Part shown: in pieces, positions 1-64,000 of the stretch
Layout of the letters: each line of letters opens with the position of its first letter
Position numbering within the stretch: position 1 is the stretch's first letter
Assembly (NCBI GenBank): GCA_963668655.2
Contig: CAXXPQ010000001.1
Coordinates: 663,318-727,317, forward strand
Length of the DNA: 64,000 nt
From: Myxococcota bacterium
Lineage (GTDB): Bacteria > Myxococcota_A > SURF-8
Reading direction: 5' to 3'
Program-made: the position numbers and the translations under genes
The notes under the pieces: generated by a model
The model's input: the letters and a program-made list of their open reading frames with translations, nothing else
Database searches by the model: none
What the model was told of the DNA's origin: nothing

Positions 1-3000
1 TCCAAGGAATGCGCGGACGATTCCTCCGTCTGCGGCGACTGCGGCCGCTGCTACGATGCCTCGGACACGTCCATCGGCACGGAAGTCTGCGTTCCCATCG
101 GCGTGCTGGGCGTGGGCGAGGAATGCGGCTACGACATCGACTGCGAGGAAATGCTCTGCCTGGGCGATTATTGCAGCGAAACCTGCACCATCTACACCCG
201 AGGCGAAGACGACTCTTGCCCGGACGGCTATACCTGTACGCCCATTCCGGACGAGGACACCAATCTCTGCATTTCCGACGACGACCTGAATCTGGCCTTC
301 GGCGACGCCTGCGAGAGGGACTTCCAGTGCGCCTCCGGATACTGCCGCGACTACACCGGCGACGGTGCCGTCTGCACCGAGCTCTGCACCTTTGACGATC
401 GCGCCACGGGCGACAGTTGCCCCGACGACTTCACCTGCATCGACTTCGGCGAGGAATTGCTCTGCGCCCCCAGCAGCATGGTGGGAAAGACCTTCGGTGA
501 AACCTGCACGGAAGGCTGGCAGTGCGACACCGGACTTTGCGAGGACGTACTGGGAACCATGATGTGCGTCACGAACTGCCTGAACGAACCCTGCGGCGAG
601 GGAACCTGTACGGACTTCGGGCCGATCCTGATCGACACCAAGCTGGAACTCTGGGACGCGGCCGGAGCCGATGCGCTTACCAGCAACGACGACGGCGGCC
701 AGAGCGCCTTCTCGAAGATCACCCGCACGTTCGACACGGCGGGAACCTATTACGCCCACGCGTTCGGTTACAGCGCCAGCGTCCAGGGTCCGTACTACAT
801 GCTGGTCACCGACGCCTCCGGCGATCCCGCCATGGGAAGCGAAACCGAGGCCAACGACGACAGGGCCGGCGCCAACGCCATGACGATCCCGGGGCAGTTC
901 TACGGCATGCTGGAAGCGGACGGCCACGACTGGTTCTCCTTCGACGTGACCGCCGGCATGGAACTGGTGCTCGAAACCCTTCCCGTCAACAAAATGCTGT
1001 GCATCCCCAGCGACCTGGTGAACACGGTGCCCTACGGCGACGCCTGCGAGATGGACTTCCAGTGCGCGGGCGATGACGCGCTTTGCTTCAACGACTTCTG
1101 CACCATCATGTGCACGGACACGTCCGAATGCACGGACGGCATCTGCGCCGAGTTCGACGGCTACGACGACAAATACTGCGTGCCGGAAGATATGATGCAC
1201 ACCATCGCCACGGGCGATGCCTGCGACTTCGATTGGGAGTGCGTGGAAGACGACTGCTACGAAGACGATTTCTTCGGCTCGATGTACTGCACCCAGACAT
1301 GCGATGAAACCAACCTCTGCCCCGAGGGCCTGACCTGCCATGAAGGCATCTGCGTCATGAACGCCGACGGCGGGCAGTATCTTTATTCCGTCTGCCGCAC
1401 CGGCGACGACTGCGAGACGGACACCTGCGACGACGGCCGCTGCACCAGCGTCTGCGCCAACGACGGGGAGTGCGAAGGTTCCGCCGACATCACGCCGGTG
1501 GAGAACGGTTTGTGCTACGCCTGCGACGGAGAGGACGCCAACTGCAACACGGGCGACGGCACTGCCAATCTCTGCCTGACTTCCGACGGCGGCGATAGCT
1601 GGTTCTGCGGCGTGGACTGCTCCGCCGATCCGGATTCCTGCCCGGCGGGCACCCGCTGCTACGCCATCAGCAGCTGGTTCGACACCTATTACCAGTGCGC
1701 TCCGGTCTCCCTGAGCTGCGACGGAATGGCCGGCTGCAACAACGCCGGATTCTGCCAGCTTCCGCGCGGCGGATTCGGCGCGGACTGCGACGAGGATCTG
1801 GACTGCACCACGGGCGTCTGCGCCAACGACATGTGCAACATCGACTGTTCCGTGGCGGCCGACTGCGGATGCGACTACTACGGCTGCGACGGAAGCAACC
1901 ATTGCGCCTTCACCGACAACGGCGACACCATGGAAACGGAGCCCAACGGCATCGTCGCCGAGGCCATGTTGCTCGACGCGTTCCCGGCCACGGTGATTTC
2001 CGAATTCACCCCGACCGAGGGACAGATGGATATCGACCTGTTCAAGGTGGATCTCCTGGCCGGCCAGGTTTTCAGCGCCGAAACCGCTTCGTTCTGCGGA
2101 ACGGAATCGGATACGGTCATGCGTTTCACGAACGCCGATGGCGTGACCCTGGAAGGCTGGCAGAACGACGACATCGACGGCTGGAACGGAGACTACTTCA
2201 GCCGCCTGACCGACTTCGTGGCCGAGGCGGACATGACGCTGTACATCGAGGTGCGCCAGTCCGATTACGTGGACGGCCTGCTGGAAGGCAAGTACCTCTT
2301 CCTGGCCGACGTCTTCACCCCGGCGATGAACAACACCTGCGACGGCGCGATGGCGCTGACCGCCGGAACCCACGACTTCGATTTCGAGGCGGCCACCGAC
2401 AGCTACACCGGCGAGGACTGCTCCGGAACCGACACCCCCGGTCCCGACCTGGCCTACTCGGTCACGGTGGATCCGGGTCAGTACGTGGAAGTCACCATGG
2501 AAGCCGAATTCGACGCCGCGCTGTACCTGGTCACCGACTGCGCGGACATCGATACGTCCTGCCTGGCCGGCGCGGACGAGGGCATGCCGGAGCACGTCAT
2601 CTATCAGCACCCGGCGGACGCCACCGAGGCCGTCACCATTTACGTGATCGCCGACAGCAGCTACCGCGCGGCGGACTCGTCCTTCAGCCTGACCGTGACC
2701 TTCTCCGGCGGCGATGTTCCGAACAACGACATGTGCGGTGACGCCCAGACCATCGAAAACGGCCAGACCTATGCCGGAAGCACCATCGGCGCGGCCAACG
2801 ACTACGATCCCGGCGATGAAGGCTGCGCCGAGGCGGCCATGCCCGGCGCGGACGTGGCCTACACCTTCACCATGAATCCGAACCAGATCTTCGTCGCGAA
2901 GCTTCACGGCTATCCGGCGGATCTGTACCTGGTGACCGACTGCGCCGACCTTTCCACCTGCCAGGCCGTGGGCCTGGGAGGCGACATGCGCTTCGTCTAC

Positions 3001-3552
3001 ACCGGCGGAACGGCCGCCACCTTCTACCTCATCGTGGACAGCACGTTGCCTCTGGAAGAAACGCCCTCCCGCCTCGGCAACATGGGAAGCTTCGACCTCG
3101 AAGTCACCATCGCGGATCTGCCCGCCGGAGACAATTGCAGCGATCCCATCGATATCCCGACGCTCCCGGCCGAGATCAACGGCGACAATTCGCTGTTCAC
3201 GAACTACTTCGACGTCTCCGAGGAAAGCTACTCCTGCACCGGCTACCAGATCGCCGGTTACGACGTGGTGTACACGGTGGAAGTCCCGGACGGCGAGGAA
3301 CTGATGGTCACCGTCACCCCGGCCGAAGGCGTGGACCTGGGCGTCTCCCTGATGCATACCTGTCAGGTTCCCGTGGAGGAAACGCTTTGTCTGGGCGGTT
3401 CCGACGAGAACCTGGACGGAGAGGCGGACACGTTCTCCTGGGTGAACGACACCGGCGCGGCCGCGAACGTATTCCTGGTCGTGGACGCCTGGTCCGCCGA
3501 CGAAGCGGGCGCCTACACCCTGAACGTGGAATTGGCGGCCAGCACCAAGTAA
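1..3552 (+). CDS. Cys-rich secreted protein, 5'-truncated at window edge (CxxDxxC..GxC modules, PPC-like segments, three tandem ~125-aa C-terminal domains)
   Basis: Frame 1 is open from nt 1 (SKECADDSSVCGDCGRCYD...), so the ATG at 103 is internal. Stop at 3550-3552. Segments ETEANDDRAGANAM..DWFSFDV and ETEPNGIVAEAM..DLFKVDL resemble pre-peptidase C-terminal (PPC) domains. A strong terminator follows. Confidence 0.85.
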   Translation, partial: SKECADDSSVCGDCGRCYDASDTSIGTEVCVPIGVLGVGEECGYDIDCEEMLCLGDYCSETCTIYTRGEDDSCPDGYTCTPIPDEDTNLCISDDDLNLAFGDACERDFQCASGYCRDYTGDGAVCTELCTFDDRATGDSCPDDFTCIDFGEELLCAPSSMVGKTFGETCTEGWQCDTGLCEDVLGTMMCVTNCLNEPCGEGTCTDFGPILIDTKLELWDAAGADALTSNDDGGQSAFSKITRTFDTAGTYYAHAFGYSASVQGPYYMLVTDASGDPAMGSETEANDDRAGANAMTIPGQFYGMLEADGHDWFSFDVTAGMELVLETLPVNKMLCIPSDLVNTVPYGDACEMDFQCAGDDALCFNDFCTIMCTDTSECTDGICAEFDGYDDKYCVPEDMMHTIATGDACDFDWECVEDDCYEDDFFGSMYCTQTCDETNLCPEGLTCHEGICVMNADGGQYLYSVCRTGDDCETDTCDDGRCTSVCANDGECEGSADITPVENGLCYACDGEDANCNTGDGTANLCLTSDGGDSWFCGVDCSADPDSCPAGTRCYAISSWFDTYYQCAPVSLSCDGMAGCNNAGFCQLPRGGFGADCDEDLDCTTGVCANDMCNIDCSVAADCGCDYYGCDGSNHCAFTDNGDTMETEPNGIVAEAMLLDAFPATVISEFTPTEGQMDIDLFKVDLLAGQVFSAETASFCGTESDTVMRFTNADGVTLEGWQNDDIDGWNGDYFSRLTDFVAEADMTLYIEVRQSDYVDGLLEGKYLFLADVFTPAMNNTCDGAMALTAGTHDFDFEAATDSYTGEDCSGTDTPGPDLAYSVTVDPGQYVEVTMEAEFDAALYLVTDCADIDTSCLAGADEGMPEHVIYQHPADATEAVTIYVIADSSYRAADSSFSLTVTFSGGDVPNNDMCGDAQTIENGQTYAGSTIGAANDYDPGDEGCAEAAMPGADVAYTFTMNPNQIFVAKLHGYPADLYLVTDCADLSTCQAVGLGGDMRFVYTGGTAATFYLIVDSTLPLEETPSRLGNMGSFDLEVTIADLPAGDNCSDPIDIPTLPAEINGDNSLFTNYFDVSEESYSCTGYQIAGYDVVYTVEVPDGEELMVTVTPAEGVDLGVSLMHTCQVPVEETLCLGGSDENLDGEADTFSWVNDTGAAANVFLVVDAWSADEAGAYTLNVELAASTK

Positions 3553-3586
3553 GCGAACCGCATTCCGTTTCCCTTGCGGAAACATC

Positions 3587-3617
3587 GGGGCGGGCCTTCG
3601 GGTCCGCCCCTTTTTTT
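3587..3617 (+). terminator. Rho-independent terminator
   Basis: GGGGCGGGCC-TTCG-GGTCCGCCCC gives a 10-bp stem (one G-U), followed by TTTTTTT, 35 nt after the stop at 3552. Confidence 0.85.
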
Positions 3618-3780
3618 CGCGCGTTCGCCACGGAGGTTCCCCGTTTCCCCGTCCCCTTTCCTTTGCCGGGTTTTCCCTTTCCGTCAACAATCGCTTGAGC
3701 ACGGGGGCTCTCATGTTGTATAAACGGAACCGTAACGCGTTTAAAACATTTCACCGCCCTCATCTCCGGGAGATGACTCC

Positions 3781-4827
3781 ATGAAAAATCAATGGACACG
3801 GTTTCTGCGAATCGCCCTGATCGGCTGGCTCCTGGGATTTCCGGCGGCTTGCGGCGATTCCGATTCCACGCCGCCGGCTGACGGAGATTCGGACACGGAA
3901 GCCGCGGCTTCGGACGAATCGGACCGGGATCTCTCGGATGGAGACGCGGAGGTGGACGCGGAATTTTCGGAAGATGGAGACGCGGACCCGGATCCGGACC
4001 GCACGGAGGGGGAAACGGACGCGGACGGCGGCTTCTGGCCTCAGTTCGGCCCGGACCACCCGCTGCTTTCCGGATCCTTCCGCAACATCGCCCATCGCGG
4101 CGGCGGCCGCCTGGCTCCGGAGGAAACGCTTCCGGCGTACGAGCGTGCCTTGGCGGAGGGAGCGGACATGCTGGAAATGGACCTGCATGCCACCTCGGAT
4201 AACGTGGTGGTGCTGCACCATGACGCCACCGTGGACCGCACCACCGACGGTGAAGGGCTCATCCGGGAGATGCCTTTCGAAACGTTGCGCACGCTGGATG
4301 CCGGATACCGCTTCACGGCGGACGGAGGCGAGACGTATCCCTTCCGTGGAACGGGTGTCCGGGTTCCCACGTTCGAAGAGGTGCTGGAGGCTTTTCCGGA
4401 TCAGGTGTTCACGGTGGAAATCAAGCAGATCGAGCCGTCCATCGTGGACCTCGTGCTGGACGTGCTCGACCGGACGCATATGAATCGCCGGGTGATTCTG
4501 GTGTCGTTCTCGGACAGCGTGGTGCAGGATATCCGCGAGAAACGGCCGGATCAGATCACGGGAGCCGCCACCGGAGAGATGATTCTGTTCGCCGCCTTGA
4601 AGCCGGAAAACCTGGACGATTACCGCCCGCCCTGTCCCTTTTTCCAGATGCCTTCTTCCGACGCGGAACAGGTGGCGCTGGCTCACGATCTGGGGATTCG
4701 GGTGCAGATCTGGACCGTGAACGGCGAAGCGGAGATGCGGGAGTGGCTGGCCATGGGTGTGGACGGCATCATGACCGACGATCCGAGTCTCCTGGAACGC
4801 GTGCTGACGGAAGCCGCGAGCCCGTAA
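3781..4827 (+). CDS. Glycerophosphodiester phosphodiesterase (GDPD family) lipoprotein with acidic tether
   Basis: Signal peptide with lipobox (LLGFPAAC), then a D/E/S-rich spacer. GDPD core motifs FRNIAHRGG, EMDLHATSDNVVVLHHD and IWTVN. Confidence 0.85.
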   Translation: MKNQWTRFLRIALIGWLLGFPAACGDSDSTPPADGDSDTEAAASDESDRDLSDGDAEVDAEFSEDGDADPDPDRTEGETDADGGFWPQFGPDHPLLSGSFRNIAHRGGGRLAPEETLPAYERALAEGADMLEMDLHATSDNVVVLHHDATVDRTTDGEGLIREMPFETLRTLDAGYRFTADGGETYPFRGTGVRVPTFEEVLEAFPDQVFTVEIKQIEPSIVDLVLDVLDRTHMNRRVILVSFSDSVVQDIREKRPDQITGAATGEMILFAALKPENLDDYRPPCPFFQMPSSDAEQVALAHDLGIRVQIWTVNGEAEMREWLAMGVDGIMTDDPSLLERVLTEAASP

Positions 4828-4849
4828 ATCCCCGGTACGCCGCGATTTT

Positions 4850-5677
4850 TCAGGACACGCCGGGGACGCCCTCCGGTTCCGCGAGCCGAAGTTCCTTCAA
4901 TCGCTTCTTCCGTTTCAATCCATGGCGTACGGCGGTCAGCATGCTGGCGCTTCCCACCTGCAAGACCTCGTCGCCGTCGCCGAAGTTCATGATGCCGCGA
5001 TAGAAGCGGTTCAACCCCGGCTTGCGGTGCTGGTAACGGACGTCCTCGGCCTCCTTCTGGAAGACGGTGTCCTTCACGCTCCCGCGAAAGACGAAGTGCT
5101 CGGGATCGAAGGTGGAATCGACGTGGATGTAGATCTTGTCCCGATAGTATTCGTCGATGGCCTTGGCGATACGCGCGTGGGTGCGCGTGGGACGCGCGGC
5201 CATCAGGGGCGAGGGAAACACGTTGTCGAAATGCAGCGCCACGTTGCCCAGGGAACTCAGCACCGCCGCGCAGTTGCTCACCCACAGCCGTCCCAGGGGG
5301 CGATAGCGGAACAGATAGCCGCCCACGGCCTTGCGGGTCAGGAGGTGCGTCAGGCCGGAGGCGCGATCTTCGGGGCGTACGCAGGTCAGTCCCAGGTGCA
5401 TCACTTCGCCCACACCTTTGACCGGCAGCAGGATGGTGGAGCAGAACCCGGCGATGACGCCGTCCTTCCGGATGGCCAGGGCGACAACCTTGTCGGAGAG
5501 TTCCTCTCGGGTGCCCCGCATGATCTGATAATCCGGGACGCTCTCGAAACAGGTGGCCGCCGTGTCGCGGATCTTGGCGGTGAACCGTTCCCGCTGGATG
5601 TCGGTCAGCCATTCGCCGGGCCGCACCAGCAGTTCGATACGGTACGGAATTCCCACGGAGGTTTTTCGGTGTTTCAT
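4850..5677 (-). CDS. GNAT-fold acyltransferase-like hypothetical protein
   Basis: I take the internal ATG (MKHRKTSVGIPY...) at 5677 as the start. It forms an ATGA overlap with the stop of the upstream PlsC-like gene. The segment VMHLGLTCVRPEDRASGLTHLL resembles the GNAT beta4-alpha3 acyl-CoA region. Function is not certain. Confidence 0.6.
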   Translation of the reverse strand: MKHRKTSVGIPYRIELLVRPGEWLTDIQRERFTAKIRDTAATCFESVPDYQIMRGTREELSDKVVALAIRKDGVIAGFCSTILLPVKGVGEVMHLGLTCVRPEDRASGLTHLLTRKAVGGYLFRYRPLGRLWVSNCAAVLSSLGNVALHFDNVFPSPLMAARPTRTHARIAKAIDEYYRDKIYIHVDSTFDPEHFVFRGSVKDTVFQKEAEDVRYQHRKPGLNRFYRGIMNFGDGDEVLQVGSASMLTAVRHGLKRKKRLKELRLAEPEGVPGVS

Positions 5678-6513
5678 ACGCTCCTCTCTTTTTTCTGATT
5701 GCGAGCGGAATTCGGAAGTTCCTGAAATCGCACGTTCCGATCGATCCATTCCCAGGCCCGAAGGCGAAGACGCTCGGGATCCGTATCGACGAGGACGGGG
5801 CCGAAGGCGATGCGGACGTCGATTCCGGGCCGGGCGAAGACCCGCAGAAAATGGGCCAGAAAGGTGTCGTCGCCCACCCAGGCGTCCTGGGCGTTTTCAT
5901 AGGAGACGGCCACGGGGATGACGGGGATGGCGCCGTCCGCGGCGATGCGGAAGACGCCCTTCCGGAAGGGCAGAATGCCCGGCCCCGCGTGGGTGGTTCC
6001 CTCCGGATAGACCACCACGCCCAGTCCGTTTCGAAGGCGGCGGGTCACCGCCTCCCGGGCTCGATGGCGGCTTTGCGGGTCGTCCCGGGCGACGAAGATC
6101 GTGCGCACCACGTTCGCCGACCAGCCCACCACGGGCCAGCGGCGCAGTTCCGCCTTGGCCATGAACGTGGCGGGCGCGCGGGCCAGCAGGGGAATGATGT
6201 CGATGTACGAGCGGTGGTTGGAAACGAAAAGGGCCGCCCCTTCGGGGGGACGGCCTTCCATGCGAACGGACAGCCCGCAAAGCTTCTCCAGCATCACGGC
6301 CCACTCCCGGGCCTGTTGCTGGAAAAACGACTCCGGATTTCGCACTCCCCTGGCGCGGACGGCGGCGGCGGCGGTCTTGCCGATGCCGTATCCGAGAAAC
6401 GCGCCCAGTCTCCGCAGCGCGCGGACGCGCCCGGAGATCGAAACGGATTCACGCGCCTCGGCGGGAAAGGCCGCCTTTTCCATCGCGCTCCGAGCCGTGA
6501 TTCGTCTGTCCAC
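5674..6513 (-). CDS. 1-acyl-sn-glycerol-3-phosphate acyltransferase family (PlsC/LPLAT) protein
   Basis: HX4D motif (NHRSYIDI) and PEGT motif (VYPEGTTHAG..PFRKG) typical of AGPAT/PlsC. The start could also be the internal MEKAAF at 6483. Confidence 0.8.
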   Translation of the reverse strand: MDRRITARSAMEKAAFPAEARESVSISGRVRALRRLGAFLGYGIGKTAAAAVRARGVRNPESFFQQQAREWAVMLEKLCGLSVRMEGRPPEGAALFVSNHRSYIDIIPLLARAPATFMAKAELRRWPVVGWSANVVRTIFVARDDPQSRHRAREAVTRRLRNGLGVVVYPEGTTHAGPGILPFRKGVFRIAADGAIPVIPVAVSYENAQDAWVGDDTFLAHFLRVFARPGIDVRIAFGPVLVDTDPERLRLRAWEWIDRNVRFQELPNSARNQKKERSV

Positions 6514-6714
6514 CTTCCCATTCCTCCGTCCGTTCGGGTCGGTGGTACATTAAATGGAAAGGATTAGATCGCCGTTCGAAGCGCCGGAGAAATCCGTTAG
6601 AAGAATTCGAGGAAGGAAAAACCGAAAGCAAACACATCGGCAACAAACGGCCGTGCCCCGGGGGGCTGGAAAAGCGGAGACGGACCGCGCCGGCGCCGGA
6701 ACGGGCGGTTCGCG

Positions 6715-7023
6715 TCAGGATTTCACCTCGCCGCCCGCCTCGTTCTCCACCGAGGACACCTTGCCGGAAAGGCGGTTCACCGCTCCCCGGCGATCGTCGA
6801 TCTTGATGGACGTGCTGACCCTTTCGGATTGGGCGGCCATGTTCATGTGGACTTTCCGGATCAGGTCGAACACCGCGTCGGCTTCGCCCTCGATGATCGT
6901 GCCCATGGCCGTGAGACGATAGTCCAGGCCGGACTCGCGGATGATCCGGATGGATTGCGCCACGTATTTCGAAAAGCCTTCGTTCGTCTTGTCGATGGGG
7001 GTAACCGAAATTTCCGCCAGCAT
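6715..7023 (-). CDS. MTH1187/YkoF (UPF0045/DUF77) family protein
   Basis: The 102-aa C-terminal part of ORF 6715..7464 (MLAEISVTPIDKTNEGFSKYVAQSIRIIRESGLDYRLTAMGTIIEGE...) has the typical family size and sequence. The upstream part of that ORF overlaps the next gene and is low-complexity. Confidence 0.6.
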   Translation of the reverse strand: MLAEISVTPIDKTNEGFSKYVAQSIRIIRESGLDYRLTAMGTIIEGEADAVFDLIRKVHMNMAAQSERVSTSIKIDDRRGAVNRLSGKVSSVENEAGGEVKS

Positions 7024-7061
7024 GCCTCGCCTCCTTGTGGTTTCCCGATGGAATCGCCCGC

Positions 7062-8171
7062 CTATTCCGGATCCTTGCAGCAGCGAAATCCCTTGGCCGA
7101 GGGATTCCAGGTGGCGTCGTAATCGCAGCGATGGTAGGTCTGGCTGTCCGAGCAGTTGTAGGCCCCGCCCCGCCAGTGGTTCTGGCCGTCGTCGGTGTCC
7201 ACCAGTTCCCAGACGTTGCCGTTGATGTCGAACAGGCCGTATTCGTTGGTGCAGTTCAGAAAATACCCCGTGGGCTTGACGCCGAAGGCGTCCACCCGCC
7301 CGCAGGCGTAGTAGCAGCCCGCGAAGGGGCAGGTCTCCGCATCCTGACAGGTGGAATTGGCTCCGCAGGTGCAGTTGGTGTCGATACCGTTGCAGGTGGC
7401 GGGCTCGTAAATCTCCCCATAGGCGTAGGCCGTTTCGTCCGGACCGCCGCAGGCGAAGACCCATTCGTCCAGGCCGCAGAGCCGCTTACCCGCGCCCTGA
7501 CAGGCCGCCACCGCCGTGGCCCGGGTGACGGAGAACCAGGGCTGCACGAAGGATCGGCTGGTGGCGCGGCTTCCGTCGGTTCCCTGGCTGGACCAGCTGG
7601 CGTCCGGGCGGCTGGCTTCGTACCGATCGATGCAGAAATCTCCCACCAGAACCATCTCGGGCGGACAGGTGACGGCCTCCGTCTCCGGCTCGGGCTCCGG
7701 CTCGGGCTCCGGTTCGAGGTCGTTTTCCCGGTCGGGCTCCCGGTCCGCTTCGGTCTCCGTGTCCGGATCGGATTCGGCTTCGGAATCCGCATCGGGTTCG
7801 GCATCATCGTCGCCATCCGGATCCATCTCCGTTTCCACTTCCATGTCCGGTTCCGGATCGGGATCGAAATCGCCGTCCGCTTCCTCTCCGTCCAGATCCA
7901 CATCTCCGTCCGGATCCGGCAGACAGCCGCCCTCGTCCGAATCGCCGGGATCCGTATCGGGTTCCGGCTCGGCGTCCGGATCCGGGTCCGCGTCCGCATC
8001 TCCGTCCACGGCGGAATCTCGCCCGTCTTCGTCTCCGTCGGGCGCATCCGCCCGGTCGCCGTCCGTGGAATCGCCGTCGTCGCCCGAAAGGCAGCCGCCT
8101 ACCGCCGTCAGCCCGCAAAGCAGAAAAAGCCAGAACGCAAGACTCCACCCGTATCGCTTCATTTTCCGCAT
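7062..8171 (-). CDS. FGE-sulfatase (SUMF1-like) domain lipoprotein with long polyacidic D/E/P tether
   Basis: GAGAGGG RBS lies before the ATG at 8171 (MRKMKRYGW...). Lipobox is LTAVGGC. About 150 aa of D/E/P low complexity follow. The C-terminal domain has FGE-type motifs (DRYEAS, FDINGNVWELV, RGGAY, GFRCC). Confidence 0.8.
   Translation of the reverse strand: MRKMKRYGWSLAFWLFLLCGLTAVGGCLSGDDGDSTDGDRADAPDGDEDGRDSAVDGDADADPDPDAEPEPDTDPGDSDEGGCLPDPDGDVDLDGEEADGDFDPDPEPDMEVETEMDPDGDDDAEPDADSEAESDPDTETEADREPDRENDLEPEPEPEPEPETEAVTCPPEMVLVGDFCIDRYEASRPDASWSSQGTDGSRATSRSFVQPWFSVTRATAVAACQGAGKRLCGLDEWVFACGGPDETAYAYGEIYEPATCNGIDTNCTCGANSTCQDAETCPFAGCYYACGRVDAFGVKPTGYFLNCTNEYGLFDINGNVWELVDTDDGQNHWRGGAYNCSDSQTYHRCDYDATWNPSAKGFRCCKDPE
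7680..8090 (-). repeat. Coding low-complexity repeat (EP/DPD/DGD acidic tether)
   Basis: GAGCCC/GAGCCG hexanucleotide runs (for example 7684-7716, encoding EPEPEPEPEP) and DxDxD repeats lie inside the FGE-domain gene. Confidence 0.8.
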
Positions 8172-8383
8172 GTAAACCCTCTCGCGCAACCTCGCGGCGT
8201 TCCGCCGCCATTCCGACTCGTTTCATATCATCATGCGCCTGAAACCATCCGCCGTCAACCACCGGATCGTGTTTTTTACGCCTTTCGGCCTTTTCCGTCA
8301 TCGGCGAAGCGTCCTAAACCATTGACAACCGGGCTCGTTTCATGCTTTTCTTTCGGCGAACAAGGACAATGGAGGACGTTCCC

Positions 8384-8959
8384 ATGGAGACGTTGATGAA
8401 TTACGCCCGATCGCTGGGAGTTTCCGACGTTCGGCTTTTGTCCGTGGATCGGATTCCCATCGAGGACGCCTTGCGTCTGCATTGCGAATCCCCCCGTTGT
8501 CCGAACTATGGAACCAGCGCCAACTGCCCGCCCCACGGCATGACGCCGACCGCGTTTCGCGAGTTTCTTGCGGATTATTCCCGTGTTCTGGTCTTCAAGT
8601 TCGATTTCCCGCTGACGGCTTTGCAGGATTCGGAACGCTGGAAAACCGTTTTCCGCCTGCACGACGGCACGGCCTCCATCGAGCACGAGGCCCGGAATCT
8701 GGGCTACGCGCGCGCCCAGGGGTTTTCCTCCGGCGGATGTAAACATACCTTTTGCCGGGAATTCGACGGCTGCATCGTTCTGGAAAAGAACGAACCTTGC
8801 CGGTTTCCGGACAAAGCACGGCCCTCGCTTTCCGGCATGGGCGTGAACTGGCACGAAATCTCCCGCCTGCTGGGCTGGCGGATGCTGAAGGATGAGGAAG
8901 GCCGTTCGGATTGGGCGGCCGATACGGTGATGCTGGCGGGCCTGGTTTTCGTGGAGTAG
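8384..8959 (+). CDS. DUF2284-like predicted metal-binding protein
   Basis: GGAGG lies 8 nt before the ATG at 8384 (METLMNYARSLG). The Cys pattern CESPRCPNYGTSANCPP is characteristic of the DUF2284 family. Confidence 0.65.
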   Translation: METLMNYARSLGVSDVRLLSVDRIPIEDALRLHCESPRCPNYGTSANCPPHGMTPTAFREFLADYSRVLVFKFDFPLTALQDSERWKTVFRLHDGTASIEHEARNLGYARAQGFSSGGCKHTFCREFDGCIVLEKNEPCRFPDKARPSLSGMGVNWHEISRLLGWRMLKDEEGRSDWAADTVMLAGLVFVE

Positions 8960-8992
8960 GGATAAGCTGGGGAGTCTTTGTGACGCTCCGTG

Positions 8993-10552
8993 TCAGAACC
9001 GATACTGCAATCCGCCGCCCGCCGTGCCCGCGAAGCCGGACGAGCGGTAGCCCGGCCAGCCGGGATTGTTGGTCTGCAACCCCCGGCTTTCGAGCATGAA
9101 GAGATCGGTCTTGTAGTCGCGGCTGTCCGGAAATTCGTCCACCACGGGATTGTCGGCATCGGCGGATTTCCACTGGTTGCGCGCGATGAGGATCAGGAAC
9201 TGGGTGTGAAATTCCAGGCTGAGACCCTCCACCCAGGGCAGGTGAAACGCCATGCCGAAGGCCGTTTCCACTTTGTTGTTGTCCACGTAGTTCGTGCGTC
9301 CGTCCTGTTTCGGCACGGGCGTCTGGATATAACCGCCGCCCACCCGGGCGGTGAGCCACGTCAGCGGCCGGTATTCCACGCCCAGTTTCCAGGCGAGCGT
9401 GTCCCGGAAGCCCGCGTTGCCGGGATCGCGGATCATGTCGGAAAGCGGATAATACGGTTTGCCGTCCTCCACCAGCACGCCCAGGGCGTAACCGGTATCG
9501 AATTGTTCCCGGATCGCGGTGCGGTAACCGGACCACATGGCCCAGGTGAGATCCGTGCTGATCGTCCAGTCGCGCACGTCGAAGCGCAGGCCCAAGCAAA
9601 GCTGACGGGGAGAGTAATAGCCCGCGTAATCGAATTCCTGCACGGTGATGGGTTCGCCCTCGTAGATCTCGAAGTTCCAGAAGCGCAGGCGGTTGGTCAT
9701 GCCCGCCTTCACCAGCGACTGTTCGCGGTAGGCCAGGCCGATGCCCAGCCATGGAAGCGGTTCGAAGTGCAGCCCCAGAATGAAGGTGGCGTCGTACTTC
9801 ATCTTCATGTCCATGGACAGGTGGATGCTCTGCTGGTCCAGGGCGTCGGGAACGAACATCTCCGTATCCGCCACGGCGTTTCCGGACAGACTCACGGATG
9901 CGCCGAAACCGAACCACTTCAGCGGGCGGAAACCCAGGCCCAGAAGAGCCGAGGGACGCCGGGCGCGACGGTTGAGAAGCTGGAATTGCAGGCGATTGTC
10001 GAAGAACTGGGCGCGCTCGTCCACGTAATCGAACCCGGCGGTCATCATGGCGTCCAGGGGCAGGGAGAAGGCCGCGCCCAGCATGAACCAGTCCAGGCCG
10101 AAGTCGTACAGCACGCCGCCGGTGAGGGCGTAGAGGTTGGGATCGTCGGTGGTGTCTTTTCGGGCCTTCAGAAGATCCGCCGTGGCCAGGTAGCGAATGG
10201 CCATTTTGGTGGCCTGACTCTGGAGCGGCAGCGCGTTGTAGACCGAAAGCGGCACGTCGTATCCGGCGGGACGTTCGCGCAGATGAATGCGCACGTCGTC
10301 GAAAGAGGCCGTGAAGTGCACGCCGAAGCCGGGAGCGGCGAATGCCATGCGCCCCGGGTTGTAGAACAGCGCGCCGTAATCGGACACGGCGGCGGTGGCG
10401 GCTCCGCCCATGGCGATGTTGCGGCTGCCGAAACCGTACAGGTCCAGGGGGCTGGCGCAAACCCGGGAGACGAATCCCGGGGTTACGGACAAAAGAAGAA
10501 GAAGCGACGCGAGGAAGAGCGTTCGCATTCGTTTCGGCGTCGGCATGCTCAT
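8993..10552 (-). CDS. Outer-membrane transport protein, OmpP1/FadL/TodX family
   Basis: Signal peptide. FadL-like N-terminus (GFGSRNIAMGGAATAAVSDYGALFYNPGRMAF). Alternating beta-strand pattern and a C-terminal aromatic residue (GGGLQYRF). Confidence 0.7.
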   Translation of the reverse strand: MSMPTPKRMRTLFLASLLLLLSVTPGFVSRVCASPLDLYGFGSRNIAMGGAATAAVSDYGALFYNPGRMAFAAPGFGVHFTASFDDVRIHLRERPAGYDVPLSVYNALPLQSQATKMAIRYLATADLLKARKDTTDDPNLYALTGGVLYDFGLDWFMLGAAFSLPLDAMMTAGFDYVDERAQFFDNRLQFQLLNRRARRPSALLGLGFRPLKWFGFGASVSLSGNAVADTEMFVPDALDQQSIHLSMDMKMKYDATFILGLHFEPLPWLGIGLAYREQSLVKAGMTNRLRFWNFEIYEGEPITVQEFDYAGYYSPRQLCLGLRFDVRDWTISTDLTWAMWSGYRTAIREQFDTGYALGVLVEDGKPYYPLSDMIRDPGNAGFRDTLAWKLGVEYRPLTWLTARVGGGYIQTPVPKQDGRTNYVDNNKVETAFGMAFHLPWVEGLSLEFHTQFLILIARNQWKSADADNPVVDEFPDSRDYKTDLFMLESRGLQTNNPGWPGYRSSGFAGTAGGGLQYRF

Positions 10553-11517
10553 TTCTCCTCCTCCTGCTCGCCCAGGGGGACGGCGTAGTCCATGGGATCG
10601 TAGGAAAAGAATTCGGCCTCGCGGGCGTAGAGTTCCTCGCAGCTCATGTCCGCCGGAATGCGCACGGCCTGGAAATGGTTCAGGTCCGGATCGTACACGC
10701 GCCGCAGGTCCAGTTGGATCTTGAGCAAGGGCGAACTGGCCCCAATGGTGACCATCTCCACGGTGGAATCGATCTCGCCCTCGATGAAGTCCTCGGTGAC
10801 GAGTTCGCCGTCCAGGCTGCGCAGCATGCGCAGGACCACGTAGACCTCGCCCTGGACGAAGCCGTTCAAGCGGCCGGTGAGCGCGGGATGGCCGTCGTTC
10901 TCGAAATCCACCAGAAGCGGATCGTCGGGCTCCGTGGGCAGGGGATCGTTGACGGGATCGTCCATGAGCGCTTCGTCCGCGCCGTAAATGTCCAGCACGT
11001 GTTCGGCGCGGAAGCGGCTGCCGGGCGTGTCGCCGGAGAGCGTGGCCAGCCGCGGCTTGATAGGAATGGCGCGGATGCTTTCTTCCGTGAAGATCACCTG
11101 GAAGTCGATGTCCTCCACGATGTTCATGCTGAAATCGCAGATGTTTTCGGTGAATGAAATGTTCGAACCGTCTTTCTCGAAGGGCGTGCGCGCCACGCCG
11201 CTGAGGATCATCTGGACTTTCCGGTTGATGACCGGAATCACGGTGGTGTAGGCGATGGCGAACTTCATGGCCCAGATGCGGGGTTCCTCCGTCTCCGTTT
11301 CCGTTTCCTGTTCCGTTTCGGTTTCCAGGTCGGAATCCGTTTCCGTCTCCGCCGCCGTTTCCAGGTCCAGATCGCCGTCCTCGAACGACTGGTTCCAGTC
11401 TTCCGGCCGGCCGCCGTGCTCCGCGCAGGAAAAAAGGAAGAACGCCGTTCCGATCAGAAAAAGAAGGGGGATCATCCGGCCTGGAATTCCATGCCGTCGC
11501 CGTTCGAACCGTCTCAT
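10549..11517 (-). CDS. Hypothetical lipoprotein with ETE/DSD acidic stretch, translationally coupled to the FadL-like gene
   Basis: Its stop overlaps the FadL start (ATGA at 10549-10552). Signal peptide is MRRFERRRHGIPGRMIPLLFLIGTAFFLFSC. The start is uncertain: 11517 is preferred, but 11538 or 11577 are possible. Confidence 0.65.
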   Translation of the reverse strand: MRRFERRRHGIPGRMIPLLFLIGTAFFLFSCAEHGGRPEDWNQSFEDGDLDLETAAETETDSDLETETEQETETETEEPRIWAMKFAIAYTTVIPVINRKVQMILSGVARTPFEKDGSNISFTENICDFSMNIVEDIDFQVIFTEESIRAIPIKPRLATLSGDTPGSRFRAEHVLDIYGADEALMDDPVNDPLPTEPDDPLLVDFENDGHPALTGRLNGFVQGEVYVVLRMLRSLDGELVTEDFIEGEIDSTVEMVTIGASSPLLKIQLDLRRVYDPDLNHFQAVRIPADMSCEELYAREAEFFSYDPMDYAVPLGEQEEEK

Positions 11518-11715
11518 TTCGCTTTTTCCGTTCGCCATGTTCGAGGAAAGGAAGCGTCCTCCGATCGCGGCGGGCACTTCTGAAATTTCAATTATTTCTG
11601 AAAATACAGAAACACGGGGCGGCGGTCAAGAGCTTTTTTCATGGAATCGACAGGGGGATTTTCGAACTTACAACCGCGTAAGATTTTGGCTGGTGGTAGT
11701 ACCACCAGCCGGCTG

Positions 11716-11743
11716 TTAATACTTTTGTCAAACAGTTTGTCAA
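11716..11743 (-). promoter_or_regulatory. Putative sigma-70-type promoter (TTGACA-N16-TATTAA)
   Basis: On the minus strand, TTGACA (11743-11738) is separated by a 16-nt spacer from TATTAA (11721-11716). The predicted TSS abuts a perfect 9-bp hairpin (11710-11688). Confidence 0.3.
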
Positions 11744-11820
11744 AACGAACTTGGTCGAAACGGCGCTTTTCGGACGATTCACCCTGGCGCTTCCATTTCG
11801 AGAAATCGACGGGGCGAGAT

Positions 11821-12870
11821 TCAACCTTGGAGGCGTCGGGAGAGTTCGCCCAGTCGCTGCATCACCAATTCGGCGTCGGATTCGCTCATGGTTCCCATGC
11901 CGCAGGACGGCGTGACCATGGATTGACGCCGGATCAGATCCTCGTCCACGCCTTCCTTCACGAGATCCGCGATGGTGCCCGCGAGCCGCTCTTCCAGAGA
12001 GGCCGCGTCTTCCTTGTGAATGTTCGGATTGGTGGGGATAATGCCCCAGGCCACCACGCCACCGGATTCGAAATGATTACGGATTTCAATGGGATAGGCG
12101 GTGATTCCCCGGCCGTAGGCGTAGGCGTCGAAGTTGATGATGTCGAAGCCGCACTCTACGATCATGGACCAGTCCGTGTTGCCGCAGACGTGAATGCCCA
12201 CCCGCGCGCCCTCCTTGTGCAGAACGTCCACCGCCTGGCGCAGGGTGGAAATCACGCGTTCGCGGGTGAGGAAAATATAGGCCGAGGATCCAAAGGCGGA
12301 CAGGGCCGGTTCGTCCAGAAAACAGATGATTTCCCTGGCGAAAGGCTTGAAACGGCGCACCTGCCAGATGGATTGCCAGATGGCGTTTTGCAGAAGCACG
12401 TCGCCGTAGTCGTCGCGGTGATAGAGCGCGATGTCCCGGGCGTCGGTGACGGTCAGGGAAAAGGAGATCGGGCCGGTGGTGTGGACCTTGGCGTATCTTG
12501 GAGGATTCTCCAACGATTCCAATCTCTTAAGCGCGGCCGGGATGCCCTGGGAGTGTTCCTCGGAGATGGCGAAGCGCTCCAGGTCGCCGCCTTCCGGAGC
12601 GACGAGTGCGGCTTCGTAGAAGGCGGCCATCTGTTCGGCGAAGTCCGCCGCGTCCGGGTCGATGCAGACCATGCCTTTTTCCGGACGCTCCACCAGGCCG
12701 GGTAGGCCGCCCGAATACTGGGGCAGAAAGCCCTCTTTCCAGTGGCGGTTGGGCAGTTGGGGCCAGATGGGCGCGTCCGGCGTGGCCCGGTAAACGTGGT
12801 CCAGCGCCGTTTCCGCATCGCGGTGGGGCAGGCTGCCGATCATCGTGGCCATCATGCGAGGGGCTTCCAT
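11821..12870 (-). CDS. Cobalamin-independent methionine synthase-like / UROD-superfamily protein
   Basis: 349 aa. AGGAGAG RBS. N-terminus MIGSLPHRD... and overall length fit MetE C-terminal-like (COG0620-type) proteins. This is a family-level call only. Confidence 0.55.
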   Translation of the reverse strand: MEAPRMMATMIGSLPHRDAETALDHVYRATPDAPIWPQLPNRHWKEGFLPQYSGGLPGLVERPEKGMVCIDPDAADFAEQMAAFYEAALVAPEGGDLERFAISEEHSQGIPAALKRLESLENPPRYAKVHTTGPISFSLTVTDARDIALYHRDDYGDVLLQNAIWQSIWQVRRFKPFAREIICFLDEPALSAFGSSAYIFLTRERVISTLRQAVDVLHKEGARVGIHVCGNTDWSMIVECGFDIINFDAYAYGRGITAYPIEIRNHFESGGVVAWGIIPTNPNIHKEDAASLEERLAGTIADLVKEGVDEDLIRRQSMVTPSCGMGTMSESDAELVMQRLGELSRRLQG

Positions 12871-12917
12871 GGGTTGACTCTCCTAACCGGTTGATTTCGC
12901 AGGTTGAATTTCTTTCT

Positions 12918-13730
12918 CTACGCTTCGCTCTCCGGGCCGCCCGCCAGACGGTCGTAAAACGCGCAAGCGGCCAGCATGGAAGTGGGAATGCTCACCAGCA
13001 GCCCCACGCCCAACGCCAGCACGCCCAGAAGGTTGATACCGATAATGGCCAGTCCCAGCCCGAAAAAGGTCCACTTGTAGCCGCGCATGAGAGCCCAGCT
13101 TTCCGAAAGCGACTCCATGCCGTTTCGCTCCCGGTCCATGATGAGCAGCACGTACTGACTGAGCCCCAGGGTGAGGATAAGTCCCGGAATCAAAAGGAAA
13201 AACAGACCGACAAAGATGGAGATCGTGGAAACGAACGTGGCGATCAGAAGCGGAACCAGGCGGTTGAAGCCGGAAAACAGCAGGCTGAAACCGACCTCCT
13301 CGCCCCGGATCAGGCGCAGCCCGGCATAGAGATAGCCGGCGGCGATGACGTTCTGGAAGAGCGACCAGGCGAAACTGATCGTCTGCATGGCCCAGAGATT
13401 CTTCGCGGCCAGTTCGGAAATGATGGAATTCGCGATCCCGCTGATGACGAACAGCACCACCAGCATGCCGACCATCAGCCCGGGACGCATCTTGAAGGCG
13501 CGCCAGCCCTCGGACAGCGAGCCGCCGATCATGCCCTCCGGGCGCGGAGGCCGCGAAGCGGATGCGGGTTCGTTGGAAAAGGGAATGGGAACCGGACCCG
13601 GACCCGGACCCGGACCCGAGGAACTATCCGGAACGGGCGCGCCGGAAGCGGGCGCATCGATGGGGTTTCCGCAGACGCCGCAAAGCGTTTCGCCTTCCGG
13701 AACCGTAGCGCGACAATGGGGGCACTGCAT
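12918..13730 (-). CDS. Zinc-ribbon membrane protein (DUF975-like multi-TM C-terminus)
   Basis: N-terminal CPHC..CGVCG zinc ribbon and a GP-repeat linker. At least 5 hydrophobic helices. GGAAGGAGAG RBS. Confidence 0.7.
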   Translation of the reverse strand: MQCPHCRATVPEGETLCGVCGNPIDAPASGAPVPDSSSGPGPGPGPVPIPFSNEPASASRPPRPEGMIGGSLSEGWRAFKMRPGLMVGMLVVLFVISGIANSIISELAAKNLWAMQTISFAWSLFQNVIAAGYLYAGLRLIRGEEVGFSLLFSGFNRLVPLLIATFVSTISIFVGLFFLLIPGLILTLGLSQYVLLIMDRERNGMESLSESWALMRGYKWTFFGLGLAIIGINLLGVLALGVGLLVSIPTSMLAACAFYDRLAGGPESEA

Positions 13731-13762
13731 GGGAACTCTCCTTCCGAATGGATTCCAAGTCC

Positions 13763-15364
13763 TCAGAAATACACGGAAAGCGACGTTTCGAACACGTACT
13801 GGTTTTCCGTGGCGTCGCGGTCGAAATCGTTGACGAAAACCGCCGCCGCCCGCCCCGGAACCAGCACGCCGCCCACCAGGTGGAAGGACAGGATTTCCTT
13901 ATAGCGGAATTCCAGATCCAGATCCATCTCGACGCCCACCATTTGTCCGCCCATGGCGTTGTCCTTTTCCAGAACGAAGCCCGTTCCGACGATGAGCGTT
14001 GGGACGAAGAAGCCCTTGACATCGTAAGAGAAAGCCGCGTCCGTCAGCGAATATCCGGGGCGGATGACGAAGAACTTTCCCCGGCTTTCGGCCAGGCGCT
14101 CGTCCAGGTTGAAGCCCATGTCCCGGATCTCGTTCTCGGACAGAAGCAGCGTGCGGCTGCGGCTTTTTCCGGAGTAGAAAAAGGCGTGGTTGGAGGCGTT
14201 GCGATCGTGGGAATCGTCGGGGCTCAGCAGCAACTGGTTGACTTCCGCGCGGAAGGCCCCGGCGGTGAATTCTCCCCATGCCTGCAAGGCCCAGGCGGTG
14301 GTGTCCTCGTCACCGCTGGTGGAGCCGTTCTCCATGTTGCCCACCTGGAAATCCAGATCCAGGCCGAAGCGGGCGAAACCGTAATCGGCGCTGATCTTCA
14401 CGCCCGGCGCGAAGAGATTCAGTGTGTGGTCCACCATCTGCTGGTCCAAAAGCCCGTAGAACGCCACCGCGATTCTCCAGTTGGGCAGCGGAAAATCCGC
14501 CCGCAGACCGTAGGCGAAGGTGTCGTGACGGAAATTGTTGGCGTCGAGCCCCACGCCCTCGTAGGTCTGGTCCGGCATCTGGGCGGCGGTGAAGGTGAAG
14601 CGCGCCCAGTCGAGGTCCGTAAAGAGGCTGGCCGCGCCCAGCCAGTGCCCGAGAAACAGCGCCGAGGGATCTTCCAGATATTGGTAACCGATCTTGAAGC
14701 CGAAGCGCCCGTCCAGAAAGACGCCCTTCGTGTATAGTTCCCGGAAGGCCAGGCGGAAGGCGTCGTCTTGTCCCGTCTCGTAGCGGTCCGGGTCGTTCTT
14801 GCCCCAGAGGTTCAACCCCACCTCCATCTCCCAGACGATCTCGATGGGATCGACGGGAAAGAGGGACAGCCGGGGTTTGAGGAACGTGCCCAGAACGCCC
14901 ACGCTCTGGCCTTCCTTGTCGTAATAGGGCTTGGTGGGATCGAAGTTGGAATCGTTCTGATAGTGAAGCACGGTCTGGAATTCGGCGTCGAAGCGCAGAC
15001 GTTTCCGCACGGTGTCGAGCACGTTCTCCTTGGCGGTCTGCTCCTTCTCCTTGCGGATTTCCGCCCGTTCCTTTTCCGCCTTTTGCTTGGCTTCCCGCAG
15101 ATCCTCCCGGGCGTTCTCCACGCCTTCCGGCGTGGGAGCCTTCGCCTGCGAAGCGGGTTCGGTCTCCACGGCTTTTTCCGGAGCGGGCGTTTCGGTCGGG
15201 GCCTCGGCGGGCGCGGCGTCCGGAGCGGGAGCCGCCGCCGGAGCGGCGTCCGTGGCGGGAGTCTCCGTGGCGGAAGCGCCTTCCGACGCGGCGTCCTGGG
15301 CGAAGAGCGCCGGGGAGAACAGGGCGAACGCCAGCGAAAGCAGACAGATCATCGTGTTTTTCAT
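13763..15364 (-). CDS. Putative outer-membrane beta-barrel protein (unknown family)
   Basis: AGGAGG RBS before the ATG at 15364 (MKNTMICLL..ALFAQD, SPI-type signal). An A/P-rich linker and a K/E-rich helix follow. The long alternating beta pattern ends in ..SLSVYF. Confidence 0.7.
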   Translation of the reverse strand: MKNTMICLLSLAFALFSPALFAQDAASEGASATETPATDAAPAAAPAPDAAPAEAPTETPAPEKAVETEPASQAKAPTPEGVENAREDLREAKQKAEKERAEIRKEKEQTAKENVLDTVRKRLRFDAEFQTVLHYQNDSNFDPTKPYYDKEGQSVGVLGTFLKPRLSLFPVDPIEIVWEMEVGLNLWGKNDPDRYETGQDDAFRLAFRELYTKGVFLDGRFGFKIGYQYLEDPSALFLGHWLGAASLFTDLDWARFTFTAAQMPDQTYEGVGLDANNFRHDTFAYGLRADFPLPNWRIAVAFYGLLDQQMVDHTLNLFAPGVKISADYGFARFGLDLDFQVGNMENGSTSGDEDTTAWALQAWGEFTAGAFRAEVNQLLLSPDDSHDRNASNHAFFYSGKSRSRTLLLSENEIRDMGFNLDERLAESRGKFFVIRPGYSLTDAAFSYDVKGFFVPTLIVGTGFVLEKDNAMGGQMVGVEMDLDLEFRYKEILSFHLVGGVLVPGRAAAVFVNDFDRDATENQYVFETSLSVYF

Positions 15365-15380
15365 GGTCTTTCCTCCTTTC

Positions 15381-17933
15381 CTAGCGTCCGACGACTTCAT
15401 CGCCGCGGATGAAGTAATCCCAGCCGTTCACGTCCTGGCCCGCGATGGGCGGCCGCAGGGTCAGTTTGTGCTCCACGCCGGGCTCGTCCTTTTCGGGGTG
15501 GTAATACAGCGTCTGGCCGGCGTCGTCCCAGGCGGCCCAGCCGTCGGAAAGCCAGACGTAAAAGCCGTCCGGGTACTGGACGTTCGGCACGAAGACCTTG
15601 GTGGGCGCTTCCGTTTCCTTGGATTCGAAGACCAGTTCGAACTCCCGCTCGGCGTCGGGCAGGCCCTTTTCGGGATCGAAGTAATGCAGCGGACTGTAAA
15701 AATGCATGGAAACGGGCTTTCCGGAAAGCGCCAGGGGATAGGGGCGGATCCAGGCTTCCCAACCTCGGGGCTCGCCGTTTTCGTCGATGATGCTGAAGTC
15801 CTCGTGGTTCCACCAGTCGCCGTAGAGCGGATCGTTTCCGGGTGTGTAGCACCAGTTGAGGTTGGACAAAAACAGCCCTTCGAAGGCTTCGTAGAAATTG
15901 TCCAGGATTTCGGCCGAGAGGCGATAGTTCTGTTCCCGGGACTGCTGCCAGCCGGGTTTCTCGGCGTCCTCGCCCCGGTATCGGTAGTTCCAGTAGGTGC
16001 CGAACTCGCCGTAAACCACCGGCATGTTCTCCAGCCCGTAGGTGGCCTGGTTCACCTTCTCCTGCAAATGTTCCGTATAGTCCCGATAGCGGTATTCCTC
16101 CACGCTGAACTCCCGGGGTTCCTTGTTGAAGCCGATATAGGGATAGATGTCCGGGTACCAGTGGGGAGAATAGACCAGGTTGTCGATACCCGCCGGCGGG
16201 ATGGGATACTGTTCCCACTGGCCGCCCAGACCGCCGCCGCCCAGCAGCATGGCGGGAGAGAAGGCCGGCTCGATCCAGATGATGGCGTCCGGATCCACTT
16301 CCTGTACGGCCTTTCCCACGCGCTCGAAGAGCGGACGCAGGTAGGTGCGGTCGAAATCGTTGTTCAATCCCGCCGCCGCGAACAGATCCATGTCCGCGAA
16401 GCCCCACTTGCGTTTCACCTCGGCCTTGTCGGCCTCCAGCAGATCCTCGTCGTCCGCGTATTTCGGATCGTCCGGATCGGGCAGGCGGGGAAGCAGGTCC
16501 AGGTATTTCAGAATGTAATACAGTTTGGAGGCCAGGGTTTTGTTGATGGGATCGTCGCTGTCCGGCTCCCCCGGAACCAGGATCCCGCTGGGGATTTCCG
16601 ATTGCAGAAACTCCATGCCGTTCAACACGTCCTTGATGGTGCTTTCGAGGCCGGTCTGGAAATAGGCCGCCACCACGGTCATGAGGATGAAGACGCTGGT
16701 GGGCTCGTTCATGAGGTCGTAGCCGATGACGTTGGGATACTTTTTGGCGCGCTCCGCCACGGCCACCCAGGCTTTCTCGTAGCCTTCCTGGAGATACTCC
16801 TTCAGATTCGGGGCGTTTTCGGGATCGGCCACGTCCTCGATGGATTTCACCTCTCCGTTTTCCACGCGCAGTTTCGGAAAGACCTTTTCCCCGGCGAAGA
16901 AGGCGGCGTAGGCGCGCTCCACGTCCAGGGAAATCACCACGTTGGTTCCCCAGAAAGTAAAGGGCAGCATATCGGTGGTTTCCGTGCGGTCCCAGGATTT
17001 CTTCGGCAGGCGTTTGTAAAGCGCCTCGGTCAGGCGTCCCACCATCTCGCGCTGTTCTTCGTTCAGAAAGCTTTCCCCGTTCAGGGCCTCGTCCGCGGCG
17101 ATGAGCGGCAAAAGCGTATCGATGACGAAACTCTTCAGGTCCGGCGCGCCGTCCCCGTTCTCGTCCAGGGCCAGGGATCCCAATAAATGATGGATGCCCC
17201 AGTATTTGGAATCGAAGTTCTTTTCCGGCAAGGCGATCCGGGTGGCCCAGAAGGGCGCGCCGTCGCCCGCCACCTTGTCGGTGTAGCCGTAGGGCAGCAT
17301 GTTGGTTCCCGAGGGCTTGCCGTCGTTCGGCTTCGGCGGGAAAAGGGAGAGCAGCGAGCCCAGCAGTCCCTCCATGCCCGCCATGGGCGACTGCCCCGTG
17401 AGCGGATCGGCGTAGTCCGCCAGGATTTCCTCGATATCCGTCAGGTCCGGTGTTTCGTTGTACATGGAGTGCAGAAAGCGGCTCCAGAGGTTCTCGTGGG
17501 CGTTGATGACCACGTAGATGCCGTGCTCGTTGGCCTTGCGGATCAGTTTCTCGAAATAGTCCAGAAAGGCTTCGTCCACCTCGCCCTGGGCTTCCGGCAT
17601 GACGGCCTCCCACATGAACAGCAGCCGGATGGTGCGCATGCCGGTGTCTCGAAGATGGGCGAACCAGCGGTCCATCTCCTCTTCCGGAAAGGGGCGGCCG
17701 ATGTAGGTGAAGTCGTGGGGATCGGACGGGTTGACGGTGTAGGGCGCCTTGGTGCTGCCGCTGACGTTGGTGCCGCGCAGATGGAGATAGCGTCCCTCCG
17801 CGTCGCGGATGTAGTTGCGGTCCAGCGTCACCGGCGAGACGGCGGTTTCGAACATGGGATCGCTGGAATCGCAGGCCAGGGCGGCCGACAGAAAAGCGAA
17901 CAGACAGAAGAGCCTTCCTATCCAGTGTTTCAT
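15381..17933 (-). CDS. Glycoside hydrolase family 5 lipoprotein (endoglycoceramidase-like)
   Basis: Lipobox LSAALAC. GH5 acid/base motif YDLMNEPTS and nucleophile motif VVYGEFG. N-terminal LRGTNVSG..K resembles endoglycoceramidase-type GH5. Confidence 0.8.
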   Translation of the reverse strand: MKHWIGRLFCLFAFLSAALACDSSDPMFETAVSPVTLDRNYIRDAEGRYLHLRGTNVSGSTKAPYTVNPSDPHDFTYIGRPFPEEEMDRWFAHLRDTGMRTIRLLFMWEAVMPEAQGEVDEAFLDYFEKLIRKANEHGIYVVINAHENLWSRFLHSMYNETPDLTDIEEILADYADPLTGQSPMAGMEGLLGSLLSLFPPKPNDGKPSGTNMLPYGYTDKVAGDGAPFWATRIALPEKNFDSKYWGIHHLLGSLALDENGDGAPDLKSFVIDTLLPLIAADEALNGESFLNEEQREMVGRLTEALYKRLPKKSWDRTETTDMLPFTFWGTNVVISLDVERAYAAFFAGEKVFPKLRVENGEVKSIEDVADPENAPNLKEYLQEGYEKAWVAVAERAKKYPNVIGYDLMNEPTSVFILMTVVAAYFQTGLESTIKDVLNGMEFLQSEIPSGILVPGEPDSDDPINKTLASKLYYILKYLDLLPRLPDPDDPKYADDEDLLEADKAEVKRKWGFADMDLFAAAGLNNDFDRTYLRPLFERVGKAVQEVDPDAIIWIEPAFSPAMLLGGGGLGGQWEQYPIPPAGIDNLVYSPHWYPDIYPYIGFNKEPREFSVEEYRYRDYTEHLQEKVNQATYGLENMPVVYGEFGTYWNYRYRGEDAEKPGWQQSREQNYRLSAEILDNFYEAFEGLFLSNLNWCYTPGNDPLYGDWWNHEDFSIIDENGEPRGWEAWIRPYPLALSGKPVSMHFYSPLHYFDPEKGLPDAEREFELVFESKETEAPTKVFVPNVQYPDGFYVWLSDGWAAWDDAGQTLYYHPEKDEPGVEHKLTLRPPIAGQDVNGWDYFIRGDEVVGR

Positions 17934-18612
17934 TGCGTGTGCCTCCCGAATGGATGGAATGAGACGGGCTCTATCTGCGTAGCATTTCCGGGGCGAATTG
18001 TCCAGCGATATCGGGCCGTCTCAGGCGGATGCGGGCGTAAGGGAGGCCGATTCGGGCAAGCGCCCCGTGAAAGCCGGGCCGTTTTGCGTCGCCGGGTTTT
18101 CCCGACGCGCGGTCGCCGGCGCGATCCATGATTTTCGTGCTTGAAACGATTCTCCGCCGGTGAAATTATGACGAGAATGGCCGCCTGGCCGACGGAATTC
18201 AGAAAAAAACGTAAAATCTCAAAAAAATAGCAAGGGGAATTTTTCCTCCGAGCGGCATCCGGAGTGGGCAAGAATTGCCCGGTTCGTCACTCGAAACCAA
18301 AAAACGGAAGGATTCCGGACAGACGCAAAGCGCTTTCACCCGGCAAGATCTGCCGACCGGTCTGGAGTAATTTTCCTAGTAATTTCAAGCACTTAAAATC
18401 TCTAAAGCCGCTGTTTTTCATGGAGTCCTTTCGCCCTGTAGCCGAATTAATGCACGGAAACGAAAGAGCCTTTCAAACTGGCTCCGGAATGAAAACGAGG
18501 ATGAATCGGCGAATCGGGCGACGCCCGTTCGCTTGGAAACCAGGGTTCCCAAACGGAGAACTCCCAAAAAGGACGGCGGGCATTCGGCCGGCCACATTTC
18601 AAGGAGGAAGCT

Positions 18613-19770
18613 ATGACGTTCAGAATTCAACACAACATCGCCTCGATTACGGCCAACCGGCATCTTGGCCACAACCACGACATGCTGAGCAAGTCGCTGG
18701 AGAGGCTGTCGTCCGGTTATCAGATCAACCACGCCTCCGACGACGCCGTGGGCATGGCCGTATCCATGCGTTTCCGAGCGGAAATCGCTTCCTTGAAGAT
18801 GGCCTCCCGGAATTCCCAGCAGGCCACCAGCCTGCTCCAGGTGGCGGAAGGAGCGCTGGATCAGCTCGAACTCATCATTATTAGAATGAAGGAACTGGCC
18901 ACCCAGGCCGCCTCCGGAAACACCGGCTCCGACCGCGCCAAGATCGATCTGGAAGTTTCCGCCCTGGAGGACGAAATCTCCCGTATCGTCGGATATACGC
19001 GTTACGACGGCCGCACCCTGCTGGACGGCTCCTTCGGTGCCACGGCGCTCAGCAGCACCGCCCCGGTGGGCCTGACCAACGGAAACGGCATCGAGCACAT
19101 CGACGTGGCCAACGGCGATGGAGACACGACCTATTTCGTCTCCGCCCTGGATACCACCAGCAATACCATTACCATGTCCGACGGCACCACCTCCCAGCAG
19201 CTTTCCTATCCGGAACCCTCGACGATGGGTCCGAACGACAACTTCGAGCTGGACTTCAGCGACTTGGGCGTGAAGCTCATCATCAACAGCGCCTTCGACG
19301 AAACCGGCAGCATCACCGCCGGCACCGCGAGTACCGGCTCGCGTTTTTCCACCGGGGCGACGGGAACGGCCACGTTCCAGATCGGCGACAGAAACGACGC
19401 GGACAGCCAGGTCAGCTTCACCCTTCCCGATCTTCAGCTTTCGGCCCTGCTGGCCGGATCTCAACTGGACGTGGATCTCAGCACCCAGGAAAGCTCGCAG
19501 ACCGCCGTGGACGACCTGGACACCGCCATCGACTTTCTGGCCGAGAAGCGCGGCGAGGTGGGCGCGCTCATCAACCGTCTGACCTACGCCAACAGCAATC
19601 TGGCCGTTTCCATCGAAAACAAGACGGCCTCGGAATCGGTCATTCGCGACGTGGACATGGCGGCGGAGATGAGCGAATTCACCAAGCACAACATCCTGAT
19701 CCAGTCCAACGTCTCCATGCTGGCCCAGGCCAACAACATCCAGCAATCGGTGCTCCAGTTGCTGCAATAA
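18613..19770 (+). CDS. fliC: Flagellin
   Basis: AAGGAGG RBS. Conserved flagellin N-terminus (RIQHNIASI..LSSGYQINHASDDAVGMAVS..LQVAEGAL) and C-terminus (IRDVDMAAEMSEFTKHNILIQS..MLAQANN). Confidence 0.95.
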   Translation: MTFRIQHNIASITANRHLGHNHDMLSKSLERLSSGYQINHASDDAVGMAVSMRFRAEIASLKMASRNSQQATSLLQVAEGALDQLELIIIRMKELATQAASGNTGSDRAKIDLEVSALEDEISRIVGYTRYDGRTLLDGSFGATALSSTAPVGLTNGNGIEHIDVANGDGDTTYFVSALDTTSNTITMSDGTTSQQLSYPEPSTMGPNDNFELDFSDLGVKLIINSAFDETGSITAGTASTGSRFSTGATGTATFQIGDRNDADSQVSFTLPDLQLSALLAGSQLDVDLSTQESSQTAVDDLDTAIDFLAEKRGEVGALINRLTYANSNLAVSIENKTASESVIRDVDMAAEMSEFTKHNILIQSNVSMLAQANNIQQSVLQLLQ

Positions 19771-19775
19771 GGCCA

Positions 19776-19795
19776 GGGGGGCCTCTTGGCCCCTT
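19776..19795 (+). terminator. Weak terminator-like hairpin after fliC-1
   Basis: GGGGCC-TCTT-GGCCCC stem-loop lies 6 nt after the stop. The U-tract is poor. Confidence 0.35.
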
Positions 19796-20246
19796 GACCG
19801 GATCTTTAAGATAAGAATCCGGATCGGCGGCTGCGCCGGCGAAAGGGGGGAGCGCGGACGCTGATTCGTTAATAATGCCTGTATTATCAGGTAGATGAAA
19901 GATCTTTGACAAGTTGGACGGTGTACTTGGAAACTCGGACTTTCCCGATCTTGAAGGAAGGCCGGACGTTTTTTCTCAAGAACCCTCCCCGAACGGTCGA
20001 ATGGTTGTCGCGGAAGTTGAAAACGCGATCATTGACAGTCAACACGGAATCGACAGCGGCCATCGCGCGGGAAAGGAGGAGACGGAGGAAAAGCGCACGG
20101 GCCGGGGCTGCGGCAAGGCCCGGACTTCGCCGGCCGCCGACGGGCATCGATCGTCGGAACGTTCTTTACAATATTTCTGTTTGTCTTCATTTACTGAGAC
20201 CTAAAGGGCAAGGACGCCCGTCAGGAAACTTTCAAGGAGGAAAGTC

Positions 20247-21416
20247 ATGAGTTTCAGAATCCAGAACAACATCTCCGCAATGAATTCGCTTCGCAATCTC
20301 AACCGCGCCGAATCCGACATGGGAAAGTCGCTGCAGCGGTTGTCGTCCGGCTATCGCATCAACAGCGCGGCCGATGACGCGGCCGGTATGGCGTCGTCCA
20401 TGCGTTTCCGTGGGGAAATCTCCTCTCTGAAACAGGCCAGCCGCAACGCGTCGGAAGCCACCAGTCTGTTGCAGGTGGCGGAAGGAGCCATCGGCGAGAT
20501 CAACCTCATCCTCAACCGGATGAAGGAACTGGCCACCCAGGCCGCTTCCGGTAACGCCGGAAACGACTTGGCCAAGATCCAGGCGGAAAACACCCAGCTG
20601 ATCGCTGAAATCGATCGTATCTCGGGATTTACCGAGTACAACGGCGCCTCGCTCCTGAACGGCTCCTACGGATCGGTTTCTCTCAGCACCAGCACCAACG
20701 GCTTCACCAACGCCAACGGTGTGGAGAAGATCGACGTGACCAACGCGCGTCAGAACTCCATCTACTACGTCTCCGCCGTCAGCGCCACGGCCAAGACCAT
20801 GACGATCTCGGAGTACGACTCCACCGCCGGCGCCACCACCACGAGCCAGACGGTGGATCTGACCGACGCCATGGCCAACACGGACGTGAACACGGACGTG
20901 GAACTGAACTTCGGCTCCCTGGGCCTGAAGGTCACCGTGAACGCCGACTTCGACGTCACCGACTACACGGCGGGCGATCAGACCTCGGGTTCGCGCTTCG
21001 ACACCCAGGCGGCGCTGGGACAGGCCGCGTTCCAGATCGGACACAAGAACGACGCCAACAGCAAGTTGCAGTTCAACCTGTCCGATGTCTCGGCCAGCGG
21101 CCTTTCCGTGGACACCGCCAGCCTGGCTTCCCAGTCCTCGGCGCAGTCGGCGCTGACCTCGATCACCAACGCCATCGACACCCTGTCCAGCCGGCGTGGT
21201 GACATCGGCGCCTTGATGAACCGGCTCTCCTACGCCCAATCCAACCTCGCGTCCACCATCGAGAACAAGACGGCTTCCGATTCCGTCATCCGCGATGTGG
21301 ACATGGCCGGCGAGATGAGCACGTTCACCAAGAACCAGATCCTGGTCCAGGCCGGCACCGCCATGCTGGCCCAGGCGAATCAGACGCCGCAGAACGTCTT
21401 GTCCCTGATCCGATAA
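20247..21416 (+). CDS. fliC: Flagellin (second paralog)
   Basis: AAGGAGG RBS. Conserved flagellin termini (RIQNNISAM..LSSGYRINSAADDAAGMAS.. and ..IRDVDMAGEMSTFTKNQILVQAGTAMLAQANQ). The central domain is divergent from copy 1. Confidence 0.95.
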   Translation: MSFRIQNNISAMNSLRNLNRAESDMGKSLQRLSSGYRINSAADDAAGMASSMRFRGEISSLKQASRNASEATSLLQVAEGAIGEINLILNRMKELATQAASGNAGNDLAKIQAENTQLIAEIDRISGFTEYNGASLLNGSYGSVSLSTSTNGFTNANGVEKIDVTNARQNSIYYVSAVSATAKTMTISEYDSTAGATTTSQTVDLTDAMANTDVNTDVELNFGSLGLKVTVNADFDVTDYTAGDQTSGSRFDTQAALGQAAFQIGHKNDANSKLQFNLSDVSASGLSVDTASLASQSSAQSALTSITNAIDTLSSRRGDIGALMNRLSYAQSNLASTIENKTASDSVIRDVDMAGEMSTFTKNQILVQAGTAMLAQANQTPQNVLSLIR

Positions 21417-21424
21417 ACCTTGCT

Positions 21425-21453
21425 CCGGCGGGGTGCGGATCGCGCCCCGCCGG
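21425..21453 (+). terminator. Terminator-like hairpin after fliC-2
   Basis: CCGGCGGGGTGCG-GAT-CGCGCCCCGCCGG gives a ~13-bp stem. Only a short U-containing tail (ACUUUG) follows. Confidence 0.45.
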
Positions 21454-21532
21454 ACTTTGATCCTTGAAATCAAGCGGCTGGAAAGCAGGCGGACCGGCCT
21501 GCCTTTCGCCGTTTCCAGGAAGAGGTAGACTC

Positions 21533-21916
21533 ATGATTGAGATCACCAAATATCTGAGTTCGACCCAGGGCAATCGGCAGGCCAAGGCCGTCGATCCGGT
21601 GCAGAAAAGCCAGCCCACGGACAACGAGCGTCGTCAGATGGAGGATGTCACGGCCCGGAAGGAAGAGGCCAAGGCGGAAAACATGGAGATGGAGGATCTG
21701 GAGGATCTTTCGTCGAAGATCAACGAATTTTTCGAAAGCTCCAATCTCCGGTTGAATCTCTCCATCCACAAGGAGACCGATCGGGTCGTTTCGAAGCTGA
21801 TTAATCAGGAAAGCGGCGAGGTGGTGCGCGAGTTCCCCCCGAAAGAAATCCTGGACATGATCGTCAGGCTTCGTAAATTGACCGACAACGGCATTCTGGT
21901 GGACGAGCGAACCTGA
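21533..21916 (+). CDS. flaG: Flagellar protein FlaG
   Basis: The internal ATG at 21533 has a GGAAGAGG RBS. The C-terminal region (LRLNLSIHKETDRVVSKLINQESGEVVREFPPKEILDM) is typical of FlaG. It sits between fliC and fliD. Confidence 0.8.
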   Translation: MIEITKYLSSTQGNRQAKAVDPVQKSQPTDNERRQMEDVTARKEEAKAENMEMEDLEDLSSKINEFFESSNLRLNLSIHKETDRVVSKLINQESGEVVREFPPKEILDMIVRLRKLTDNGILVDERT

Positions 21917-22002
21917 AAACCGTACACCGTCCGGCCTGTTTCACGGCATCCACGCCGGTCCGGAAAAAGGCCGGTCAACCCCCATGAGACGGGAGCAACG
22001 CG

Positions 22003-25000
22003 ATGCAGTACATCTCCGGACTGTCGTCGGGAATCGACTGGCGCAACATGATCGATCAGATGATCGCCGTCGATCATCAGGTGGTGGACAACCTGACCAC
22101 CCAGCGCAGCGGACTGGAAAGCAAACAGAAAGCCTGGCAGGAAATCAACACGAAGCTGTCGGCGCTGAAGAGCGCGGCCGAAAAGCTTCGTGATCTTGAC
22201 AACTTCAGCGTGTTCACCACCGCGCTGAGCTCCAATTCCAGCACGGACGCGGAAGACATTCTGTCCGCCGCCGTGGGGTCCGGCGCATCCCTGGGAACCT
22301 TCGATGTCGTCGTGTCCCAGACCGCCACCTATGAAAAACTGAGTTCCAACAGTTTCGATTCCGTCAGCGACGCCCTGGGACTTTCCGGGGAATTTCTGCT
22401 GGGGGGACAGCGAATCAACATCGCCGCTTCCGACTCGCTCGCCGCCATCCGAACCAAGATCGAGAACGCCAATTCCGGAGACACGCCTTCGTCCGTCTCC
22501 GCCTCCATCATGACCACTTCAGAGGGCCAGTATCGCCTGGTGCTGACCTCCGACGATTCGGGAGCCGACGGCATCGACATCCGCGACTCCTCCGCGACGG
22601 ATCTGGTTCAGGCGCTGGGATTCACGGACAGCAGCACCTCCATCCGCGAGGCCACCAGTTCCGGCGCGCTTTCCGTCTCCTTTTCCAGCTCCGATACGGC
22701 CGTTTCATCGCTTCTGAACCTGACCGCCGCGCCCACGGGAACCGTGACCATCGGCGCCTACGGCGGAATCAGTCTGGATCTTTCCAAGAGCCTGGAACAG
22801 ATCAAGGACGACATCAACGCCGCAGCCGGGGCCTCCATCGCCAGCATCGTCCAGGAAGAAGGCGACGACGGCGACACCACCTACCAGCTCAAACTGGTGG
22901 GAACCAGCTACGCCGACGACGGCAACGTGCTGGAATCGCTGGGGATTCTTTCGGGAGGGCACGGCAGCGTACAGGAAGTGCATCAAAGCGACGCTCTGAG
23001 CAAAAGCACCGCCGCCGGTGGAGGGGTCATCGACGCTTTCACGTCCTTTTCCCAGATCGACACGGGAAGCGGCCTGAACAACATCGCCAACGGAGACACC
23101 ATCACTCTTTCCGGCGTGGACCACAGCGGAAACACCTTCTCGGATACGTTCACCATCACCAATGCCGCCGGCACCACGGTGGGAGATCTGCTGACGGAGA
23201 TCGAATCCCTGTTCGCCGGCGCGGGCAGCTCCGTCACCGCATCCGTGGACGCCAGCGGTAAAATCACCGTTACCGACGACACCGGCGGCGACAGCCAGCT
23301 GAGTCTGAATCTGGTGGCCAACAACGAAGGCGGAGGCACCCTGGATTTCGGAGAAATCGAGGCCGTCACCGACGGACGCGCCATGCAGGTGCAGGCGGGA
23401 CGGAACGCCGTGCTCACCGTGGACGGCGTGCGTCTGGAACGGGAATCCAATTCCGTGGACGACGCCATCGCGGGGGTGACGCTGAACCTCGCCAAGGCCG
23501 ACAGCAGCACCGTCACCGTGAGCATCGACCGCGATAAAAGCGAAATCACGGGGATGGCCAACAGTTTCGTAAAAGGATACAACTCGGTGGCGAGCTGGAT
23601 TCGGGAGCAGACCAAGTACGACGAGGAAACGGAGTCCACCGGCGGGCCGCTTTTCGGGGACAGCACGCTCACCAACGTCCAGACCCAGTTGCTGAATCTG
23701 GTCATCAATACGGTGGACGGCGCGTCGTCGTCGCTCAACACGCTGGCGGCGGCGGGAATCAGCTTGCAGGAAGACGGCCAGCTCGAACTGGACAGCACCA
23801 AATTCCAGGGATACATCGACACCGATTTCCAGAACCTGACCCGACTTTTCGCGGCCCAGGGCAGCGGATCCATCGGATCCATCGAATACATGTCCTATTC
23901 CCGGGACACCAAGGCGGGCGCCTACGACGTGAACATCACCCAGGTGGCTGAACAGGCCTCCGCCACCGGTTCCGTCGATCTGAGTTCCGGCATCGCGGGC
24001 GCGGAGACGCTGACCCTGACCGACAAAGTCACCGGCCAGGTGGCCGTGGTGGAGATCGAATCCGGCTGGACCACCGACGCCATCGTCAACGCCATCAACT
24101 CGGAAATGGCCCGGAATTATACCCACGTCCTCACCGAGGGGGGCGCGGGAAACACGATCGTCGGCGGGGGGAGCATCACCAGTTCCACCAAATTAAACCT
24201 GATCGACACCACCGGCGGCGGGAACGATCTTTCCAACGGCGACCGCATCACTTTTTCCGGAACGAAACGCAACGGGATCGAGGTTCAGGGTTTCTTCGAA
24301 ATCACGGACGTGGCCGATCAGACCGTGGGAGATCTCCTGGAAAACATCGAGCAGATTCTGGGCGACGAGGTGGACGCCACCATCGACACGAGCGGACACA
24401 TTGTCATCACGGACAAGACCAGCGGTATGAGCCAGATCTCGCTCAACCTCGGGTACGTGGGAGATGGCAGCCTGTCCTTAGGCTCCGTGGACACCAGTAC
24501 CACCGGACGCTATGCCATCGATATCACGGCGGAAAACGACGGGTCCGGACATGTGACGCTGCGTCATGACGATTACGGATCGGCCGCCGGATACACCGTG
24601 GCATCCGCCAACGGATTTCTGGGAATCACCAGTCAGGAATACGTCGGGCAGGACGTGGCGGGAACCATCAACGGCGAGTTGGCCACCGGATCGGGGCAGG
24701 TGCTTTCCGGAAATTCCGGCTCCAACAACATCGACGGACTGGTGATGAAATACACCGGGACGGCGACGGGAAACGTGGGAACCCTCTCCATGACCCTGGG
24801 TTTCGGGGAGGATCTGGAACGCATTCTATACGGCTTCACGGATCCGTATTCGGGCTTGATCGACGCCAAGAACGAAGGATACGACAGCTCCATCGACTCG
24901 ATCAACGAACAGATCGATCGCATGGAAAGCCGGTTGCAACTTCGCCGGCAGACGTTGGTAAACCAGTTTCTGGCCATGGAAAAAATGATGAATACGCTTC

Positions 25001-25044
25001 AGAGCCAGGGGTCGTGGCTTTCGGCCCAGCTCTCGAACATGTAG
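22003..25044 (+). CDS. fliD: Flagellar filament cap protein FliD, unusually long (1013 aa)
   Basis: N-terminus ISGLSSGIDWRNMIDQMIAVD is FliD-like. The C-terminal coiled region (RLQLRRQTLVNQFLAMEKMMNTLQSQGSWL) is also FliD-like. The central part contains duplicated insert domains. Confidence 0.9.
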   Translation: MQYISGLSSGIDWRNMIDQMIAVDHQVVDNLTTQRSGLESKQKAWQEINTKLSALKSAAEKLRDLDNFSVFTTALSSNSSTDAEDILSAAVGSGASLGTFDVVVSQTATYEKLSSNSFDSVSDALGLSGEFLLGGQRINIAASDSLAAIRTKIENANSGDTPSSVSASIMTTSEGQYRLVLTSDDSGADGIDIRDSSATDLVQALGFTDSSTSIREATSSGALSVSFSSSDTAVSSLLNLTAAPTGTVTIGAYGGISLDLSKSLEQIKDDINAAAGASIASIVQEEGDDGDTTYQLKLVGTSYADDGNVLESLGILSGGHGSVQEVHQSDALSKSTAAGGGVIDAFTSFSQIDTGSGLNNIANGDTITLSGVDHSGNTFSDTFTITNAAGTTVGDLLTEIESLFAGAGSSVTASVDASGKITVTDDTGGDSQLSLNLVANNEGGGTLDFGEIEAVTDGRAMQVQAGRNAVLTVDGVRLERESNSVDDAIAGVTLNLAKADSSTVTVSIDRDKSEITGMANSFVKGYNSVASWIREQTKYDEETESTGGPLFGDSTLTNVQTQLLNLVINTVDGASSSLNTLAAAGISLQEDGQLELDSTKFQGYIDTDFQNLTRLFAAQGSGSIGSIEYMSYSRDTKAGAYDVNITQVAEQASATGSVDLSSGIAGAETLTLTDKVTGQVAVVEIESGWTTDAIVNAINSEMARNYTHVLTEGGAGNTIVGGGSITSSTKLNLIDTTGGGNDLSNGDRITFSGTKRNGIEVQGFFEITDVADQTVGDLLENIEQILGDEVDATIDTSGHIVITDKTSGMSQISLNLGYVGDGSLSLGSVDTSTTGRYAIDITAENDGSGHVTLRHDDYGSAAGYTVASANGFLGITSQEYVGQDVAGTINGELATGSGQVLSGNSGSNNIDGLVMKYTGTATGNVGTLSMTLGFGEDLERILYGFTDPYSGLIDAKNEGYDSSIDSINEQIDRMESRLQLRRQTLVNQFLAMEKMMNTLQSQGSWLSAQLSNM

Positions 25045-25078
25045 CGGCGGCGATGGAGATCGCGTAAAGGAGCGAACG

Positions 25079-25546
25079 ATGGCGGCGAATCCTTATTCCA
25101 AGTACAAAAAAATGCAGGTGGAAACCACCGATCCCGTACGCCTGGTGATTATGCTGTACGACGGCGCCGTCAAGGCCCTGCGGCTGGCCATGAAGTACGC
25201 GCGGGAAAAGGATTTCGAGAAAAAGGGGCGGGAAATGATGCGCGCCCACGATATTATTTTCGAACTCCTGTCCACCCTGGATCGCGAAAACGGTGGAGAG
25301 ATCGCCAAGAATCTGGAATCGCTGTATGTTTACATGCTACGCGGCATCCTGGAATCCAACGCCAGCAACGATTTCGGAAAGATGGAGGAGATCATCGGCC
25401 ATCTGGAAACCCTGAACGACGGCTGGCGCGCCCTGGCGAGGCAGCGCGGCGCGGAAACGTCGGCCGTGAACCGGGAAGAGACCGGCGGAACGAAAAAAGC
25501 GGGCACGGAAAGTCTTCTGAACGCTTACTCGGGGAAAACGTTGTGA
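25079..25546 (+). CDS. fliS: Flagellar export chaperone FliS
   Basis: AAGGAG RBS. Motifs YKKMQVETTDPVRLVIMLYDGAVKAL and IIFELLSTLD..GGEIAKNLESLYVYM are FliS-like. Confidence 0.9.
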   Translation: MAANPYSKYKKMQVETTDPVRLVIMLYDGAVKALRLAMKYAREKDFEKKGREMMRAHDIIFELLSTLDRENGGEIAKNLESLYVYMLRGILESNASNDFGKMEEIIGHLETLNDGWRALARQRGAETSAVNREETGGTKKAGTESLLNAYSGKTL

Positions 25547-25977
25547 AAGCGGCGCCGAAAGATCTGAAAAGGAGCGAGTTTTTCAAGCAGCTCGTTCACT
25601 TTTTCGAAGCCTACCTGGTCCTGACCCGTCAGGTTCGGGACAATGTGGAAGCGGGCGAAGTGGAGCGGGTGGCCCGTTTCCTGGTGCTGCGCCAGGAAAC
25701 CATCGAGCGCATCGAAGCGCTTCAGAAACTCTTCCCGAAACACCTGGAAATTCCCATCGAAAAGGAAAATAACGGCGAAGTTTTCGAGCTTCGGGAACGT
25801 TTGCGCAGCATCGTGACCGATTGCCTGACGGTGGAACGGAACCTGGAGCCGAAAATGAAGGCCTTGAAGGAAAACAGTCGTCGCGAGGCGGAGACCATCG
25901 CCAGCCGCACGCGCGGCATTCGCGGTTACACGCAGTACGCCGACCGCCGCGCCCGCTACATCCAGCAGCATAAGTAG
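25543..25977 (+). CDS. Hypothetical helical protein in flagellar operon (possible FliT/FlgN-like chaperone)
   Basis: The GTG start overlaps the fliS stop (GTGA). 144 aa, helical and charged. No recognisable motif, so the function is inferred from position only. Confidence 0.5.
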   Translation: MKAAPKDLKRSEFFKQLVHFFEAYLVLTRQVRDNVEAGEVERVARFLVLRQETIERIEALQKLFPKHLEIPIEKENNGEVFELRERLRSIVTDCLTVERNLEPKMKALKENSRREAETIASRTRGIRGYTQYADRRARYIQQHK

Positions 25978-26233
25978 AAGGCAACCTCTAAAAATACATA
26001 TTCCGTTGCGAACGAATTTTTTCGATATGGATCTTTTCCTCCTTTCTCGACGTATCTGGTTGATATGCCTGCTATTGTTTTTTCCTTTCTTGATGGAGCA
26101 GTTCCCGAAACCGGAGAGACTTTCCGCCTGATGAAAGGAAACCTTGCGGCCGGAGGCAGAACACGGCCCGTGGGTGTTTTCCTCCGCCCGGAAAGAGCGC
26201 AGGCTGCGATTTTCGTTCACTGCGTTTTTCGTC

Positions 26234-26263
26234 TTGTCCGAGGCGAATGCGTTATGGTATAAA
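26234..26263 (+). promoter_or_regulatory. Putative promoter giving a leaderless mRNA (TTGTCC-N18-TGgTATAAA)
   Basis: The extended -10 TGGTATAAA ends at 26263, 6 nt before the ATG at 26270. No SD lies in between (AATAGT). Confidence 0.35.
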
Positions 26264-26269
26264 AATAGT

Positions 26270-27880
26270 ATGAAAAGAAAACACGCATGGAGCGCCGCCC
26301 TCCTCATGGCGGTGGTGGGGTTGATGCTTCTGGCCTGCTCGTCCGACGACGTGGCCGGAAACGGGGACACGGATTTTTCCGAATTTCCCGATGACGGCGA
26401 CCTGGAAACCGACGACTGGACGCCCATGGACGGCGACGAGGACGCGGACATGGATACGGAGCCGGACGGCGAACAACCGCCGGGCGACGAAGACACGACG
26501 GACGGCGACGCGGATCCGGACCTGGACGCCGAGCCCGAGCCGGAACTGGAGCCCGAGCCCGAGCCGGACATGGAACCGGAGGCCGAACCGGAGCCGGAAC
26601 CCGAGATGGAACCCGAGGCGGAGGAGGAATCCGAACCGCCGGTGACCTGCCAGGCCACGGACGATCCCCTGGATTTCGTTTCGCTTTTGGCTTTCCCCGA
26701 ACTGCGTGGTTCGGCCTATGCCTACGAGGGGGAAATCTCGGACGCCTGCCAGGCGGACGGATTTCTCGTGGCGGGCGCGAAGGGGATGGAAGTTTCCTTC
26801 ACCCTGAGTTTCCGAAGCCTGGACCGTCCCCTGGTGGGGCGGCTGCTCATCACCGACGTGGCCGGCGCTTCCGGACGGCGGGAGCCGGTGGTGCTGTTCG
26901 ACGAAACCATGAGCTTCCCCCTGGCTCCGGTCAACGCCACGTTCACCCTGCCGTATTCCGGCGAGTTTCTGGTGGCGGTTTCCGGGAAGGATCTGGAAAG
27001 CACGGGACTGTACGGCTTCGAGGCACAGTGCGTGAGCAACTGCACGCGGCGCTTCACCCGTCATCCCGTTGTGCTGATGCACGGCATGGCGGGTTGGGAT
27101 ACCACCCTGGGATTCTACAACTATTTCCTGGGCGTGGAAGACGACTTGGTGGAGCGCGGATACAACGTCCACGTCACCGAAGTGGCCATGTTCAACGACT
27201 CGATTTACCGCGCCAACGAGATTGAATCCCAACTGATGGATATCCTTACGGAAACGGGTGCCCGCAAGATCGATATCATCGCCCACAGCCAGGGCGGCAT
27301 CGACGCCCGGCACTTCATCAGCGGCATGGGGCACCCGGATGACGTGGCGGTGGTGGCTATGGTGGCCACGCCCAACCGGGGTGTGATCCTGGGCGATATG
27401 GTGCTCGGCACCGTCCAGGGCGTCAGCCGGGAGGTGATCGCCTCCATCGTGGACTTCTTCGGCAATCTCCTGGACGGCAGCGACAGCGACATCGAGGCGG
27501 CCCTGGCCCAGATCTCGGTGGAGCAGATGGAAGAGCATTTCAATCCGGAGCATCCGGACGTACCCGGGGTGGAATACTGGTCCTGGGCGGGCCTGACCTG
27601 CGGCATGCTGGACTTCAGCTGCCGGGGCGACCATGGTGGCGAATGGGTCAACCCGGCCATGAGCCTGACCTTCGGCCTCATCAACATGGAGGGCGAAGAC
27701 CACATCGGGTACGGTCCCAACGACGGCATGGTGCCGTTGAACAGTGCCCGCTACGGCGAATTCATGGGGACCGTCAACGCCGACCACGCAGATGAAATCG
27801 GCCAGTTGAAGACGGGCGACTTCGACCATAAAGCCTTCTATCGGGACATCGCCGACCTGATCTACGTCCGCGGTTTCTAA
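26270..27880 (+). CDS. Family I-type triacylglycerol lipase lipoprotein with polyacidic EP tether and N-terminal beta-rich domain
   Basis: Lipobox LMLLAC. About 110 aa of D/E/P spacer. Lipase motifs HPVVLMHGMAGW, AHSQGG (GXSXG) and NDGMVP..ADHADEIG (Asp/His). Confidence 0.85.
   Translation: MKRKHAWSAALLMAVVGLMLLACSSDDVAGNGDTDFSEFPDDGDLETDDWTPMDGDEDADMDTEPDGEQPPGDEDTTDGDADPDLDAEPEPELEPEPEPDMEPEAEPEPEPEMEPEAEEESEPPVTCQATDDPLDFVSLLAFPELRGSAYAYEGEISDACQADGFLVAGAKGMEVSFTLSFRSLDRPLVGRLLITDVAGASGRREPVVLFDETMSFPLAPVNATFTLPYSGEFLVAVSGKDLESTGLYGFEAQCVSNCTRRFTRHPVVLMHGMAGWDTTLGFYNYFLGVEDDLVERGYNVHVTEVAMFNDSIYRANEIESQLMDILTETGARKIDIIAHSQGGIDARHFISGMGHPDDVAVVAMVATPNRGVILGDMVLGTVQGVSREVIASIVDFFGNLLDGSDSDIEAALAQISVEQMEEHFNPEHPDVPGVEYWSWAGLTCGMLDFSCRGDHGGEWVNPAMSLTFGLINMEGEDHIGYGPNDGMVPLNSARYGEFMGTVNADHADEIGQLKTGDFDHKAFYRDIADLIYVRGF
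26531..26640 (+). repeat. Coding (GAR-CCN)n repeat encoding EPEPELEPEPEPDMEPEAEPEPEPEMEPEAEEE
   Basis: Visible tandem GAGCCC/GAGCCG/GAACCG units lie inside the lipase gene. Confidence 0.85.
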
Positions 27881-28090
27881 GTCTTTTTCCGCTTCGGCGG
27901 CCGATCCCGGCCGCGCCGTATCCCGCACCCGAAAATTCGCTTCAAAATTAATCCGTTTTTCCGGAATAGGATGTGTCTTTCCGTAATCAATAGAGGTGCA
28001 AATGGAAAACGCCCGGCCTCCGGTCGGGAAAACGGATGGAACGGATCTTTCGTTTAATCTATTGAAATTTATAACGGACAGGAGATGACC

Positions 28091-28678
28091 ATGAGCACCA
28101 ATCTCGTCGGAAACAAGGCCCCGGAATTTCAGTTGGAAGGCGTAATCAACGGCCAGTTCGAAAACTTCAAGCTGCCGCATACGGACGGTAAATGGACGCT
28201 GTTGCTGTTCTATCCGCTGGATTTCACCTTCGTCTGCCCCACGGAAATCATCGCTTTCAGCGATGCCGCCGATAAATTCAAGGAAATCGGTGTGCAGGTC
28301 TACGGTGTCAGCGTGGACAGCGCCTTCAGCCATCTGCACTGGACGCAGACGGCGCGCGCCGAAGGCGGCGTGGGCAAGTTGAATTTCCCGCTTCTGGCCG
28401 ACATCAACAAGGAAGTCACCGACCTCTTCGGGATCAACGCCGGGGGCGTGGCGCTTCGCGGACTGTTCCTCATCGACGAGGAAGGCATCGTGCAGCATGC
28501 CACCATCAACAATCTTTCGGTCGGTCGCAACGTGGAGGAAACCCTGCGTACGGTACAGGCTTTCCAGCACACCAAGAAAAGCGGCGAGGTCTGCCCGGCC
28601 AACTGGACGCCCGGCGCGGACACCATGAAGCCCGATCCCGACGGTCTGAAGAGCTATTCGAGCAAAACCTACAAGTAA
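28091..28678 (+). CDS. Typical 2-Cys peroxiredoxin (AhpC/Prx1 family)
   Basis: Peroxidatic Cys motif DFTFVCPTE and resolving Cys motif GEVCPANW. AGGAG lies 6 nt before the ATG at 28091. The ATG at 28085 is an alternative start. Confidence 0.9.
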   Translation: MSTNLVGNKAPEFQLEGVINGQFENFKLPHTDGKWTLLLFYPLDFTFVCPTEIIAFSDAADKFKEIGVQVYGVSVDSAFSHLHWTQTARAEGGVGKLNFPLLADINKEVTDLFGINAGGVALRGLFLIDEEGIVQHATINNLSVGRNVEETLRTVQAFQHTKKSGEVCPANWTPGADTMKPDPDGLKSYSSKTYK

Positions 28679-28738
28679 ATCCAGTCCATCGGCCCGAAAT
28701 TCCTTTTCCGGCCGACGCTTCCCTTTCAACATCAACCC

Positions 28739-28766
28739 CCGACCCTGCAAAGGGTCGGTTTTCTTT
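28739..28766 (+). terminator. Rho-independent terminator
   Basis: CCGACCCT-GCAA-AGGGTCGG followed by TTTTCTTT. Confidence 0.8.
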
Positions 28767-28887
28767 ACGGATGCATCATCCTTTTTCACACCCAAACCCA
28801 TCGCCTTCCGGAGGCGATTCAGGGACAGGGAAAACGGATTCGGATCGCCACGACGTTTATCACTCCTGAAAGATTATAATTATTCCC

Positions 28888-28916
28888 TTGACTTATGGCC
28901 AGGCAAGGATTACATT
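28888..28916 (+). promoter_or_regulatory. Putative sigma-70 promoter (TTGACT-N17-TACATT)
   Basis: Good -35 with a 17-nt spacer. It implies a ~140-nt 5' UTR for the DEAD-box helicase gene. Confidence 0.35.
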
Positions 28917-29062
28917 GCCATCAACCGCAGGCGATCCTCCAGCGAATCCGCGTGATTCCTCACGCTTCTGGGCCACGAATAAATCTCCCCAGACTATCAT
29001 CGATGCAGGCCGCGTTTGCCGTCTACCTTGGACGAATCAAGGCAACGAATAGGTATATTTCT

Positions 29063-30385
29063 ATGCAATTCGAAGAATTCCGTTTTTCCAACACCCTACT
29101 GAAGGCCATCCATCACCAGGGGTACGAAACCCCGACGAAAATCCAGGAGTTGGCCATCCCCCACGTATTGAAAGGAGAGGATGTCATGGGCTGCGCCCAG
29201 ACCGGAACCGGCAAGACGGCCGCTTTCGCGCTTCCGGTCCTCCACCGTCTCAACCATCCCGGCTCGCGACACGGGAAAAGGCGCATCCGTGTTCTGACGC
29301 TCGCTCCCACCCGGGAACTGGCCTCCCAGATCGGGCAGAGTTTCCAGGATTTCGGTCGGACTCTCGGATTCCATTCCACGGTGATCTTCGGAGGCGTCAG
29401 CCAGTATTCCCAGACCCAGGCGCTTCAGAGAGGCGTGGACATCCTGGCGGCCACTCCCGGTCGGCTGCTTGATCTGATGAACCAGGGCTATGTCGATCTC
29501 TCCCGCATCGAGGTGCTCGTTCTGGACGAGGCCGATCGCATGCTGGACATGGGCTTCATCCACGACATTCGCCGCGTCGTCGCGGAAATCCCCCGGGAAA
29601 GGCAAACCCTGCTCTTTTCCGCGACCCTGGATCCCGGAATCGTGAAACTGGCGAAAGGCATCCTGAACGAACCGGTGCGGGTGGATGTCACTCCGCCGGC
29701 GACCACGGTGGAACGCATCGATCAGTCCGTCTTTTTCGTCGAACGTTACGACAAAATCGGGCTGCTGACACACCTGCTGAAAGACGACGCCATGGCCCGC
29801 ACCCTGGTGTTCACGCGAACCAAGCACGGCGCGGATAAGGTCGTGCGCAAACTGGACCAGGCGTCCATCGGTGCAGTGGCCATTCACGGCAACAAGTCCC
29901 AGAACAAGCGGGAACAGGCCCTGGATGCGTTCAAACGCGGGAAGTTCCGGGTGCTGGTGGCCACGGATATCGCCTCCCGGGGGCTGGATATCGATCAGGT
30001 GACCCACGTGGTGAACTTCGATCTGCCCAACGAGCCGGAGGCGTATGTCCACCGCATCGGGCGCACCGGGCGCGCGGGCGCTTCGGGAATCGCGCTGTCT
30101 TTCTGCGGATCGGACGAACGCAATCTGCTTTCCGTCATCGAACGACTGATCGGACAGCGTTTGTACGTCGCCAAGAAACCGAAAATCCAGGAAACGGATA
30201 TTCGGAAAACCGATGGAATCCCGGAATATTCCGCCGCTACGCCGAGCGCCGGGCGGGGTTCCGATTCGAATCGGGCGAAGGAGGATTCTCCGCGCGTGTA
30301 CCGCAAACGAGGCCCGTCCCGGCGCTCCAACCGCTCCGGTTTCCGCCGTTCGCAGCGTAACGCATCCTGCGGAACAGCTCCGTAA
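29063..30385 (+). CDS. rhlE: ATP-dependent DEAD-box RNA helicase (RhlE-like)
   Basis: Q motif (F..TPTKIQ), [15 protein letters not shown] and [10 protein letters not shown]. Basic R/S-rich C-terminal tail. Confidence 0.9.
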
Positions 30386-30423
30386 ACCTCGCTTTGGCTC
30401 TTTTCTCTTCCGCTTCATCCAAA

Positions 30424-30449
30424 GCCTCCGCTCTCGCGGGGGCTTTTTT
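30424..30449 (+). terminator. Rho-independent terminator
   Basis: GCCTCCGC-TCTC-GCGGGGGC followed by TTTTTT. Confidence 0.75.
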
Positions 30450-30645
30450 CATTGAAGCCACTCCGCTGCAAAAGCCCGTTCGTCAGGTGAAATGGACGGG
30501 GAGGTCCGGGGTGTCAGGATGGCTTGACAATCAATGAAAGACGCTGAACGTCTGAATTCGCCCGCCACTCACTATCTTATTGAAATTATAGAAGTATTTT
30601 CTTGAAAAGGTGAATCGGCCAAGGCGGGCGTTTCGGCATGACTTT

Positions 30646-30654
30646 TGCTATAAT
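30646..30654 (+). promoter_or_regulatory. Extended -10 element (TGcTATAAT)
   Basis: A perfect TATAAT with an upstream TG lies ~70 nt before the ATG at 30724. The -35 is weak. Confidence 0.35.
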
Positions 30655-30723
30655 GTTCAACGTGGAAATTTGCGGCATTTTCGAAAAGCATTGCGAGACG
30701 GCAATCAAGCACGGAGAAATCCC

Positions 30724-33700
30724 ATGGCGAGTATTTCGACGGTCAAACGGTTTGGACTGCTTCTTCTGGTTCTGGCCGCCGGATCCTGTTCGGGACCGGC
30801 CAGTTACGATTCCCTGTTCGGGGACGATCTCTGTGTGAGCCAGGAGGATTGCGAGGACGGCAGAATCTGCGTGAACGGCTATTGCGTTCCGGATCCGGGC
30901 GGAGACTTCGATTTCTCCACCGACGGCGACGACCCGGACGGCGATGTTCCCACGGACGGGGACGACCCGGACGGGGATTCGGATTTCGATCCGGACATGA
31001 CGCCGTTTTCCTGCCAGGAACTGAGCGGAATGTGCGTGGGCGACGACAATTGTCCGGAAGGCATGCGCCCCCATTACGATCCGGCCGGATGCGCGGAGCC
31101 CAAACCCATGTGCTGCCTGCCGGAATCCGAAACGCTTTGCGAACTCTACGGCGGATATTGCGAGGGAGCCGAGGCTTCCGCCTGCTATCGCCCGGGTTAC
31201 GGCATGAACGCGCAGGATCCCATGGGATGCGATGAACAAGGGGGATTCTGCTGCCTGCCCACCACGGACTGCGTTCCGGATGGCGAGGTCGGCACGTTCA
31301 ATCAGGATGTCTGCTGTCCCGGGCTGATTCAGATCGGGGCCGTTTTCCTGGCCGATGAAAACGATATTCATTCCAATTGCATCGATGCGCCCTGCGACTG
31401 CTTTGTCTGCTCCCGCTGCGGAAACGGCGTCTGCGGAGCCGGGGAGAGTCATTGCAATTGCGAGGCCGATTGCCCGCCGCCTCAGACGTACTGCACCACC
31501 GACGCCGATTGCGGCGAGAGCTATTGCGAGGAAACGGTCAACGGCCAGTGCCTCCAGTACGATCCTTCCTGCGAACAAGGCGCCTGCCATCCGAATATGG
31601 GATCCCACGAATCCTCGCTCTGCCTGGTGGATACCTGCGCGCCTTTCGCCTGCCAGATGGGCGACCTGATCTATCACGATTGCTGGGACGGCTCCCAGGT
31701 GGTGGTCTGCGAATGCCTGGGCGGCGGCGGCTGGAAGTGCGAGGAAGACCCGGACAGTCTCTGCCCGGAGGAGCCGGAGTGCGGCGTCGGCCAGGAAATC
31801 CCCTTCCAGTGCCCCACCGGGGAATGGGTGACCGACTGCGTGTGCGAGGGCGGTGAATGCAAACCCTTCTGCGACAACATCGGCACGCGCCAGGAAGGCT
31901 GGTACGATTCCTGCGGCGGCGGCCTGCTGAGTTACGCCCTCTGCGGGGTCTGCCAGGCCCAGTGCCGCCGGATGGGCAGCGCGGAGGAAGGCTGGTACGA
32001 CGCCTGCACCGGCCAGGCGCTCCGCATGGATGCCTGCACTCCCCATTGGGAATGCGCGGACAATCCCCTGAGCCAGTGTCGCACCGATCCCACCCAGTGC
32101 GAGAATCTGGGCGGTTACTGCGCGGCCGAGGGCGAGATCTGTCCGCCCACCTGGGCCGGAAGCACGGACGCCCTGCTCGGCTGTCCGTTCGCCTGCTGCC
32201 TGCCCAACGTGGACAACGACTGCGAGCGCAACGAGGGCTTCTGTTCCGACGCGTCCACCGGATGTCCCCTGGGCTCCAAAGCGGTGGAGATGGATTGCTC
32301 CGGCTCCCGGACGTGCTGCATCGCGGAATTTCCCTTCTGCAACGAGGCCGGTGGAAGTTGTTTCGATCCCGAATACGCCTGCCCTCCGGGCTGGTTTCCC
32401 GCCTCCGGCGTTCCTTTCGTCTGCGCCGATGGAGGTTTCTGCTGCTTCCCCGAAGAGACCAATCCCTGCACCGACGCCGGGGGCGTCTGCTCTTATGCCA
32501 ACCAGGGCTGCCCGGTGGGTCATGAAATCTCGTCTCTGAACTGTGGTGACGACGATTCGATCTGCTGCATGCCCTCCGGGGAGAACGAATGCGAACGATG
32601 GGGCGGCTATTGCGAAAGCTACGCCAACCCCTGCGCATGGGGCTTTACGGACATCTCCTATCCGGCCGGGTGCCTGGGCTCGGAACGCTGCTGCATTCCC
32701 GAAGGTCCGAACTGTTACGACGACAGCGATTGCGGCGAGTCTTCCTGTTACGAGTACGGCTGGGTGGACGCCGAGGATCCTGCCGAACCCTGGCCGACCA
32801 CCTGTGTCGAAACCTATCCCTACTGCGAAGACGGCTATTGCGGATCGTATGAGGAAATTCACGAAAGTTCCTCGTGCATCGACGGCCGATGCCTTCCCTA
32901 CCCCGCGTACTGTTCCGATATCGGCGGGGCTTGTTACTGGCAATGTCCGGATGGCACCGTTCCCGTCTACGAAGACTCTTTCCAGGATTGCGGACAGCGA
33001 TATTGCTGCGTGCCCATGGAGGCGAGCTGTGAAGAGGCGGGCGGCTTCTGCATCGGCTGGGGACCGCAATGCCCGTCCGACACTTACGTGGATTGGGAGC
33101 ATCCCTGCGAATACGGCCAGTGCTGCATGCCGTACGAGGAACCGGAGTGTTACGTCGATTCCGATTGCGGACGGCAGGAGTGTTATACGTACGACAGCGA
33201 TTACGGCGCCTGTACGGAAGCCATTCCATACTGCGAAGGGGGCCGCTGCGCCTATTATGAAATCTATTTCGACAACGCCGCGTGCGGCCCGGACGGGCAG
33301 TGCTATGAGATCGGCGCGGATTGCCAGGACGCCGGCGGCACCTGTTTCCTGGGCCTTGCCTCCTGTCCCCAGGGGTACGAATCGCGTCCCGGAGAATGGG
33401 AATGCAACTATAACGCCATCTGCTGCTTCGAAGAAAACACGGTATACGACTGCGACCGCATCGGCGGTTTCTGCTCCGGATACGGGCAGGGCTGTCCTCC
33501 GTATACGGAGTACGAGCCGAACGGCGCGTGTCCGGTGGGCGAAGGATCCTGCTGCCGGGAGGTGGCTCCGAATTACTGCGAGGACATGGGCGGTTTCTGC
33601 TCCGGATACAATCAGCCCTGCCCTCCGGGAACCCAGGTGGAATACGATTACTGGTGCGCCGACGGCGGCGGCAACTGCTGCGTCCCGATGGAGGAAAACA

Positions 33701-34698
33701 TCTGCGAGATGGAAGGCGGCGTCTGCTTCGACAACAATTATTGCCCGGACGATATGGAGCCGGTGTACCTGCCGTGCGGGGATACGGACGGCCTTTGCTG
33801 CATTCCCCGGGAAGTCAACGAATGCGAAGACATGGGCGGGTTCTGCCGTTCCTATAACTATGCCTGCCCCAGCGGGTACGAAGACGCGCCCTACGGCGGG
33901 TGCAACGAAGGCTACGCCCGTTGTTGCGCCCCGGCGGAAACCGTCGAATGCGAGGAACAGGGCGGCTACTGCTCCCGGCCCACCAACGGCTGTCGCGACG
34001 GCTACCAGCCGATGAACGACTCCATGGGATGTGAGTATCCCAATCGGCTCTGCTGTCTGAGGGGAGGAAATTTCTGCAGTTCCGACCGGGATTGCGGCGA
34101 ATCGAAATGCGACATGGACGCCGACGGCGGCTGTGTTCAGTATTATCCGTATTGCGGAGAGGACGGCATTTGTCGCGAGGAGACGGAAACCATGTACCCG
34201 GCTTTCTGCGACGGCGAATGGTGCGTGCCGGGCGAATGCATGCCGGGCGACGAACAATGGCACCATTGTCCCGACGGCCTATCTTTCCCCTGGTGCTGGT
34301 GCACGGAGCAGGGAACCTGGGATTGCATGACGGACGATCCGGACGAAATGTGCGGACCCGTGGAGGTTAATTGCGAGGATGACCTGAACGGCTACTGCGG
34401 AAGCTGGGGGTCGGACTGCCTGGAAGGTTTCGTGGAAGAACCCGACGCTGTTTGCGACGGATTCTGCATCGGCGGATGCAAGTGCTGCGCTCCGGATCCG
34501 AACCTGATCTGCACGCAACTGGGCGGCTATTGCAACATGAGTTTCGGCGGCTGCGACAACGGGTACATCGAAGCGCCGTTCAACGCCGGATGTCCGAACA
34601 TTTTCGGCTTCCAGATCGATTGCTGCGTCCCGGGACTCTTCCCTATGTCCGAAAACCCCGACTCCGTTCCGACCCTGATGAGCGGCGAGACGGAATGA
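30724..34698 (+). CDS. Giant cysteine-rich modular lipoprotein (1324 aa, acidic)
   Basis: Signal peptide with lipobox (LLVLAAGSC). Internal ATG at 30724. Modular Cys repeats run throughout. A bidirectional terminator lies downstream. Confidence 0.85.
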   Translation: MASISTVKRFGLLLLVLAAGSCSGPASYDSLFGDDLCVSQEDCEDGRICVNGYCVPDPGGDFDFSTDGDDPDGDVPTDGDDPDGDSDFDPDMTPFSCQELSGMCVGDDNCPEGMRPHYDPAGCAEPKPMCCLPESETLCELYGGYCEGAEASACYRPGYGMNAQDPMGCDEQGGFCCLPTTDCVPDGEVGTFNQDVCCPGLIQIGAVFLADENDIHSNCIDAPCDCFVCSRCGNGVCGAGESHCNCEADCPPPQTYCTTDADCGESYCEETVNGQCLQYDPSCEQGACHPNMGSHESSLCLVDTCAPFACQMGDLIYHDCWDGSQVVVCECLGGGGWKCEEDPDSLCPEEPECGVGQEIPFQCPTGEWVTDCVCEGGECKPFCDNIGTRQEGWYDSCGGGLLSYALCGVCQAQCRRMGSAEEGWYDACTGQALRMDACTPHWECADNPLSQCRTDPTQCENLGGYCAAEGEICPPTWAGSTDALLGCPFACCLPNVDNDCERNEGFCSDASTGCPLGSKAVEMDCSGSRTCCIAEFPFCNEAGGSCFDPEYACPPGWFPASGVPFVCADGGFCCFPEETNPCTDAGGVCSYANQGCPVGHEISSLNCGDDDSICCMPSGENECERWGGYCESYANPCAWGFTDISYPAGCLGSERCCIPEGPNCYDDSDCGESSCYEYGWVDAEDPAEPWPTTCVETYPYCEDGYCGSYEEIHESSSCIDGRCLPYPAYCSDIGGACYWQCPDGTVPVYEDSFQDCGQRYCCVPMEASCEEAGGFCIGWGPQCPSDTYVDWEHPCEYGQCCMPYEEPECYVDSDCGRQECYTYDSDYGACTEAIPYCEGGRCAYYEIYFDNAACGPDGQCYEIGADCQDAGGTCFLGLASCPQGYESRPGEWECNYNAICCFEENTVYDCDRIGGFCSGYGQGCPPYTEYEPNGACPVGEGSCCREVAPNYCEDMGGFCSGYNQPCPPGTQVEYDYWCADGGGNCCVPMEENICEMEGGVCFDNNYCPDDMEPVYLPCGDTDGLCCIPREVNECEDMGGFCRSYNYACPSGYEDAPYGGCNEGYARCCAPAETVECEEQGGYCSRPTNGCRDGYQPMNDSMGCEYPNRLCCLRGGNFCSSDRDCGESKCDMDADGGCVQYYPYCGEDGICREETETMYPAFCDGEWCVPGECMPGDEQWHHCPDGLSFPWCWCTEQGTWDCMTDDPDEMCGPVEVNCEDDLNGYCGSWGSDCLEGFVEEPDAVCDGFCIGGCKCCAPDPNLICTQLGGYCNMSFGGCDNGYIEAPFNAGCPNIFGFQIDCCVPGLFPMSENPDSVPTLMSGETE
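31012..34632 (+). repeat. 17 copies of a ~36-40-aa 6-Cys module (C-[ED]-x2-G-G-[FY]-C-x3-6-C-P-x9-13-C-x3-6-C-C-[LIVM]-P)
   Basis: Read directly from the translation. Examples are CENLGGYCAAEGEICPPTWAGSTDALLGCPFACCLP and CEDMGGFCSGYNQPCPPGTQVEYDYWCADGGGNCCVP. There are 17 CC dipeptides in this context. Confidence 0.9.
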
Positions 34699-34762
34699 TG
34701 AACGCAAGAAAACGCCGATGACCGGCGAGGGCGTCTCCGGCCGGTCCTAACCGCCACAAAAA

Positions 34763-34803
34763 ACGGGGCGTTCCCATCTGGGAGCGCCCCGTTCGCGTTT
34801 TTC
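34763..34803. terminator. Bidirectional terminator between convergent genes
   Basis: AAAAAACGGGGCG-(14-nt loop)-CGCCCCGTTCGCGTTTTT: an A-run upstream and a T-run downstream of an 8-bp GC stem. Confidence 0.7.
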
Positions 34804-34842
34804 ATTCAGCTACGAAGCTTCGTCGGATGGATGTCCTCCGTC

Positions 34843-36336
34843 CTACCGGCGTTCTTCCGGAGCGTCCGGGTTCGGGAACTCCGCCGGTTCGCAGGCGGAG
34901 GCGTTTTCCATCCCCAGAAGATCTCCCAGGGAGAAGCATTTATACGGCTGCGCCGGAATGGGCACCGTTCCCGCCGCCACCCAGAACAGGAGTTTCGCCG
35001 GGTCGAACAGAACCATGTGCATGGGACCGTTGGTCCCGATTCCGGCGTTGTTGTCCACGTTGGCCTCGTTCCAGGGGGCGGAGACGCCCGTGCGCGGGTT
35101 CACCCGGTCGCGCATCACCGCGATGACCTTGGCCGGATCCAAATCTCCGTAGAGAGAGTCCTGTCCGTTCGGCGGGATCAGTTGCGAAAGCCGTTCCCAG
35201 CGCATCAGGCTGGAATCCGGATAATCCTGGCTCTGCGGCAGATCGTAATCCACCATGCCGGGATCTTCGAAGTGGTTGCTGGTGAAGACGTAGCCGTCCG
35301 TGAGCGTGCGTTCCGCCATGTGCTTGCCGGTCATTTCGAACACCGAGCCCTCCCCGGTCTCGCCGTCGGCGAACACCAGCATTTCCGAAGACATGTGCGG
35401 CTCGCCCGCCAGGAAAGCGCGCACGTCGGCCATGCTTTCGGCCGAGGCGATGATCTCGCCCAGCATCTGTGCGTGGCTGCGGCCCGTCTCGTTCTTTTCC
35501 GTGTCGTCCACCGGATCCGCCTCATGGCTGACGCCCGTGATGCCCGCCGCATTCATGCTGGTGTAAGGACTCAGATTCAGAGGGAAACCCACATACACAT
35601 GGGGCACGCCGCCCGAAGGCTGGCGCACGAAAATCACCGGGTTGGCGTGAATGATGCTGATATCCATGCCGCTCCAGTCCAGGTTGCGGGCGTGATAGAG
35701 CCGCCCGTCCGCCGTGGCGTCGCCGGAGACGATCAGGCTGGTGCAGCCCGGGCCATCGACCTCACGCCGCTTGAAGGAGGGAATGTTCTCCAGCATCACG
35801 TCGCCGAAGTTGAGGATCAGGCAATAGGTCATGGTCAACCCGGTGCCCTCGGCGGCGTCCACCAGCCCCTGGCATTCCTGCAAAAGACTCGGATAGCTGT
35901 TGGCCTCCGCCATTTCCACCAGGCCCAGGCCCTCCGCCAGGCTGGCCAGCATACGCAGTTGATTGTCCGCCTCCACGAACTCGATGGCTTCCTTGATGGT
36001 ATCGTACAGCAGTTCTCCCTGCTGATATCCCATTTCGTACGGCGTGCCGTGCAGCCAGACCACCGTAAAGCCGTTCATTTTCTCCGTGTGCGCCTCGATG
36101 TAATCCGCTTCCTCTTCCGCGTCGCCGTCCGTTTCTGCATCGCCATCGATCGCTTCCATGTCGCCGTCCATTTCGCCGTCGCCATCCGGAACCTCGGTAT
36201 CGCCGTCGGGAGATTCCGTGTCGCCGTCCACGTCCTCGTTTCCATCGTCATCGCTGCAAGCAGGCAAAAACGCCAGCGTAAGAAGCAGCAGCAGTACGCC
36301 CACGAGTTTCCAGAATGCCGGTTTGCCTGTCTTCAT
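34843..36336 (-). CDS. Peptidase C45 / Ntn-hydrolase (acyl-CoA:6-APA acyltransferase-like) lipoprotein with polyacidic tether
   Basis: Start at MKTGKP (36336). Lipobox AFLPAC. DGD/DGE spacer. Putative autoprocessing and nucleophile site GPGCTSLIVSG..RLYHARNLDW. Confidence 0.7.
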   Translation of the reverse strand: MKTGKPAFWKLVGVLLLLLTLAFLPACSDDDGNEDVDGDTESPDGDTEVPDGDGEMDGDMEAIDGDAETDGDAEEEADYIEAHTEKMNGFTVVWLHGTPYEMGYQQGELLYDTIKEAIEFVEADNQLRMLASLAEGLGLVEMAEANSYPSLLQECQGLVDAAEGTGLTMTYCLILNFGDVMLENIPSFKRREVDGPGCTSLIVSGDATADGRLYHARNLDWSGMDISIIHANPVIFVRQPSGGVPHVYVGFPLNLSPYTSMNAAGITGVSHEADPVDDTEKNETGRSHAQMLGEIIASAESMADVRAFLAGEPHMSSEMLVFADGETGEGSVFEMTGKHMAERTLTDGYVFTSNHFEDPGMVDYDLPQSQDYPDSSLMRWERLSQLIPPNGQDSLYGDLDPAKVIAVMRDRVNPRTGVSAPWNEANVDNNAGIGTNGPMHMVLFDPAKLLFWVAAGTVPIPAQPYKCFSLGDLLGMENASACEPAEFPNPDAPEERR

Positions 36337-36484
36337 GTTTTTTTCCTGCCTTCGTTGATGTGCCGTTTTCGAAATGAAATCTCTTCGCACCCATCATTAT
36401 GGCCAAACCGCGTGGTTCGTCAAGGTTCCCCCTCGTCTTCCGGATTTTTTCCATCGCATTCGCCCCGGAGAAACCATGTGTGCT

Positions 36485-36826
36485 CGGTCTGGCATGGATT
36501 TTTGCAAGCGGCACGCCTTTTGCTCCGGCATGGGGATTGCGTTCCGGTTTGTTGAATGAAATTAGCGGTTTGCAATCTTCATGCCGGTTGCAAAAGGCGT
36601 GCCGCGCCGGTTTTGCGGGAAACAACCTTGCCGCCTTCGGTATGGGTGCGGCCGAACAGACGCCGCGTTTTCGCCGGAACGGCGAAAACGCCCCCGAAAC
36701 CGTCTGTTTCGGGGGCGCGGGAACCCGCTTCGCGGATTCCCGCGCGGCGTTCGAATCTCGATCCGCTGGGAAGATTTGCGTTTTTGGGTTTCCTGCAAAA
36801 CCTCCGCAAAAACCATGCCAGACCGG
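36485..36826. repeat. Nested-palindromic intergenic element, copy A (TIRs plus sigma-54-box-like units plus triple hairpin core)
   Basis: TIR at 36485-36505 versus 36806-36825. About 88% identity over ~120 bp to 50029-50150. Hairpins at 36665-36691, 36692-36714 and 36715-36745. Confidence 0.85.
36571..36604 (-). promoter_or_regulatory. Two tandem sigma-54 -24/-12-like boxes facing the C45 lipoprotein gene
   Basis: Minus strand reads CGGCACGCCTTTTGCA then CCGGCATGAAGATTGCA. Both have GG-N10-GC with TTGC, ~225 nt upstream of the ATG at 36336. Confidence 0.3.
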
Positions 36827-36881
36827 AGGGGGTTGCATATGTTCGGGAGGGGCGGGGGGAAAGATCGCCCGTGGTTTTTTG

Positions 36882-38693
36882 CTATTTCTTCGGTTCGGAA
36901 TACATCTCTTCGATCTGGTCTTTGTAGAGTTCATTGATAATTTTGCGCTTCAGTTTCATGGTGGGAGTCAGCTCGCCCGTTTCCTGGGAGAATGAATGGT
37001 CGATCAGGCGGAATTTCTTGATCTGCTCCACCCGGGCGAACTGATCATTGTAGGCGTTGATGGCTTCTTCGTACAGTTTTTGAACTTCGGCCAGTCCGAT
37101 GAGGTCGGCATGACTCTTGAATTCCAGGTTGCGTTCCCGGGCCCAGTTGGCCAGGGCCTCGAAATCCGGGACGATGAGAGCCGAGATGAAGGGACGACCG
37201 TCCCCGATGGAAACGATGGTTTCGATGTACGGATCGATAATCATGGCGCGCTCCAGATTCTGCGGGGAGATGTTTTTCCCGCCGGCGGTGATGAAGAGTT
37301 CTTTCTTTCGATCGGTAATGGACAGAAAACCGTCGTGGATTTCTCCGATATCACCCGTCTTGAACCAGCCGTTCTCATCGAAGGTTTCGCGGGTGGCCTC
37401 GGGTTTGTTGTAGTAGCCCTTCATGACCTGCGGCCCCTTGATGAGGATTTCGCCGTCGGGAGCGATGCGGAGTTCGGTGTCCAGCACGGCTTTTCCCACG
37501 CTGCCGAAGCGGAAGTCCTTGAAGGTGTTCAGGCAGACGATGGGCGTGGTTTCGGACAGGCCATAGCCCTCGTTGATCCACAGGCCCAGGGCATGGAAAA
37601 ATTCGTTGATCTCCCGGGCCAGGGGGCCGCCGCCGGAGATGAACATCACGAGGCGATCCGCGCCGAGCCCGGTGCGGATTTTGGAAAAGATCAGGCGTTC
37701 GGCCAGTTTGTGTTGCAGGGAGAGCCAGGCGGGCAGGGATTTCCCCGTGGTGCGATAGACGGTGGCCCGTTTTCCCACTCCCAGGGCCCAGGAAAACAGC
37801 GATTTCTTCAACGGGCTGGCTTTGGCCAGTTTTTCGTGTACGCCGTTGTAGATTTTCTCGAAGAGTCTCGGCACGCTGATGAGGAAGTCGGGACGCAGTT
37901 CCTTCATGTTTTCCACGATGGTGGTGGTGTCCTCGGAATAATAGACGGTCCCGCCCAGGTAGATGGGAAAGTACCAGCCTCCGGTGCGTTCCATAGAATG
38001 GCTGAGCGGCAGGAAACTGAGCGCCATCTGACCTTCCTTGAAGATATCGCCGTAACAGTCGCTGGCCTGGTAGACGTTGGACAGGAAATTCTTATGGGTG
38101 AGCATGACGCCCTTCGGGGGGCCGGTGGTTCCGGAGGTGTAGATCAGCGTGGCCAGATCCAGGGGCGCGATGTCGTCCAGACGGCGTTCGAGTTCCTCCG
38201 GGGCGTCATGGTCTTCGCCCAGGGCGATGACGTCGTCCATGTGCAGGACGGTTTCGCCGTCCTCGACGCCCAGCCGCTCCATGGTGATGACGTGGGAAAG
38301 TCCCTCCACGCCGTCCCGGACGCTTCGGATTTTCTCGAAGTGTTCCTTTCCGGCGACGACCACCATTCTGCTTTTGGAGTCGTTCAGAATGTATTCGCAT
38401 TCCAGGGCCGAGTTGGTGGCGTAGATGGGGACGTCCACCGCGCCGCAGGAGAGGATCGCCAGGTCGGCCAGTCCCCATTCCGGACGATTGGGGCTGAAGA
38501 TGGCGGCGTGACCGCCCGGCCGGAGTCCCAGGGAGATGAGGCCGAGGGCGAAGTTTCGGACCTTGCGTTCCGCCTCGCCCCAGGTCATGGTTTTCCAGGA
38601 ACCGTTTTCCTTCCATCCCAGAAAGGGCGTCCCCGGAATTTCCGCAGCCTTGTTGAAAAACGTCTCGGGGATATGCCTTTCCTTGATGTCCAT
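36882..38693 (-). CDS. Long-chain acyl-CoA synthetase (AMP-forming, FadD/FACL-like)
   Basis: AMP-binding motif LIYTSGTTGPPKGVMLTH. Also GYGLSET and the GDIG..DG...I.DRKK region. GGAAGGAG RBS. Confidence 0.85.
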   Translation of the reverse strand: MDIKERHIPETFFNKAAEIPGTPFLGWKENGSWKTMTWGEAERKVRNFALGLISLGLRPGGHAAIFSPNRPEWGLADLAILSCGAVDVPIYATNSALECEYILNDSKSRMVVVAGKEHFEKIRSVRDGVEGLSHVITMERLGVEDGETVLHMDDVIALGEDHDAPEELERRLDDIAPLDLATLIYTSGTTGPPKGVMLTHKNFLSNVYQASDCYGDIFKEGQMALSFLPLSHSMERTGGWYFPIYLGGTVYYSEDTTTIVENMKELRPDFLISVPRLFEKIYNGVHEKLAKASPLKKSLFSWALGVGKRATVYRTTGKSLPAWLSLQHKLAERLIFSKIRTGLGADRLVMFISGGGPLAREINEFFHALGLWINEGYGLSETTPIVCLNTFKDFRFGSVGKAVLDTELRIAPDGEILIKGPQVMKGYYNKPEATRETFDENGWFKTGDIGEIHDGFLSITDRKKELFITAGGKNISPQNLERAMIIDPYIETIVSIGDGRPFISALIVPDFEALANWARERNLEFKSHADLIGLAEVQKLYEEAINAYNDQFARVEQIKKFRLIDHSFSQETGELTPTMKLKRKIINELYKDQIEEMYSEPKK

Positions 38694-38754
38694 GAAGCGC
38701 TCCTTCCAACGTGTTACGAATCCGCAAGCGACAATCGACCGGCGACGTCTTTTT

Positions 38755-41700
38755 TCAAGGGGCCGTGCAGTCCGTCAGGCAGATACAGGTTCCTTCTCCA
38801 TCCACAAAGGGGATCCGACCTTCCCAGCAGGTCTGTCCCACGTCGCAAAGCGGCGTCCCCGGCGAGGATTCCTGGCAGGCATCGTCCAGGCAGACGTGAT
38901 GGCCTTCCGCGCCGCAGCAGCGTTCGCCGCCGTTGCAGGCGCCGTCGTCCCCCCAACCGTTTCCCGCAAGAATCTGTTCCATCGGATCGCAGGTGACGCC
39001 CGGATCTTCGCAGACCGGAGGGTTGTGATTCCAGGGTTCGCAGTAGCCGCCGTCGTCTCCCGCCACGCCGCCTGGGTAGGCCACGCAGGCCCACTGGGGT
39101 TCCGTGTCGTCCCGGGTTTCGTCGGCGGGATCGGCGGGACAGTCCGCCGCCCCCAGCGTACAACCCGCCACGCAGCGGGCCGAGATCTCCCCTTCCACGC
39201 AGATATCGCCTTCGGTCGCACAGGCCGAGGGATCCAGCGGATCGCAGACGGGCAGGGCGTCCCACCAGGAGAGGAAGGTTTCCGCGACATGGCTCTGCTT
39301 GCGGCAATAGCCCGTTTCGAACAGGGAGACGCCGAATTCGTCGGCCTGGATGTGCGGCATGCAGGTGAAGCCGTCGTCGCATTCGTGGGGCAGAGGCGTG
39401 CAGGGAATGCGGCATTCCCGGAAGACGGCCTGCCCCTGCACGCGGTCCACGCAGACGCCGTCTCCAAGGAAGGGATGGCGGACGCTCAGTTCGAACGGCC
39501 CGCCGTGGATGCGGCCGCCTTCCTTCAATCCGTCCACGATCACGCAGTAACTCCCCGGGATGAGTCGCAATTCCTCCAGCCGCGGGCTGAAGCCCATGAA
39601 GCCGTCGTCGCAGGCCAGGGGCTCCGAGTCGGCGTCGTCGCAGGGGCCGCTCCAGACCTCCAGCGCGGCCTTGAATGCGGCGGAAACGCGCAGATCCACC
39701 TGGACGGTTTTCGGGACGGTCAGTTCGAACATCTGATCCGGGCTGCCGCCGGTTACGGCGCAGCTTAAAGAAACCTTGTCCGTACGTCCGGAGGTGTCGC
39801 CCGCCGCCCAGACACCGGCGGTATAATCCAGGTCGGACAGGATCGTGGCGCGGTCGGCGCGTTCTCCGTCTCGCGGTCCGGCGAAGGCCGCCCGCATGGA
39901 GAGCGACGCGGCCAGGATTTCCGCCGTTTTCCCGGTCTGGTTGTCTACGACCAGCCGCCAGGTTCCGGCGGCGTGGACGTTCTCCAGGCGGTCCAGGTTT
40001 CCCGGCGTGCTGATGGCGGGCAGGGCGAGGGAAAGCCGCCAGCCGGTTTCTCCTTGGGCGGCCGCGCCGCTGTCGCCTCCCGGCCAGGAGCGGAAGTCGG
40101 AGAATCCGCCGATGGCGAGTTCGGTTCCGTCCGGCGCGACGAGGGTTAGATCCAGCGAGGACGCGGGCGATTCCGCGAACTCGACGGCGAACAGGAGCCC
40201 CAGGTCCAGCACGTCCAGGGCGGGAAGATGCAGGGAGAAGGTGTTTTCTCCCGAAAACAGCGGCGTACTGACGGGTTCCAGGAAATCGTACTTCTGGGCG
40301 GCGGCGCTTCCGGCGGGGTTGGGGATCATGCGGACCTCGGTCCGGTTGCCCGGGTCGTCGGTGAAAAGCAGCACGTCCCTGCGGCCGTCGCCGTTCGCGT
40401 CGAACAGCCGCAGGCCGGTGGCCCAGCCGTCCCCGGCGTCGTAGGTGGCCTGGGGGCCGAAGGATCCGTTCGACTGTATCAGACGCACGGCCAGGCGCAG
40501 GCGCGGCGGGCCGGTGGCGACCGAAGGAAAGACCACGAGGAGATCGTCCAGACCGTCGCCGTTCATGTCCGCCCATTCGAAAAAGACCTTTCCCAAAAGG
40601 CCCTCCATGGCGAAGGCGACGGGTTCGGCCGTTTCGGTGAACGCGCCCATGCCGTCTCCCGTAAAGATCCGCAGAAGATTCTGGGACGTGCGAACCGCCA
40701 GGTCTTTCAGGCCGTCGCGATTCAGATAGCCCACGCGCACGGAGGCTCCGTCCAGATCCTCCGGCCCCACGGGAAATTCGTCGATGCCTTCCTCGGAGGC
40801 GGCATGGCCGTACAGGCGGCCGTCGTCCGCCAGGACCAGGAGATCCGAGCGGCCATCCGCGGTCAGGTCCGCCGAATGCAGTTCGAGGATGCTGCGTTCG
40901 CTGAAGTCCATGGGGGAGGCGAAGGTGCCGTCTCCCTGGGAAATGAGGATGGCGTCTCCCAAAGCGAGATCCCCCAGGCCGTCATCGTCGAAGTCTCCGT
41001 GCAGCACGGCCAGCGTGTCGATGGCGAGCATTATGCCCGTGTCGATGCCTGCGTCGAAGGATCCGTCTCCCGTTCCGGGAAAAACGGTGAGGTACGCTTC
41101 GGGGCCGCCCGTTCGCGTGTGGACCAGGGCCAGGTCGAGCAGACCGTCCACGTAGAAATCTCCCACCACGAGCCGTCCGGCTTGTACGTCCGTCAGATCG
41201 ATCTGTCCGATGAGGCGTGTGTCGGGCGGGACGGAGGAGGGCGGGACTTCGCGGATCTCGATGCGTTCTCCATCGACGAGCCAGGCCATGTCCGCACGGC
41301 CGTCGTTATCGAAGTCGCCGAGCACGGCGTCCTGAATCGCGTCGTTGCCGAACACGGAGCTTTGGAAGGGCGCGCTCCGGCCCTCCATGCGGCCGTCCAG
41401 GAACACGGTGCGGACGCCGGAATCCTCCGCTTGCAGGGCGGCCAGTTCCAGAAGGCCGTCGCGGTTGGCGTCCGTGAGAAGGAAATCGGAAATGTGCTTG
41501 TCCTCGCCGATGCCGGAGTTTTCTATGATATTGGAGAGGGCGAAAACGCCGTTGCCCTTTCCCGGATACCACAGGAAGCGGGCCGGCGCGCCCGGTGTGC
41601 TCATGGCCAGAAGATCGAGGCGTCCGTCGCCGTCGAAATCGGCCACGGTGAGGGCTTCCGCCGGCAGTTCCAGGGTTTTCGCTTCCACGCTTCGGAAACG

Positions 41701-44700
41701 GCCGCCGCCGTCGGAAAGGAACGTGACCAGTCGATCGGGATTCGCCGCCGATCGCGCCAGGAGGTCCGGAGCGCCGTCGAAATTGAGATCCCCGACGAAC
41801 AGGAGGCGCACGGGTTCGGTCAGCGTCAAGGCGGCGTAGCTCATTCGCAGCACGCCGTTTTCCGCCTCCACGCCCAGATACCAGCCCAGCACCGCGTCCG
41901 GGGAACTCATGGCGATGTCCGGCTTCCCGTCCCCATTGAAGTCCGCCGCCAGGTAATCGAGCGCATCGAATTCCGGTGGATTATCGCCGTGAACTTCCTC
42001 GAAAGCGCCAGGGACGAAAGAACCGTCCGCCCGGTTCACGTACCAGGCCGGGCGGCGATTCACGGCATCGTGAACCAGGATGTCCGGGCGTTTGTCGCCG
42101 TTGAAGTCCGCGATGGCCAGGATATCCGTCTGCCAGCCGAGATCTTCCACGAGCCGGCCGTTTTCCGGGCTCGAAGCGCCGTAAAAGACCGCGCCCGCGC
42201 CCGTTACCAGATCCCGATAGCCGTCGCCGTCCAGATCGGAAACGGCGAGCGTGCGCACCGGGTCGGAGAACGATACCGCCGGATCGAGCACGGAAAACGG
42301 CTGCACCTCGTCCGCAAGCGTGTTGTCGGAGCGGGGTTCGTAGAGCGTCACGGTGGAAAGATCCGCCGCCCAGGCCGCTAGTTCGGGCAGGAAATCCCCT
42401 TGAATGTCGCCGGTTTCGAGATGTTGCAGGGTTTCCGCGTGGGCCTGTCCGAAGGCGTTCGGATGAAAATGCCCGCTCTGACGGCCCAGCGAGGAAAGAT
42501 CCGTAAAAGCCTTCGCCGGTCCCGGAGAGCTTTCCAGTTCGAACCCGGAAAGGGGCGTGCCCAGGGGCAGGCCCAGGGCATGGGGGCCGCCCGGATAGCT
42601 CCCGGCGGGACGGGTCGCCGTGCGTTCGTCCGATGTCCACTGAGAGAGGCGCACGTGGGTTTCGGGATCGGAGACGTAGACGCCCGCGGAAGCCCGTATC
42701 TCTGCGGAATCCGGGAACTCGCCGGAATCCCAGGGACTTTCGAAGCGTTTGCGGATTCTGGCCGGATCGCGGGCGATACGGTTCGTGGCGTCCAGACGGT
42801 TTTCCATCACGTCGTCGCCGTTGGCGTCTTGAACGGATTCCACCCGGTGATTGACGGCGAAGGGGCGGGCGCTCTGCCCGCCGCCCGGCGCGGCGTTGAC
42901 CACCGCGAGGTCGTAGGGGGCATCCGCCGCCGGAAGCGCAAAATCGGGGAAGCGCGCCAAAAGAATCCAGGAGGTGGGGCCGCCGGATTCCGAGCCCTCG
43001 GCCTCCGGATCGGGCAAGAGGCGCAGCACCTCGCCTTCCGTCGAATCGATCTGAATACGGGCGTTGTCCATGAAGCGGAAGCCCTCTACCCATACGAAAA
43101 GATCCTGTGAAATCGGGAGATTCTGCTCGTCCAGCCGTTCGACGGCATAGGATTGCGGCAGGAAAGGCCGCACGCAGGCGGACAGGTCTCCTGCCCCACA
43201 AGCCAGGCGCAGTTCGTCCAGCAGCTGTTCGGCTCCCGACGGACAGGTTTCGATGGCGGCCGTGCAGTTCTCCGGGAAGGTTTCGCAGGCCCAGAACTCC
43301 CGGCGACAGGCCTCGGGCAGCCAGGCGATGGCCTGTCTGGATTCGAAGTCCAAGGCCGTGACGGCGGTGATTTCCGGAGCCGGAGCCACGACGTGCAGGA
43401 AGTCCGTCTCCTCCGAAACGCCCGTGGATTCCACGGGTTCCGGGGTGACGACCCGCACCGGATAGGAACCGGTGGCGCGCATCAGCGGGTGGGTGTCCGC
43501 CAGAACCAGGCGGCAGCAGTTGATGCAGTCGGGGGGCACGCCGTCTTCCGCCGCCGGGCAACTTACGGCGTCGCTTTCCGCCGCCGTGCAGGCCATTCCG
43601 TTGACCGTGCCGGAAAGCCCGCAATCCATCATCAACTCGAAATCCCCTATCCGTGCCCGGGTGCCGTATTCCGGATGGCCGGGAGCCCCGGAGACGAAGT
43701 TCCAGCCGAAAATCGTCAGATCCGTCAGGCCGTTTTCGGAGTTCATGGCCACTACGGAGCCGGGCGAAACATGAGAGAGCGCCGGGACGGGACGCGTGCT
43801 CTGGGGTACGTCCAGAAGTTCAAGATGGAACTCTCCGATGGCCGGAACGTGCGTATCGGGAAGTTCGCTGCCGTTCTGCGCCCGGTCGAAAAAGCGGAAA
43901 TACAGGATTTTTTCTCCGGGTTCACCTTCCAGGGAAAGCGAGACGCCGGACGTGGCCGGGATGCAGTCCGCGTCGATGGGGGAACAGTTTCCCATGTCGC
44001 TTCGGTTCTGGGATACCTTGAAATAGGCCGTATCCGCGTCCGATTCCCGGATTTCCACCTGGACCACGGCGGAGGACACCGGAACGGGCGTTTCTCCCTC
44101 GGACCAGGATTCTCCGTTCACGCGCAGGCGGCCCAGGCCGGGGGGCGTGGTGTCCGCCTCCACGACATCGAAAAAGCCCGGCGAGACGTTGCCGGCTGCG
44201 TCCTTCAGAAAAGCGGAAACCGTGTTCAGCGCGTTGGGGTTTTTCAACTCCAGATCCAGCGGAAAATTCGTCAGCGCGACCGTTCGTTCTCCGTCCGCCA
44301 GATCGCCGCGCAGCACCGCCTTCAGACCGGTTTCGGCGCTCTGAACGTTTACGGAAACCGTCGCCGTGTTCACCAGATCCGCTCCTCCGGCCAGGGTGAG
44401 CGTTCCCGCGACGGGGGGGACGGTGTCCAGAGATATCTCGTTTTTGCTTTGCAAGGCCGCCGGGGTGACGTTTCCGGCATTGTCCCGGGCGCAGATCCAC
44501 AACGAGCGCAAGCCTTGTATGCCGGAAATGACGGTTCCGAAACGGCCGTCTTCCGGAAGCGTACGGTACTCGCCATGGGCGCAGTCGAAATCCGTTTCCG
44601 AAACGGCCACGCCGGCCACGCCCGACAGCGCGTCGGTGGCGTCCACATGCACGTCCACCATGGGACTGCTCGCCATTTCCCCCGCCGCTCCTCCGTTCAG

Positions 44701-45921
44701 CGTGCAGCTGACCTCCGGCGAGGTATGGTCCCACACCAGGGTTTGCTGCCGGGGTTCCGATTCATGGCCCGCCACGTCCGAGCACTTGACGGAGATCGTA
44801 TACTCGTTTTCGCCGTCGGCGAGCGTGAACGCCAGGTCGGGTTTGTAGGCCAGCCGTTGCCAGGCCGCCGAACCGATGCGCAGCCAGGCGTACGTCGCGG
44901 GTCCGGCCTCGTCCACGCAGGACAGCGAGAGAGCCACCAGACCTTCGGCGGTGTTCAGATAGCCGCTGCCGTTTCCCAGCACGACGTCCGCCAACACCGG
45001 GGGCTGACTGTCGGAAACCACCGTTTCGACCATGATTTCGGATTCGAAGCCGCAGGCGTCCGCGAACTGAATCCGCACGGTGTTCGTGCCTTCGGAAAGT
45101 CCGGAAAGATCCAGGTCGCCTTCACCGTCGAAGTCTCCGTAATCCGGGGTGTTTTCTCCGATCCAGATGCGCGCCCGGTTGGCGAAGGCCGCCTTGGCGT
45201 GAAAACGGATGTTTGCTTCGTCCACATACCAGAGACCTTCGTGAAGCGTCGCCTCCACGGCGTCCAGTTTTACGGTCTCGCCGTTCAGCGTGAAGGTCGG
45301 GCCGTCTACGTGGTGCCCGTTCCAGGCCACGACCACTTCCCGTCCCGAACAGGCCGCGTCCAGCAGGTCCGGTCCGATGGCCGAAAGGGAATACGCGCCC
45401 ACCGGCACGTTGGAGAAGACGTACTCGTTCTCGGCGTTCGGCTGCGTTTCCTGGCTTACCGCGCCCAGAAGCTTCACGGAAACCGAGGACGGCGCCACGC
45501 CTTGGGGAAGAATCAGGCTTCCCGTTACCGATCCGACGCCGGTTTTCAGAACGATATCGCCAAGATGGATGGCGTCGCCCGCTTCCAGGACCACGGAGGC
45601 GGCATAGGTGTTATAGGCCGATCCCTCGGCGTTGGCGACCAACCCGCCGCTGTAGGCGATGCTTATTTCGTAGGTCTTGGCTTCCAGGTCCGCGAAGCGG
45701 AACGCACCGTCCGCCTCCGGGGCGACGCTCTCGCCCTGTCCGATATCGATACTCACTCGTGAGATGTCGTTCAGGCCTTCCATATTCGAAAGGACCACCC
45801 GACCCTGGAGGCTGCCCGTGGTTTCCCGTGGTGTTTCGGTTTCGTCCCCGGAACACCCGGCGATCCAGAGAACAGGAAGAAAACCTACGGCCAGAATCAC
45901 CGCCCAAAAACGTTTCCGCAT
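38755..45921 (-). CDS. Giant FG-GAP/VCBS-repeat surface lipoprotein (2388 aa) with CarboxypepD_reg-like, Ig/IPT-like, P-domain-like, PPC-like and Cys-rich C-terminal regions
   Basis: Start at MRKRFWAVILAVGFLPVLWIAGC (45921, AAGGAG RBS). About 13-14 repeats of the D-x-[DN]-x-D-G-x-x-D-[LI] type (DLDGDGYRDLV, DFNGDGKPDIA, DMNGDGLDDLL...). GTWRLVVDN is P-domain-like. Confidence 0.85.
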   Translation of the reverse strand: MRKRFWAVILAVGFLPVLWIAGCSGDETETPRETTGSLQGRVVLSNMEGLNDISRVSIDIGQGESVAPEADGAFRFADLEAKTYEISIAYSGGLVANAEGSAYNTYAASVVLEAGDAIHLGDIVLKTGVGSVTGSLILPQGVAPSSVSVKLLGAVSQETQPNAENEYVFSNVPVGAYSLSAIGPDLLDAACSGREVVVAWNGHHVDGPTFTLNGETVKLDAVEATLHEGLWYVDEANIRFHAKAAFANRARIWIGENTPDYGDFDGEGDLDLSGLSEGTNTVRIQFADACGFESEIMVETVVSDSQPPVLADVVLGNGSGYLNTAEGLVALSLSCVDEAGPATYAWLRIGSAAWQRLAYKPDLAFTLADGENEYTISVKCSDVAGHESEPRQQTLVWDHTSPEVSCTLNGGAAGEMASSPMVDVHVDATDALSGVAGVAVSETDFDCAHGEYRTLPEDGRFGTVISGIQGLRSLWICARDNAGNVTPAALQSKNEISLDTVPPVAGTLTLAGGADLVNTATVSVNVQSAETGLKAVLRGDLADGERTVALTNFPLDLELKNPNALNTVSAFLKDAAGNVSPGFFDVVEADTTPPGLGRLRVNGESWSEGETPVPVSSAVVQVEIRESDADTAYFKVSQNRSDMGNCSPIDADCIPATSGVSLSLEGEPGEKILYFRFFDRAQNGSELPDTHVPAIGEFHLELLDVPQSTRPVPALSHVSPGSVVAMNSENGLTDLTIFGWNFVSGAPGHPEYGTRARIGDFELMMDCGLSGTVNGMACTAAESDAVSCPAAEDGVPPDCINCCRLVLADTHPLMRATGSYPVRVVTPEPVESTGVSEETDFLHVVAPAPEITAVTALDFESRQAIAWLPEACRREFWACETFPENCTAAIETCPSGAEQLLDELRLACGAGDLSACVRPFLPQSYAVERLDEQNLPISQDLFVWVEGFRFMDNARIQIDSTEGEVLRLLPDPEAEGSESGGPTSWILLARFPDFALPAADAPYDLAVVNAAPGGGQSARPFAVNHRVESVQDANGDDVMENRLDATNRIARDPARIRKRFESPWDSGEFPDSAEIRASAGVYVSDPETHVRLSQWTSDERTATRPAGSYPGGPHALGLPLGTPLSGFELESSPGPAKAFTDLSSLGRQSGHFHPNAFGQAHAETLQHLETGDIQGDFLPELAAWAADLSTVTLYEPRSDNTLADEVQPFSVLDPAVSFSDPVRTLAVSDLDGDGYRDLVTGAGAVFYGASSPENGRLVEDLGWQTDILAIADFNGDKRPDILVHDAVNRRPAWYVNRADGSFVPGAFEEVHGDNPPEFDALDYLAADFNGDGKPDIAMSSPDAVLGWYLGVEAENGVLRMSYAALTLTEPVRLLFVGDLNFDGAPDLLARSAANPDRLVTFLSDGGGRFRSVEAKTLELPAEALTVADFDGDGRLDLLAMSTPGAPARFLWYPGKGNGVFALSNIIENSGIGEDKHISDFLLTDANRDGLLELAALQAEDSGVRTVFLDGRMEGRSAPFQSSVFGNDAIQDAVLGDFDNDGRADMAWLVDGERIEIREVPPSSVPPDTRLIGQIDLTDVQAGRLVVGDFYVDGLLDLALVHTRTGGPEAYLTVFPGTGDGSFDAGIDTGIMLAIDTLAVLHGDFDDDGLGDLALGDAILISQGDGTFASPMDFSERSILELHSADLTADGRSDLLVLADDGRLYGHAASEEGIDEFPVGPEDLDGASVRVGYLNRDGLKDLAVRTSQNLLRIFTGDGMGAFTETAEPVAFAMEGLLGKVFFEWADMNGDGLDDLLVVFPSVATGPPRLRLAVRLIQSNGSFGPQATYDAGDGWATGLRLFDANGDGRRDVLLFTDDPGNRTEVRMIPNPAGSAAAQKYDFLEPVSTPLFSGENTFSLHLPALDVLDLGLLFAVEFAESPASSLDLTLVAPDGTELAIGGFSDFRSWPGGDSGAAAQGETGWRLSLALPAISTPGNLDRLENVHAAGTWRLVVDNQTGKTAEILAASLSMRAAFAGPRDGERADRATILSDLDYTAGVWAAGDTSGRTDKVSLSCAVTGGSPDQMFELTVPKTVQVDLRVSAAFKAALEVWSGPCDDADSEPLACDDGFMGFSPRLEELRLIPGSYCVIVDGLKEGGRIHGGPFELSVRHPFLGDGVCVDRVQGQAVFRECRIPCTPLPHECDDGFTCMPHIQADEFGVSLFETGYCRKQSHVAETFLSWWDALPVCDPLDPSACATEGDICVEGEISARCVAGCTLGAADCPADPADETRDDTEPQWACVAYPGGVAGDDGGYCEPWNHNPPVCEDPGVTCDPMEQILAGNGWGDDGACNGGERCCGAEGHHVCLDDACQESSPGTPLCDVGQTCWEGRIPFVDGEGTCICLTDCTAP

Positions 45922-46288
45922 GTAAGGCTCCTTGATCGCGGCGCGCCGCCGCCGAATGGGCGGAACGACCGAACGTATATTTTGTTCTGGCGACCGGTAC
46001 TGCGTCGAATACATGGATTTTAGACGAAAAGTCGGAAAAGTCAATTCGTTACGCAAGCTTCGGGATGATTCCCCCGGGCGTCTCCCCGGGATTCCCCGGC
46101 GGCGAGGTTCCGTCCGGAGGGAGGTCGGCGACGTGCGATTCGGTTCGGCTTCCGAAATTCTTTTCGGATGATTATCGTCGGTTTCCGTCTCTAATTCCTT
46201 TACAGTTTCCCGGTCGCCGTGTTTGAATGCAAAGTGCAACTTGGACGTGGGACGGAAAAGACCTGGGAACGACAAGGAGAAACGGCGC

Positions 46289-48241
46289 TTGTGCGGAATC
46301 GCGGGCATGGTGGGCAGGGGAAGACCTGCGGAGGAAATCCGGGAAACGCTTCGTGAAATGGGCCGGGTTCAGGCCCATCGGGGGCCGGACGATCGCCGGG
46401 AATGCGTCTATGATTACGGGAATGTTTCCATAGGATTCGGTTTCGTGCGCCTTTCGATCCTGGATCTCGAAACCGGCATGCAGCCCATCCGGGCCGAGGC
46501 CGACGATACCGCCATTATCTGCAATGGACAGATCTACAATCACCCGGAATTGAAAGAGAAACTCGCGGGCGAGATCTTCCGGACCCGGGGCGACGTGGAA
46601 ACCGCCCTGCATTTATATCGCCGGAAAGGCATCGATTTCCTTCAGGATCTGAACGGCATGTACGCGGGTGCGATTTTCGATCCCCGGCGCGGGCGGTTGT
46701 TTCTGTTCCGAGATCGTTTCGGCATCAAGCCGCTGTATTATGCCGAGCAGGGCGGACGGTTTTATTTTTCCTCCGAAATCAAGCCTTTGCTCGCCGCCGG
46801 GATCGAGGCCCGTCCAGGCACGGATCGATTGGCGGAATGGTTCACTTACCGCTATTTACCCGGCGGAAACACCCTGTTTTCCGGCATCCGCAAACTTCCG
46901 CCCGGTTCGTACCTGGACATGAATCTTCGGGACGGATCCTGGAAAATCGTGCGATATTGGGAACTTCGCTTCGGCGAAGGAGATTCGTCCCTCTCCGAGG
47001 ACGAAGCCGCCGATGAAATCGCGCGGCTGTTTTCCGACGCCGTGCGCATCCGGCTGCGTTCCGACGTAGAGGTGGGATCGCTGCTCTCCGGGGGGATCGA
47101 TTCTTCCGCCGTGGCGTCCAAGGCGGCGGAATTCCAACCTGATTTACGGCTCTTCACCATCGGCTTCGAGGAACGGAAATACGACGAATCCGCCGACGTG
47201 CGTGCTTTTCTTGCCGCCGATCCCATGCGTTTCGGCCGTGCCCGTCCGGAAACTCGGCTTTGTGCGCGGGAGGCGCTTCACGACCTGCCCGAACTGGTCC
47301 GGGCGGTGGAGGAACCCATCGTCCTGGCCGCCATGCTGCCCACGGACCGGGTTTGTCATCTGGCGTCCGACCGGGTGAAGGTGGCGCTCACCGGGGAAGG
47401 CGCGGATGAAATCTTTGCCGGATACCGAAAATTCATGCTGGAGATGGCCGCAGGAGCCTTCAAAAACGCCTCCGAAACGGAACGGGAAGCGCTTTTGCGG
47501 GATTATCCCGAACTGGTCGCCTACCTGCCGAGACGCCACCCGGATCCGGCGCGGCGCTACATTCAGAGCGAGGCTTTGTTTGCGCCCGAAGAACTGGCGC
47601 GGCTCCTGAATCGAGAGATCACGGAGGCTTTACCACCGGAAGAGGCTCTTCCCGTTCTGCGCGGCGACGAGCATCCCCTGGACGCCATGCAGGCCATGGA
47701 GTGCCGCTTCCGCCTGCCGGATTACGTGATTTTACGCCTGGACAAACTTTCCATGCGCCACTCCCTGGAGACACGCACCCCGTTTCTGGATTATCGCCTG
47801 GCGGAGTTCGCGGCAGGACTTCCCGACCGGTACAAAGCCAATCTTCCGGAAAGACGGGAGAAAAACATTCTTCGACGCGCCTTCCGGCGGGCGGGAATTT
47901 TGAACGAAGGCGGCGCTTTGCGTCCCAAACAGCTTTTCACCGCGCCGCTGGCCCGCTGGCTGTCCGATCCCGATCCCCGAAACCGGCCGGACTTCCTGCG
48001 GGAGATCCTGGAAGGAGACGAGATTCATCGGCAGGGAATTCTGGATCCCGGCATGGTGAAGGAACTGGCCGCCTCGATCCGAACGCAAACCGTGGGTCCG
48101 GAAACCCTGGTGAGTTCCGCCGACCAGGTGTTCGGCGTGGTGATTTTTACCTTATGGAACCGCATTTTCATGGAGACGACGGCCGGAACGATATCTAAGC
48201 GAAAACGCAATGTTGGAAATTACGCAAACGAACGGAAGTGA
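46289..48241 (+). CDS. Asparagine synthase (glutamine-hydrolysing) family amidotransferase
   Basis: The TTG start is immediately followed by Cys (M-CGIAGM), as required for the Ntn amidotransferase nucleophile. AAGGAG lies 9 nt upstream. PP-loop SGGIDSS. Confidence 0.85.
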   Translation: MCGIAGMVGRGRPAEEIRETLREMGRVQAHRGPDDRRECVYDYGNVSIGFGFVRLSILDLETGMQPIRAEADDTAIICNGQIYNHPELKEKLAGEIFRTRGDVETALHLYRRKGIDFLQDLNGMYAGAIFDPRRGRLFLFRDRFGIKPLYYAEQGGRFYFSSEIKPLLAAGIEARPGTDRLAEWFTYRYLPGGNTLFSGIRKLPPGSYLDMNLRDGSWKIVRYWELRFGEGDSSLSEDEAADEIARLFSDAVRIRLRSDVEVGSLLSGGIDSSAVASKAAEFQPDLRLFTIGFEERKYDESADVRAFLAADPMRFGRARPETRLCAREALHDLPELVRAVEEPIVLAAMLPTDRVCHLASDRVKVALTGEGADEIFAGYRKFMLEMAAGAFKNASETEREALLRDYPELVAYLPRRHPDPARRYIQSEALFAPEELARLLNREITEALPPEEALPVLRGDEHPLDAMQAMECRFRLPDYVILRLDKLSMRHSLETRTPFLDYRLAEFAAGLPDRYKANLPERREKNILRRAFRRAGILNEGGALRPKQLFTAPLARWLSDPDPRNRPDFLREILEGDEIHRQGILDPGMVKELAASIRTQTVGPETLVSSADQVFGVVIFTLWNRIFMETTAGTISKRKRNVGNYANERK

Positions 48242-48251
48242 GAATCACGCT

Positions 48252-49169
48252 ATGAGCTTTCAACCGGACGATTTCATCCGTGTCTGCACGAAGCACATCC
48301 TGAACCTCTTCGAGACCCACGCCTACAAAGGGCCTCGCACCTATGGCTTCGAGTACGAGTTCCTGCCCCATCGGACCATCGGCCCGGATACGGTGGAAGA
48401 GATGAAATCCTTCCTGATATCCTATGGATGCGAAGAAGAGCCCGATCGTCTGATGACGCCCGTGGGGATGTGCATTACCTTCGAGCCCGGCGGCCAGATC
48501 GAGTATTGCAGTCCGACCTTTCCCCTGCGCGGCGGCAAGACCCGGGAACGCCTTCTGAGTTATATCGAAAAGACCAACCGGGCCCTTGAAGAGCGTTTCG
48601 GTGTCCTCTATCTCGCCACGGGTTACCTGCCCGGCAGGGCGGACGCTCCCCTTTGTCGCCTGGAAAAACGCTATCGTAATCTCCACGAACGCCTGGGACG
48701 CACCGGAAGCCGGGGACGAGAAATGATGAAAGGCACGGCCTCGGTTCACCTGCATGTGGGCATCCGCAATCCGAAAGACCTGGCGCCCGTATACCGCCGC
48801 CTGGTGGAACTGACGGCGAATCCGGAATTCGCCATGTCCGCCGAACGCCGCGACATCTGGAAAAACACCGATCCCTGCCGCTCCGGACTGCCCGATCTCG
48901 ATCCGGAAGTCATGAAGAATTCAGAGGTTTTACTGGGTGGGTTGATTCGCCATGCCCTGGGAGCGGATGTCCTGGGAACGGACCGGCCGTTCTTCGAGAC
49001 CGAACGGTCCGATCTGGAAGGTTTTCTGGACCATTTCACCACGATTTTCACGGATGTACGCATCAATCTGAAAGGCCCCAGCGTGGAATTGCGCACGCCG
49101 GACAGCATGCCCTTCGATATCTTCCGGAAGAAGTGGACCTGTTTTACCGAAATCATGGAAACGGTATGA
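48252..49169 (+). CDS. Glutamate--cysteine ligase family 2 (GCS2/plant-type/EgtA-like) protein, short form
   Basis: YGFEYEF (E-x-E metal site region), GTASVHLHVG and FLDHFTTIFTDVRIN..ELRTPDS resemble GCS2 motifs (HLTTLFPEVRLK). At 305 aa it is shorter than canonical enzymes. Confidence 0.6.
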   Translation: MSFQPDDFIRVCTKHILNLFETHAYKGPRTYGFEYEFLPHRTIGPDTVEEMKSFLISYGCEEEPDRLMTPVGMCITFEPGGQIEYCSPTFPLRGGKTRERLLSYIEKTNRALEERFGVLYLATGYLPGRADAPLCRLEKRYRNLHERLGRTGSRGREMMKGTASVHLHVGIRNPKDLAPVYRRLVELTANPEFAMSAERRDIWKNTDPCRSGLPDLDPEVMKNSEVLLGGLIRHALGADVLGTDRPFFETERSDLEGFLDHFTTIFTDVRINLKGPSVELRTPDSMPFDIFRKKWTCFTEIMETV

Positions 49170-49203
49170 CCGCATTTGAGATGCCGCAAAAGGAGAACCG
49201 AAC

Positions 49204-49458
49204 ATGAAACCCGTCGAAATCTATTGTTCCGCCGTCTGTCCCTATTGCGTCAAGGCCAAGCGTCTTCTGGATGAAAAAGGCGTGCGTTATACCGAGTATC
49301 GCGTGGATGGAGACGCCCAACTGGCGGCCCGATGCCGCGAACGAAGCGGCCGCGCCACCGTTCCCCAGATTTTCATCGGAGATACCCACGTGGGCGGTTG
49401 CGACGATCTCCACGACCTGGAACGGGCCGGAAAACTGGATTCCCTCTTGCGGGACTGA
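49204..49458 (+). CDS. grxC: Glutaredoxin 3
   Basis: 84 aa. CPYC active site, TVPQIFI and GGCDDL motifs. AAAGGAG RBS. Confidence 0.9.
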   Translation: MKPVEIYCSAVCPYCVKAKRLLDEKGVRYTEYRVDGDAQLAARCRERSGRATVPQIFIGDTHVGGCDDLHDLERAGKLDSLLRD

Positions 49459-49469
49459 AACGACGCGGG

Positions 49470-49868
49470 TTACGGACTCTTGAATCCGCAACGCTCCTCG
49501 ATTTCCTCGCAGGCCGAGCCCACCAGGCAGGCGGCCATTCCTACCGTAATCGCGCCCTCGTCCTCGCAAGTCAGAAAACAGTCCGCCAGCCATGAATCCG
49601 CCAACAACTCGCTTCCGCCATGAAAGGAACGATCGCATTCCCGGAACTTGATGCAGGCCGCCCGACACAGGCGTTTGCCGGCCGGTTCCGCCGATCCCGC
49701 GCCGTCGTCCGTCAGATTGTAATTCTCGCTGACATAGGAGCACTTGCAGTCTTCGTCGTCGCAACCTCCCGGACAATCGCACTGCCGATCCATCGTACTG
49801 CCGGACAGGATCAGTGTCGCCAACGTCACGATCATGCCCATGGATATGGTTTGCATTCGCCGTTTCAT
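49470..49868 (-). CDS. Small secreted cysteine-rich protein (132 aa, 12 Cys)
   Basis: GGAGGTG RBS before the ATG at 49868 (MKRRMQTISMGMIVTLATLILSG...). The rest of ORF 49470..50276 is intergenic repeat sequence. Confidence 0.6.
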   Translation of the reverse strand: MKRRMQTISMGMIVTLATLILSGSTMDRQCDCPGGCDDEDCKCSYVSENYNLTDDGAGSAEPAGKRLCRAACIKFRECDRSFHGGSELLADSWLADCFLTCEDEGAITVGMAACLVGSACEEIEERCGFKSP

Positions 49869-50028
49869 GGTCACCTCCGCGAAAGAAAAAACTGCTTTCC
49901 ATCGCCAGTATACCACTGAAATCCGCCCGTGGCACGATTCGAATTTCCCCGTCAGCCATTCCCCCGAACTCACGGCCGATCTGCGGGTCGGGCCCGGAAC
50001 GTCCGTTCGAGCACGGCCCCGGCCGCCC

Positions 50029-50286
50029 CGGTCTGGCATGGTTTTTGCTCCGGCACGCCTTTTGCTCCGGCATGCGGATTGCGTTCCGGTTATTGTAATG
50101 AAATCAATGGTTTGCAATCTCCATGCCGGTTGCAAAAGGCGCGCCGGACAGCCCGGATCACGTGAAAACCGTTCGGATAAAAGTCGTCTCCCGGCGCTTT
50201 CTTTCCGCCCGGAAAGCGCCGGGAAATCCCTGCGATTCCAAGCGGTTTTCGCGCGAACGGGCTTGCAAAAACCCATGCCAGACCGG
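50029..50286. repeat. Nested-palindromic intergenic element, copy B
   Basis: TIR CCGGTCTGGCATGGTTTTTGC (50029-50048) versus GCAAAAACCCATGCCAGACCGG (50265-50286). Left module aligns to copy A. Core 12-bp hairpin at 50190-50223. Confidence 0.85.
50113..50146 (-). promoter_or_regulatory. Tandem sigma-54 -24/-12-like boxes facing the small Cys-rich protein gene
   Basis: Minus strand reads CGGCGCGCCTTTTGCA then CCGGCATGGAGATTGCA, ~235 nt upstream of the ATG at 49868. Confidence 0.3.
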
Positions 50287-50345
50287 GGCGGCCGGGGATT
50301 GGAGGAAGGGGGCGATTGCGGAGGAACCCGTGACTTTCGGCGCGT

Positions 50346-51164
50346 TCAGGCCGTACGGATCGATTTCCGGATCATGCGGTCGGTGATGTGCTCCACCAAG
50401 CCGGGAGCCAGGCGTTTGGCCCAGTGAACGAGATGGCCATCGATTCCGGGAATGATGAGGAAGCGATTTTTACGTATCCCGGCCAGGAGATCCCGTGCGA
50501 CCTCATCCGCCGTTAAAAGTTTCGCTCCGGCGGAGACCGCCGCGGTTTCGGGCGGCTTGGTGCGATTCTCCCGGTGCAGGCCCGGGGTGTCGGTGTCCGG
50601 GGGGCAGAGCACGGACACGGCGATATTGTGAGATTTCAGTTCGGAACGCAGAGCTTCCGAAAAGCCGATCAGAGCGAATTTCCCGGCGCTGTAGGCGGTG
50701 AATCCGTAGACGCCGATGAATCCGGCGATTGAGGAGGTGTTGACGATGTGGCCGCCTGTTTTCTTCATAGCGGGAAGCAGAGCCGCGATGGTGTTGCGGC
50801 TGCCGTAGAGATTGACTTTCAGCACATGGTCGAAGCGTTCGTATGAAATGTCCTCGAAGCGGCCGGGGAGGCTCTGACCGGCGCAATTGATTAAAAGATC
50901 GGGGGCCCCGTATCGTTCGACACATGCGGCACAGACCCGATCGACGGCCCGGGGGTCGGTGACGTCCAGCGGGTGGGAGAAGACGGCGTTCATTCCGTTG
51001 GGCGCGTATTCGGCCACGGCCTGGCGAGCGGCATGCAGGCGGTTTTCGTCGCGGGCGAAGAGCACCGGGCGTGCCCCGGACCGGGCCAGCCGTATCGCGG
51101 CGGCGAGTCCGATGCCGCTGGAGGCGCCGAAGAGAAACGCGGTGCGGCCGCTGAAGGATTTCAC
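50346..51164 (-). CDS. Short-chain dehydrogenase/reductase (SDR), 3-ketosphinganine-reductase-like
   Basis: The GTG start overlaps the GT2 stop (GTGA). Motifs GASSGIGLA (TGxxxGxG), NCAG and YSAGKFA (YxxxK). The upstream part of ORF 50346..52220 is a different frame product and is rejected. Confidence 0.8.
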   Translation of the reverse strand: MKSFSGRTAFLFGASSGIGLAAAIRLARSGARPVLFARDENRLHAARQAVAEYAPNGMNAVFSHPLDVTDPRAVDRVCAACVERYGAPDLLINCAGQSLPGRFEDISYERFDHVLKVNLYGSRNTIAALLPAMKKTGGHIVNTSSIAGFIGVYGFTAYSAGKFALIGFSEALRSELKSHNIAVSVLCPPDTDTPGLHRENRTKPPETAAVSAGAKLLTADEVARDLLAGIRKNRFLIIPGIDGHLVHWAKRLAPGLVEHITDRMIRKSIRTA

Positions 51165-52186
51165 GGGAGGCGCTCGCTTTGCGGAAGGTCCGGCTCTGTC
51201 CGGCGTTCGAGCAGCAGGCGCAGTTCCCGGTTCTGTCTTTCGATACGATACAGTTCGCGCCGGTTGCTGACGATGAGAATGGCCAAGAGGCCGAAGGACA
51301 ATAGCTGGATACCGCCCAGAAAGAGCAGGACCAGCAGGGTCATGAAGGGGCGGTTGGGGTTGAGAGCGGCGGTCTGCCAGAGATAGACCAGATAGCCTCC
51401 CAGAAGCAGGCTGCAAAGCATGGCGAAGAAGCCCATCAAACCGAAGAGCAGGAAGGGACGTTCGGCGAAGACGAAGGCCAGGTGACTGCTCACGACGGGA
51501 AAGACGCGGCTTTTGCTGGTTCCGCGCTTGCGGCTGGTGAGTGTGGCGGGAATCTCCATGACCTTGTAACCCAGGCTCAGCGCCTTGGCCAGGATCTCCA
51601 GGTGAATTTCCTTGCCGTCGGATTCGATGTCCAGCCGTTCGAGCACCTCCCGGCGGTAGGCGCGGACGACGCAGGTGATGGTGCGGATGTTTCCGGGCAG
51701 GGTGGCGCGGATCAGGCGGTTTCCGAGTTTCGATATCATCAGGCGCGAAAACGGAACGCTTTCCACCCGGCCGCCCGGCATGTAGGCGCTGGCCAGAACG
51801 ATGTCCACTCCCGGGTTTTCCGTCAAGGCCCGCGCCATGCGGACGACGTGGTCGGGCGAGTAACTCAGGTCCGCGTCGATGGCGGCGACGAGTTCTCCCC
51901 GGGCGGCGGCGAAGCCCGTTTTCAGCGCCCGTCCCCGCCCCACGTTGACCGGATATCCGGCGGGTCGGACGCGGGGGTCGGCATGGGCCGCCTCGGCCAG
52001 AATCGCGTCGGTGCCGTCGGTGCTGCCGTCGTTGACGGGAACCAGTTCGAAATCGCCAAGTCCGGATCTTTCCAGGACTTCCGCCACCGCCGTCAGGGTG
52101 TGTCGCGCGTTCTCGGCCTCGTTGAACATGGGAATGACCACCGAGAGGCTGGGTCGGGAAAAGGTTTTTTCGGGCGATGAATTCAT
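51161..52186 (-). CDS. GT2 polyprenyl-phosphate glycosyltransferase (GtrB/DPM1/ArnC-like) with two C-terminal TM helices
   Basis: SVVIPMFNEAEN, VNDGSTDGT and the AIDADLS (DxD) motif. Two C-terminal hydrophobic helices as in GtrB. Confidence 0.8.
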   Translation of the reverse strand: MNSSPEKTFSRPSLSVVIPMFNEAENARHTLTAVAEVLERSGLGDFELVPVNDGSTDGTDAILAEAAHADPRVRPAGYPVNVGRGRALKTGFAAARGELVAAIDADLSYSPDHVVRMARALTENPGVDIVLASAYMPGGRVESVPFSRLMISKLGNRLIRATLPGNIRTITCVVRAYRREVLERLDIESDGKEIHLEILAKALSLGYKVMEIPATLTSRKRGTSKSRVFPVVSSHLAFVFAERPFLLFGLMGFFAMLCSLLLGGYLVYLWQTAALNPNRPFMTLLVLLFLGGIQLLSFGLLAILIVSNRRELYRIERQNRELRLLLERRTEPDLPQSERLP

Positions 52187-52441
52187 GGCATTCGATCCTG
52201 GATGCGTCCGTATTTTTCAAGTCCTGGAAGGGGAATCCTTTTGCGAAGCCATCATATCACAGGCCCCCGCGGCCCGAAAACGAAAAACGGAGAGTTCCGC
52301 GAGTCAAGCGTGTCGTTCAACATTCGGTAAAACGGGAAACCGTCGGAATATGTCCGTAGGGCTTGACAAGCCGCCCGACTTTGAAGAGACTGTTGCCGGG
52401 TGCCCGAGCCGGTTCCGGCTCGAACGACAAGGAGAAAAGGG

Positions 52442-52936
52442 ATGGTGAGCAGCGAAATCCTCAAGGAGATTCGTCTCTTTCGGGGACTGAGTCAGAAGGA
52501 GATCGACCTGGTGGCGGATGTGGCCACGGAATGGGAATGCGCCAAGGGGCAGTTCATTTTCAAGGAAGGCGATCAATCCGAGGTGATCTACGTCATTCGG
52601 AAAGGCGAAGTGGCCGCCCAGATTTCCGAGGGATTTCTGGTCAACCACACCGTGGCCACTCTGGGAAGCGGCGAAGCCTTCGGCGAACTGGCCTTCATCG
52701 ACCGCCAGCCCCGAACGGCCACCATTCGCTGCACCAAACCCAGCATCCTGATTTCCATCACCCGGGACGATTTCCGCCGTCTGGGGAAGGCCAACGCCAA
52801 CATTCAGCGCGTCATGTACAAGAACATCGCCCTGTTCCTGGCGGAACGCCTGCGCAGTTCCAACGAGAAACTGAAGGAACTGGTGGGCCGCAACAAGGAT
52901 CTGATCGGCCTGCTTCCCCGGCAGTTCGTGGTCTGA
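52442..52936 (+). CDS. Stand-alone cyclic-nucleotide-binding domain protein
   Basis: AAGGAG RBS before the ATG at 52442. The CNB motif FGELAFIDRQPRTATIRC is present. No HTH or other output domain. Confidence 0.8.
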   Translation: MVSSEILKEIRLFRGLSQKEIDLVADVATEWECAKGQFIFKEGDQSEVIYVIRKGEVAAQISEGFLVNHTVATLGSGEAFGELAFIDRQPRTATIRCTKPSILISITRDDFRRLGKANANIQRVMYKNIALFLAERLRSSNEKLKELVGRNKDLIGLLPRQFVV

Positions 52937-53002
52937 GGTCGTTCGTCTTTTCCATCCTTCCGCATTTTTTCGTGACCGACAGCCTGTGGTATCCATTGAA
53001 AC

Positions 53003-53027
53003 GGCGCGCACCTTTTGGGCGCGCGCC
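53003..53027. terminator. Hairpin between convergent genes (terminator-like)
   Basis: GGCGCGC-ACCTTTTGG-GCGCGCC. No clear U-tract. Confidence 0.35.
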
Positions 53028-53056
53028 GCGATGATTTCCCGAAAGTTCTCTCCGGA

Positions 53057-56000
53057 TCAGAGAATTCCCAGGTTCAGTTCCTTACGACAGCGGTAGTATT
53101 CTGGGCTGATGAAGAAGGCGATCAGTTCCCGGACGGTCTCGGCGCGCTCCTCCTCCGTCAGACGTCCCGGGTGTTTCTCCAGCGTTTTCAGCGCCGTGGC
53201 GAGATCGTTGCACAGGAGCAGCCCGGCGCGATAGGCGCTGAGACGCAGCGCCCGCCGCCAGCGCCGGATGTCCAGATCCTTGGCGGATTCCAGGTATTCC
53301 CCGATGAATCCGCCCAGGGGCTCGCGGACTTTTTTGGGAAGGCCCTTGTCGATCTTCTTCGTCAGTTCGTCCACGGCCGCCTTGTTTCCGGCCGCCTGGA
53401 ATCCGGAATCGAAAAGCCGGGCGGCGGCGTCCAGCAGGGCGCGTACGTTGCCTTCCGAAAGCATGTGCGGAATCAGGAAGTCCGGCCGGACCAGCATGGC
53501 GTTGGAGGTCATCAGGAAGACCAGTTCCCGCTGGGGGAAGTTCTCGAAGGCGTCCGCGCCGATCATGAGCGTCATGGGCTGCACCGCCAGGGGTTCCACG
53601 CCGGGGCCGTAGCCCTGTTTCATGTAGATTTCCGGCGTGGGCAGATTCAGGGTTTTCAGAATGTCCACCGTGGTGGTGCAGATGTTGATGTGTTCGGACA
53701 GGTCCAGACGATTCTTCTTCTTCAAGCCTTCCTGCCGAAGATCGGAAGGCATGACTCCGCCGATGTGGTGGTAGAGGATGTTCAGAATCTGGCCGATGCT
53801 GTGGCGGGCGTCGGGATGAAGCAGCGCGCCGGCCCAGCTTTCCCGGGAAATCGTTCCGATGGCTTCCGCCTTCAGTTCGTGCTTGTTGTCCCGATAGAAT
53901 TCCGCTGCCGGGTGGCCCTCGCCGCCCAGGTAATCCGCCACGGAGGCGAAGATGAAGGCGCGGTCGAACTCCTCGGCCCCGAAATGAATCTTCCAGAGCG
54001 CGCGATAGGCGTCCACGCGTTCGGGATCCTGTTGCAGCACCGAGTGATAGAGCTGGCGGGCCTTGTCCTGATACTTGGGGCTACGCAGGTAGAGGTCGGC
54101 CATGATTTCCGTGGTGGCGGGATTGTCCGCGTCGTAACGGCTGATGACCTCCCAAACCTGCACGGCGTCGTCCAGGTATTCGTCCCGGTTGGCCAGCAGG
54201 CGCCCCAGTTTTTTCCACATGCCCAGCCAGCGATCCGTGTCCTCCTGGGGAATGCGGGTAATCATGAGACGATAGTTGCTGTCCAGTTCGTCCCAGTCCT
54301 CCCGCTTCATCAGGAAATCCTCGATCTTTCGGAACAGATCGTCCCGGGACGGATCGATGTCCAAGGCGGCGTTGAAATATTCCAGACAATCCTTGGGGTT
54401 GGCTCCGTTCTCCATGATGAGATCGCCCAGGTGAATGTTCAGCTCCAGCCTTCGGCCGTCGTCCTCTTCCAGTTCCAGCGCTCCGCGCAGGACGCCGATG
54501 GCGTCTTCCATGTTTCCGGAACGCAAAAGCAGATCCGCCAGGCGCGTGAGCAGGGCGGGGTCGTTGGCCTTGATTTCCAGGGCATGGCGATAGGCTTCCA
54601 GTCCCTTTTCCAGGTTGTCCAGTTTTTCCGCGTAGATTTCTCCCACGGCCTTCCACTGTTCGAAGAGGTCGTCGTCCTTGACCAGCTTGATGAGCTTGGC
54701 GCGGTTCTGGAGGGCCTTCTTCCACATCTCCAGGGATTCGTAGATATTCACCAGATCCGTCAGCGCCAGCACCGAGCGCGGGTCGCGCTCCAGGGCCTTG
54801 TCGAACATGCGCACGGAGGCTTCGATTTTGCCGAGCTTGGCGTTCAGCCGTCCCAGGCGGCAGAAGAGTTCCACGATCTCCGAACCGGATTTCTTGCTTC
54901 GGAATCGAGCCAGAATGGTCTGGGTGACGCGGAAGGCGCGCTCCCAGTCTCCCCGGCGCTCCAGGGTGCGGCTGAGGCCCTCCAGGGTGGCCAGATTGTT
55001 GGAATCGATCTTGTAGGCGGTGGTGTAATGATGCAGCGCCTCGTTGTCGTTTTGCTGAAGTTCGGCGATGGTCGCCACCTTGTGATGCAGCAGCCCCTTT
55101 TCCGCCGGGGGCATGTCCGCGGCCACGTCCAGGTGGTGCAGAAGAATTTCCCGGGCCTCGTCCCAGTGTTCCCGCTCGAAGTGGATGCGTCCCAACCGTT
55201 GCAGCAGCTTGAGATGATCCGGCGCGTGGGAGAGGGCTTCCCGGTAGATGATGATGGCCTGATCCAGGTCGTTTTCCTTTTCCTCGTAATACCGGCCTTC
55301 CTCGTACATCAGGCGGCCGCGTTCTTCCGCGTCCTCCACGTACTGCTTTTCCTGGGCGAGGGTTTCCAGGAATTTGGGCCAGTCCTCCACGGCCGCGTAG
55401 TATTTGCGCAGGGCCTGCAAGGCCGGGACGAAGGTCGGGTCCAGGGCCAGCATGCGGTCGTAAACGGCCTTGGCGCTCTCGCGATCGGAAAGCTGCTCCA
55501 GGTGAATGCGGCCCACGTGGGCCAGGGCGGCCACCTTCTTCTTCATGTCCGGGGACAGATCCGCGATGCGTTCCAGCGTGGTGATGGCCCGCTCCCACTG
55601 TTCATGCGCGGCATACAGGTCCGCCAGGGCCTGCCAGGCGTCCACGTAGGTTTCGTCGATCTTCAGCGCCTTGTTGAAGAACTCCACCGCCTGGGTGGGC
55701 TGGAACATGAATTCGCCGTGGATGCGTCCCAGTTTCACGCAAAGTCCCACGATCTCGTCGGCGTCGATGCTCTGGTCCAGATGACGCTGGTAGGCGGAGG
55801 CCAGGGCGGGCCAGTCCTCGGCCTCGCGGTAGACCCGCTCCAGGGTTTCCAGGGACTTCAGGTCGGCGGGTTCCAGATCCAGGGCCTTTTCCAGGTACGA
55901 CACCGCCATGTCGGGCTGCACGAATTTTTCCAGCCAGATCATGGCCATCTTGCGATACAGGGAAACCTTCTCCTCCGTGGCCTCCGAGACGTTCACGCGG

Positions 56001-59000
56001 CGGGAGAGGATCTCCAGCAGTTCGTCGTAGTTTTCCTCTTCGGAGTAGATGCCCTCCAGGGCCTCCAGGGCCTCGCCGCATTGGGGATCGTCCGCGACCA
56101 CGCTGCGATAGAAGGTCTTGGCCTGTTGCAGATCGCCGAGTTCGGTGCGGTAAAGTGCGGCGATGCGCAGGCGGAGCCGGCTGATTTCCGCCGGATCGCT
56201 GACCAGATGCATCTTCTTGCGAAGCATCTCCGCCAGGGGTTTCCAATCTCCCCTGGCCTCGAAAATCCCGATCAGGGCGTCCACCGCCGGTTCGCAGCGG
56301 TCGTCCATCTTCAGAACCTGGTAATAGGTTTTGACGGCCCGGTCGGTCTGTTCCAGGCGGGTATTGAAGATCTCCGCCACGCGGCATCCCACGGCGACCT
56401 TTTCCTCCTGGTTCATGTACGGAATCTTCATCTGATAGGCGCCCACCAGTTCCGCCCACTCGTCGCGGGACTCGTGATAGGCGATGAGGAATTCCACGGC
56501 ATGGTCGTCGAAGGTCTTGGTGCCCAGAAACGCCTTGTAATAATCCGCCGCCTCGTCCAGGCGATCCAGTTTGCGTTCCAGAATGTTGGCGATGCGCAGG
56601 GTGAAGGCTTTGAAGAGACGTTCCTCCTCCTCCACCTGGGGAATCAGGCCGGAAAGCAGCTCGACGAAATCGGCGTGCCGCTCGGTGTCCGCGCTGAGCT
56701 GCCCCAGTTTTTCCAGCAGCGAGGCGTCGTCGAACTCGATTCGGAACAGTTCCGCCAGCGCGTCATAGGCCGCCGAGAACTCGCCCAGTTTTTCCTCCTG
56801 GATTTCGGCCGTCTGGCGCAGCATGATGCAGCGCTCGGGCAACTCGGCTTCCTCCATGCGCACCCGTAGCACGCCGATGAGCTTTTCCCACTCGCCGGAG
56901 GTGCGGTAATAATCCTCCAGGAGTTCGGCGGCCTGGAGGTTCTTCGGTTGAATTTCCAGCACTTTCTCGTAGCTGAGCTTGGTGCTTTCGTTGTCTCCGA
57001 TGCGGTCGCGCCAGATCTCGGCCATGCGGAAATGAATGGCCACCTTGGTGGCGTCCTCCTCCGCCAGAAGCGCCTGGCGGTCCAGGATTTCCAGGTACAG
57101 CCGGTGGGAATCCGTCGCGCCGAACAATTCCTCCAGCCGGGCGACCTCCACCGCCGTCGGATCCGCGGCCAGAAGCTGACGGGTGAGATTTTCCGCTCCG
57201 GCGCGATCCCGAAGATATCCCAGGCGCAGGGCCACCAGCCGCAGATTCAAGGCCCGCAGGTCGGCGCCTTGGAGACGCGGAGCCAGCCGTTGCAGCAATT
57301 CGGCCAGCTTCGCCCAGGACTGGTTCTTCTGATACAGTTGCTCCAGGCGGTCCACCGTCTCCATGTCCTCGGGGCTGTATTCCAGCACCTTGAGCAGAAG
57401 CTGGGCGGCCTGGTCTTCCTGGCCCAGGTGATCCAGATGGACCAGAGCCATTTTCTTCACGATTCCGGCCCGTTCGGCCGCTCCGCGCGCTCCACGCAGA
57501 CGCTTTTTCAGGTGTCCGATCAGGTCGCTCCACATTTCCTCGCGCTCGTAGAGATTTTCCAGCTTCTCCATGAGCGCCTCGTTGCGGTCGTCGAATTGCA
57601 GGACGCGCTTCCAGATCGGAATGGCCTCCCGGGGCTGGCCCAGGCGGCGGTCGATCACGTCGGCCATGCGGGCGTAGAGCCGGGCCTTCTTGGTGTCGCC
57701 GCGCGCGATGCGGATCTCGGCCTTGTAGATATCCACGAGTTGATCCCACATCTCCTCGTTCTCGTACAGCCGTTCCAGGGCGGCCAGGGCCGCCGCGTTC
57801 TCGGGCTCCTCGTGCAGAACTTGTCCGAACATGTCGATGGCGGTGAGGTTGTCGCCCAGTTTTTCTTCCCAAAGGCCGCCCAGGCGCAGGCGCTGTTCCA
57901 GGATCTCCTGCCGGTCGTCGAACATGGCGAATTCGCGCGGAATCAGTTCCACCAGGTCCGCGAAGCGCTCGGTGCGTTCGTACAGGCGATCCAGGGCGGC
58001 CATGGCGGTGAAATGCTTTTCGTCGATGTCGAGAATCTGGGTGTAGGCGTCGATGGCCCGTTCGTCCTCGTGAAGTTGGTTCTCGCAGATCCGGGCGATT
58101 TTCATCAGGAATTCCAGGCGGATATCCTGTTCCTCGACCTCCTCGAAGAGTTCGCGATAGGTGTCCACCAGGCCGTCGTATCCGCCCGTGGCGGTGGCCA
58201 GCCGTTCCATTTCCTTTCGGGCGTTTTCGCTGCGGAAATCGTCCCGAAGGATGCGGCGGGCCACGTCGAAGGCCTGGACCGGGTTGTCCAGCTTTTCTTC
58301 ATAGACCAGTTTAAGGCGCGCCCAGGTGGATTTCTGTTCCTCCTCTCCGGCCATGGCGGCGGCATAGGTTTCGAGCAGATCGGCCAGACGCTGCCACCAG
58401 CCCTTGTCCTCCAGGATGGGAGACAGGATGGCCAGGGCCTCGCCGCGGAACCCGGTTTCGGCCACCATGCGTTCCAGGGCTTCCAGGGTGCGGGCGTGCT
58501 CGTCGTCCTCGATCAGGATATTGCGATAGATGCCGAGGGATTGCTGGGATCGGTCCAGGTGTTCCTCCAGCAGGCGACCCTTGCGGAACTCCAGATCGTG
58601 ACGCGGCGCGCCGTCCTCGGTGATCGCGATGCGGCGGTCCAGGATGCCGTCCAGTTCCTCGTAGTGTTCCAGGTCGAGATACAGCCGGTCCAGTTCGGCC
58701 AGTCCCGGGCCGTGTTCCGGGTCCACGTCCAGCACTTCCAGGAAGGCCGCCACGGCGGCGGGCTGGTCCACCATGCGGTATTCCAGCACTTCCGCGGCGG
58801 AGGAGAGCAGGGCGATCTTCGCGGCGGGTTCCGCGGCCAGTTCGGCCTTGCGCTTGAGCACGCGCACCAGCTTTTCCCAATCCTCCAGGCGTTCGTGAAT
58901 CCGTTGCAGGTTGTCGAGAGCCGGACCGTTTTCCGGATCCAGGGTTTCCACCAGTTCGAAATCCGGCTCCGCGCCGGCGGGATCGTCCAGTTTTTCCAGT

Positions 59001-62000
59001 ACGATGCGACCCGCGCCCAGCAGCAGCGCGGTCTGCAAGGCCATGTCATCGACACGATCCACCATGCTTCGATAGGCGGAGGCCGCGTCCATCCAGCGGC
59101 CCGAGTCCTCGGCCAGGCGTTCCAGCAGGGTGCGGATGTCCGGGTTGGCGGCATCGGAATCGAAAGCCGAAAGGGCGGAGGAAAAGGCCCGGTTGGCGTC
59201 GAACAGCATGCTTTCCGCGATGTGTGTCATCCGCAGGTACAGATCGCGCCGGTCTTCCGGGGTCGGGGCGTGATTCGCCTGGATGTCCAGGGTGCGGATC
59301 ATGGGATCGAAACGTCCCTCCACTTCGTAAATGGGTTCCAGCACCTTCGCGGCGGCCAGTTCGGCTTCCGGAATCCGCAGAAGTTCTTCCAGGGCTTCCC
59401 GGGTGGCGACGTACTGGCGATTTTCCTCCAGAATGGAGGCAAAGCCCTCGATGGCCTCCGGGATGCGATCCAGTTGCTGCCAGAGAACCAGTCCGATCTC
59501 GTGACGCAGATCCCAGGCTTCCTCTTCGTCCCGGGCCAGTTCGAGCTGACGCAGGCGCACGCCGTGCAGTTCCTCCCAGCGTTCCTCGTTGGCGGTCAGC
59601 CGCACCAAGGCTTTCAGCGCCTCGCGGTCGGTGTCGTCCAGGACCAGGATCCGTCGGTAGGTATCGATGGATGCGGCGTTGTCCGCCATCTCCTCCTCGA
59701 ACAGCGTGGCGATCTTGAACAGGAGATCTTTGCGCGTCTCCAGATCCTCGGAAAGGGCGAACTTGCGTTCCAGGATGTCCACCAGTTCCGGCCATTGCCG
59801 TTCCACGTTGTAGATGCGTTCCAGGTTATCCAGCGCTTCCAGGTGCTGCGCGTCCAGCACCAGCACCTGCCGGTAATGCTCCGCGCTGTCTTCGACGCGC
59901 TGGAGGTGGGTTTCGGCCAGGGCGGCGGCGCGCATGCGAATGGCGACGATCAGGTCGGCTTCTTCCTCGGCGGAAAGCTGCCCGATCTTTTCGTCGAACA
60001 GCGTGGCGAGCTGTTCGAACTGGCCCAGGGTGGCGGCCAGGCGCTCCAGGTGATCCTGGACGTCGAACACGTCCGGGCGTTCGCGGAAGGCGCGGGTATA
60101 GACGCCGAAGGCCAGCATGGGGCCGCTCAGGCGCTCTTCCCACAGAACCGCGATGGATTGCAGCAATTCCAGACGTTCGTCCCGGTCCGTGCTATGGATA
60201 AATATGTACTCCCGCATGTCCACCAGGCGGTCCCAGTCTTCCCGGCGCTCGTAGAACGGCGCCAGGTAGCGGGCCAGTTCTTCCTGGAACTCCTCGCGTT
60301 CCACGTAGGATTCCAGCGTTTGCAGAGCGCGCTCGTTGTCCTCGTTTTCATCCAGGATGCGTTTATAGATGTCCTTGGATTCGGCGGACTGGTTCAGATA
60401 GGCCTCGTGCAGTTCGGCCTTGGCGACGAGCAGGGCGTGGCGCACGACCATGTCGTCCATGAAGGCGACTTTCTTCTCCAGAAAGAGCGCCTTGTTCTCC
60501 CAGTCGCCGCTCGTGTCGTAAAGTCCCAAAAGCGTATCGATGGGCTCCAGGTCGTCCGGGGAGAGTTCGTGGATTTTCTCGTAGTAGGGAATGGCGCCCA
60601 CCGGATCGTCCAGTTTTTCCTCGAAAACCGCGCAGGTCTTCCGATACAGGGCGATCTTCTCCTCGGTTTCCTCCACGTGTTCCGCCCGCTGGAGGTAGGT
60701 CCGGTACAGATCTTCCCAGCGTTCGATCCGGTTGCAGATGCTCTCCACGGCCTCCACGGCCGTCTCGTTGTTGGGATCCCGGTCGAAGACGCGGCGATAG
60801 GCGCCGATGGCGTTTTCCGGTTCGGCCAGGATGTCCTCGGTCAGAAGAGCGGCCTTGATGAACAGCTCGGAGGAACGTTCCAGATCCTCCGCGTTTTCCG
60901 CCGCGTGGGCGCAGGCGTCCGCGAGCGGCCGCCACCAGCCCAGTTCTCCGGCCAGTTTCTCCAGTTCGTCCAGGGCGGCGTCGTTGGAGGGATCGTCCGC
61001 GAAGACGCGCGCGAAGCCCTCGAAGGCCTTTTCGTTGTCCTGGAGTTCCCCGTAGATGCCGGAAATCTTCTCCAGCAGCGTGGCTTTCTGGGCGGGGGAG
61101 TCCGCGTTTTTCAGTTTGATTTCGTAGACCTGGACCAGACGTTTCCAGTCCTGGGCCTTGATGTATTTCTCCTCCATCTCCTCCGCGAACAGCAGGCTGG
61201 TGCTGTCCTGGGAGAGCAGGCGGCCGACGAGCGCGCCGACCACGGGGCTGTTGGTGTAATTGCGCGCCAGGTCGAGATAGATCTCCACGGCCTCGTCCAG
61301 GCGTTCCAGGTTGTTTTCCAGAAGCGAACCCATCTGAATCTTCACCGGCAGGATGTCGTCGTCCTCCCGCAGGTATTTCAGCTTGCGTTCCAGAAGGTCG
61401 TAAAGTTCCCCGTAACGTTCCCCGGCGTGAAGGATTTCCTCCATTTTCTCGAAGACTTCGGGGTCGTTCTCCCGTTCCTCCAGAAGCCCGCCCAGAAGTT
61501 CCAGGGCGGCCTCCGGATTGTCCAGCCGGCGATAATTGTGCAGGGCCAGTTCCAGGGCCACCTCGCGCCGGGCGCTCTTTTCGGTGGAGGCCGCCAGCTT
61601 GCGTTCCATCAGGTCGGCCAGGGCGTGATCGTCCCCGCTTTCCCGGCTCAGATCCACCAGGGCTCCCAGGGCGGCTTCGTTGGCGGCGTCCACGTCCAGG
61701 ATGGCCTGATAGCGGGCCCGGGCCTCTTCCGGCCGGTCGAGACGATCCTTTTCCATCTCGGCGGCCGTAAACAGAATCTGCACCCGGTGTTTGTCTTTCA
61801 GATCCCGGGCCAGCTTCAGATCGCAGAATTCGATGAATTCCCCGTCGCTTCCGGTGGCGATGGCGGTGCGAAGCAGATCCTTCAGCGCCGCGATGCCTTC
61901 GTCCGACAAAAAAGCCTTTCCGAACCACTTGAACGCCTGGGGAGCGTCGTTCAGGTCTTCCTCGTACATGCGCGCGATGCGGCGGGCCTGCCGGATGGCC

Positions 62001-64000
62001 TCCTCGCCCTCGGCCTGTTCGTGTTCCACGATGAGGGTTTTCACCAGCTTCTGGTGTTCCTGCTGTTCCTCGTACAGCGGACGCAGCACCGCAGCCACTT
62101 CCAAACCGCCCATCCCGCGCTCGAACAGGCGTTCCAGCGCCTCGAACGCCCGGGCGTCGTGGGCGTCTTCCTCCAGCACTTCCCGGTAGAGCGACGTGGC
62201 GCGCACGGGATCCTTCAACTGTTCCTCGTTCAGGTCGGCCAGCCGGACCTTCAGGTCCAGACGTTCTTCCTTGTCGTCCGAGACGCGGACGCGCTCTTCC
62301 AGTTCGGCGGCCAGATCCTCCCAGCGCTCCAGTTCCCGCAACAGGCGTAAAACGGCGTCCCGGGCCGGTTTGTCCCGGTCGTCCATCTCCAGAAGTTTCC
62401 GCCAGGCGGCCAGGGCTTTCTCGTTGTCGAACAGCTTGTTTTCGGCCACGTCGGCCAGGAGCAGCAGGCGTTCCCGCTTGCGTTCCGGCTGCTTGGAGAG
62501 ATCCGCCAGCTTGTCGGTCATCTCCGCCCAGTCCGTCCAGTTCTCCATCTGTTCCATGAAGTCGGCGGCTTCCCGCAGAACCTCCACGTCCTCCGGAGCC
62601 GCTTCCGTGGCGGAAAGATATTGCAGTTCGGCGTTTTCGCCGTCCTGCATGCCGTCCCAGTACAGACGCCCCAGGGCCACGGCGAAACGCGCCCGTTTTT
62701 CCGGATCCTCCAGGGAGTCCGCCTTGTTCTCAAGCGTTTCGAGCAACTCGGGCTGTTTGTCCAGCTTGCGGGAGATTTCCAGGGCCCGCATCAGGAATTT
62801 CACGCTGGCATAGGGGATTTCCAGGCCCTTCTGCACCCAGGCGTAGGCCTGTTCGGGCAGCATGCGCTGTTCCAGGTTCAGCCCGGCCAGTTTGTGGCAC
62901 AGTTCCCCGCGTTTCTGCGGATCTTCCTCGCTGCGCAAAAGGGCCACGTAGCCGTCGTTCAGCTTGTCCCATTTTTCCAGGTTGTGATAGTAGCTCTCCA
63001 GTCCCTGGAAGATCTCGTTGGGAAGGATGTCCTCTTCCAGGAAGGTTTCCAGCCGTTCGATGGCCGGAAGGTGGGCCGGGTCCAGCTTCACGCCGTCCAG
63101 GTAGGCCATGGCCGCGGCCTCGCGGTCGTCCAGCCGGTTGAGGAACAGATCCCCGAGACGGTCGTACAGGGCGACTTTCTCCGGGATGGAGGTGATGGCC
63201 CCCAGTTGCTGTTCGATGATCCGGGCCAGTTCGTCGAAGCGTTCGGCCTTTTCCAGGCGGGCCGAGAGTCGGCGGTAGGCTTCGATTTCGTCCGGCGCGG
63301 CCTCGATGACCTTGAAATAGGCCGCGATGGCCGCTTCTTCGTCCTTTACCTCCTCCTCGATCACCCGTGCCTTTTCCAGCAGGATGTCCCGGCGCTCCTC
63401 GGCGTCCAGGGCCATTTCCGCCTTTTTGTCCAGGATCTCCAGAAGGCGCTCCCAGCGCTCGTTCTTGGCGTACAGACGCTCCAGGGCGTCCAGGGTGTCC
63501 AGGGTGGCCTCGTCCTCGAACAGTTCCCGATAACAGGCTTCGGCCTCGTCGATCTGGCTCAGTTCCCGGTCGTAAATCTGCCCCAGCTTGAACAGCAGAT
63601 CCCGCCAGTTTTCCGGGCGTTCCTCCCGGTAGATCAGGTAGCGCAGCCGGTCCACCAGCCGTTCCCAGCCGTCCAGTTCGATGGCCAGATCCTCCAGAAC
63701 GCCCAGGGTGTCCTCGTCCGTGGGATCGAGCAGAAAGGCTTCCGCGTAGTGCCGGAAGGCTTCCTCGTTTCTGCCGAATTCCTTTTCCAGCAGCTTGGCG
63801 AAGCCCAGTTCCGCCTCCCGGCGGTTCCCGCGATCCTTCGTGGCGGCGATCAGAAGCGGATACAGATCCAGCAGTTTATCGAATTCCTCCTCGTCCCGGT
63901 ACAGCTCCACCAGGTTGCGCACGGCCTCGGCGTTCTGCGGCTCCAGGTCCAGCACCGCCTGGTAATGGGGAATGATATCCCGGGGGTCGTCCCCGGCGTC
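53057..64000 (-). CDS. Giant TPR-repeat protein (more than 3647 aa, 5' end outside window) with ~330-aa non-TPR C-terminal domain
   Basis: The frame stays open from 63955 to the window edge (..DAGDDPRDIIPHYQAVLDLEPQN..), so the listed start is internal. Repeated W..L..L.....D...A...Y..VL..DP.N..AL..L..LY units run throughout. Stop at 53057. Confidence 0.85.
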   Translation of the reverse strand, partial: DAGDDPRDIIPHYQAVLDLEPQNAEAVRNLVELYRDEEEFDKLLDLYPLLIAATKDRGNRREAELGFAKLLEKEFGRNEEAFRHYAEAFLLDPTDEDTLGVLEDLAIELDGWERLVDRLRYLIYREERPENWRDLLFKLGQIYDRELSQIDEAEACYRELFEDEATLDTLDALERLYAKNERWERLLEILDKKAEMALDAEERRDILLEKARVIEEEVKDEEAAIAAYFKVIEAAPDEIEAYRRLSARLEKAERFDELARIIEQQLGAITSIPEKVALYDRLGDLFLNRLDDREAAAMAYLDGVKLDPAHLPAIERLETFLEEDILPNEIFQGLESYYHNLEKWDKLNDGYVALLRSEEDPQKRGELCHKLAGLNLEQRMLPEQAYAWVQKGLEIPYASVKFLMRALEISRKLDKQPELLETLENKADSLEDPEKRARFAVALGRLYWDGMQDGENAELQYLSATEAAPEDVEVLREAADFMEQMENWTDWAEMTDKLADLSKQPERKRERLLLLADVAENKLFDNEKALAAWRKLLEMDDRDKPARDAVLRLLRELERWEDLAAELEERVRVSDDKEERLDLKVRLADLNEEQLKDPVRATSLYREVLEEDAHDARAFEALERLFERGMGGLEVAAVLRPLYEEQQEHQKLVKTLIVEHEQAEGEEAIRQARRIARMYEEDLNDAPQAFKWFGKAFLSDEGIAALKDLLRTAIATGSDGEFIEFCDLKLARDLKDKHRVQILFTAAEMEKDRLDRPEEARARYQAILDVDAANEAALGALVDLSRESGDDHALADLMERKLAASTEKSARREVALELALHNYRRLDNPEAALELLGGLLEERENDPEVFEKMEEILHAGERYGELYDLLERKLKYLREDDDILPVKIQMGSLLENNLERLDEAVEIYLDLARNYTNSPVVGALVGRLLSQDSTSLLFAEEMEEKYIKAQDWKRLVQVYEIKLKNADSPAQKATLLEKISGIYGELQDNEKAFEGFARVFADDPSNDAALDELEKLAGELGWWRPLADACAHAAENAEDLERSSELFIKAALLTEDILAEPENAIGAYRRVFDRDPNNETAVEAVESICNRIERWEDLYRTYLQRAEHVEETEEKIALYRKTCAVFEEKLDDPVGAIPYYEKIHELSPDDLEPIDTLLGLYDTSGDWENKALFLEKKVAFMDDMVVRHALLVAKAELHEAYLNQSAESKDIYKRILDENEDNERALQTLESYVEREEFQEELARYLAPFYERREDWDRLVDMREYIFIHSTDRDERLELLQSIAVLWEERLSGPMLAFGVYTRAFRERPDVFDVQDHLERLAATLGQFEQLATLFDEKIGQLSAEEEADLIVAIRMRAAALAETHLQRVEDSAEHYRQVLVLDAQHLEALDNLERIYNVERQWPELVDILERKFALSEDLETRKDLLFKIATLFEEEMADNAASIDTYRRILVLDDTDREALKALVRLTANEERWEELHGVRLRQLELARDEEEAWDLRHEIGLVLWQQLDRIPEAIEGFASILEENRQYVATREALEELLRIPEAELAAAKVLEPIYEVEGRFDPMIRTLDIQANHAPTPEDRRDLYLRMTHIAESMLFDANRAFSSALSAFDSDAANPDIRTLLERLAEDSGRWMDAASAYRSMVDRVDDMALQTALLLGAGRIVLEKLDDPAGAEPDFELVETLDPENGPALDNLQRIHERLEDWEKLVRVLKRKAELAAEPAAKIALLSSAAEVLEYRMVDQPAAVAAFLEVLDVDPEHGPGLAELDRLYLDLEHYEELDGILDRRIAITEDGAPRHDLEFRKGRLLEEHLDRSQQSLGIYRNILIEDDEHARTLEALERMVAETGFRGEALAILSPILEDKGWWQRLADLLETYAAAMAGEEEQKSTWARLKLVYEEKLDNPVQAFDVARRILRDDFRSENARKEMERLATATGGYDGLVDTYRELFEEVEEQDIRLEFLMKIARICENQLHEDERAIDAYTQILDIDEKHFTAMAALDRLYERTERFADLVELIPREFAMFDDRQEILEQRLRLGGLWEEKLGDNLTAIDMFGQVLHEEPENAAALAALERLYENEEMWDQLVDIYKAEIRIARGDTKKARLYARMADVIDRRLGQPREAIPIWKRVLQFDDRNEALMEKLENLYEREEMWSDLIGHLKKRLRGARGAAERAGIVKKMALVHLDHLGQEDQAAQLLLKVLEYSPEDMETVDRLEQLYQKNQSWAKLAELLQRLAPRLQGADLRALNLRLVALRLGYLRDRAGAENLTRQLLAADPTAVEVARLEELFGATDSHRLYLEILDRQALLAEEDATKVAIHFRMAEIWRDRIGDNESTKLSYEKVLEIQPKNLQAAELLEDYYRTSGEWEKLIGVLRVRMEEAELPERCIMLRQTAEIQEEKLGEFSAAYDALAELFRIEFDDASLLEKLGQLSADTERHADFVELLSGLIPQVEEEERLFKAFTLRIANILERKLDRLDEAADYYKAFLGTKTFDDHAVEFLIAYHESRDEWAELVGAYQMKIPYMNQEEKVAVGCRVAEIFNTRLEQTDRAVKTYYQVLKMDDRCEPAVDALIGIFEARGDWKPLAEMLRKKMHLVSDPAEISRLRLRIAALYRTELGDLQQAKTFYRSVVADDPQCGEALEALEGIYSEEENYDELLEILSRRVNVSEATEEKVSLYRKMAMIWLEKFVQPDMAVSYLEKALDLEPADLKSLETLERVYREAEDWPALASAYQRHLDQSIDADEIVGLCVKLGRIHGEFMFQPTQAVEFFNKALKIDETYVDAWQALADLYAAHEQWERAITTLERIADLSPDMKKKVAALAHVGRIHLEQLSDRESAKAVYDRMLALDPTFVPALQALRKYYAAVEDWPKFLETLAQEKQYVEDAEERGRLMYEEGRYYEEKENDLDQAIIIYREALSHAPDHLKLLQRLGRIHFEREHWDEAREILLHHLDVAADMPPAEKGLLHHKVATIAELQQNDNEALHHYTTAYKIDSNNLATLEGLSRTLERRGDWERAFRVTQTILARFRSKKSGSEIVELFCRLGRLNAKLGKIEASVRMFDKALERDPRSVLALTDLVNIYESLEMWKKALQNRAKLIKLVKDDDLFEQWKAVGEIYAEKLDNLEKGLEAYRHALEIKANDPALLTRLADLLLRSGNMEDAIGVLRGALELEEDDGRRLELNIHLGDLIMENGANPKDCLEYFNAALDIDPSRDDLFRKIEDFLMKREDWDELDSNYRLMITRIPQEDTDRWLGMWKKLGRLLANRDEYLDDAVQVWEVISRYDADNPATTEIMADLYLRSPKYQDKARQLYHSVLQQDPERVDAYRALWKIHFGAEEFDRAFIFASVADYLGGEGHPAAEFYRDNKHELKAEAIGTISRESWAGALLHPDARHSIGQILNILYHHIGGVMPSDLRQEGLKKKNRLDLSEHINICTTTVDILKTLNLPTPEIYMKQGYGPGVEPLAVQPMTLMIGADAFENFPQRELVFLMTSNAMLVRPDFLIPHMLSEGNVRALLDAAARLFDSGFQAAGNKAAVDELTKKIDKGLPKKVREPLGGFIGEYLESAKDLDIRRWRRALRLSAYRAGLLLCNDLATALKTLEKHPGRLTEEERAETVRELIAFFISPEYYRCRKELNLGIL

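Follow-up and report, generated by a model that had tools for sequence, protein, structure and literature searches.

This locus, in a window of 64,000 nucleotides (the whole stretch of DNA analyzed), raises the question of whether a six-cysteine module repeated along a bacterial lipoprotein is truly related to beta-defensins, and what such an array might do. The gene lies within an open reading frame at 30610..34698 (plus strand), and its likely start codon is ATG 30724, with GGAG 7 nt upstream. From this start, the protein has 1,324 aa, including 179 Cys residues (13.5%). The N terminus (MASISTVKRFGLLLLVLAAGSC) carries a signal peptide plus a lipobox satisfying the PROSITE-type lipoprotein rule, which predicts Cys22 as the lipidation site; a lipobox is present in all homologues. 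The mature protein has 178 Cys residues, an even number. All evidence on the lipoprotein and its modules is in silico. The features are listed below, with the basis of each assignment in parentheses and the six-Cys module designated A.

30724..34698, plus strand: lipoprotein gene including stop codon (ORF list, ATG with upstream GGAG, five full-length homologues with conserved Cys)
30724..30789, plus strand: signal peptide and lipobox, LAAGS-C22 (PROSITE PS51257-type pattern)
30832..30885, plus strand: N-terminal 4-Cys knot CVSQEDCEDGRICVNGYC (kept in all six homologues)
30886..31011, plus strand: acidic DGD-rich tether (sequence)
31012..31116, plus strand: module A1, aa 97-131 (Cys framework)
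31138..31254, plus strand: module A2, aa 139-177 (Cys framework)
31270..31473, plus strand: non-A segment CCPGL...CSRCGNGVCGAGESHCNCEADC (invariant in the family)
31492..32079, plus strand: block of non-A modules (Cys spacing)
31492-31638, plus strand: non-A module B1 (Cys spacing)
31651-31764, plus strand: non-A module C1a (Cys spacing)
31780-31872, plus strand: non-A module C1b (Cys spacing)
31870-32079, plus strand: two non-A EGWYDxC units (Cys spacing)
32098..32199, plus strand: module A3, aa 459-492 (Cys framework)
32221..32319, plus strand: module A4, aa 500-532 (bead 1 of the AlphaFold model spanning three beads)
32338..32445, plus strand: module A5, aa 539-574 (bead 2 of that model)
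32467..32568, plus strand: module A6, aa 582-615 (bead 3 of that model)
32590..32694, plus strand: module A7, aa 623-657 (Cys framework)
32713..32892, plus strand: non-A module B2 (CYDDSDCGESSC...)
32911..33009, plus strand: module A8, aa 730-762 (only 3 residues between C2 and C3)
33028..33126, plus strand: module A9, aa 769-801 (68% non-Cys identity with a bead of homologue P0015)
33148..33303, plus strand: non-A module B3
33322..33426, plus strand: module A10, aa 867-901 (Cys framework)
33451..33555, plus strand: module A11, aa 910-944 (Cys framework)
33577..33681, plus strand: module A12, aa 952-986 (Cys framework)
33703..33801, plus strand: module A13, aa 994-1026 (Cys framework)
33823..33927, plus strand: module A14, aa 1034-1068 (single-module AlphaFold target, pLDDT 84.6)
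33949..34056, plus strand: module A15, aa 1076-1111 (Cys framework)
34075-34224, plus strand: non-A module B4
34237-34353, plus strand: non-A module C2
34372..34488, plus strand: module A16, aa 1217-1255 (variant with 8 Cys)
34510..34626, plus strand: module A17, aa 1263-1301 (64% non-Cys identity with a bead of homologue P0043)
34627..34695, plus strand: C-terminal tail VPGLFPMSENPDSVPTLMSGETE (sequence)

All 17 modules reported in the first-pass annotation were found (aa 97-131 through aa 1263-1301), and its range of 31012-34632 is exact, opening at the first Cys of module 1 and closing at the module 17 CCVP. A loose framework expression matched 16 times, compared with a mean of 0.68 (maximum, 4) when the residues of the protein, Cys-rich as it is, were shuffled 2,000 times. 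The framework itself held, but the exact consensus proposed earlier is matched as written by just five modules; the C3-C4 gap of 10 to 14 stands, whereas C2-C3 is really 3 to 7 and C4-C5 really 3 to 9, giving C-x6-C-x3-7-C-x10-14-C-x3-9-CC. The A modules occupy 45% of the lipoprotein, and the remainder comprises three or more further types of Cys-rich module. No DNA-level tandem repeat was found beneath the array, which is therefore neither an assembly artefact nor a recent amplification; the DGD-rich tether, on the other hand, is partly encoded by a 33-bp tandem repeat (30909-30979; Tandem Repeats Finder). Twelve of the 17 beads are nearer to another species' bead than to any sibling (non-Cys identity, 44% versus 33%), and the 8-Cys variant seen in A16 is the final module in homologues P0002, P0003, and P0006. 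The A module is almost certainly a real repeated domain family.

Neither Pfam nor NCBIfam contains a family that matches any part of the lipoprotein, and thus no described family covers the module, in line with the first-pass suggestion that it may be undescribed. The same searches gave no match for B1, C1a, C1b, or the EGWYDxC block and revealed no enzymatic or known binding domain. The N-terminal knot had only sub-threshold Pfam matches (DUF7107, EB, Dickkopf_N, and DPY). The CCPGL...CSRCGNGVCGAGESHCNCEADC segment matched nothing in Pfam, but tblastn turned up relatives at loci of CPR, DPANN, and other Myxococcota.

An exhaustive search with the module profile recovered 87 proteins at an E value of ≤1e-3 among 1.84e9 representatives, approximately 65 of them with lipoboxes. 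Every named bacterial member comes from a Myxococcota-type MAG (assigned to Myxococcota, Myxococcales, or "Deltaproteobacteria"), and no conserved gene neighbourhood was found around the family genes. All six Cys residues are present in 354 of 369 module copies across 88 proteins, with G9 conserved in 100% and P41 in 90%. The family is not purely bacterial, since decapod and insect proteins are members: secreted tandem proteins of Palaemon (XP_068250204.1), Macrobrachium (XP_064089211.1, "Notch-like"), noctuid moths (Mythimna and Spodoptera), a mayfly, and a cricket belong to it by profile (E values of 3e-29 to 7e-6 against the 1.84e9 proteins), the shrimp, prawn, and moth members having 3 to about 23 modules each. 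Near-identical internal repeats inflate the shrimp E values (1e-24 to 1e-29); taken singly, modules score only 14 to 29 bits. The arthropod modules share the G-[FY]-C, C-P-x-G-[YH], and CC-[IV]-P-E motifs with the bacterial ones but differ in having eukaryotic signal peptides, N-glycosylation sequons, and introns; shrimp modules have extra Cys residues, and insect modules are cationic. None of these proteins has been characterised or is covered by Pfam, and the shrimp homologues are mis-annotated as Notch. Aligned with hhalign, bacterial and eukaryotic modules matched at a probability of 98% (E = 6e-14; score of 48 versus a permuted maximum of 33), and the two sets probably share common ancestry.

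The relation to beta-defensins is more remote. In Pfam, single modules matched only below threshold. Defensin_beta (PF00711) came first, with matches to 4 of 57 modules and a best score of 15.6 bits (cut-off, 21); Myotoxins and Inhibitor_I68 were matched as well. Searched against PDB sequences, a bacteria-only profile of 147 modules retrieved gallinacin-11 (E = 0.0043), crotamine (E = 0.008), and the tick carboxypeptidase inhibitor (TCI) domain 2k2z (E = 0.059), followed by hBD1, BNBD-12, and platypus DLPs; 20 of its 22 matches were trans-defensin folds. With hhalign, the module matched beta-defensins at a probability of 67% (P = 5e-5; 34 columns), compared with 0.4% for alpha-defensins and 1.9% for cis-defensins, the latter over a 7-column fragment. 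When residues were permuted with Cys fixed, the observed hhalign score was reached in 0 of 200 permutations, and the HMM scores were reached in 0 to 5 of 200 for six of eight reference sequences. These controls, which seldom match the observed scores, show that the likeness extends past the Cys framework. By sequence, the module would be remotely related to beta-defensins, crotamine, and TCI, although the likeness to canonical beta-defensins is marginal (E values of 0.004 to 0.008; Pfam below cut-off) and could be explained by shared structural constraints.

Convergence, an alternative already raised in the first-pass annotation, would make the module an independent bacterial/arthropod disulfide-rich domain with no common ancestry with beta-defensins, resembling them in the spacing of its six Cys residues and in a Gly that the structure requires; its real fold might differ, and the AlphaFold models would reflect a memorised template. 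The Pfam cut-off is never reached, searches with module consensus sequences match nothing, and hBD2 (20/200) and the TCI N-domain (43/200) are indistinguishable from the Cys-fixed permutations. There is also precedent, as cis- and trans-defensins are regarded as convergent (PMC7203481). However, for the references that match best, non-Cys positions contribute at least about 10 bits, a contribution that permuted profiles rarely equal; 24,736 Pfam models and 177,635 PDB sequences yielded almost exclusively trans-defensin-fold matches rather than other six-Cys families; and the alpha- and cis-defensin controls fail. Convergence is accordingly still a candidate, made less likely, and we consider it rather improbable.

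Structure prediction also bears on this choice. The AlphaFold model of the single bead A14 (helix at 3-6; strands at 10-13, 22-25, and 35-40) and that of A4 to A6 (pLDDT 71.7) cover four beads from two different alignments; all four are three-stranded, and three, including beads 1 and 3 of the longer model, also have the N-terminal helix. In Foldseek searches of the PDB, the single bead was closest to hBD3, crotamine (TM, 0.67; rmsd, 2.2 over 41 columns), and a cnidarian SCRiP. The 3-bead model was closest to hBD1 crystal structures (probability, 0.96 to 0.99; target TM, 0.67 to 0.73; rmsd, 1.8 to 2.0; 26% identity) and, across two beads, to TCI (1zlh). Foldseek E values were all >0.2, which is nonsignificant, as expected of 40-residue domains, and AlphaFold, trained on beta-defensins, may be reproducing the fold from the Cys pattern alone. 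We nevertheless find it quite likely that the module adopts the beta-defensin (trans-defensin) fold. In each bead, a short helix around C1 would form the N terminus, C2 would sit in a Gly-Gly-x-C2 bulge, and three antiparallel strands and the terminal CC would make up the rest. From superposition identity and a single co-loss variant, we infer the pairing C1-C5, C2-C4, C3-C6; in that variant, a natural 4-Cys form in P0004/P0005, C3 and one Cys of the terminal CC are lost together, which fits C3-C5 as well as C3-C6. The first-pass suggestion of an undescribed bacterial disulfide-rich fold thus applies to the family, which is undescribed, but not to the fold or to a purely bacterial distribution.

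The vertebrate beta-defensins and crotamine/myotoxins (PF00711 and PF00819; trans-defensin superfamily) share with the module the six-Cys framework, the GG-x-C bulge, C-P after C3, and the predicted helix and three-strand topology; they gave the best Foldseek and PDB-sequence matches. Compared residue by residue, crotamine and A14 have C1 to C4 at identical positions and a one-residue difference before CC. They are, however, single-domain, cationic, secreted animal peptides, in contrast to 17 acidic copies in a bacterial lipoprotein, and they lack the CC-[LIVM]-P-[ED] ending and C-P-x-G-[YF] motif particular to the A-module family. The best PDB sequence match, AvBD11 (gallinacin-11; 6qeu), matched over both domains, is a natural beta-defensin tandem; it is called atypical because most defensins have a single unit (PMC9138766), and its two units are cationic and part of a bird egg antimicrobial protein, unlike the acidic array. 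Disulfide-rich cis-defensins (xanthusin, AdDLP, actifensin, and actinomycesin) occur in bacteria, including myxobacteria (PMC11561630), but are free peptides with a CS-alpha/beta fold and CxxxC...CxC motifs. The statement that the A framework is described for animals only agrees with the literature found (PMC7203481 and PMC11561630).

What might the array do? The high Cys content plus many acidic residues would suit a metallothionein-like or sulfide-related thiolate metal-binding protein, with Cys residues not in disulfides. We regard this as extremely unlikely: the protein is exported and lipid anchored and therefore in an oxidising compartment, every module, like the mature protein, has an even number of Cys residues, the Cys spacing is as invariant as in disulfide frameworks, CxC and CxxC metal motifs are absent from the A modules, and the predicted compact beta fold resembles disulfide-rich structures.

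The modules had been called strongly acidic, and all 17 are (net charge, -2 to -10), but acidity is not intrinsic to the module type, because cationic bacterial homologues exist (beads of +4 to +6, basic residues in some linkers) and the exported proteins of the window are all acid-biased. Those cationic homologues, and the tandem peptide precursors common in eukaryotes, fit a polyprotein cleaved between beads to release defensin-like toxins or antimicrobials. The present beads are strongly acidic, though, and their 6- to 8-residue linkers (e.g., LPESETL, MPSGENE, and VPMEENI) show neither dibasic sites nor any other recognisable site for processing; the lipid anchor and interleaved B/C modules, an architecture kept across homologues, point to an intact architectural protein and make a precursor very unlikely.

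The main functional rival of a binding fibre is a multiheaded enzyme-inhibitor array, whose beads, resembling TCI or sea-anemone amylase inhibitors, would coat the cell with tight binders and shield it from its own or competitors' hydrolases. TCI (MEROPS/Pfam I68; 1zlh and 2k2z) is likewise a non-antimicrobial tandem of beta-defensin-fold domains, found here by both sequence (2k2z as above; Pfam I68, E = 0.37) and structure, and beta-defensin-like alpha-amylase inhibitors are known from sea anemones (PMC6835510 and PMC10604346). Individually conserved beads suggest distinct targets, and where sources name the insect relatives at all, they use only "Carboxypeptidase inhibitor" or "U-scoloptoxin(19)," although these names derive from similarity. 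TCI inhibits via a free hydrophobic C-terminal tail, whereas 16 of the 17 beads have no free C terminus and the lipoprotein ends in ...MSGETE. TCI also has two domains, whereas the lipoprotein combines its 17 beads with modules of other types, is lipid anchored, and ends in an unrelated acidic tail. Peptidase or glycosidase genes are not consistently adjacent. We consider an inhibitor array rather improbable.

Our best guess, and a tentative one, is a surface fibre, stapled by disulfides, whose binding beads are each conserved individually. Eukaryotic matrix and receptor proteins with EGF repeats, built as long extracellular arrays with ~40-residue three-disulfide modules, short linkers, acidic patches, and membrane tethering, offer an architectural analogy only: their Cys framework and fold differ, and the lipoprotein has no Pfam EGF match. 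The protein would be exported by Sec, lipidated at Cys22, and, with Ser at +2, sorted to the outer membrane, presumably facing the surface rather than the periplasm. Its other 178 Cys residues would be oxidised into about 89 disulfides, locking an ectodomain chain of about 30 small modules, and the acidic DGD tether would hold this extended, protease-resistant beads-on-a-string fibre off the membrane. Because each bead retains its own conserved loop surfaces, the beads may be distinct binding units for adhesion or for capture of partners, possibly enzymes; with their net charge, they would not act as membrane-lytic cationic peptides. Taken as a whole, a lipoprotein of beta-defensin-fold beads forming a binding fibre is the explanation we somewhat favor for this uncultured Myxococcota bacterium, and the cross-kingdom, tandem-array form of the trans-defensin fold is new.

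The gene of the cysteine-rich lipoprotein lies in an open reading frame on the forward strand (30610..34698). Translation from the ATG at 30724, which is preceded by a GGAG at a distance of 7 nt, gives a product of 1324 aa. The N terminus, MASISTVKRFGLLLLVLAAGS-C22, fits a PROSITE PS51257-type pattern, i.e., a positive n-region, a hydrophobic h-region and a lipobox, [LIVMFWSTAG](2)-[LIVMFYSTAGCQ]-[AGS]-C, within the first ~35 residues. By this signal, the product is a bacterial lipoprotein, with lipidation predicted from the pattern. It contains 179 cysteines (13.5%) and 18% Asp+Glu, with only 2.8% Lys+Arg.

The first-pass annotation had described an array of 17 six-cysteine modules in this protein. 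The array is present, and the limits drawn for it run exactly from the first cysteine of module 1 through the CCVP of module 17. We located 17 copies (A modules, or beads, A1 to A17) of 33 to 39 residues each from 31012 to 34626, together making up 45% of the protein. A loose regular expression for the framework matched 16 times; in 2,000 residue shuffles, it matched 0.68 times on average and never more than 4 times. Cysteine richness thus does not explain the repeat. The module family is real, but the strict consensus first proposed for it matches only five modules as written; the shape of the framework held, with real gap ranges somewhat wider than first given, and A16 deviates from the six-cysteine pattern in having eight.

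Apart from the A modules, the protein consists of an N-terminal four-cysteine knot, a DGD-rich acidic tether and a 'CCPGL...CGNGxCGxGExxCNCxxDC' segment, together with four modules of the form 'CxxDxDC', three of the form 'C9C8C1C7C' and two 'EGWYDxC' units.

Features of the lipoprotein gene (forward strand) other than the regular A modules
30832-30885, N-terminal knot
30886-31011, DGD-rich tether
31270-31473 (aa 183-250), CCPGL segment
31492-31638, 32713-32892, 33148-33303 and 34075-34224, type B modules
31651-31764, 31780-31872 and 34237-34353, type C modules
31870-32079, two EGWYDxC units
34372-34488, A16, the eight-cysteine variant

The whole protein had zero matches in Pfam-A, NCBIfam and PDB sequences even at an E value of ≤10, and its segments, scanned separately against Pfam and NCBIfam, gave nothing above threshold. 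The type B, type C and EGWYDxC modules, at least three cysteine-rich types interleaved with the A modules, had no match in either library. When the non-A segments were scanned, the N-terminal knot showed only a sub-threshold likeness to animal EB, DPY, Dickkopf and DUF7107 modules. The CCPGL segment (in full, 'CCPGL...CxRCGNGxCGxGExxCNCxxDC') is invariant in the family and falls in no Pfam family; searched alone with tblastn, it has relatives (loci L010-L036) in CPR bacteria (Peribacteria and Peregrinibacteria), DPANN archaea (Woese-, Pace- and Nanoarchaeota), Altiarchaeales and other Myxococcota, and it looks like a widespread uncatalogued cysteine motif of surface proteins.

For the A modules, consensus sequences returned nothing useful from Pfam. 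When 57 modules were scanned individually, Defensin_beta (PF00711) was the sole family matched by several of them (4/57), with a best E value of 0.011; this match is sub-threshold, the printed score of 15.6 bits not reaching the gathering cutoff of 21. Single sub-threshold matches included Myotoxins (crotamine) and Inhibitor_I68, the family of the tick carboxypeptidase inhibitor (TCI), both of which are beta-defensin-fold families; PF10468 (I68) was matched by 1 of the 57 modules (E = 0.37), below its cutoff. The module thus belongs to no described family and is absent from Pfam and NCBIfam. We defined it by a hidden Markov model (HMM) with the motif C-[ED]-x2-G-G-[YF]-C-x6-C-P-x-G-[YF]-...-C-...-CC-[LIVM]-P-[ED], which all 17 window modules match at 28 to 52 bits each.

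A word-indexed database of 5.8 billion clusters contained only five full-length homologues, all of which have a lipobox, share the N-terminal knot and the acidic tether with the window protein and contain 8 to 11 modules. An exhaustive HMMER search of 1.84 billion representatives recovered 87 proteins at an E value of ≤1e-3, with 369 module copies, 354 of which have all six cysteines. The glycine at alignment position 9 (G9) is invariant in the family, and a proline follows the CC pair in 90% of modules. Lipoboxes occur in about 65 of 88 family members, many of which are small lipoproteins with two or three modules, and the bacterial members that carry a taxonomic label are all Myxococcota, Myxococcales or 'Deltaproteobacteria' metagenome-assembled genomes. 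The eight-cysteine variant, last but one in the window protein, is the last module of three homologues (P0002 988-1031, P0003 762-804 and P0006 1137-1180), where it reads …C-G-D-x2-C-A-G-G-C-x-CC; its place close to the C terminus is conserved and suggests a specialized end bead that has a fourth disulfide.

Twelve of the 17 window beads are nearer to a bead of another species than to any sibling (mean non-Cys identity, 44% versus 33%), and beads 9 and 17 reach 68% and 64% non-Cys identity, respectively, to a bead of another species. Judged by these sequence identities, the array is old and its beads are individually conserved. Tandem repetition at the DNA level is limited to two places in the gene: the tether, with a 33-bp unit (30909-30979), and the B4/C2 boundary, where a 15-bp match occurs in two copies (34222-34250). 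Neither underlies an A module. A recent repeat expansion or an assembly artifact was rejected, as most beads are nearer to beads of other species than to their siblings and the module region contains no DNA repeat.

The first-pass annotation had likened the cysteine framework to that of beta-defensins. In the six full-length proteins, 58 modules follow C-x6(7)-C-x3-8-C-x10-14-C-x3-9-CC, which overlaps the framework of the beta-defensin fold (SCOP g.9.1), C-x4-8-C-x3-5-C-x9-13-C-x4-7-CC; the C2-C3 gap is usually 6, beyond the textbook 3 to 5 and the same as in crotamine. We modeled the fold with AlphaFold2, with 57 aligned modules of the six proteins as input. The model of A14 (mean pLDDT, 84.6) has a helix around C1 (residues 3-6) and strands at 10-13, 22-25 and 35-40. 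A Foldseek search of 350,542 PDB chains with this model placed human beta-defensin 3 (hBD3) first, followed by crotamine (TM score, 0.67; root mean square deviation [RMSD], 2.2 Å; 41 columns) and the cnidarian peptide SCRiP (TM score, 0.61; RMSD, 1.6 Å), with alpha-defensins lower in the ranking. A second, independent model of three other consecutive beads (aa 497-618; pLDDT, 71.7) shows three strands per bead and an N-terminal helix in the first and third. Its top Foldseek matches were hBD1 crystal structures (probability, 0.96 to 0.99; target-normalized TM score, 0.67 to 0.73; RMSD, 1.8 to 2.0 Å; 26% identity), and it also matches the two-domain TCI over 81 columns. The beta-defensin fold has three antiparallel strands, often with a short helix before them at the N terminus; the predicted topology comprises three strands in all four modeled beads and an N-terminal helix in three of them. 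Foldseek E values were all >0.2, as expected at such a small domain size, and AlphaFold may be biased, since beta-defensins are in its training set. The models thus relate the predicted fold to the trans-defensins, with hBD1, hBD3, crotamine, SCRiP and TCI as the top matches, and point to a new family with a predicted beta-defensin fold, the fold assignment being a prediction.

In trans-defensins, the cysteines pair C1-C5, C2-C4 and C3-C6, and the two bonds from the last strand point in opposite ways. We infer the same pairing for the modules from superpositions at 20 to 26% identity, which need aligned cysteines, and from the co-loss of C3 with one cysteine of the terminal pair in a natural variant (homologues P0004/P0005). 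This is the only informative cysteine-loss variant, and it would fit a C3-C5 bond too. A glycine two residues before C2 forms the beta-bulge of the beta-defensin fold. Among 256 nonredundant bacterial modules, G9 is invariant and G8 is conserved in 73%, and hBD1 and crotamine have their GG at the aligned positions.

For sequence comparison, we built a profile from 147 diverse bacterial modules, most of them taken from proteins outside the six homologues, excluded eukaryotic sequences from it and searched it against all PDB sequences. The best match was gallinacin-11, a natural double beta-defensin, with both domains matched (E = 0.0043), followed by crotamine (E = 0.008), a TCI domain (E = 0.059) and then Defensin-BvL, hBD1, DLP-1 and BNBD-12; 20 of the 22 matches with an E value of ≤10 have the trans-defensin fold. 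Aligned locally with hhalign to 16 beta-defensin sequences (for three of these references, the scores equal those of the PDB search exactly), the bacterial profile gave a probability of 67% (P = 5e-5) over 34 columns, whereas alpha-defensin and cis-defensin controls gave 0.4% and 1.9%, respectively, on 7-column fragments. Kinship with alpha- or cis-defensins was rejected on these values. The modules also lack the CxxxC...CxC helix motif of the bacterial cis-defensins (CS-alpha/beta).

As a further control, we held the cysteine columns and permuted the other columns inside each inter-Cys segment. The observed hhalign score of 19.5 was reached by none of 200 permutations (mean, 9.7; maximum, 18.0), and by HMM score, only 0 to 5 of 200 permuted profiles reached the observed values for mBD1, hBD1, BNBD-12, TCI-C, crotamine and hBD3; hBD2 and TCI-N were indistinguishable from the control. 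The likeness therefore exceeds cysteine spacing, mainly at the invariant GG-x-C and C-P positions. It is marginal at the sequence level, and could reflect shared structural constraints.

Four of the 87 proteins are animal members.

Animal members of the family
P0008, XP_068250204.1, shrimp Palaemon carinicauda, 1606 aa, about 23 modules, on a 130-Mb chromosome, RefSeq 'neurogenic locus Notch-like'
P0011, XP_064089211.1, prawn Macrobrachium nipponense, RefSeq 'neurogenic locus Notch-like'
P0051, moth Mythimna loreyi
P0046, moth Spodoptera exigua

Internal repeats that are almost identical inflate the E values of the shrimp proteins (3e-29 and 6e-24); single modules score 14 to 29 bits. Bacterial and eukaryotic modules have the motifs G-[FY]-C, C-P-x-G-[YH] and CC-[IV]-P-E in common, and hhalign aligned the two sets with a probability of 98% (E = 6e-14) and a score of 48, compared with a maximum of 33 under Cys-fixed permutation. 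P0008 and P0011 are arrays of the A-type module with extra cysteines and NxT sequons; neither has an EGF or Notch domain by Pfam, and their 'Notch-like' annotation is probably a misannotation. A search with the moth protein as query extended the family to Spodoptera, Helicoverpa, a mayfly and crickets (P0102-P0114), where its members are small, secreted and cationic, with one to four modules. None has a Pfam domain, their source names are only 'Carboxypeptidase inhibitor' and 'U-scoloptoxin(19)', and the bacteria-only profile recognizes every one. The Spodoptera frugiperda gene (locus L037, 6001-7795) takes up 1,795 bp, whereas its product has 189 aa, and it is not colinear in translation, which indicates introns. 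The animal members are not explained by bacterial contamination, a reading rejected on the basis of chromosome-scale contigs and introns. A further protein, P0018, comes from a JGI metagenome contig of 1,621 bp and looks eukaryotic; alongside a von Willebrand factor A domain, it has mucin-like linkers rich in Pro and Thr, and its four modules are strongly cationic and resemble classical beta-defensins, e.g., CEKKGGKCFDNKRCPSGWKSAGRRGGKCPGKGRKCC. The E value of P0018, 6e-14, comes from only these four modules.

The gene stands alone in the window, its neighbors being a DEAD-box helicase, a divergent DGD-tethered AAT/C45 lipoprotein, an acyl-CoA synthetase, an FG-GAP protein and FliD. None of these occurs beside the homologues elsewhere, and the neighborhood (housekeeping genes) is conserved at no homologous locus, which makes operon inference impossible.

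Other genes in the window
22003-25044, forward, 1013-aa FliD flagellar cap protein
34843-36390, reverse, lipoprotein with a DGD-rich tether like that at 30886-31011, then an AAT/C45-type domain (23.3 bits, just above the Pfam cutoff of 23.2)
38755-46308, reverse, giant open reading frame, 2517-aa FG-GAP/VCBS-repeat protein with a CarboxypepD_reg-like region
53057-63955, reverse, giant open reading frame, 3632 aa, N terminus Glu/Leu-rich and helical-repeat-looking, 0.5% Cys

FliD is encoded here in a genome whose cysteine-rich lipoprotein family is otherwise labeled Myxococcota, a phylum not usually regarded as flagellated.

Beta-defensins are cationic, amphipathic, free secreted and antimicrobial, whereas the modules of the window protein have net charges of −2 to −10 and are arrayed covalently in a lipoprotein. 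This acidity, reported in the first-pass annotation, holds for the window protein but is not a property of the module: P0060, P0038 and P0017 are cationic bacterial versions of the same mosaic architecture, with beads of +1 to +6. The exported proteins of the window (FliD, the AAT lipoprotein, the FG-GAP protein [22003-25044, 34843-36390 and 38755-46308] and the cysteine-rich lipoprotein) have 3 to 7% Lys+Arg versus 13 to 18% Asp+Glu, whereas cytoplasmic ones (28895-30385 and 46223-48241) are balanced, and the organism appears to have an acid-biased exoproteome. Together with the cationic homologues, this bias assigns the acidity at least partly to the organism, and acidity as a property of the fold was rejected on both grounds.

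The function of the lipoprotein is a reasoned guess from its anatomy. After Sec export, the protein would be lipidated at Cys22. As the residue at +2 directs lipoprotein sorting and a Ser leads to the outer membrane, the Ser found here points to outer-membrane sorting. The 178 remaining cysteines, an even number, would be oxidized to about 89 disulfides, producing an extended, protease-resistant bead chain; its linkers, of 6 to 8 residues, have no Lys or Arg except one Arg in each of two linkers. Because the beads are individually conserved and their loops differ strongly from bead to bead, we favor distinct binding surfaces, as in an adhesin or capture fiber, over a pure spacer, and the negative charge argues against a membrane-lytic defensin activity. 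The chief alternative for the function is an array of enzyme inhibitors like TCI or the anemone amylase inhibitors. TCI acts by inserting a free, hydrophobic C-terminal tail into the active site of the carboxypeptidase, but 16 of the 17 beads have no free C terminus of this type, and the protein itself ends in ...PTLMSGETE, without a free hydrophobic tail. A polyprotein precursor is unlikely, as the linkers have no processing sites; a metal-thiolate protein is likewise unlikely.

The repeat observation of the first-pass annotation is thus confirmed, and its interpretation is supported and extended. Its statement that the framework is described for animals only agrees with the literature we found, which contains no report of bacterial trans-defensins or beta-defensin-like modules and none of crustacean or insect tandem arrays of the module. 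Bacterial defensins were described in 2024 as cis-defensins only (PMC11561630), and in Ecdysozoa, panusins are the only beta-defensin-like arrays known besides the big defensins of horseshoe crabs (PMC7203481). Tandem beta-defensin units are treated as exceptional in the literature. Of the two readings then offered, an undescribed bacterial fold or convergence, the uncatalogued status stands, but the predicted fold is that of beta-defensins, and arthropods have members too. The module is an uncatalogued family with a predicted beta-defensin fold, present 17 times in a Myxococcota lipoprotein and common to arthropod proteins.

Tentatively, the trans-defensin fold may not be an animal invention: an old, diversified Myxococcota family, whose beads are individually conserved and which has acidic as well as cationic lineages, might be homologous to the arthropod arrays and remotely so to beta-defensins, crotamine and TCI, through horizontal transfer between Myxococcota-like bacteria and animals or through a pre-animal origin. 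Either route would parallel the proposed myxobacterial origin of cis-defensins.

The HMM now defines a family that Pfam and NCBIfam lack. The finding also probably corrects the 'Notch-like' labels in decapod genomes, and it offers peptide engineering dozens of natural scaffold variants, acidic ones as well as cationic ones. Seventeen copies compare with an earlier known maximum of two for the beta-defensin fold. By analogy, bacteria may use this three-disulfide mini-domain as eukaryotes use EGF repeats, in long extracellular arrays of small disulfide modules, and the Myxococcota family, with its sequence link to shrimp and insect arrays, would reopen the question of the origin of the beta-defensin fold.

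Follow-up and report, generated by a model that had tools for sequence, protein, structure and literature searches.

The 342-bp non-coding element described here (element A), one of two copies found in the 64-kb stretch of DNA that we analysed (the window), is best described as an array of sigma-54 (−24/−12) promoter boxes packed as a foldback repeat, and it fails defining tests of each repeat family with which we compared it. It carries six boxes of the form GGCAYG-N4-TTGC, three per strand and every one directed inward. Our preferred interpretation, held tentatively and at somewhat less than even confidence, is that the element is a dispersed MITE-like cassette that binds sigma-54 holoenzyme or acts as a promoter for it, and that has a terminator arm built in. 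The analysis covered two copies in the one 64-kb window, and the functional statements made below were inferred from sequence.

Anatomy of element A and its second copy

The spacer between the two minus-strand genes that flank element A was 545 bp long (36337-36881), and the element occupied positions 36485-36826 within it. The length and the non-coding nature given in the preliminary description were borne out; the indels that separate the two copies break the frame, and a coding sequence was rejected. The terminal inverted repeats lay where they had been placed, at 36485-36505 and 36806-36825, and were complementary at 94% over 18 nt, or over 21/20 nt with a 1-nt indel. The left ~120 bp had been described as itself a long inverted repeat, and so it proved: 36508-36523 paired with 36590-36605 at 16 of 16 positions and 36525-36540 with 36572-36587 at 88%, forming an inner palindrome of 100 bp with arms at 36508-36541 and 36571-36605. 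All six RpoN-type units claimed for the element were recovered, five with exact GG-N10-GC spacing, the exception being box 1 with N11. Tandem boxes were offset by 17-18 bp. A Y preceded GG in every box, a W followed GC in most, and four carried a T-tract before GC, as strong binders of sigma-54 typically do, S. meliloti nifH for example. The sigma-54 −24/−12 consensus is reportedly mrNrYTGGCACGrNNNTTGCWNNw (Barrios et al. 1999); the pattern TGGCAYG-N4-TTGCW with GG-N10-GC spacing was present in five of the six boxes of A and exactly in four of those of copy B. To the right of the inner palindrome, the three abutting hairpins reported at 36665-36745 were present, and the first had the 12-bp stem claimed for it; however, the stems measured 12, 12 and 14 bp rather than 12, 9 and 9, and the third was imperfect. 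The coordinates of all features are collected in Table 1.

Table 1. Positions of the element, its copy and neighbouring features in the window
Feature	Position	Strand	Description
Lone box	30634-30649		Precedes a gene for a 1324-aa lipoprotein, with 75 nt to its ATG; a normal position for a sigma-54 promoter
Downstream gene of A	34843..36336	-	C45/AAT-family lipoprotein; signal peptide and lipobox
Sigma-70-type promoter of A's downstream gene	36396..36423	-	TTGACG-16-CATAAT; 61 bp beyond the element's left repeat
Left terminal inverted repeat	36485..36506	+	Contains box 1
Box 1, TGGCATGGATTTTTGCA	36490-36506	+	GG-N11-GC, one base over canonical spacing
Box 2, CGGCACGCCTTTTGCT	36509..36524	+	Canonical spacing; T-tract precedes GC
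Box 3, CGGCATGGGGATTGCG	36526..36541	+	Innermost plus box, facing the AT-rich loop
AT-rich loop between arms	36542..36570	.	Core AATGAAAT also kept in copy B
Box 4, CGGCATGAAGATTGCA	36571..36586	-	Innermost minus box, aimed at the downstream gene; inferred start ~36560
Box 5, CGGCACGCCTTTTGCA	36589..36604	-	Exact mirror of box 2
Variable arm, element A	36606..36804	.	Three abutting hairpins, 36665-36691, 36689-36717 and 36715-36745
Hairpin 1, element A	36665-36676/36680-36691		12-bp stem, perfect
Hairpin 2, element A	36689-36700/36706-36717		12-bp stem, perfect
Hairpin 3, element A	36715-36728/36732-36745		14-bp stem, 13/14 paired
Terminator-like hairpin	36685..36717	-	12-bp GC-rich stem, 5-nt loop, TTTT
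Right terminal inverted repeat	36805..36825	-	Contains box 6
Box 6, TGGCATGGTTTTTGCG	36805-36820	-	Canonical spacing
Upstream gene of A	36882..38693	-	Long-chain acyl-CoA ligase; stop codon 56 nt from the right repeat
Gene downstream of B	49470..49868	-	Small Cys-rich protein, signal-peptide-like N-terminus
Sigma-70-type promoter by B	49907..49935	-	GTGCCA-17-TATACT with TG extension; between copy B and the downstream gene
Copy B	50029..50286	+	Same orientation as A; 258 bp
Copy B plus-strand boxes	50034-50049, 50051-50066, 50068-50083	+	
Copy B minus-strand boxes	50113-50128; 50131-50146; 50264-50280	-	Second a GGCGCG variant; third with N11 spacing
Copy B variable foldback arm	50148-50264		117 bp; hairpin at 50189-50224

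A search for further copies found a second one in the window, at 50029-50286 (copy B). The left 120 bp, comprising boxes 1-5 and the loop, was 88% identical between A and B and the right terminal repeat with box 6 was conserved, and the flanking DNA of the two was unrelated. The copies differed by two single-base indels and by a non-homologous middle. Their middle arms (199 bp in A, 117 bp in B) showed no sequence relation to each other, and both were self-complementary (z = −7.1 in A and −8.2 in B); the preliminary description mentioned neither that the variable arm is itself a conserved foldback nor that it contains a terminator-like hairpin for the upstream gene. Taken whole, each element folded as a single Y (A, z = −13.8; B, z = −12.7), with the plus strand slightly ahead in stability in both copies. 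Comparison of pairing in arm 1 showed one two-sided change that kept its pair (G-C in A, C-G in B, at the base of the arm) and two changes that broke theirs. The flanks of copy B lengthened its palindrome by 12 nt on each side, and together they make up a perfect 24-bp palindrome about the insertion point. The loop of B at 50102-50114, AATCAATGGTTTG, was an exact match to the IHF consensus WATCAANNNNTTR, from which copy A departed at two positions. Not all boxes were intact, since box 1 of A and box 6 of B had N11 spacing, which is predicted to be non-functional, and box 5 of B had GGCGCG, a weakened −24 element.

The proposal that the element is a REPIN/MITE-like disperser held in part. Dispersal was supported by the two copies with unrelated flanks and by the absence of the element upstream of orthologues, and some features of a MITE were found in the terminal inverted repeats (21 nt, and 33 nt in B), the small sizes (342 and 258 bp) and the lack of coding content. 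A strict REPIN was rejected, the boxes being 16 nt long without internal complementarity and no IS200/RAYT-like gene being present in the 64-kb window, and no target-site duplication was found: no direct repeat flanks A or B, and the flanks of B are inverted, not direct. The partner genes that the preliminary description had in view were likewise missing from the window, which held neither rpoN nor a gene for an enhancer-binding protein (no Sigma54_activat or GAFTGA signature), and no transposase or recombinase gene. A retron msr/msd was rejected, there being no reverse transcriptase and the downstream genes encoding the C45 lipoprotein and the orphan Cys-rich protein, as was an integron attC, there being neither core sites nor a cassette array. 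Rfam searches at gathering and E-value thresholds gave no gathering-level match, only generic hairpins (miRNA precursor) at 18-26 bits. BLAST of the element against plasmids and an element-specific pattern run against IMG/VR gave no match, no known IS element was matched, and no homologue of the element was present in the loci that we retrieved. The part of the literature that was covered held no account of clustered or tandem sigma-54 promoter arrays, sigma-54-bearing MITEs, decoys or phage sigma-54 arrays.

Constraint on the boxes and box arrays elsewhere

The preliminary description had argued that six near-consensus boxes in so short an element were unlikely to arise by chance, and the counts agreed. 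The exact motif GGCAYG-N4-TTGC occurred 10 times on the two strands of the 64-kb window, compared with 0.32 ± 0.63 times after shuffling, and none of 100 shuffles reached 10. Five of these occurrences were in element A, four in copy B and one at 30635, and a weighted motif scan of the window gave the same picture. From the position of the lone box at 30634-30649, the motif appears to be in use as a promoter by the organism. All three box-associated genes encode exported proteins.

To see where the two copies had diverged, we compared them position by position. One of 50 box-critical positions differed between A and B (n = 2 copies), as against 7 of 40 other arm positions (Fisher p = 0.02); for all the remaining module positions taken together the figure was 14 of 71 (p = 0.004). 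When the three box classes (1/6, 2/5 and 3/4) were compared with one another, the N4 spacer and the flanks varied and GGCAYG and TTGC were invariant. We concluded from the single box-critical change and the invariance across classes that the boxes are the constrained feature.

Close-set boxes also occurred outside the window. A three-box pattern (+ + −) was found in metagenomes at four loci, which had no sequence similarity to the element and held more boxes than the pattern required, up to 8-9; one of them (L111) is a phage, with terminase, portal, endonuclease VII, holin and lysozyme. A scan of IMG/VR for three same-strand boxes recovered 105 viral contigs, falling into 55 nucleotide-level clusters, whereas the reversed motif recovered 0 and the scrambled motif 5. 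The phage arrays contained 3-17 boxes, mostly 25-29 nt apart and frequently on both strands, and at positions outside the search pattern their boxes had Y at −1 and R after CAYG, as in the extended RpoN consensus. In one phage (L124) the array separated a replication module running leftward from a structural module running rightward, a placement that would be expected of promoters. By crude ORF calls, the direction of one-directional arrays agreed with that of the neighbouring gene in ~14 cases and disagreed in 11. No cultured relatives of the array phages were found by nucleotide search; the nearest relative by primase was Roseobacter phage CRP-125, from which the array is absent.

Scanning of genomes for two tandem boxes used a pattern that was over-general, most of the listed matches being coding or simple tandem repeats, some of them in phyla without sigma-54, and no homologue of the element was among the matches listed. 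In at least 12 species of Halomonadaceae, two tandem boxes 18 nt apart immediately preceded rpoN, with a sigma-70-like promoter beside them. Negative autoregulation of rpoN is known from P. putida, B. japonicum and R. etli, and the Halomonadaceae pair fits such autoregulation. The conservation of these tandem pairs upstream of rpoN argues that close box pairs are maintained for binding, and the pairs together with the phage and metagenome arrays indicate that close-set sigma-54 boxes are maintained in nature, in both promoter-like and operator-like settings.

Neighbouring genes, proposed mechanism and alternatives

In both copies a sigma-70-type promoter, absent from the preliminary description, separated the element from the gene downstream, at a distance of 62-94 bp from the nearest box that was not fixed. 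Orthologues of the C45 lipoprotein in Myxococcales-like MAGs (L116-L120; 54-59% identity) had short upstream regions (100-330 bp) that kept a TTGAC(T/G)...CATAAT-type promoter, and no sigma-54 boxes were found upstream of these orthologues. As the orthologues have the sigma-70 promoter and lack the boxes, we concluded that the promoter is ancestral and that the cassette, which lies upstream of it, was added specifically in this lineage. The nearest homologue of the ligase was only 63% identical, and the locus was not syntenic. The gene upstream of copy B encodes a short-chain dehydrogenase; a homologue search with the gene downstream of copy B found none, leaving it an orphan. A PKS/NRPS context was ruled out, the giant neighbouring genes encoding FG-GAP and TPR proteins.

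Between the upstream stop codon and the element there was no hairpin in either A (56 nt) or B (59 nt). On the sense strand, a stem and T-run were present within the variable arm, in A a 12-bp GC stem followed by TTTT (36717-36685) and in B a 13-bp stem with TTTT six bases on; in a terminator scan both hairpins fell below the scanner's stricter T-run threshold. Given the lack of a hairpin before the element and the stem and T-run in the arm, the arm probably supplies termination, and in A the ligase transcript from upstream probably stops at the arm's hairpin.

We propose that a non-coding cassette of 260-340 bp, now in at least two copies, was gained by this lineage between co-directional genes, and that it would behave as a MITE-like dispersed repeat. 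Its selected feature would be the six −24/−12 boxes, to which sigma-54 holoenzyme would bind; by the names of its homologues the organism belongs among Myxococcota-like deltaproteobacteria, which are heavy users of sigma-54. Of the six boxes, 3 and 4 alone are followed by an AT-rich stretch that melts easily. These two face each other, and sigma-54 promoter geometry would place the start from box 3 at ~36552, ~8 bp from that of box 4 at ~36560. Because the two initiation regions overlap, only one box would fire at a time and the promoters would be mutually exclusive; similarly, because adjacent boxes are 17-18 bp apart, holoenzymes would not occupy neighbours simultaneously. Box 4, with box 5 behind it, would read toward the downstream exported-protein gene through a leader of ~225 nt in both copies, and would thereby place an activator-gated sigma-54 input ~225 nt upstream of the start codon, atop the ancestral sigma-70 promoter. 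Boxes 1-3 may give antisense or short transcripts, or polymerase may merely be held there; a transcript from box 3 would pass into the terminator arm and then run antisense to the upstream gene. The hairpins of the variable arm would end the upstream transcript and keep each gene insulated from its neighbour.

Several features of the locus stand against this cassette interpretation. The minus-strand boxes 4-6, although aimed at the downstream gene, are 235-485 nt from its ATG with the sigma-70 promoter intervening, which is farther than the lone box at 30634 is from its gene, and the other half of the boxes (1-3) are aimed away from any gene. The 17-18-bp crowding would be too tight for two holoenzymes at once. 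Box quality is uneven, and not every box has been maintained. Finally, rpoN, activator, transposase and recombinase genes are all absent from the 64-kb window, and there is no target-site duplication.

Alternatively, the boxes may not fire at all. Inward, overlapping boxes are ill-suited to productive initiation, and the module has neither an enhancer-binding protein gene nor an obvious conserved upstream activator site, as might be expected of a sink for sigma-54 or its holoenzyme, an operator or an insulator, in which non-firing closed complexes would block read-through or antisense transcription between the neighbours, or would sense the level of sigma-54. The Halomonadaceae pairs, in which tandem boxes 18 nt apart precede rpoN beside a sigma-70-like promoter, are in keeping with such a role, and sigma-54 has been found to repress where its site overlaps another promoter (PMC4591121). 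We nevertheless consider this explanation rather unlikely: between the sigma-70 promoters and the nearest box there are 62-94 bp, a variable distance that makes direct occlusion unlikely, in E. coli no roadblock effect was seen at intragenic sigma-54 sites that occur singly (PMC4591121), and two copies are too few for titrating a sigma factor. Nor, in our judgement, are we likely to be dealing with a selfish foldback repeat (MITE, REPIN or PATE-like) whose units are transposase or recombinase sites, or duplication leftovers, with a coincidental likeness to sigma-54 boxes. Such a repeat would account for the terminal inverted repeats, the complete self-complementarity (z about −13), the small size and the lack of coding content, for the two copies with unrelated flanks and the absence of the element from orthologous loci, and for the palindrome that the flanks of copy B form around its insertion point. 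It would not account for interiors that are wholly different between the copies, and neither a target-site duplication nor, in the window, a transposase gene is present. Coincidence also fares poorly with the boxes, as a random 17-nt unit would hold the 10-position sigma-54 motif ~6e-5 of the time, the variation among the three box classes spares precisely the sigma-54-critical positions, and the T-tract before GC and the Y before GG match the RpoN consensus as well.

The extensive pairing might instead belong to RNA. A read-through or sigma-54-driven transcript folding as a three-way junction could act as a 3'-end stabiliser, as an RNase III site that uncouples the genes, or as the source of a small RNA from the variable arm, and this would suit the near-complete folding of both copies, variable arms that stay closed foldbacks despite their unrelated sequence (z = −7.1 and −8.2), the slightly stabler plus strand in both, the ~108-nt RNA that box 6 of A with the hairpin and U4 would produce, and the pairing-preserving change at the base of arm 1. 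However, two other differences in that arm disrupt pairs, and the count of one versus two is too small to use; a DNA palindrome gives the same folds on either strand, so that folding energy does not discriminate. Moreover, box 6 of B has the spacing predicted to be non-functional, no Rfam match rose above noise, and the constraint tracks box positions, not pairs, and we regard a structured RNA as decidedly unlikely. In both copies inverted repeats of 21-33 bp surround an asymmetric segment of 220-300 bp upstream of exported-protein genes, and the left repeat of A resembles the right repeat of B in its extra base and the AAG that follows. An invertible promoter switch, in which a recombinase flips the segment between the repeats and so sets either the promoter module or the terminator arm beside the downstream surface-protein gene, would have this form, but with no recombinase gene in the window, with A and B in the same orientation, and with inversion leaving unexplained why the repeats are sigma-54 boxes, it is very improbable.

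Sigma-54 promoters are usually described as single sites awaiting an activator. A broader generalisation, which we put forward as speculation and think doubtful in its full extent, would make dense sigma-54 box arrays a class of regulatory DNA that has not yet been described, landing pads that offer the holoenzyme many sites: here a dispersed foldback cassette that installs mutually exclusive, activator-gated, face-to-face promoters and a terminator, and in more than 100 phage genomes control regions that capture or sequester the host sigma-54 polymerase. If it were true, a spreading foldback cassette that multiplies boxes would connect genes to the sigma-54 regulon by a new route, and could also be a new means of insulating neighbouring genes. 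The strong enrichment of box arrays in phages raises the question of whether they make use of the host's sigma-54 polymerase or titrate it; flagella, pili and stress responses, which are under sigma-54 control, all matter for infection.

Comparison with known systems

Among small dispersed repeats, the Correia repeat-enclosed elements of Neisseria and other MITEs, as they are generally described, resemble the element in being small, non-coding and intergenic, with terminal inverted repeats and unrelated flanks among copies, in a central IHF-type site, present in one copy of the element, and in the potential for promoters and for RNA hairpins or terminators. The element differs from them in having no sequence similarity, no TA or other target duplication, sigma-54 rather than sigma-70 promoters, a variable interior, and two known copies. 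With REPIN/BIME repeats (RIP elements of proteobacteria), as generally described, it shares an arm 1 made of two inverted ~35-nt units around a short spacer, which in copy B includes an IHF consensus, and a location past a gene's 3' end where both neighbours run in the same direction. In contrast to theirs, however, its units are not short palindromes and lack a GTAG-type 5' motif, and no RAYT gene is present in the window.

Coliphages 186 and P2 have face-to-face promoter switches (Shearwin et al. 2005, as cited in PMC4591121) that are comparable in that the innermost boxes of the element are convergent and, their initiation regions overlapping, would be mutually exclusive. The phage switches use sigma-70 promoters at least 60 bp apart with genes on both sides, whereas the element has a gene to serve in one direction only. 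Sigma-54 boxes that serve as operators, in rpoN negative autoregulation and in the occlusion of overlapping promoters (PMC4591121 and, as quoted there, its references 27 and 31), offer a likeness in closely spaced boxes near a sigma-70 promoter. The boxes in the window differ in that they do not overlap the sigma-70 promoters, number six rather than two, and are set in a foldback that is not beside rpoN.

Ordinarily, a sigma-54 promoter consists of one box, placed 30-150 nt ahead of a gene. The element, in contrast, has no recognisable activator site beside its boxes and presents six of them at 17-18-bp offsets, on both strands, facing inward and far from the start codon. Box by box, however, the likeness to sigma-54 −24/−12 promoters is close: all fit GGCAYG-N4-TTGC, the base ahead of GG is always Y, and the base after GC is W in most.

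Surroundings and edges of the two copies in the window

Each of the two foldback elements, copy A and copy B, has upstream of it a giant ORF encoding a repeat protein, which places both copies at the downstream limit of operon-like blocks that begin with these ORFs. The Cys-rich protein encoded downstream of copy B had no homologue other than itself among 5.8 billion proteins. At copy B the inverted repeat extends 12 nt into the flanks (50017-50028, CCCCGGCCGCCC, and 50287-50298, GGGCGGCCGGGG), and the site without the element would be a perfect 24-bp palindrome; either the terminal repeat is longer, or the element was inserted at the centre of a palindrome. Just outside the left repeat of copy A, window positions 36465-36478 (CCGGAGAAACCATG) agree at 12 of 14 positions with the inner portion of the right repeat (CCGCAAAAACCATG); this similarity could be accidental or could mark a solo repeat that has decayed.

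The window also contains a lone canonical sigma-54 box (the RpoN-type −24/−12 unit), preceded by an AT-rich stretch and followed 75 nt downstream by the start codon (ATG, 30724) of a gene for a 1324-aa lipoprotein in which no Pfam domain was found. This box is probably an ordinary sigma-54 promoter. Upstream of the flagellin genes of the flagellar filament cluster, in which fliD is unusually long (1013 aa), there was no sigma-54 box.

Coordinates of genes, boxes and box arrays
Feature	Location	Strand	Description
Lone sigma-54 box	window 30634-30649	+	CGGCATGACTTTTGCT
Flagellar filament cluster	window 18613-25546	+	tandem pair of flagellin genes followed by flaG, fliD, fliS
Giant ORF upstream of copy A	window 38755-46308	-	2517 aa, FG-GAP repeats
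Gene downstream of copy B	window 49470-49868	-	132-aa Cys-rich protein, signal-peptide-like N-terminus
Giant ORF upstream of copy B	window 53057-63955	-	3632 aa, TPR repeats
Phage array	L111:8482-8724
Tandem array, Paenibacillus wenxiniae	L023:120-475		16 copies of TGGCACATGTATTGCA-like units
Tandem array	L107:5194-5260		four copies, last ~45 nt before an ATG
Tandem array	L042:2844-3003
Tandem box pair, example	L024:1641-1672

Box arrays in phage, bacterial and metagenome DNA

Scanning IMG/VR, we found arrays of sigma-54-type boxes on 105 phage contigs (L121-L225), which group into 55 sequence clusters, whereas scans with two control motifs yielded 0 and 5 matches. The arrays contain 3-17 boxes, for the most part at intervals of 25-29 nt, and many have boxes on both strands; flanking positions outside the selected pattern agree with the extended RpoN consensus. 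In one contig (L124) the array lies between divergent modules, with replication on one side and structural genes on the other. No GAFTGA-type activator was found in 827 kb of phage array loci, and we found no description of such arrays in the literature searched.

In bacterial genomes, near-consensus boxes form long tandem arrays that run in a single direction (L023, L107 and L042). Immediately 5′ of a three-box cluster on a 1-kb metagenome contig, about 50 bp are enclosed by a perfect inverted repeat of 25 bp (CCGGCTAAGTAGCTGAAATCATTGG...; L113, ~620-720).

Tandem boxes upstream of rpoN in Halomonadaceae

In at least 12 Halomonadaceae species (L005, L009, L014, L021, L024, L028, L038, L054, L062, L069, L070 and L073), rpoN is directly preceded by two conserved tandem sigma-54 boxes, 18 nt apart, followed by a sigma-70-like promoter, TTGCA...TAGGGT; for L024, Pfam confirmed the ORF 3′ of the pair as sigma-54. 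These box pairs look like an autoregulatory operator.

Follow-up and report, generated by a model that had tools for sequence, protein, structure and literature searches.

A modular palindromic intergenic repeat carrying sigma-54-type boxes, present in two copies in a Myxococcota bacterium

The Correia elements (CREE/NEMIS) of Neisseria, present in hundreds of copies, are 100-155 bp long, have a TA duplication and contain parts of sigma-70-type promoters. The element considered here, from a 64-kb stretch of a Myxococcota genome (the window), resembles them in being small, non-coding, intergenic and bounded by inverted repeats, with a central IHF-type site, promoter sequences and the capacity to form long hairpins when transcribed. 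It differs from them in its length (258-342 bp), its variable core, its two known copies, its sigma-54-type boxes and its lack of a duplication distinguishable from the inverted repeat, and there is no sequence similarity between the two. Copies of ERIC carry insertions at fixed internal sites, and in BIME-1 an IHF site lies between inverted arms. Both ERIC and BIME-1 (RIP) are like the present element in forming imperfect palindromes within transcribed spacers between same-strand genes, but they have no sequence relation to it, and its arms are made of sigma-54 boxes, whereas neither ERIC nor BIME-1 is known to have promoter-box content. In kind, the element would be a palindromic intergenic repeat or MITE carrying promoter elements, which in this case appear to be sigma-54 boxes.

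A normal sigma-54 promoter is a single site some 50-100 nt from its gene and is served by an enhancer upstream. In the element, 10 of the 12 boxes share the canonical form of these promoters, with GG and GC exactly 10 nt apart and a fit to TGGCACG-N4-TTGCW. The arrangement of the boxes departs from this plan: a tandem set of three is opposed to an inverted set of three within one palindrome, the start codon is 224-233 nt away, and no enhancer is common to the copies. Geobacter is reported to have multicopy palindromic intergenic sequences (PMC2996986), and phage YuA a sigma-54-like promoter (PMC10914365). Our literature search found no account of sigma-54 boxes in dispersed repeats, nor of tandem or convergent sigma-54 arrays in phages.

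Architecture and fold of the two copies

The window holds two copies of the element, copy B at 50029-50286 (258 bp) and copy A at 36485-36826 (342 bp), which have the same architecture. The inverted repeat of copy B extends outward beyond these limits, with 50017-50046 pairing with 50268-50297 over 30 nt at 97% complementarity, and the terminal inverted repeats (TIRs) first recognised in this copy are therefore present but longer than had been stated. Its left outer-stem arm (50017-50048) consists of the terminal repeat that it has in common with copy A (50028-50048, CGGTCTGGCATGGTTTTTGC) and an extension specific to copy B (50017-50027); the right outer-stem arm, which includes the right terminal repeat, occupies 50266-50297 on the minus strand. 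The shared TIR measures 20-21 nt, and the right end of copy A is the reverse complement of the left end of copy B, identical across 21 nt. Next to the left terminal repeat lies a module of 96 nt (36509-36604 in copy A, 50051-50146 in copy B) that aligns without gaps at 90% identity. Over the whole left block, TIR and module together, identity is 88.4% in 121 columns, which agrees with the roughly 88% given in the original prediction, but the alignment needs several single-nucleotide gaps where one indel had been described.

The remainder of each copy is a core of quite different size, 119 nt in copy B (50147-50265) and 200 nt in copy A (36605-36804). We found no significant similarity between the two cores in either orientation (local alignment gave a score of 22, and shuffled sequences 16.9 +/- 2.4), and we rejected a hidden similarity or an inversion relating them. 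The original description of copy B as a second copy of a modular element, in which TIR and module are held in common and the core is unrelated, is thus upheld on both points. Its account of the core as a single 12-bp hairpin at 50190-50223 needs amending: there is a GC-rich hairpin at that place, of 14 bp, but it is not the sole structure, being enclosed by an imperfect outer stem of about 20 bp.

Homology between the copies begins and ends exactly at the ends of the inverted repeats, the flanks are unrelated, and no homology was found between the genes that flank copy A and those that flank copy B. These sharp limits and unrelated neighbours imply that the element was placed at both sites independently of its surroundings, having moved rather than been inherited with them. 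Six-frame translations of the module had no homologue among 5.8 billion proteins, and the open reading frames that cross copy A differ from those that cross copy B. Judged from these sequence comparisons, the two copies represent a small, non-coding, modular, MITE-like intergenic repeat of nested palindromes with constant ends and a variable core, which has probably transposed.

Each whole copy is predicted to fold, on either strand, into a Y whose parts are an outer stem made by pairing of the terminal repeats, the 31-pair hairpin of the module and the core. The core is closed by a stem of its own and contains perfect GC-rich hairpins (a single one in copy B, three in copy A). The minimum free energies (MFE) are -197.9 (plus strand) and -194.9 (minus strand) kcal/mol for copy B, with z about -16, and -217.7/-202.8 kcal/mol for copy A, and z scores for both copies lie between -14 and -17. 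Within the module hairpin there are no compensatory changes; 29 of the 31 pairs are invariant and the two variable pairs are broken in copy B, and covariation lends the hairpin no support because variation is too low. The plus strand has 18 G-U pairs to the 10 of the minus strand, and strain SNPs at paired positions preserve plus-strand pairing, but a transcript running on from the adjacent genes would be of the minus strand and not of the G-U-richer plus strand. We considered selection for folding as the source of this excess and rejected it in favour of a mutational strand asymmetry, which fits the positive GC skew of the region; this skew suggests strand-biased C-to-T mutation as the cause. 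Neither copy matched any Rfam 15 family at its gathering score, with generic hairpin (miRNA-precursor) matches falling far below threshold; a scan for tRNA and tmRNA found none, and a scan of both strands for intrinsic terminators was equally negative. The best terminator-like candidates were, in copy A, four U residues inside a downstream stem and, in copy B, a U run 7 nt from its hairpin.

Sigma-54-type boxes in the element, the lineage and phage DNA

Each copy contains six boxes, three in 17-bp phase on the plus strand and three inverted partners on the minus strand, with a repeating unit of 16-17 nt in the conserved parts. The plus-strand boxes of copy B start at 50034, 50051 and 50068: box 1 (50034-50049, TGGCATGGTTTTTGCT) is a sigma-54-type -24/-12 box within the left terminal repeat, and it is followed by box 2 (50051-50066, CGGCACGCCTTTTGCT) and box 3 (50068-50083, CGGCATGCGGATTGCG). 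All three had been predicted to have perfect GG-N10-GC spacing; we confirm this and find that each also fits GGCAYG-N4-TTGC. On the minus strand, box 3' (50113-50128, CGGCATGGAGATTGCA) is perfect and is directed at the downstream gene, while the other two are imperfect: box 2' (50131-50146, CGGCGCGCCTTTTGCA) reads GGCGCG and has lost one consensus position, and box 1' (TGGCATGGGTTTTTGC), in the right outer-stem arm, has one extra base, giving GG-N11-GC. In copy A the corresponding boxes lie at 36509-36524 and 36526-36541 on the plus strand and at 36571-36586, 36589-36604 and 36805-36820 on the minus strand, and the left terminal box carries an extra base. GGCAYG-N4-TTGC is exact in 10 of the 12 boxes of the two copies. 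The deviations seen are an extra base in one terminal-repeat arm per copy and the changed position in box 2' of copy B. In the whole window this pattern has 10 matches compared with 0.32 expected, and nine of the 10 are inside the two copies.

Since the units derive from one another by duplication and inversion, the way in which they have diverged is a stronger argument than the number of matches. The three paralogous boxes have no differences (0/27 pairwise comparisons) at the nine core sigma-54 positions (GGCA.G and TTGC), compared with 21-27 out of 36 elsewhere. A difference pattern restricted to non-core positions is, as read from these sequences, what a protein site of sigma-54 specificity leaves behind, and palindromy alone is insufficient to explain it. 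Comparison of copies A and B shows 3 differences in the roughly 65 nt of the module arms, which contain the boxes, and about 7 in the 31 nt of the loop, and none of the nine SNPs separating the strains falls within any box. With a consensus fit far above chance and constraint at exactly the consensus positions, the identification of the boxes as sigma-54-type holds. The loop of the module hairpin (50084-50112) is AT-richer and is the part of the module that varies most among copies and strains. In copy B this AT-richer centre contains, on the plus strand, a candidate IHF site (50102-50114, AATCAATGGTTTG), which is an exact match to the IHF consensus, WATCAANNNNTTR; copy A keeps seven of the nine specified positions.

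The tenth match in the window is a stand-alone box on the plus strand (30634-30649, CGGCATGACTTTTGCT) that follows an AT-rich tract and precedes, by about 75 nt, the ATG at 30724 of a gene for a 1324-aa Cys-rich secreted protein; we used it as the yardstick for sigma-54 promoters in this genome. Homologues of this protein in two other genomes have a box at the same place (GGCACGTGTCTTGC in L283 and GGTATGGTTCTTGC in L286), and the stand-alone boxes and those of the element have a common CGGCAYG...TTGCT flavour. On this evidence, the lineage appears to employ promoters of the sigma-54 type for genes of secreted Cys-rich proteins, in line with the original reading of the boxes as RpoN sites. We also looked for kinship between the genes downstream of copies A and B and this Cys-rich family, which was rejected as there is no homology.

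Boxes of the same type are arrayed in viral contigs. Two tandem boxes at the 17-bp period occur at 24 loci, compared with one locus when the box spacing is lengthened by one nucleotide and none when it is shortened by one, and most of the tandem pairs from the 17-bp-period scan fall outside long open reading frames. Face-to-face pairs are found at 120 loci or more, as are back-to-back pairs (likewise at least 120 loci), and among the loci listed the convergent gaps are sharply peaked at 3-8 nt. One contig (L060) has 34 loosely defined boxes in 6.5 kb, and two others (L280 and L224), which encode terminase, portal or other phage proteins, contain alternating arrays. Arrays of sigma-54-type boxes are thus a real, spacing-specific design in mobile DNA, and this specificity of spacing supports the view that the boxes of the element are protein sites. 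The phage arrays are like the element in their box, strict spacing, 17-bp tandem phase, blocks of opposite orientation and position in non-coding DNA. They are, however, arrays of sites without hairpins, whereas the arms of the element are complementary throughout: among the loci listed, the spacers of partner boxes are not complementary (0-1 of 4 positions) and conservation is seen at consensus positions only. There is no homology between the two beyond the consensus.

Genomic context and mobility

Both copies sit in the spacer between two minus-strand genes, past the stop codon of the upstream gene. Upstream of copy B is a short-chain dehydrogenase gene (SDR, adh_short; 50346-51164, minus strand), whose stop codon and the extended repeat are 49 nt apart, and downstream is a gene (49470-49868, minus strand) with a GGAGGTG ribosome-binding site that encodes a Cys-rich protein of 132 aa, which has a signal peptide and belongs to no Pfam family. 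Copy A lies between an AMP-binding acyl-CoA ligase gene (stop at 36882) and, downstream, a lipoprotein gene with a weak peptidase C45/AAT match. In each case the minus-strand boxes are directed at the downstream secreted-protein gene, and starts predicted from box 3', near 36560 in copy A and 50102 in copy B, would give leaders of about 224 and 233 nt respectively, the latter measured to the ATG at 49868. The 220-240 nt originally predicted between these boxes and the start codons is accordingly borne out. The similarity of the two distances derives in part from the fixed left half of the element, together with flanks of 150 and 160 nt between element and start codon. The proposal that both copies occupy an equivalent genomic context is weakened by this. 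The minus-strand boxes of both do face a secreted-protein gene, but with two copies an agreement in orientation has a 50% probability by chance, and the similar distances are largely a product of the fixed left half.

Several features of this arrangement bear on whether the element could serve as a promoter. At both downstream genes a sigma-70-like promoter, a consensus match only, lies between the element and the start codon (GTGCCA-17-TATACT with an extended TG at 49907-49935, minus strand, near copy B; TTGACG-16-CATAAT at 36396-36423 near copy A). The leaders predicted from the element, at 224-233 nt, are about four times longer than those at the lineage's stand-alone promoters, which are about 50-65 nt. 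Boxes on the plus strand converge with those on the minus strand, and boxes 3 and 3' have overlapping predicted starts, a layout ill suited to two productive promoters. Measured from the minus-strand boxes, the GC-rich palindromes of both cores occupy roughly -75 to -170; the cores share nothing, and so there is no common enhancer for the two copies. No rpoN or activator gene was found within the approximately 70 kb of genome examined. The suggestion that this is a portable RpoN promoter cassette consequently fares well in its sigma-54 consensus and in the minus-strand boxes that face the genes, and less well in the face-to-face boxes, the long leaders and the nearer sigma-70-like promoters. 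Promoter activity of the element for the downstream genes is plausible on this sequence evidence.

An independent assembly (ERZ21831104) of a strain 1.15% diverged contains both copies at the same sites at about 98-99% identity, which excludes an assembly artefact. There was no empty site or presence-absence polymorphism, both sites being filled in the one close strain compared. We considered whether divergence is raised within the elements and rejected this, given that the five SNPs in the 258 nt of copy B are not exceptional against the 1.15% background. A candidate target duplication, CCGG, flanks the copies (CCGG/CCGG at copy B, TCGG/CCGG at copy A), but it is self-complementary and hence inseparable from the inverted repeat. 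Copy B is centred in an otherwise perfect 26-bp palindrome, CCCCGGCCGCC-CCGG-GGCGGCCGGGG, which suggests, from its sequence, a targeted insertion. A parS-like half-site in the core of copy B (CACGTGAAAAC) was dismissed as a chance match, as it is not conserved in the sister strain.

We found no further copies elsewhere in the window, in the 6.2 kb beyond it in the sister strain or in about 135 kb from related genomes. A DNA-pattern scan of genome contigs returned 55 single matches of 20-28 nt in unrelated taxa, all attributable to chance, and a metagenome scan returned one, also by chance, inside a porin gene; a plasmid collection contained no match to the element. Relatives reached through the ligase (62-63% aa identity; L058, L087 and L088) and through the Cys-rich protein (L085, L086 and L283) have neither synteny nor the element. 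There is no transposase in the window or in neighbouring loci, and no autonomous partner element was found, the TIR scan of viral contigs giving only consensus promoter look-alikes. The genome, metagenome, plasmid, phage and protein searches thus yielded no relative of the element. Of the portability first proposed, the sharp limits of homology at the inverted repeats are in favour, while the searches run gave no distinguishable duplication, empty site or further copy.

Competing explanations and significance

Our preferred explanation, held tentatively and at slightly less than an even chance, is that copies A and B are two insertions whose boxes would be bound by the sigma-54 holoenzyme, making the element a transplantable, enhancer-dependent docking or promoter module. 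That sigma-54 binds the boxes, that they act as promoters, that the core works as an enhancer and that the element is mobile are all inferences. The minus-strand boxes would then equip the downstream gene with an additional promoter that depends on RpoN and yields a long leader, lying upstream of the gene's own sigma-70-type promoter, and the plus-strand boxes would drive antisense transcription into the upstream gene at its 3' end. The enhancer of an activator (bEBP) normally lies about where the core palindromes do, upstream of the promoter boxes; these palindromes could serve as such an enhancer, in which case exchanged cores would link one promoter module to different activators. Counted against this reading is that there are two copies, both fixed in the one other strain compared.

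The main rival, which we consider unlikely but by some way the best of the alternatives, is a structural repeat of the ERIC/Correia/BIME type that acts as a hairpin and in which the likeness to sigma-54 boxes is a relic of the source sequence. Read-through would yield a Y-shaped RNA that protects the upstream mRNA against 3' exonucleases, partly terminates transcription or, when cut by RNase III, uncouples the two genes. Such a role would suit the very high stability of the fold whichever strand is taken (-195 to -218 kcal/mol, z -14 to -17), the position between same-strand genes after a stop codon with no other terminator before the element, the complementarity of the arms through the non-consensus spacers as well, and the central IHF-like site, a feature also of BIME-1/RIP and Correia elements. 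It sits uneasily with the absence of compensatory changes, given that 29 of 31 module pairs are invariant and the other two break pairing, with a G-U excess on the plus strand rather than the read-through strand, and with the negative terminator scan; above all, structure leaves unexplained why nine sigma-54 positions are kept in three diverged tandem boxes. A protein-binding role of another kind, which we regard as quite improbable, is that of a trap or roadblock. Even when no activator is present, closed complexes of the sigma-54 holoenzyme are stable, and long-lived complexes that are never activated might insulate the downstream gene or act as a sink for RpoN. The face-to-face layout, bad for initiation, is suited to binding, as are six sites within about 120-260 bp, the absence of a shared enhancer and the similar face-to-face and tandem arrays in non-coding phage DNA; two copies would, however, be too few for a sink, and a roadblock by closed complexes at such sites is a supposition here.

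Two further possibilities, both very improbable in our estimation, treat the boxes or the cores in other ways. Each core could be a small RNA gene, of about 115 nt in copy A and 85 nt in copy B, with box 1' as its sigma-54 promoter, the GC-rich hairpin as its terminator and the module as an accessory. In copy A box 1' (36805-36820) does have perfect spacing and is followed about 115 nt on, on the minus strand, by CCCCCGAAAC-AGACG-GTTTCGGGGG and then CGTTTTCG, and a cluster of three strain SNPs is located in the 5' part that is predicted to be unpaired; the same box in copy B is GG-N11-GC with a U run 7 nt from the hairpin, the terminator scan was negative, the cores are without an Rfam family and the conserved module is left unexplained. 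Equally improbable is that the boxes are subterminal transposase or recombinase sites of the kind found at the ends of Mu, Tn7 and IS21, their likeness to sigma-54 sites being coincidental. That the TIR is itself a box, with more boxes in phase beside one end, and that copy B lies in the exact centre of its 26-bp palindrome would be natural for such sites. Yet we estimate the chance fit of a repeated 17-bp unit to GGCAYG-N4-TTGC at about 1e-4, in three genomes the same motif marks the sites of stand-alone promoters, the clustering of boxes is confined to one end and there is no transposase nearby.

Taken beyond this locus, arrays of sigma-54 boxes might form a distinct class of DNA element, that of RpoN docking or trapping platforms spread by mobile DNA, of which the bacterial form, a palindromic repeat with the look of a transposable element, would wire secreted-protein genes into the RpoN network or insulate them, while the hundreds of tandem and face-to-face arrays in non-coding phage DNA might capture or redirect the host RpoN polymerase. 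We offer this broader proposal as a rather doubtful one. Should the boxes be inert, the element would be an ordinary species-restricted palindromic repeat. If instead they bind RpoN polymerase, it would be a dispersed repeat that carries enhancer-dependent promoters, of which our literature search found no account. Spacing-specific arrays of these boxes are common in phage contigs, which suggests that the array design is general in mobile DNA. The combination of a constant promoter module with an exchangeable palindromic core suggests a coupling of one promoter to different activators. The sigma-54 regulon is large in delta-proteobacteria-like and myxobacteria-like lineages, and the element would, if this reading is true, offer a simple route for recruiting genes into that regulon or for shielding them from it.

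Surroundings and variation of the two element copies

When copy B of the palindromic repeat is taken out together with one CCGG, its flanks (50017-50031 and 50283-50297) form a perfect 26-bp palindrome, CCCCGGCCGCC-CCGG-GGCGGCCGGGG. Either the centre of a hairpin served as the insertion site of copy B, or the palindrome is merely a longer outer stem in this copy than in copy A. Between each copy and the downstream start codon lies a sigma-70-like promoter on the minus strand, matching the consensus at 10/12 positions for copy A (36396-36423) and 9/12 for copy B (49907-49935). As judged from the sequence, leaders starting at these promoters would be short, at about 30-55 nt.

Three of the four SNPs that distinguish copy A from its counterpart in the sister strain, a close relative carrying both copies, cluster within ~10 nt, inside the copy-specific core (36760-36775), in a stretch that is unpaired in the predicted fold. 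In the public assembly of that strain, gene calls encoding 198 and 193 aa span the two copies (L057:11699-12295, minus strand, window 36399-36995; L059:10643-11224, plus strand, window 49846-50427). Neither has a Pfam match, the two are unlike each other, and both are almost certainly spurious.

Sigma-54-type boxes in phage contigs

Arrays of sigma-54-type boxes (GGCAYG-N4-TTGC) are common in the non-coding DNA of phage contigs, with examples at L060:5660-6440, L280:179-676, L224:6236-9377, L072:9267-9350 and L070:3066-3153; no description of such arrays was found in the literature searched. Tandem pairs with the 17-bp period were present at 24 viral loci (L060-L083), compared with 1 and 0 for the wrong-spacing controls, and pattern scans placed face-to-face and back-to-back pairs at at least 120 viral loci each (L092-L282). 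Among the viral matches listed, the gap between convergent boxes peaks at 3-8 nt and conservation between the partners of a pair is confined to the consensus positions. The GC content of the array-bearing contigs ranges from 30% to 68%.

A stand-alone box and other genes of the window

The window also holds a flagellar filament cluster (18613-25546) comprising fliD, fliS and two tandem flagellin paralogues whose repeats share ~71-73% DNA identity, and no sigma-54-type box was found upstream of the flagellins in the window. Two giant genes lie on the minus strand, one (38755-45921) encoding an FG-GAP/CarboxypepD_reg protein of 2388 aa whose C-terminus is Cys-rich and the other (53057-64000) a TPR protein which is cut by the right window end and has 4075 aa in the sister strain.

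A stand-alone sigma-54-type box on the plus strand (30634-30649) precedes a large Cys-rich secreted protein gene (30724-34698) at a distance of 45-85 nt. This protein family has no Pfam domain, and just five homologues of it occur in a set of 5.8 billion proteins. Since homologues in two other genomes carry a box at the matching upstream position (L283:9918-9931 and L286:5564-5577), the comparison suggests that the family has a conserved RpoN-dependent promoter.
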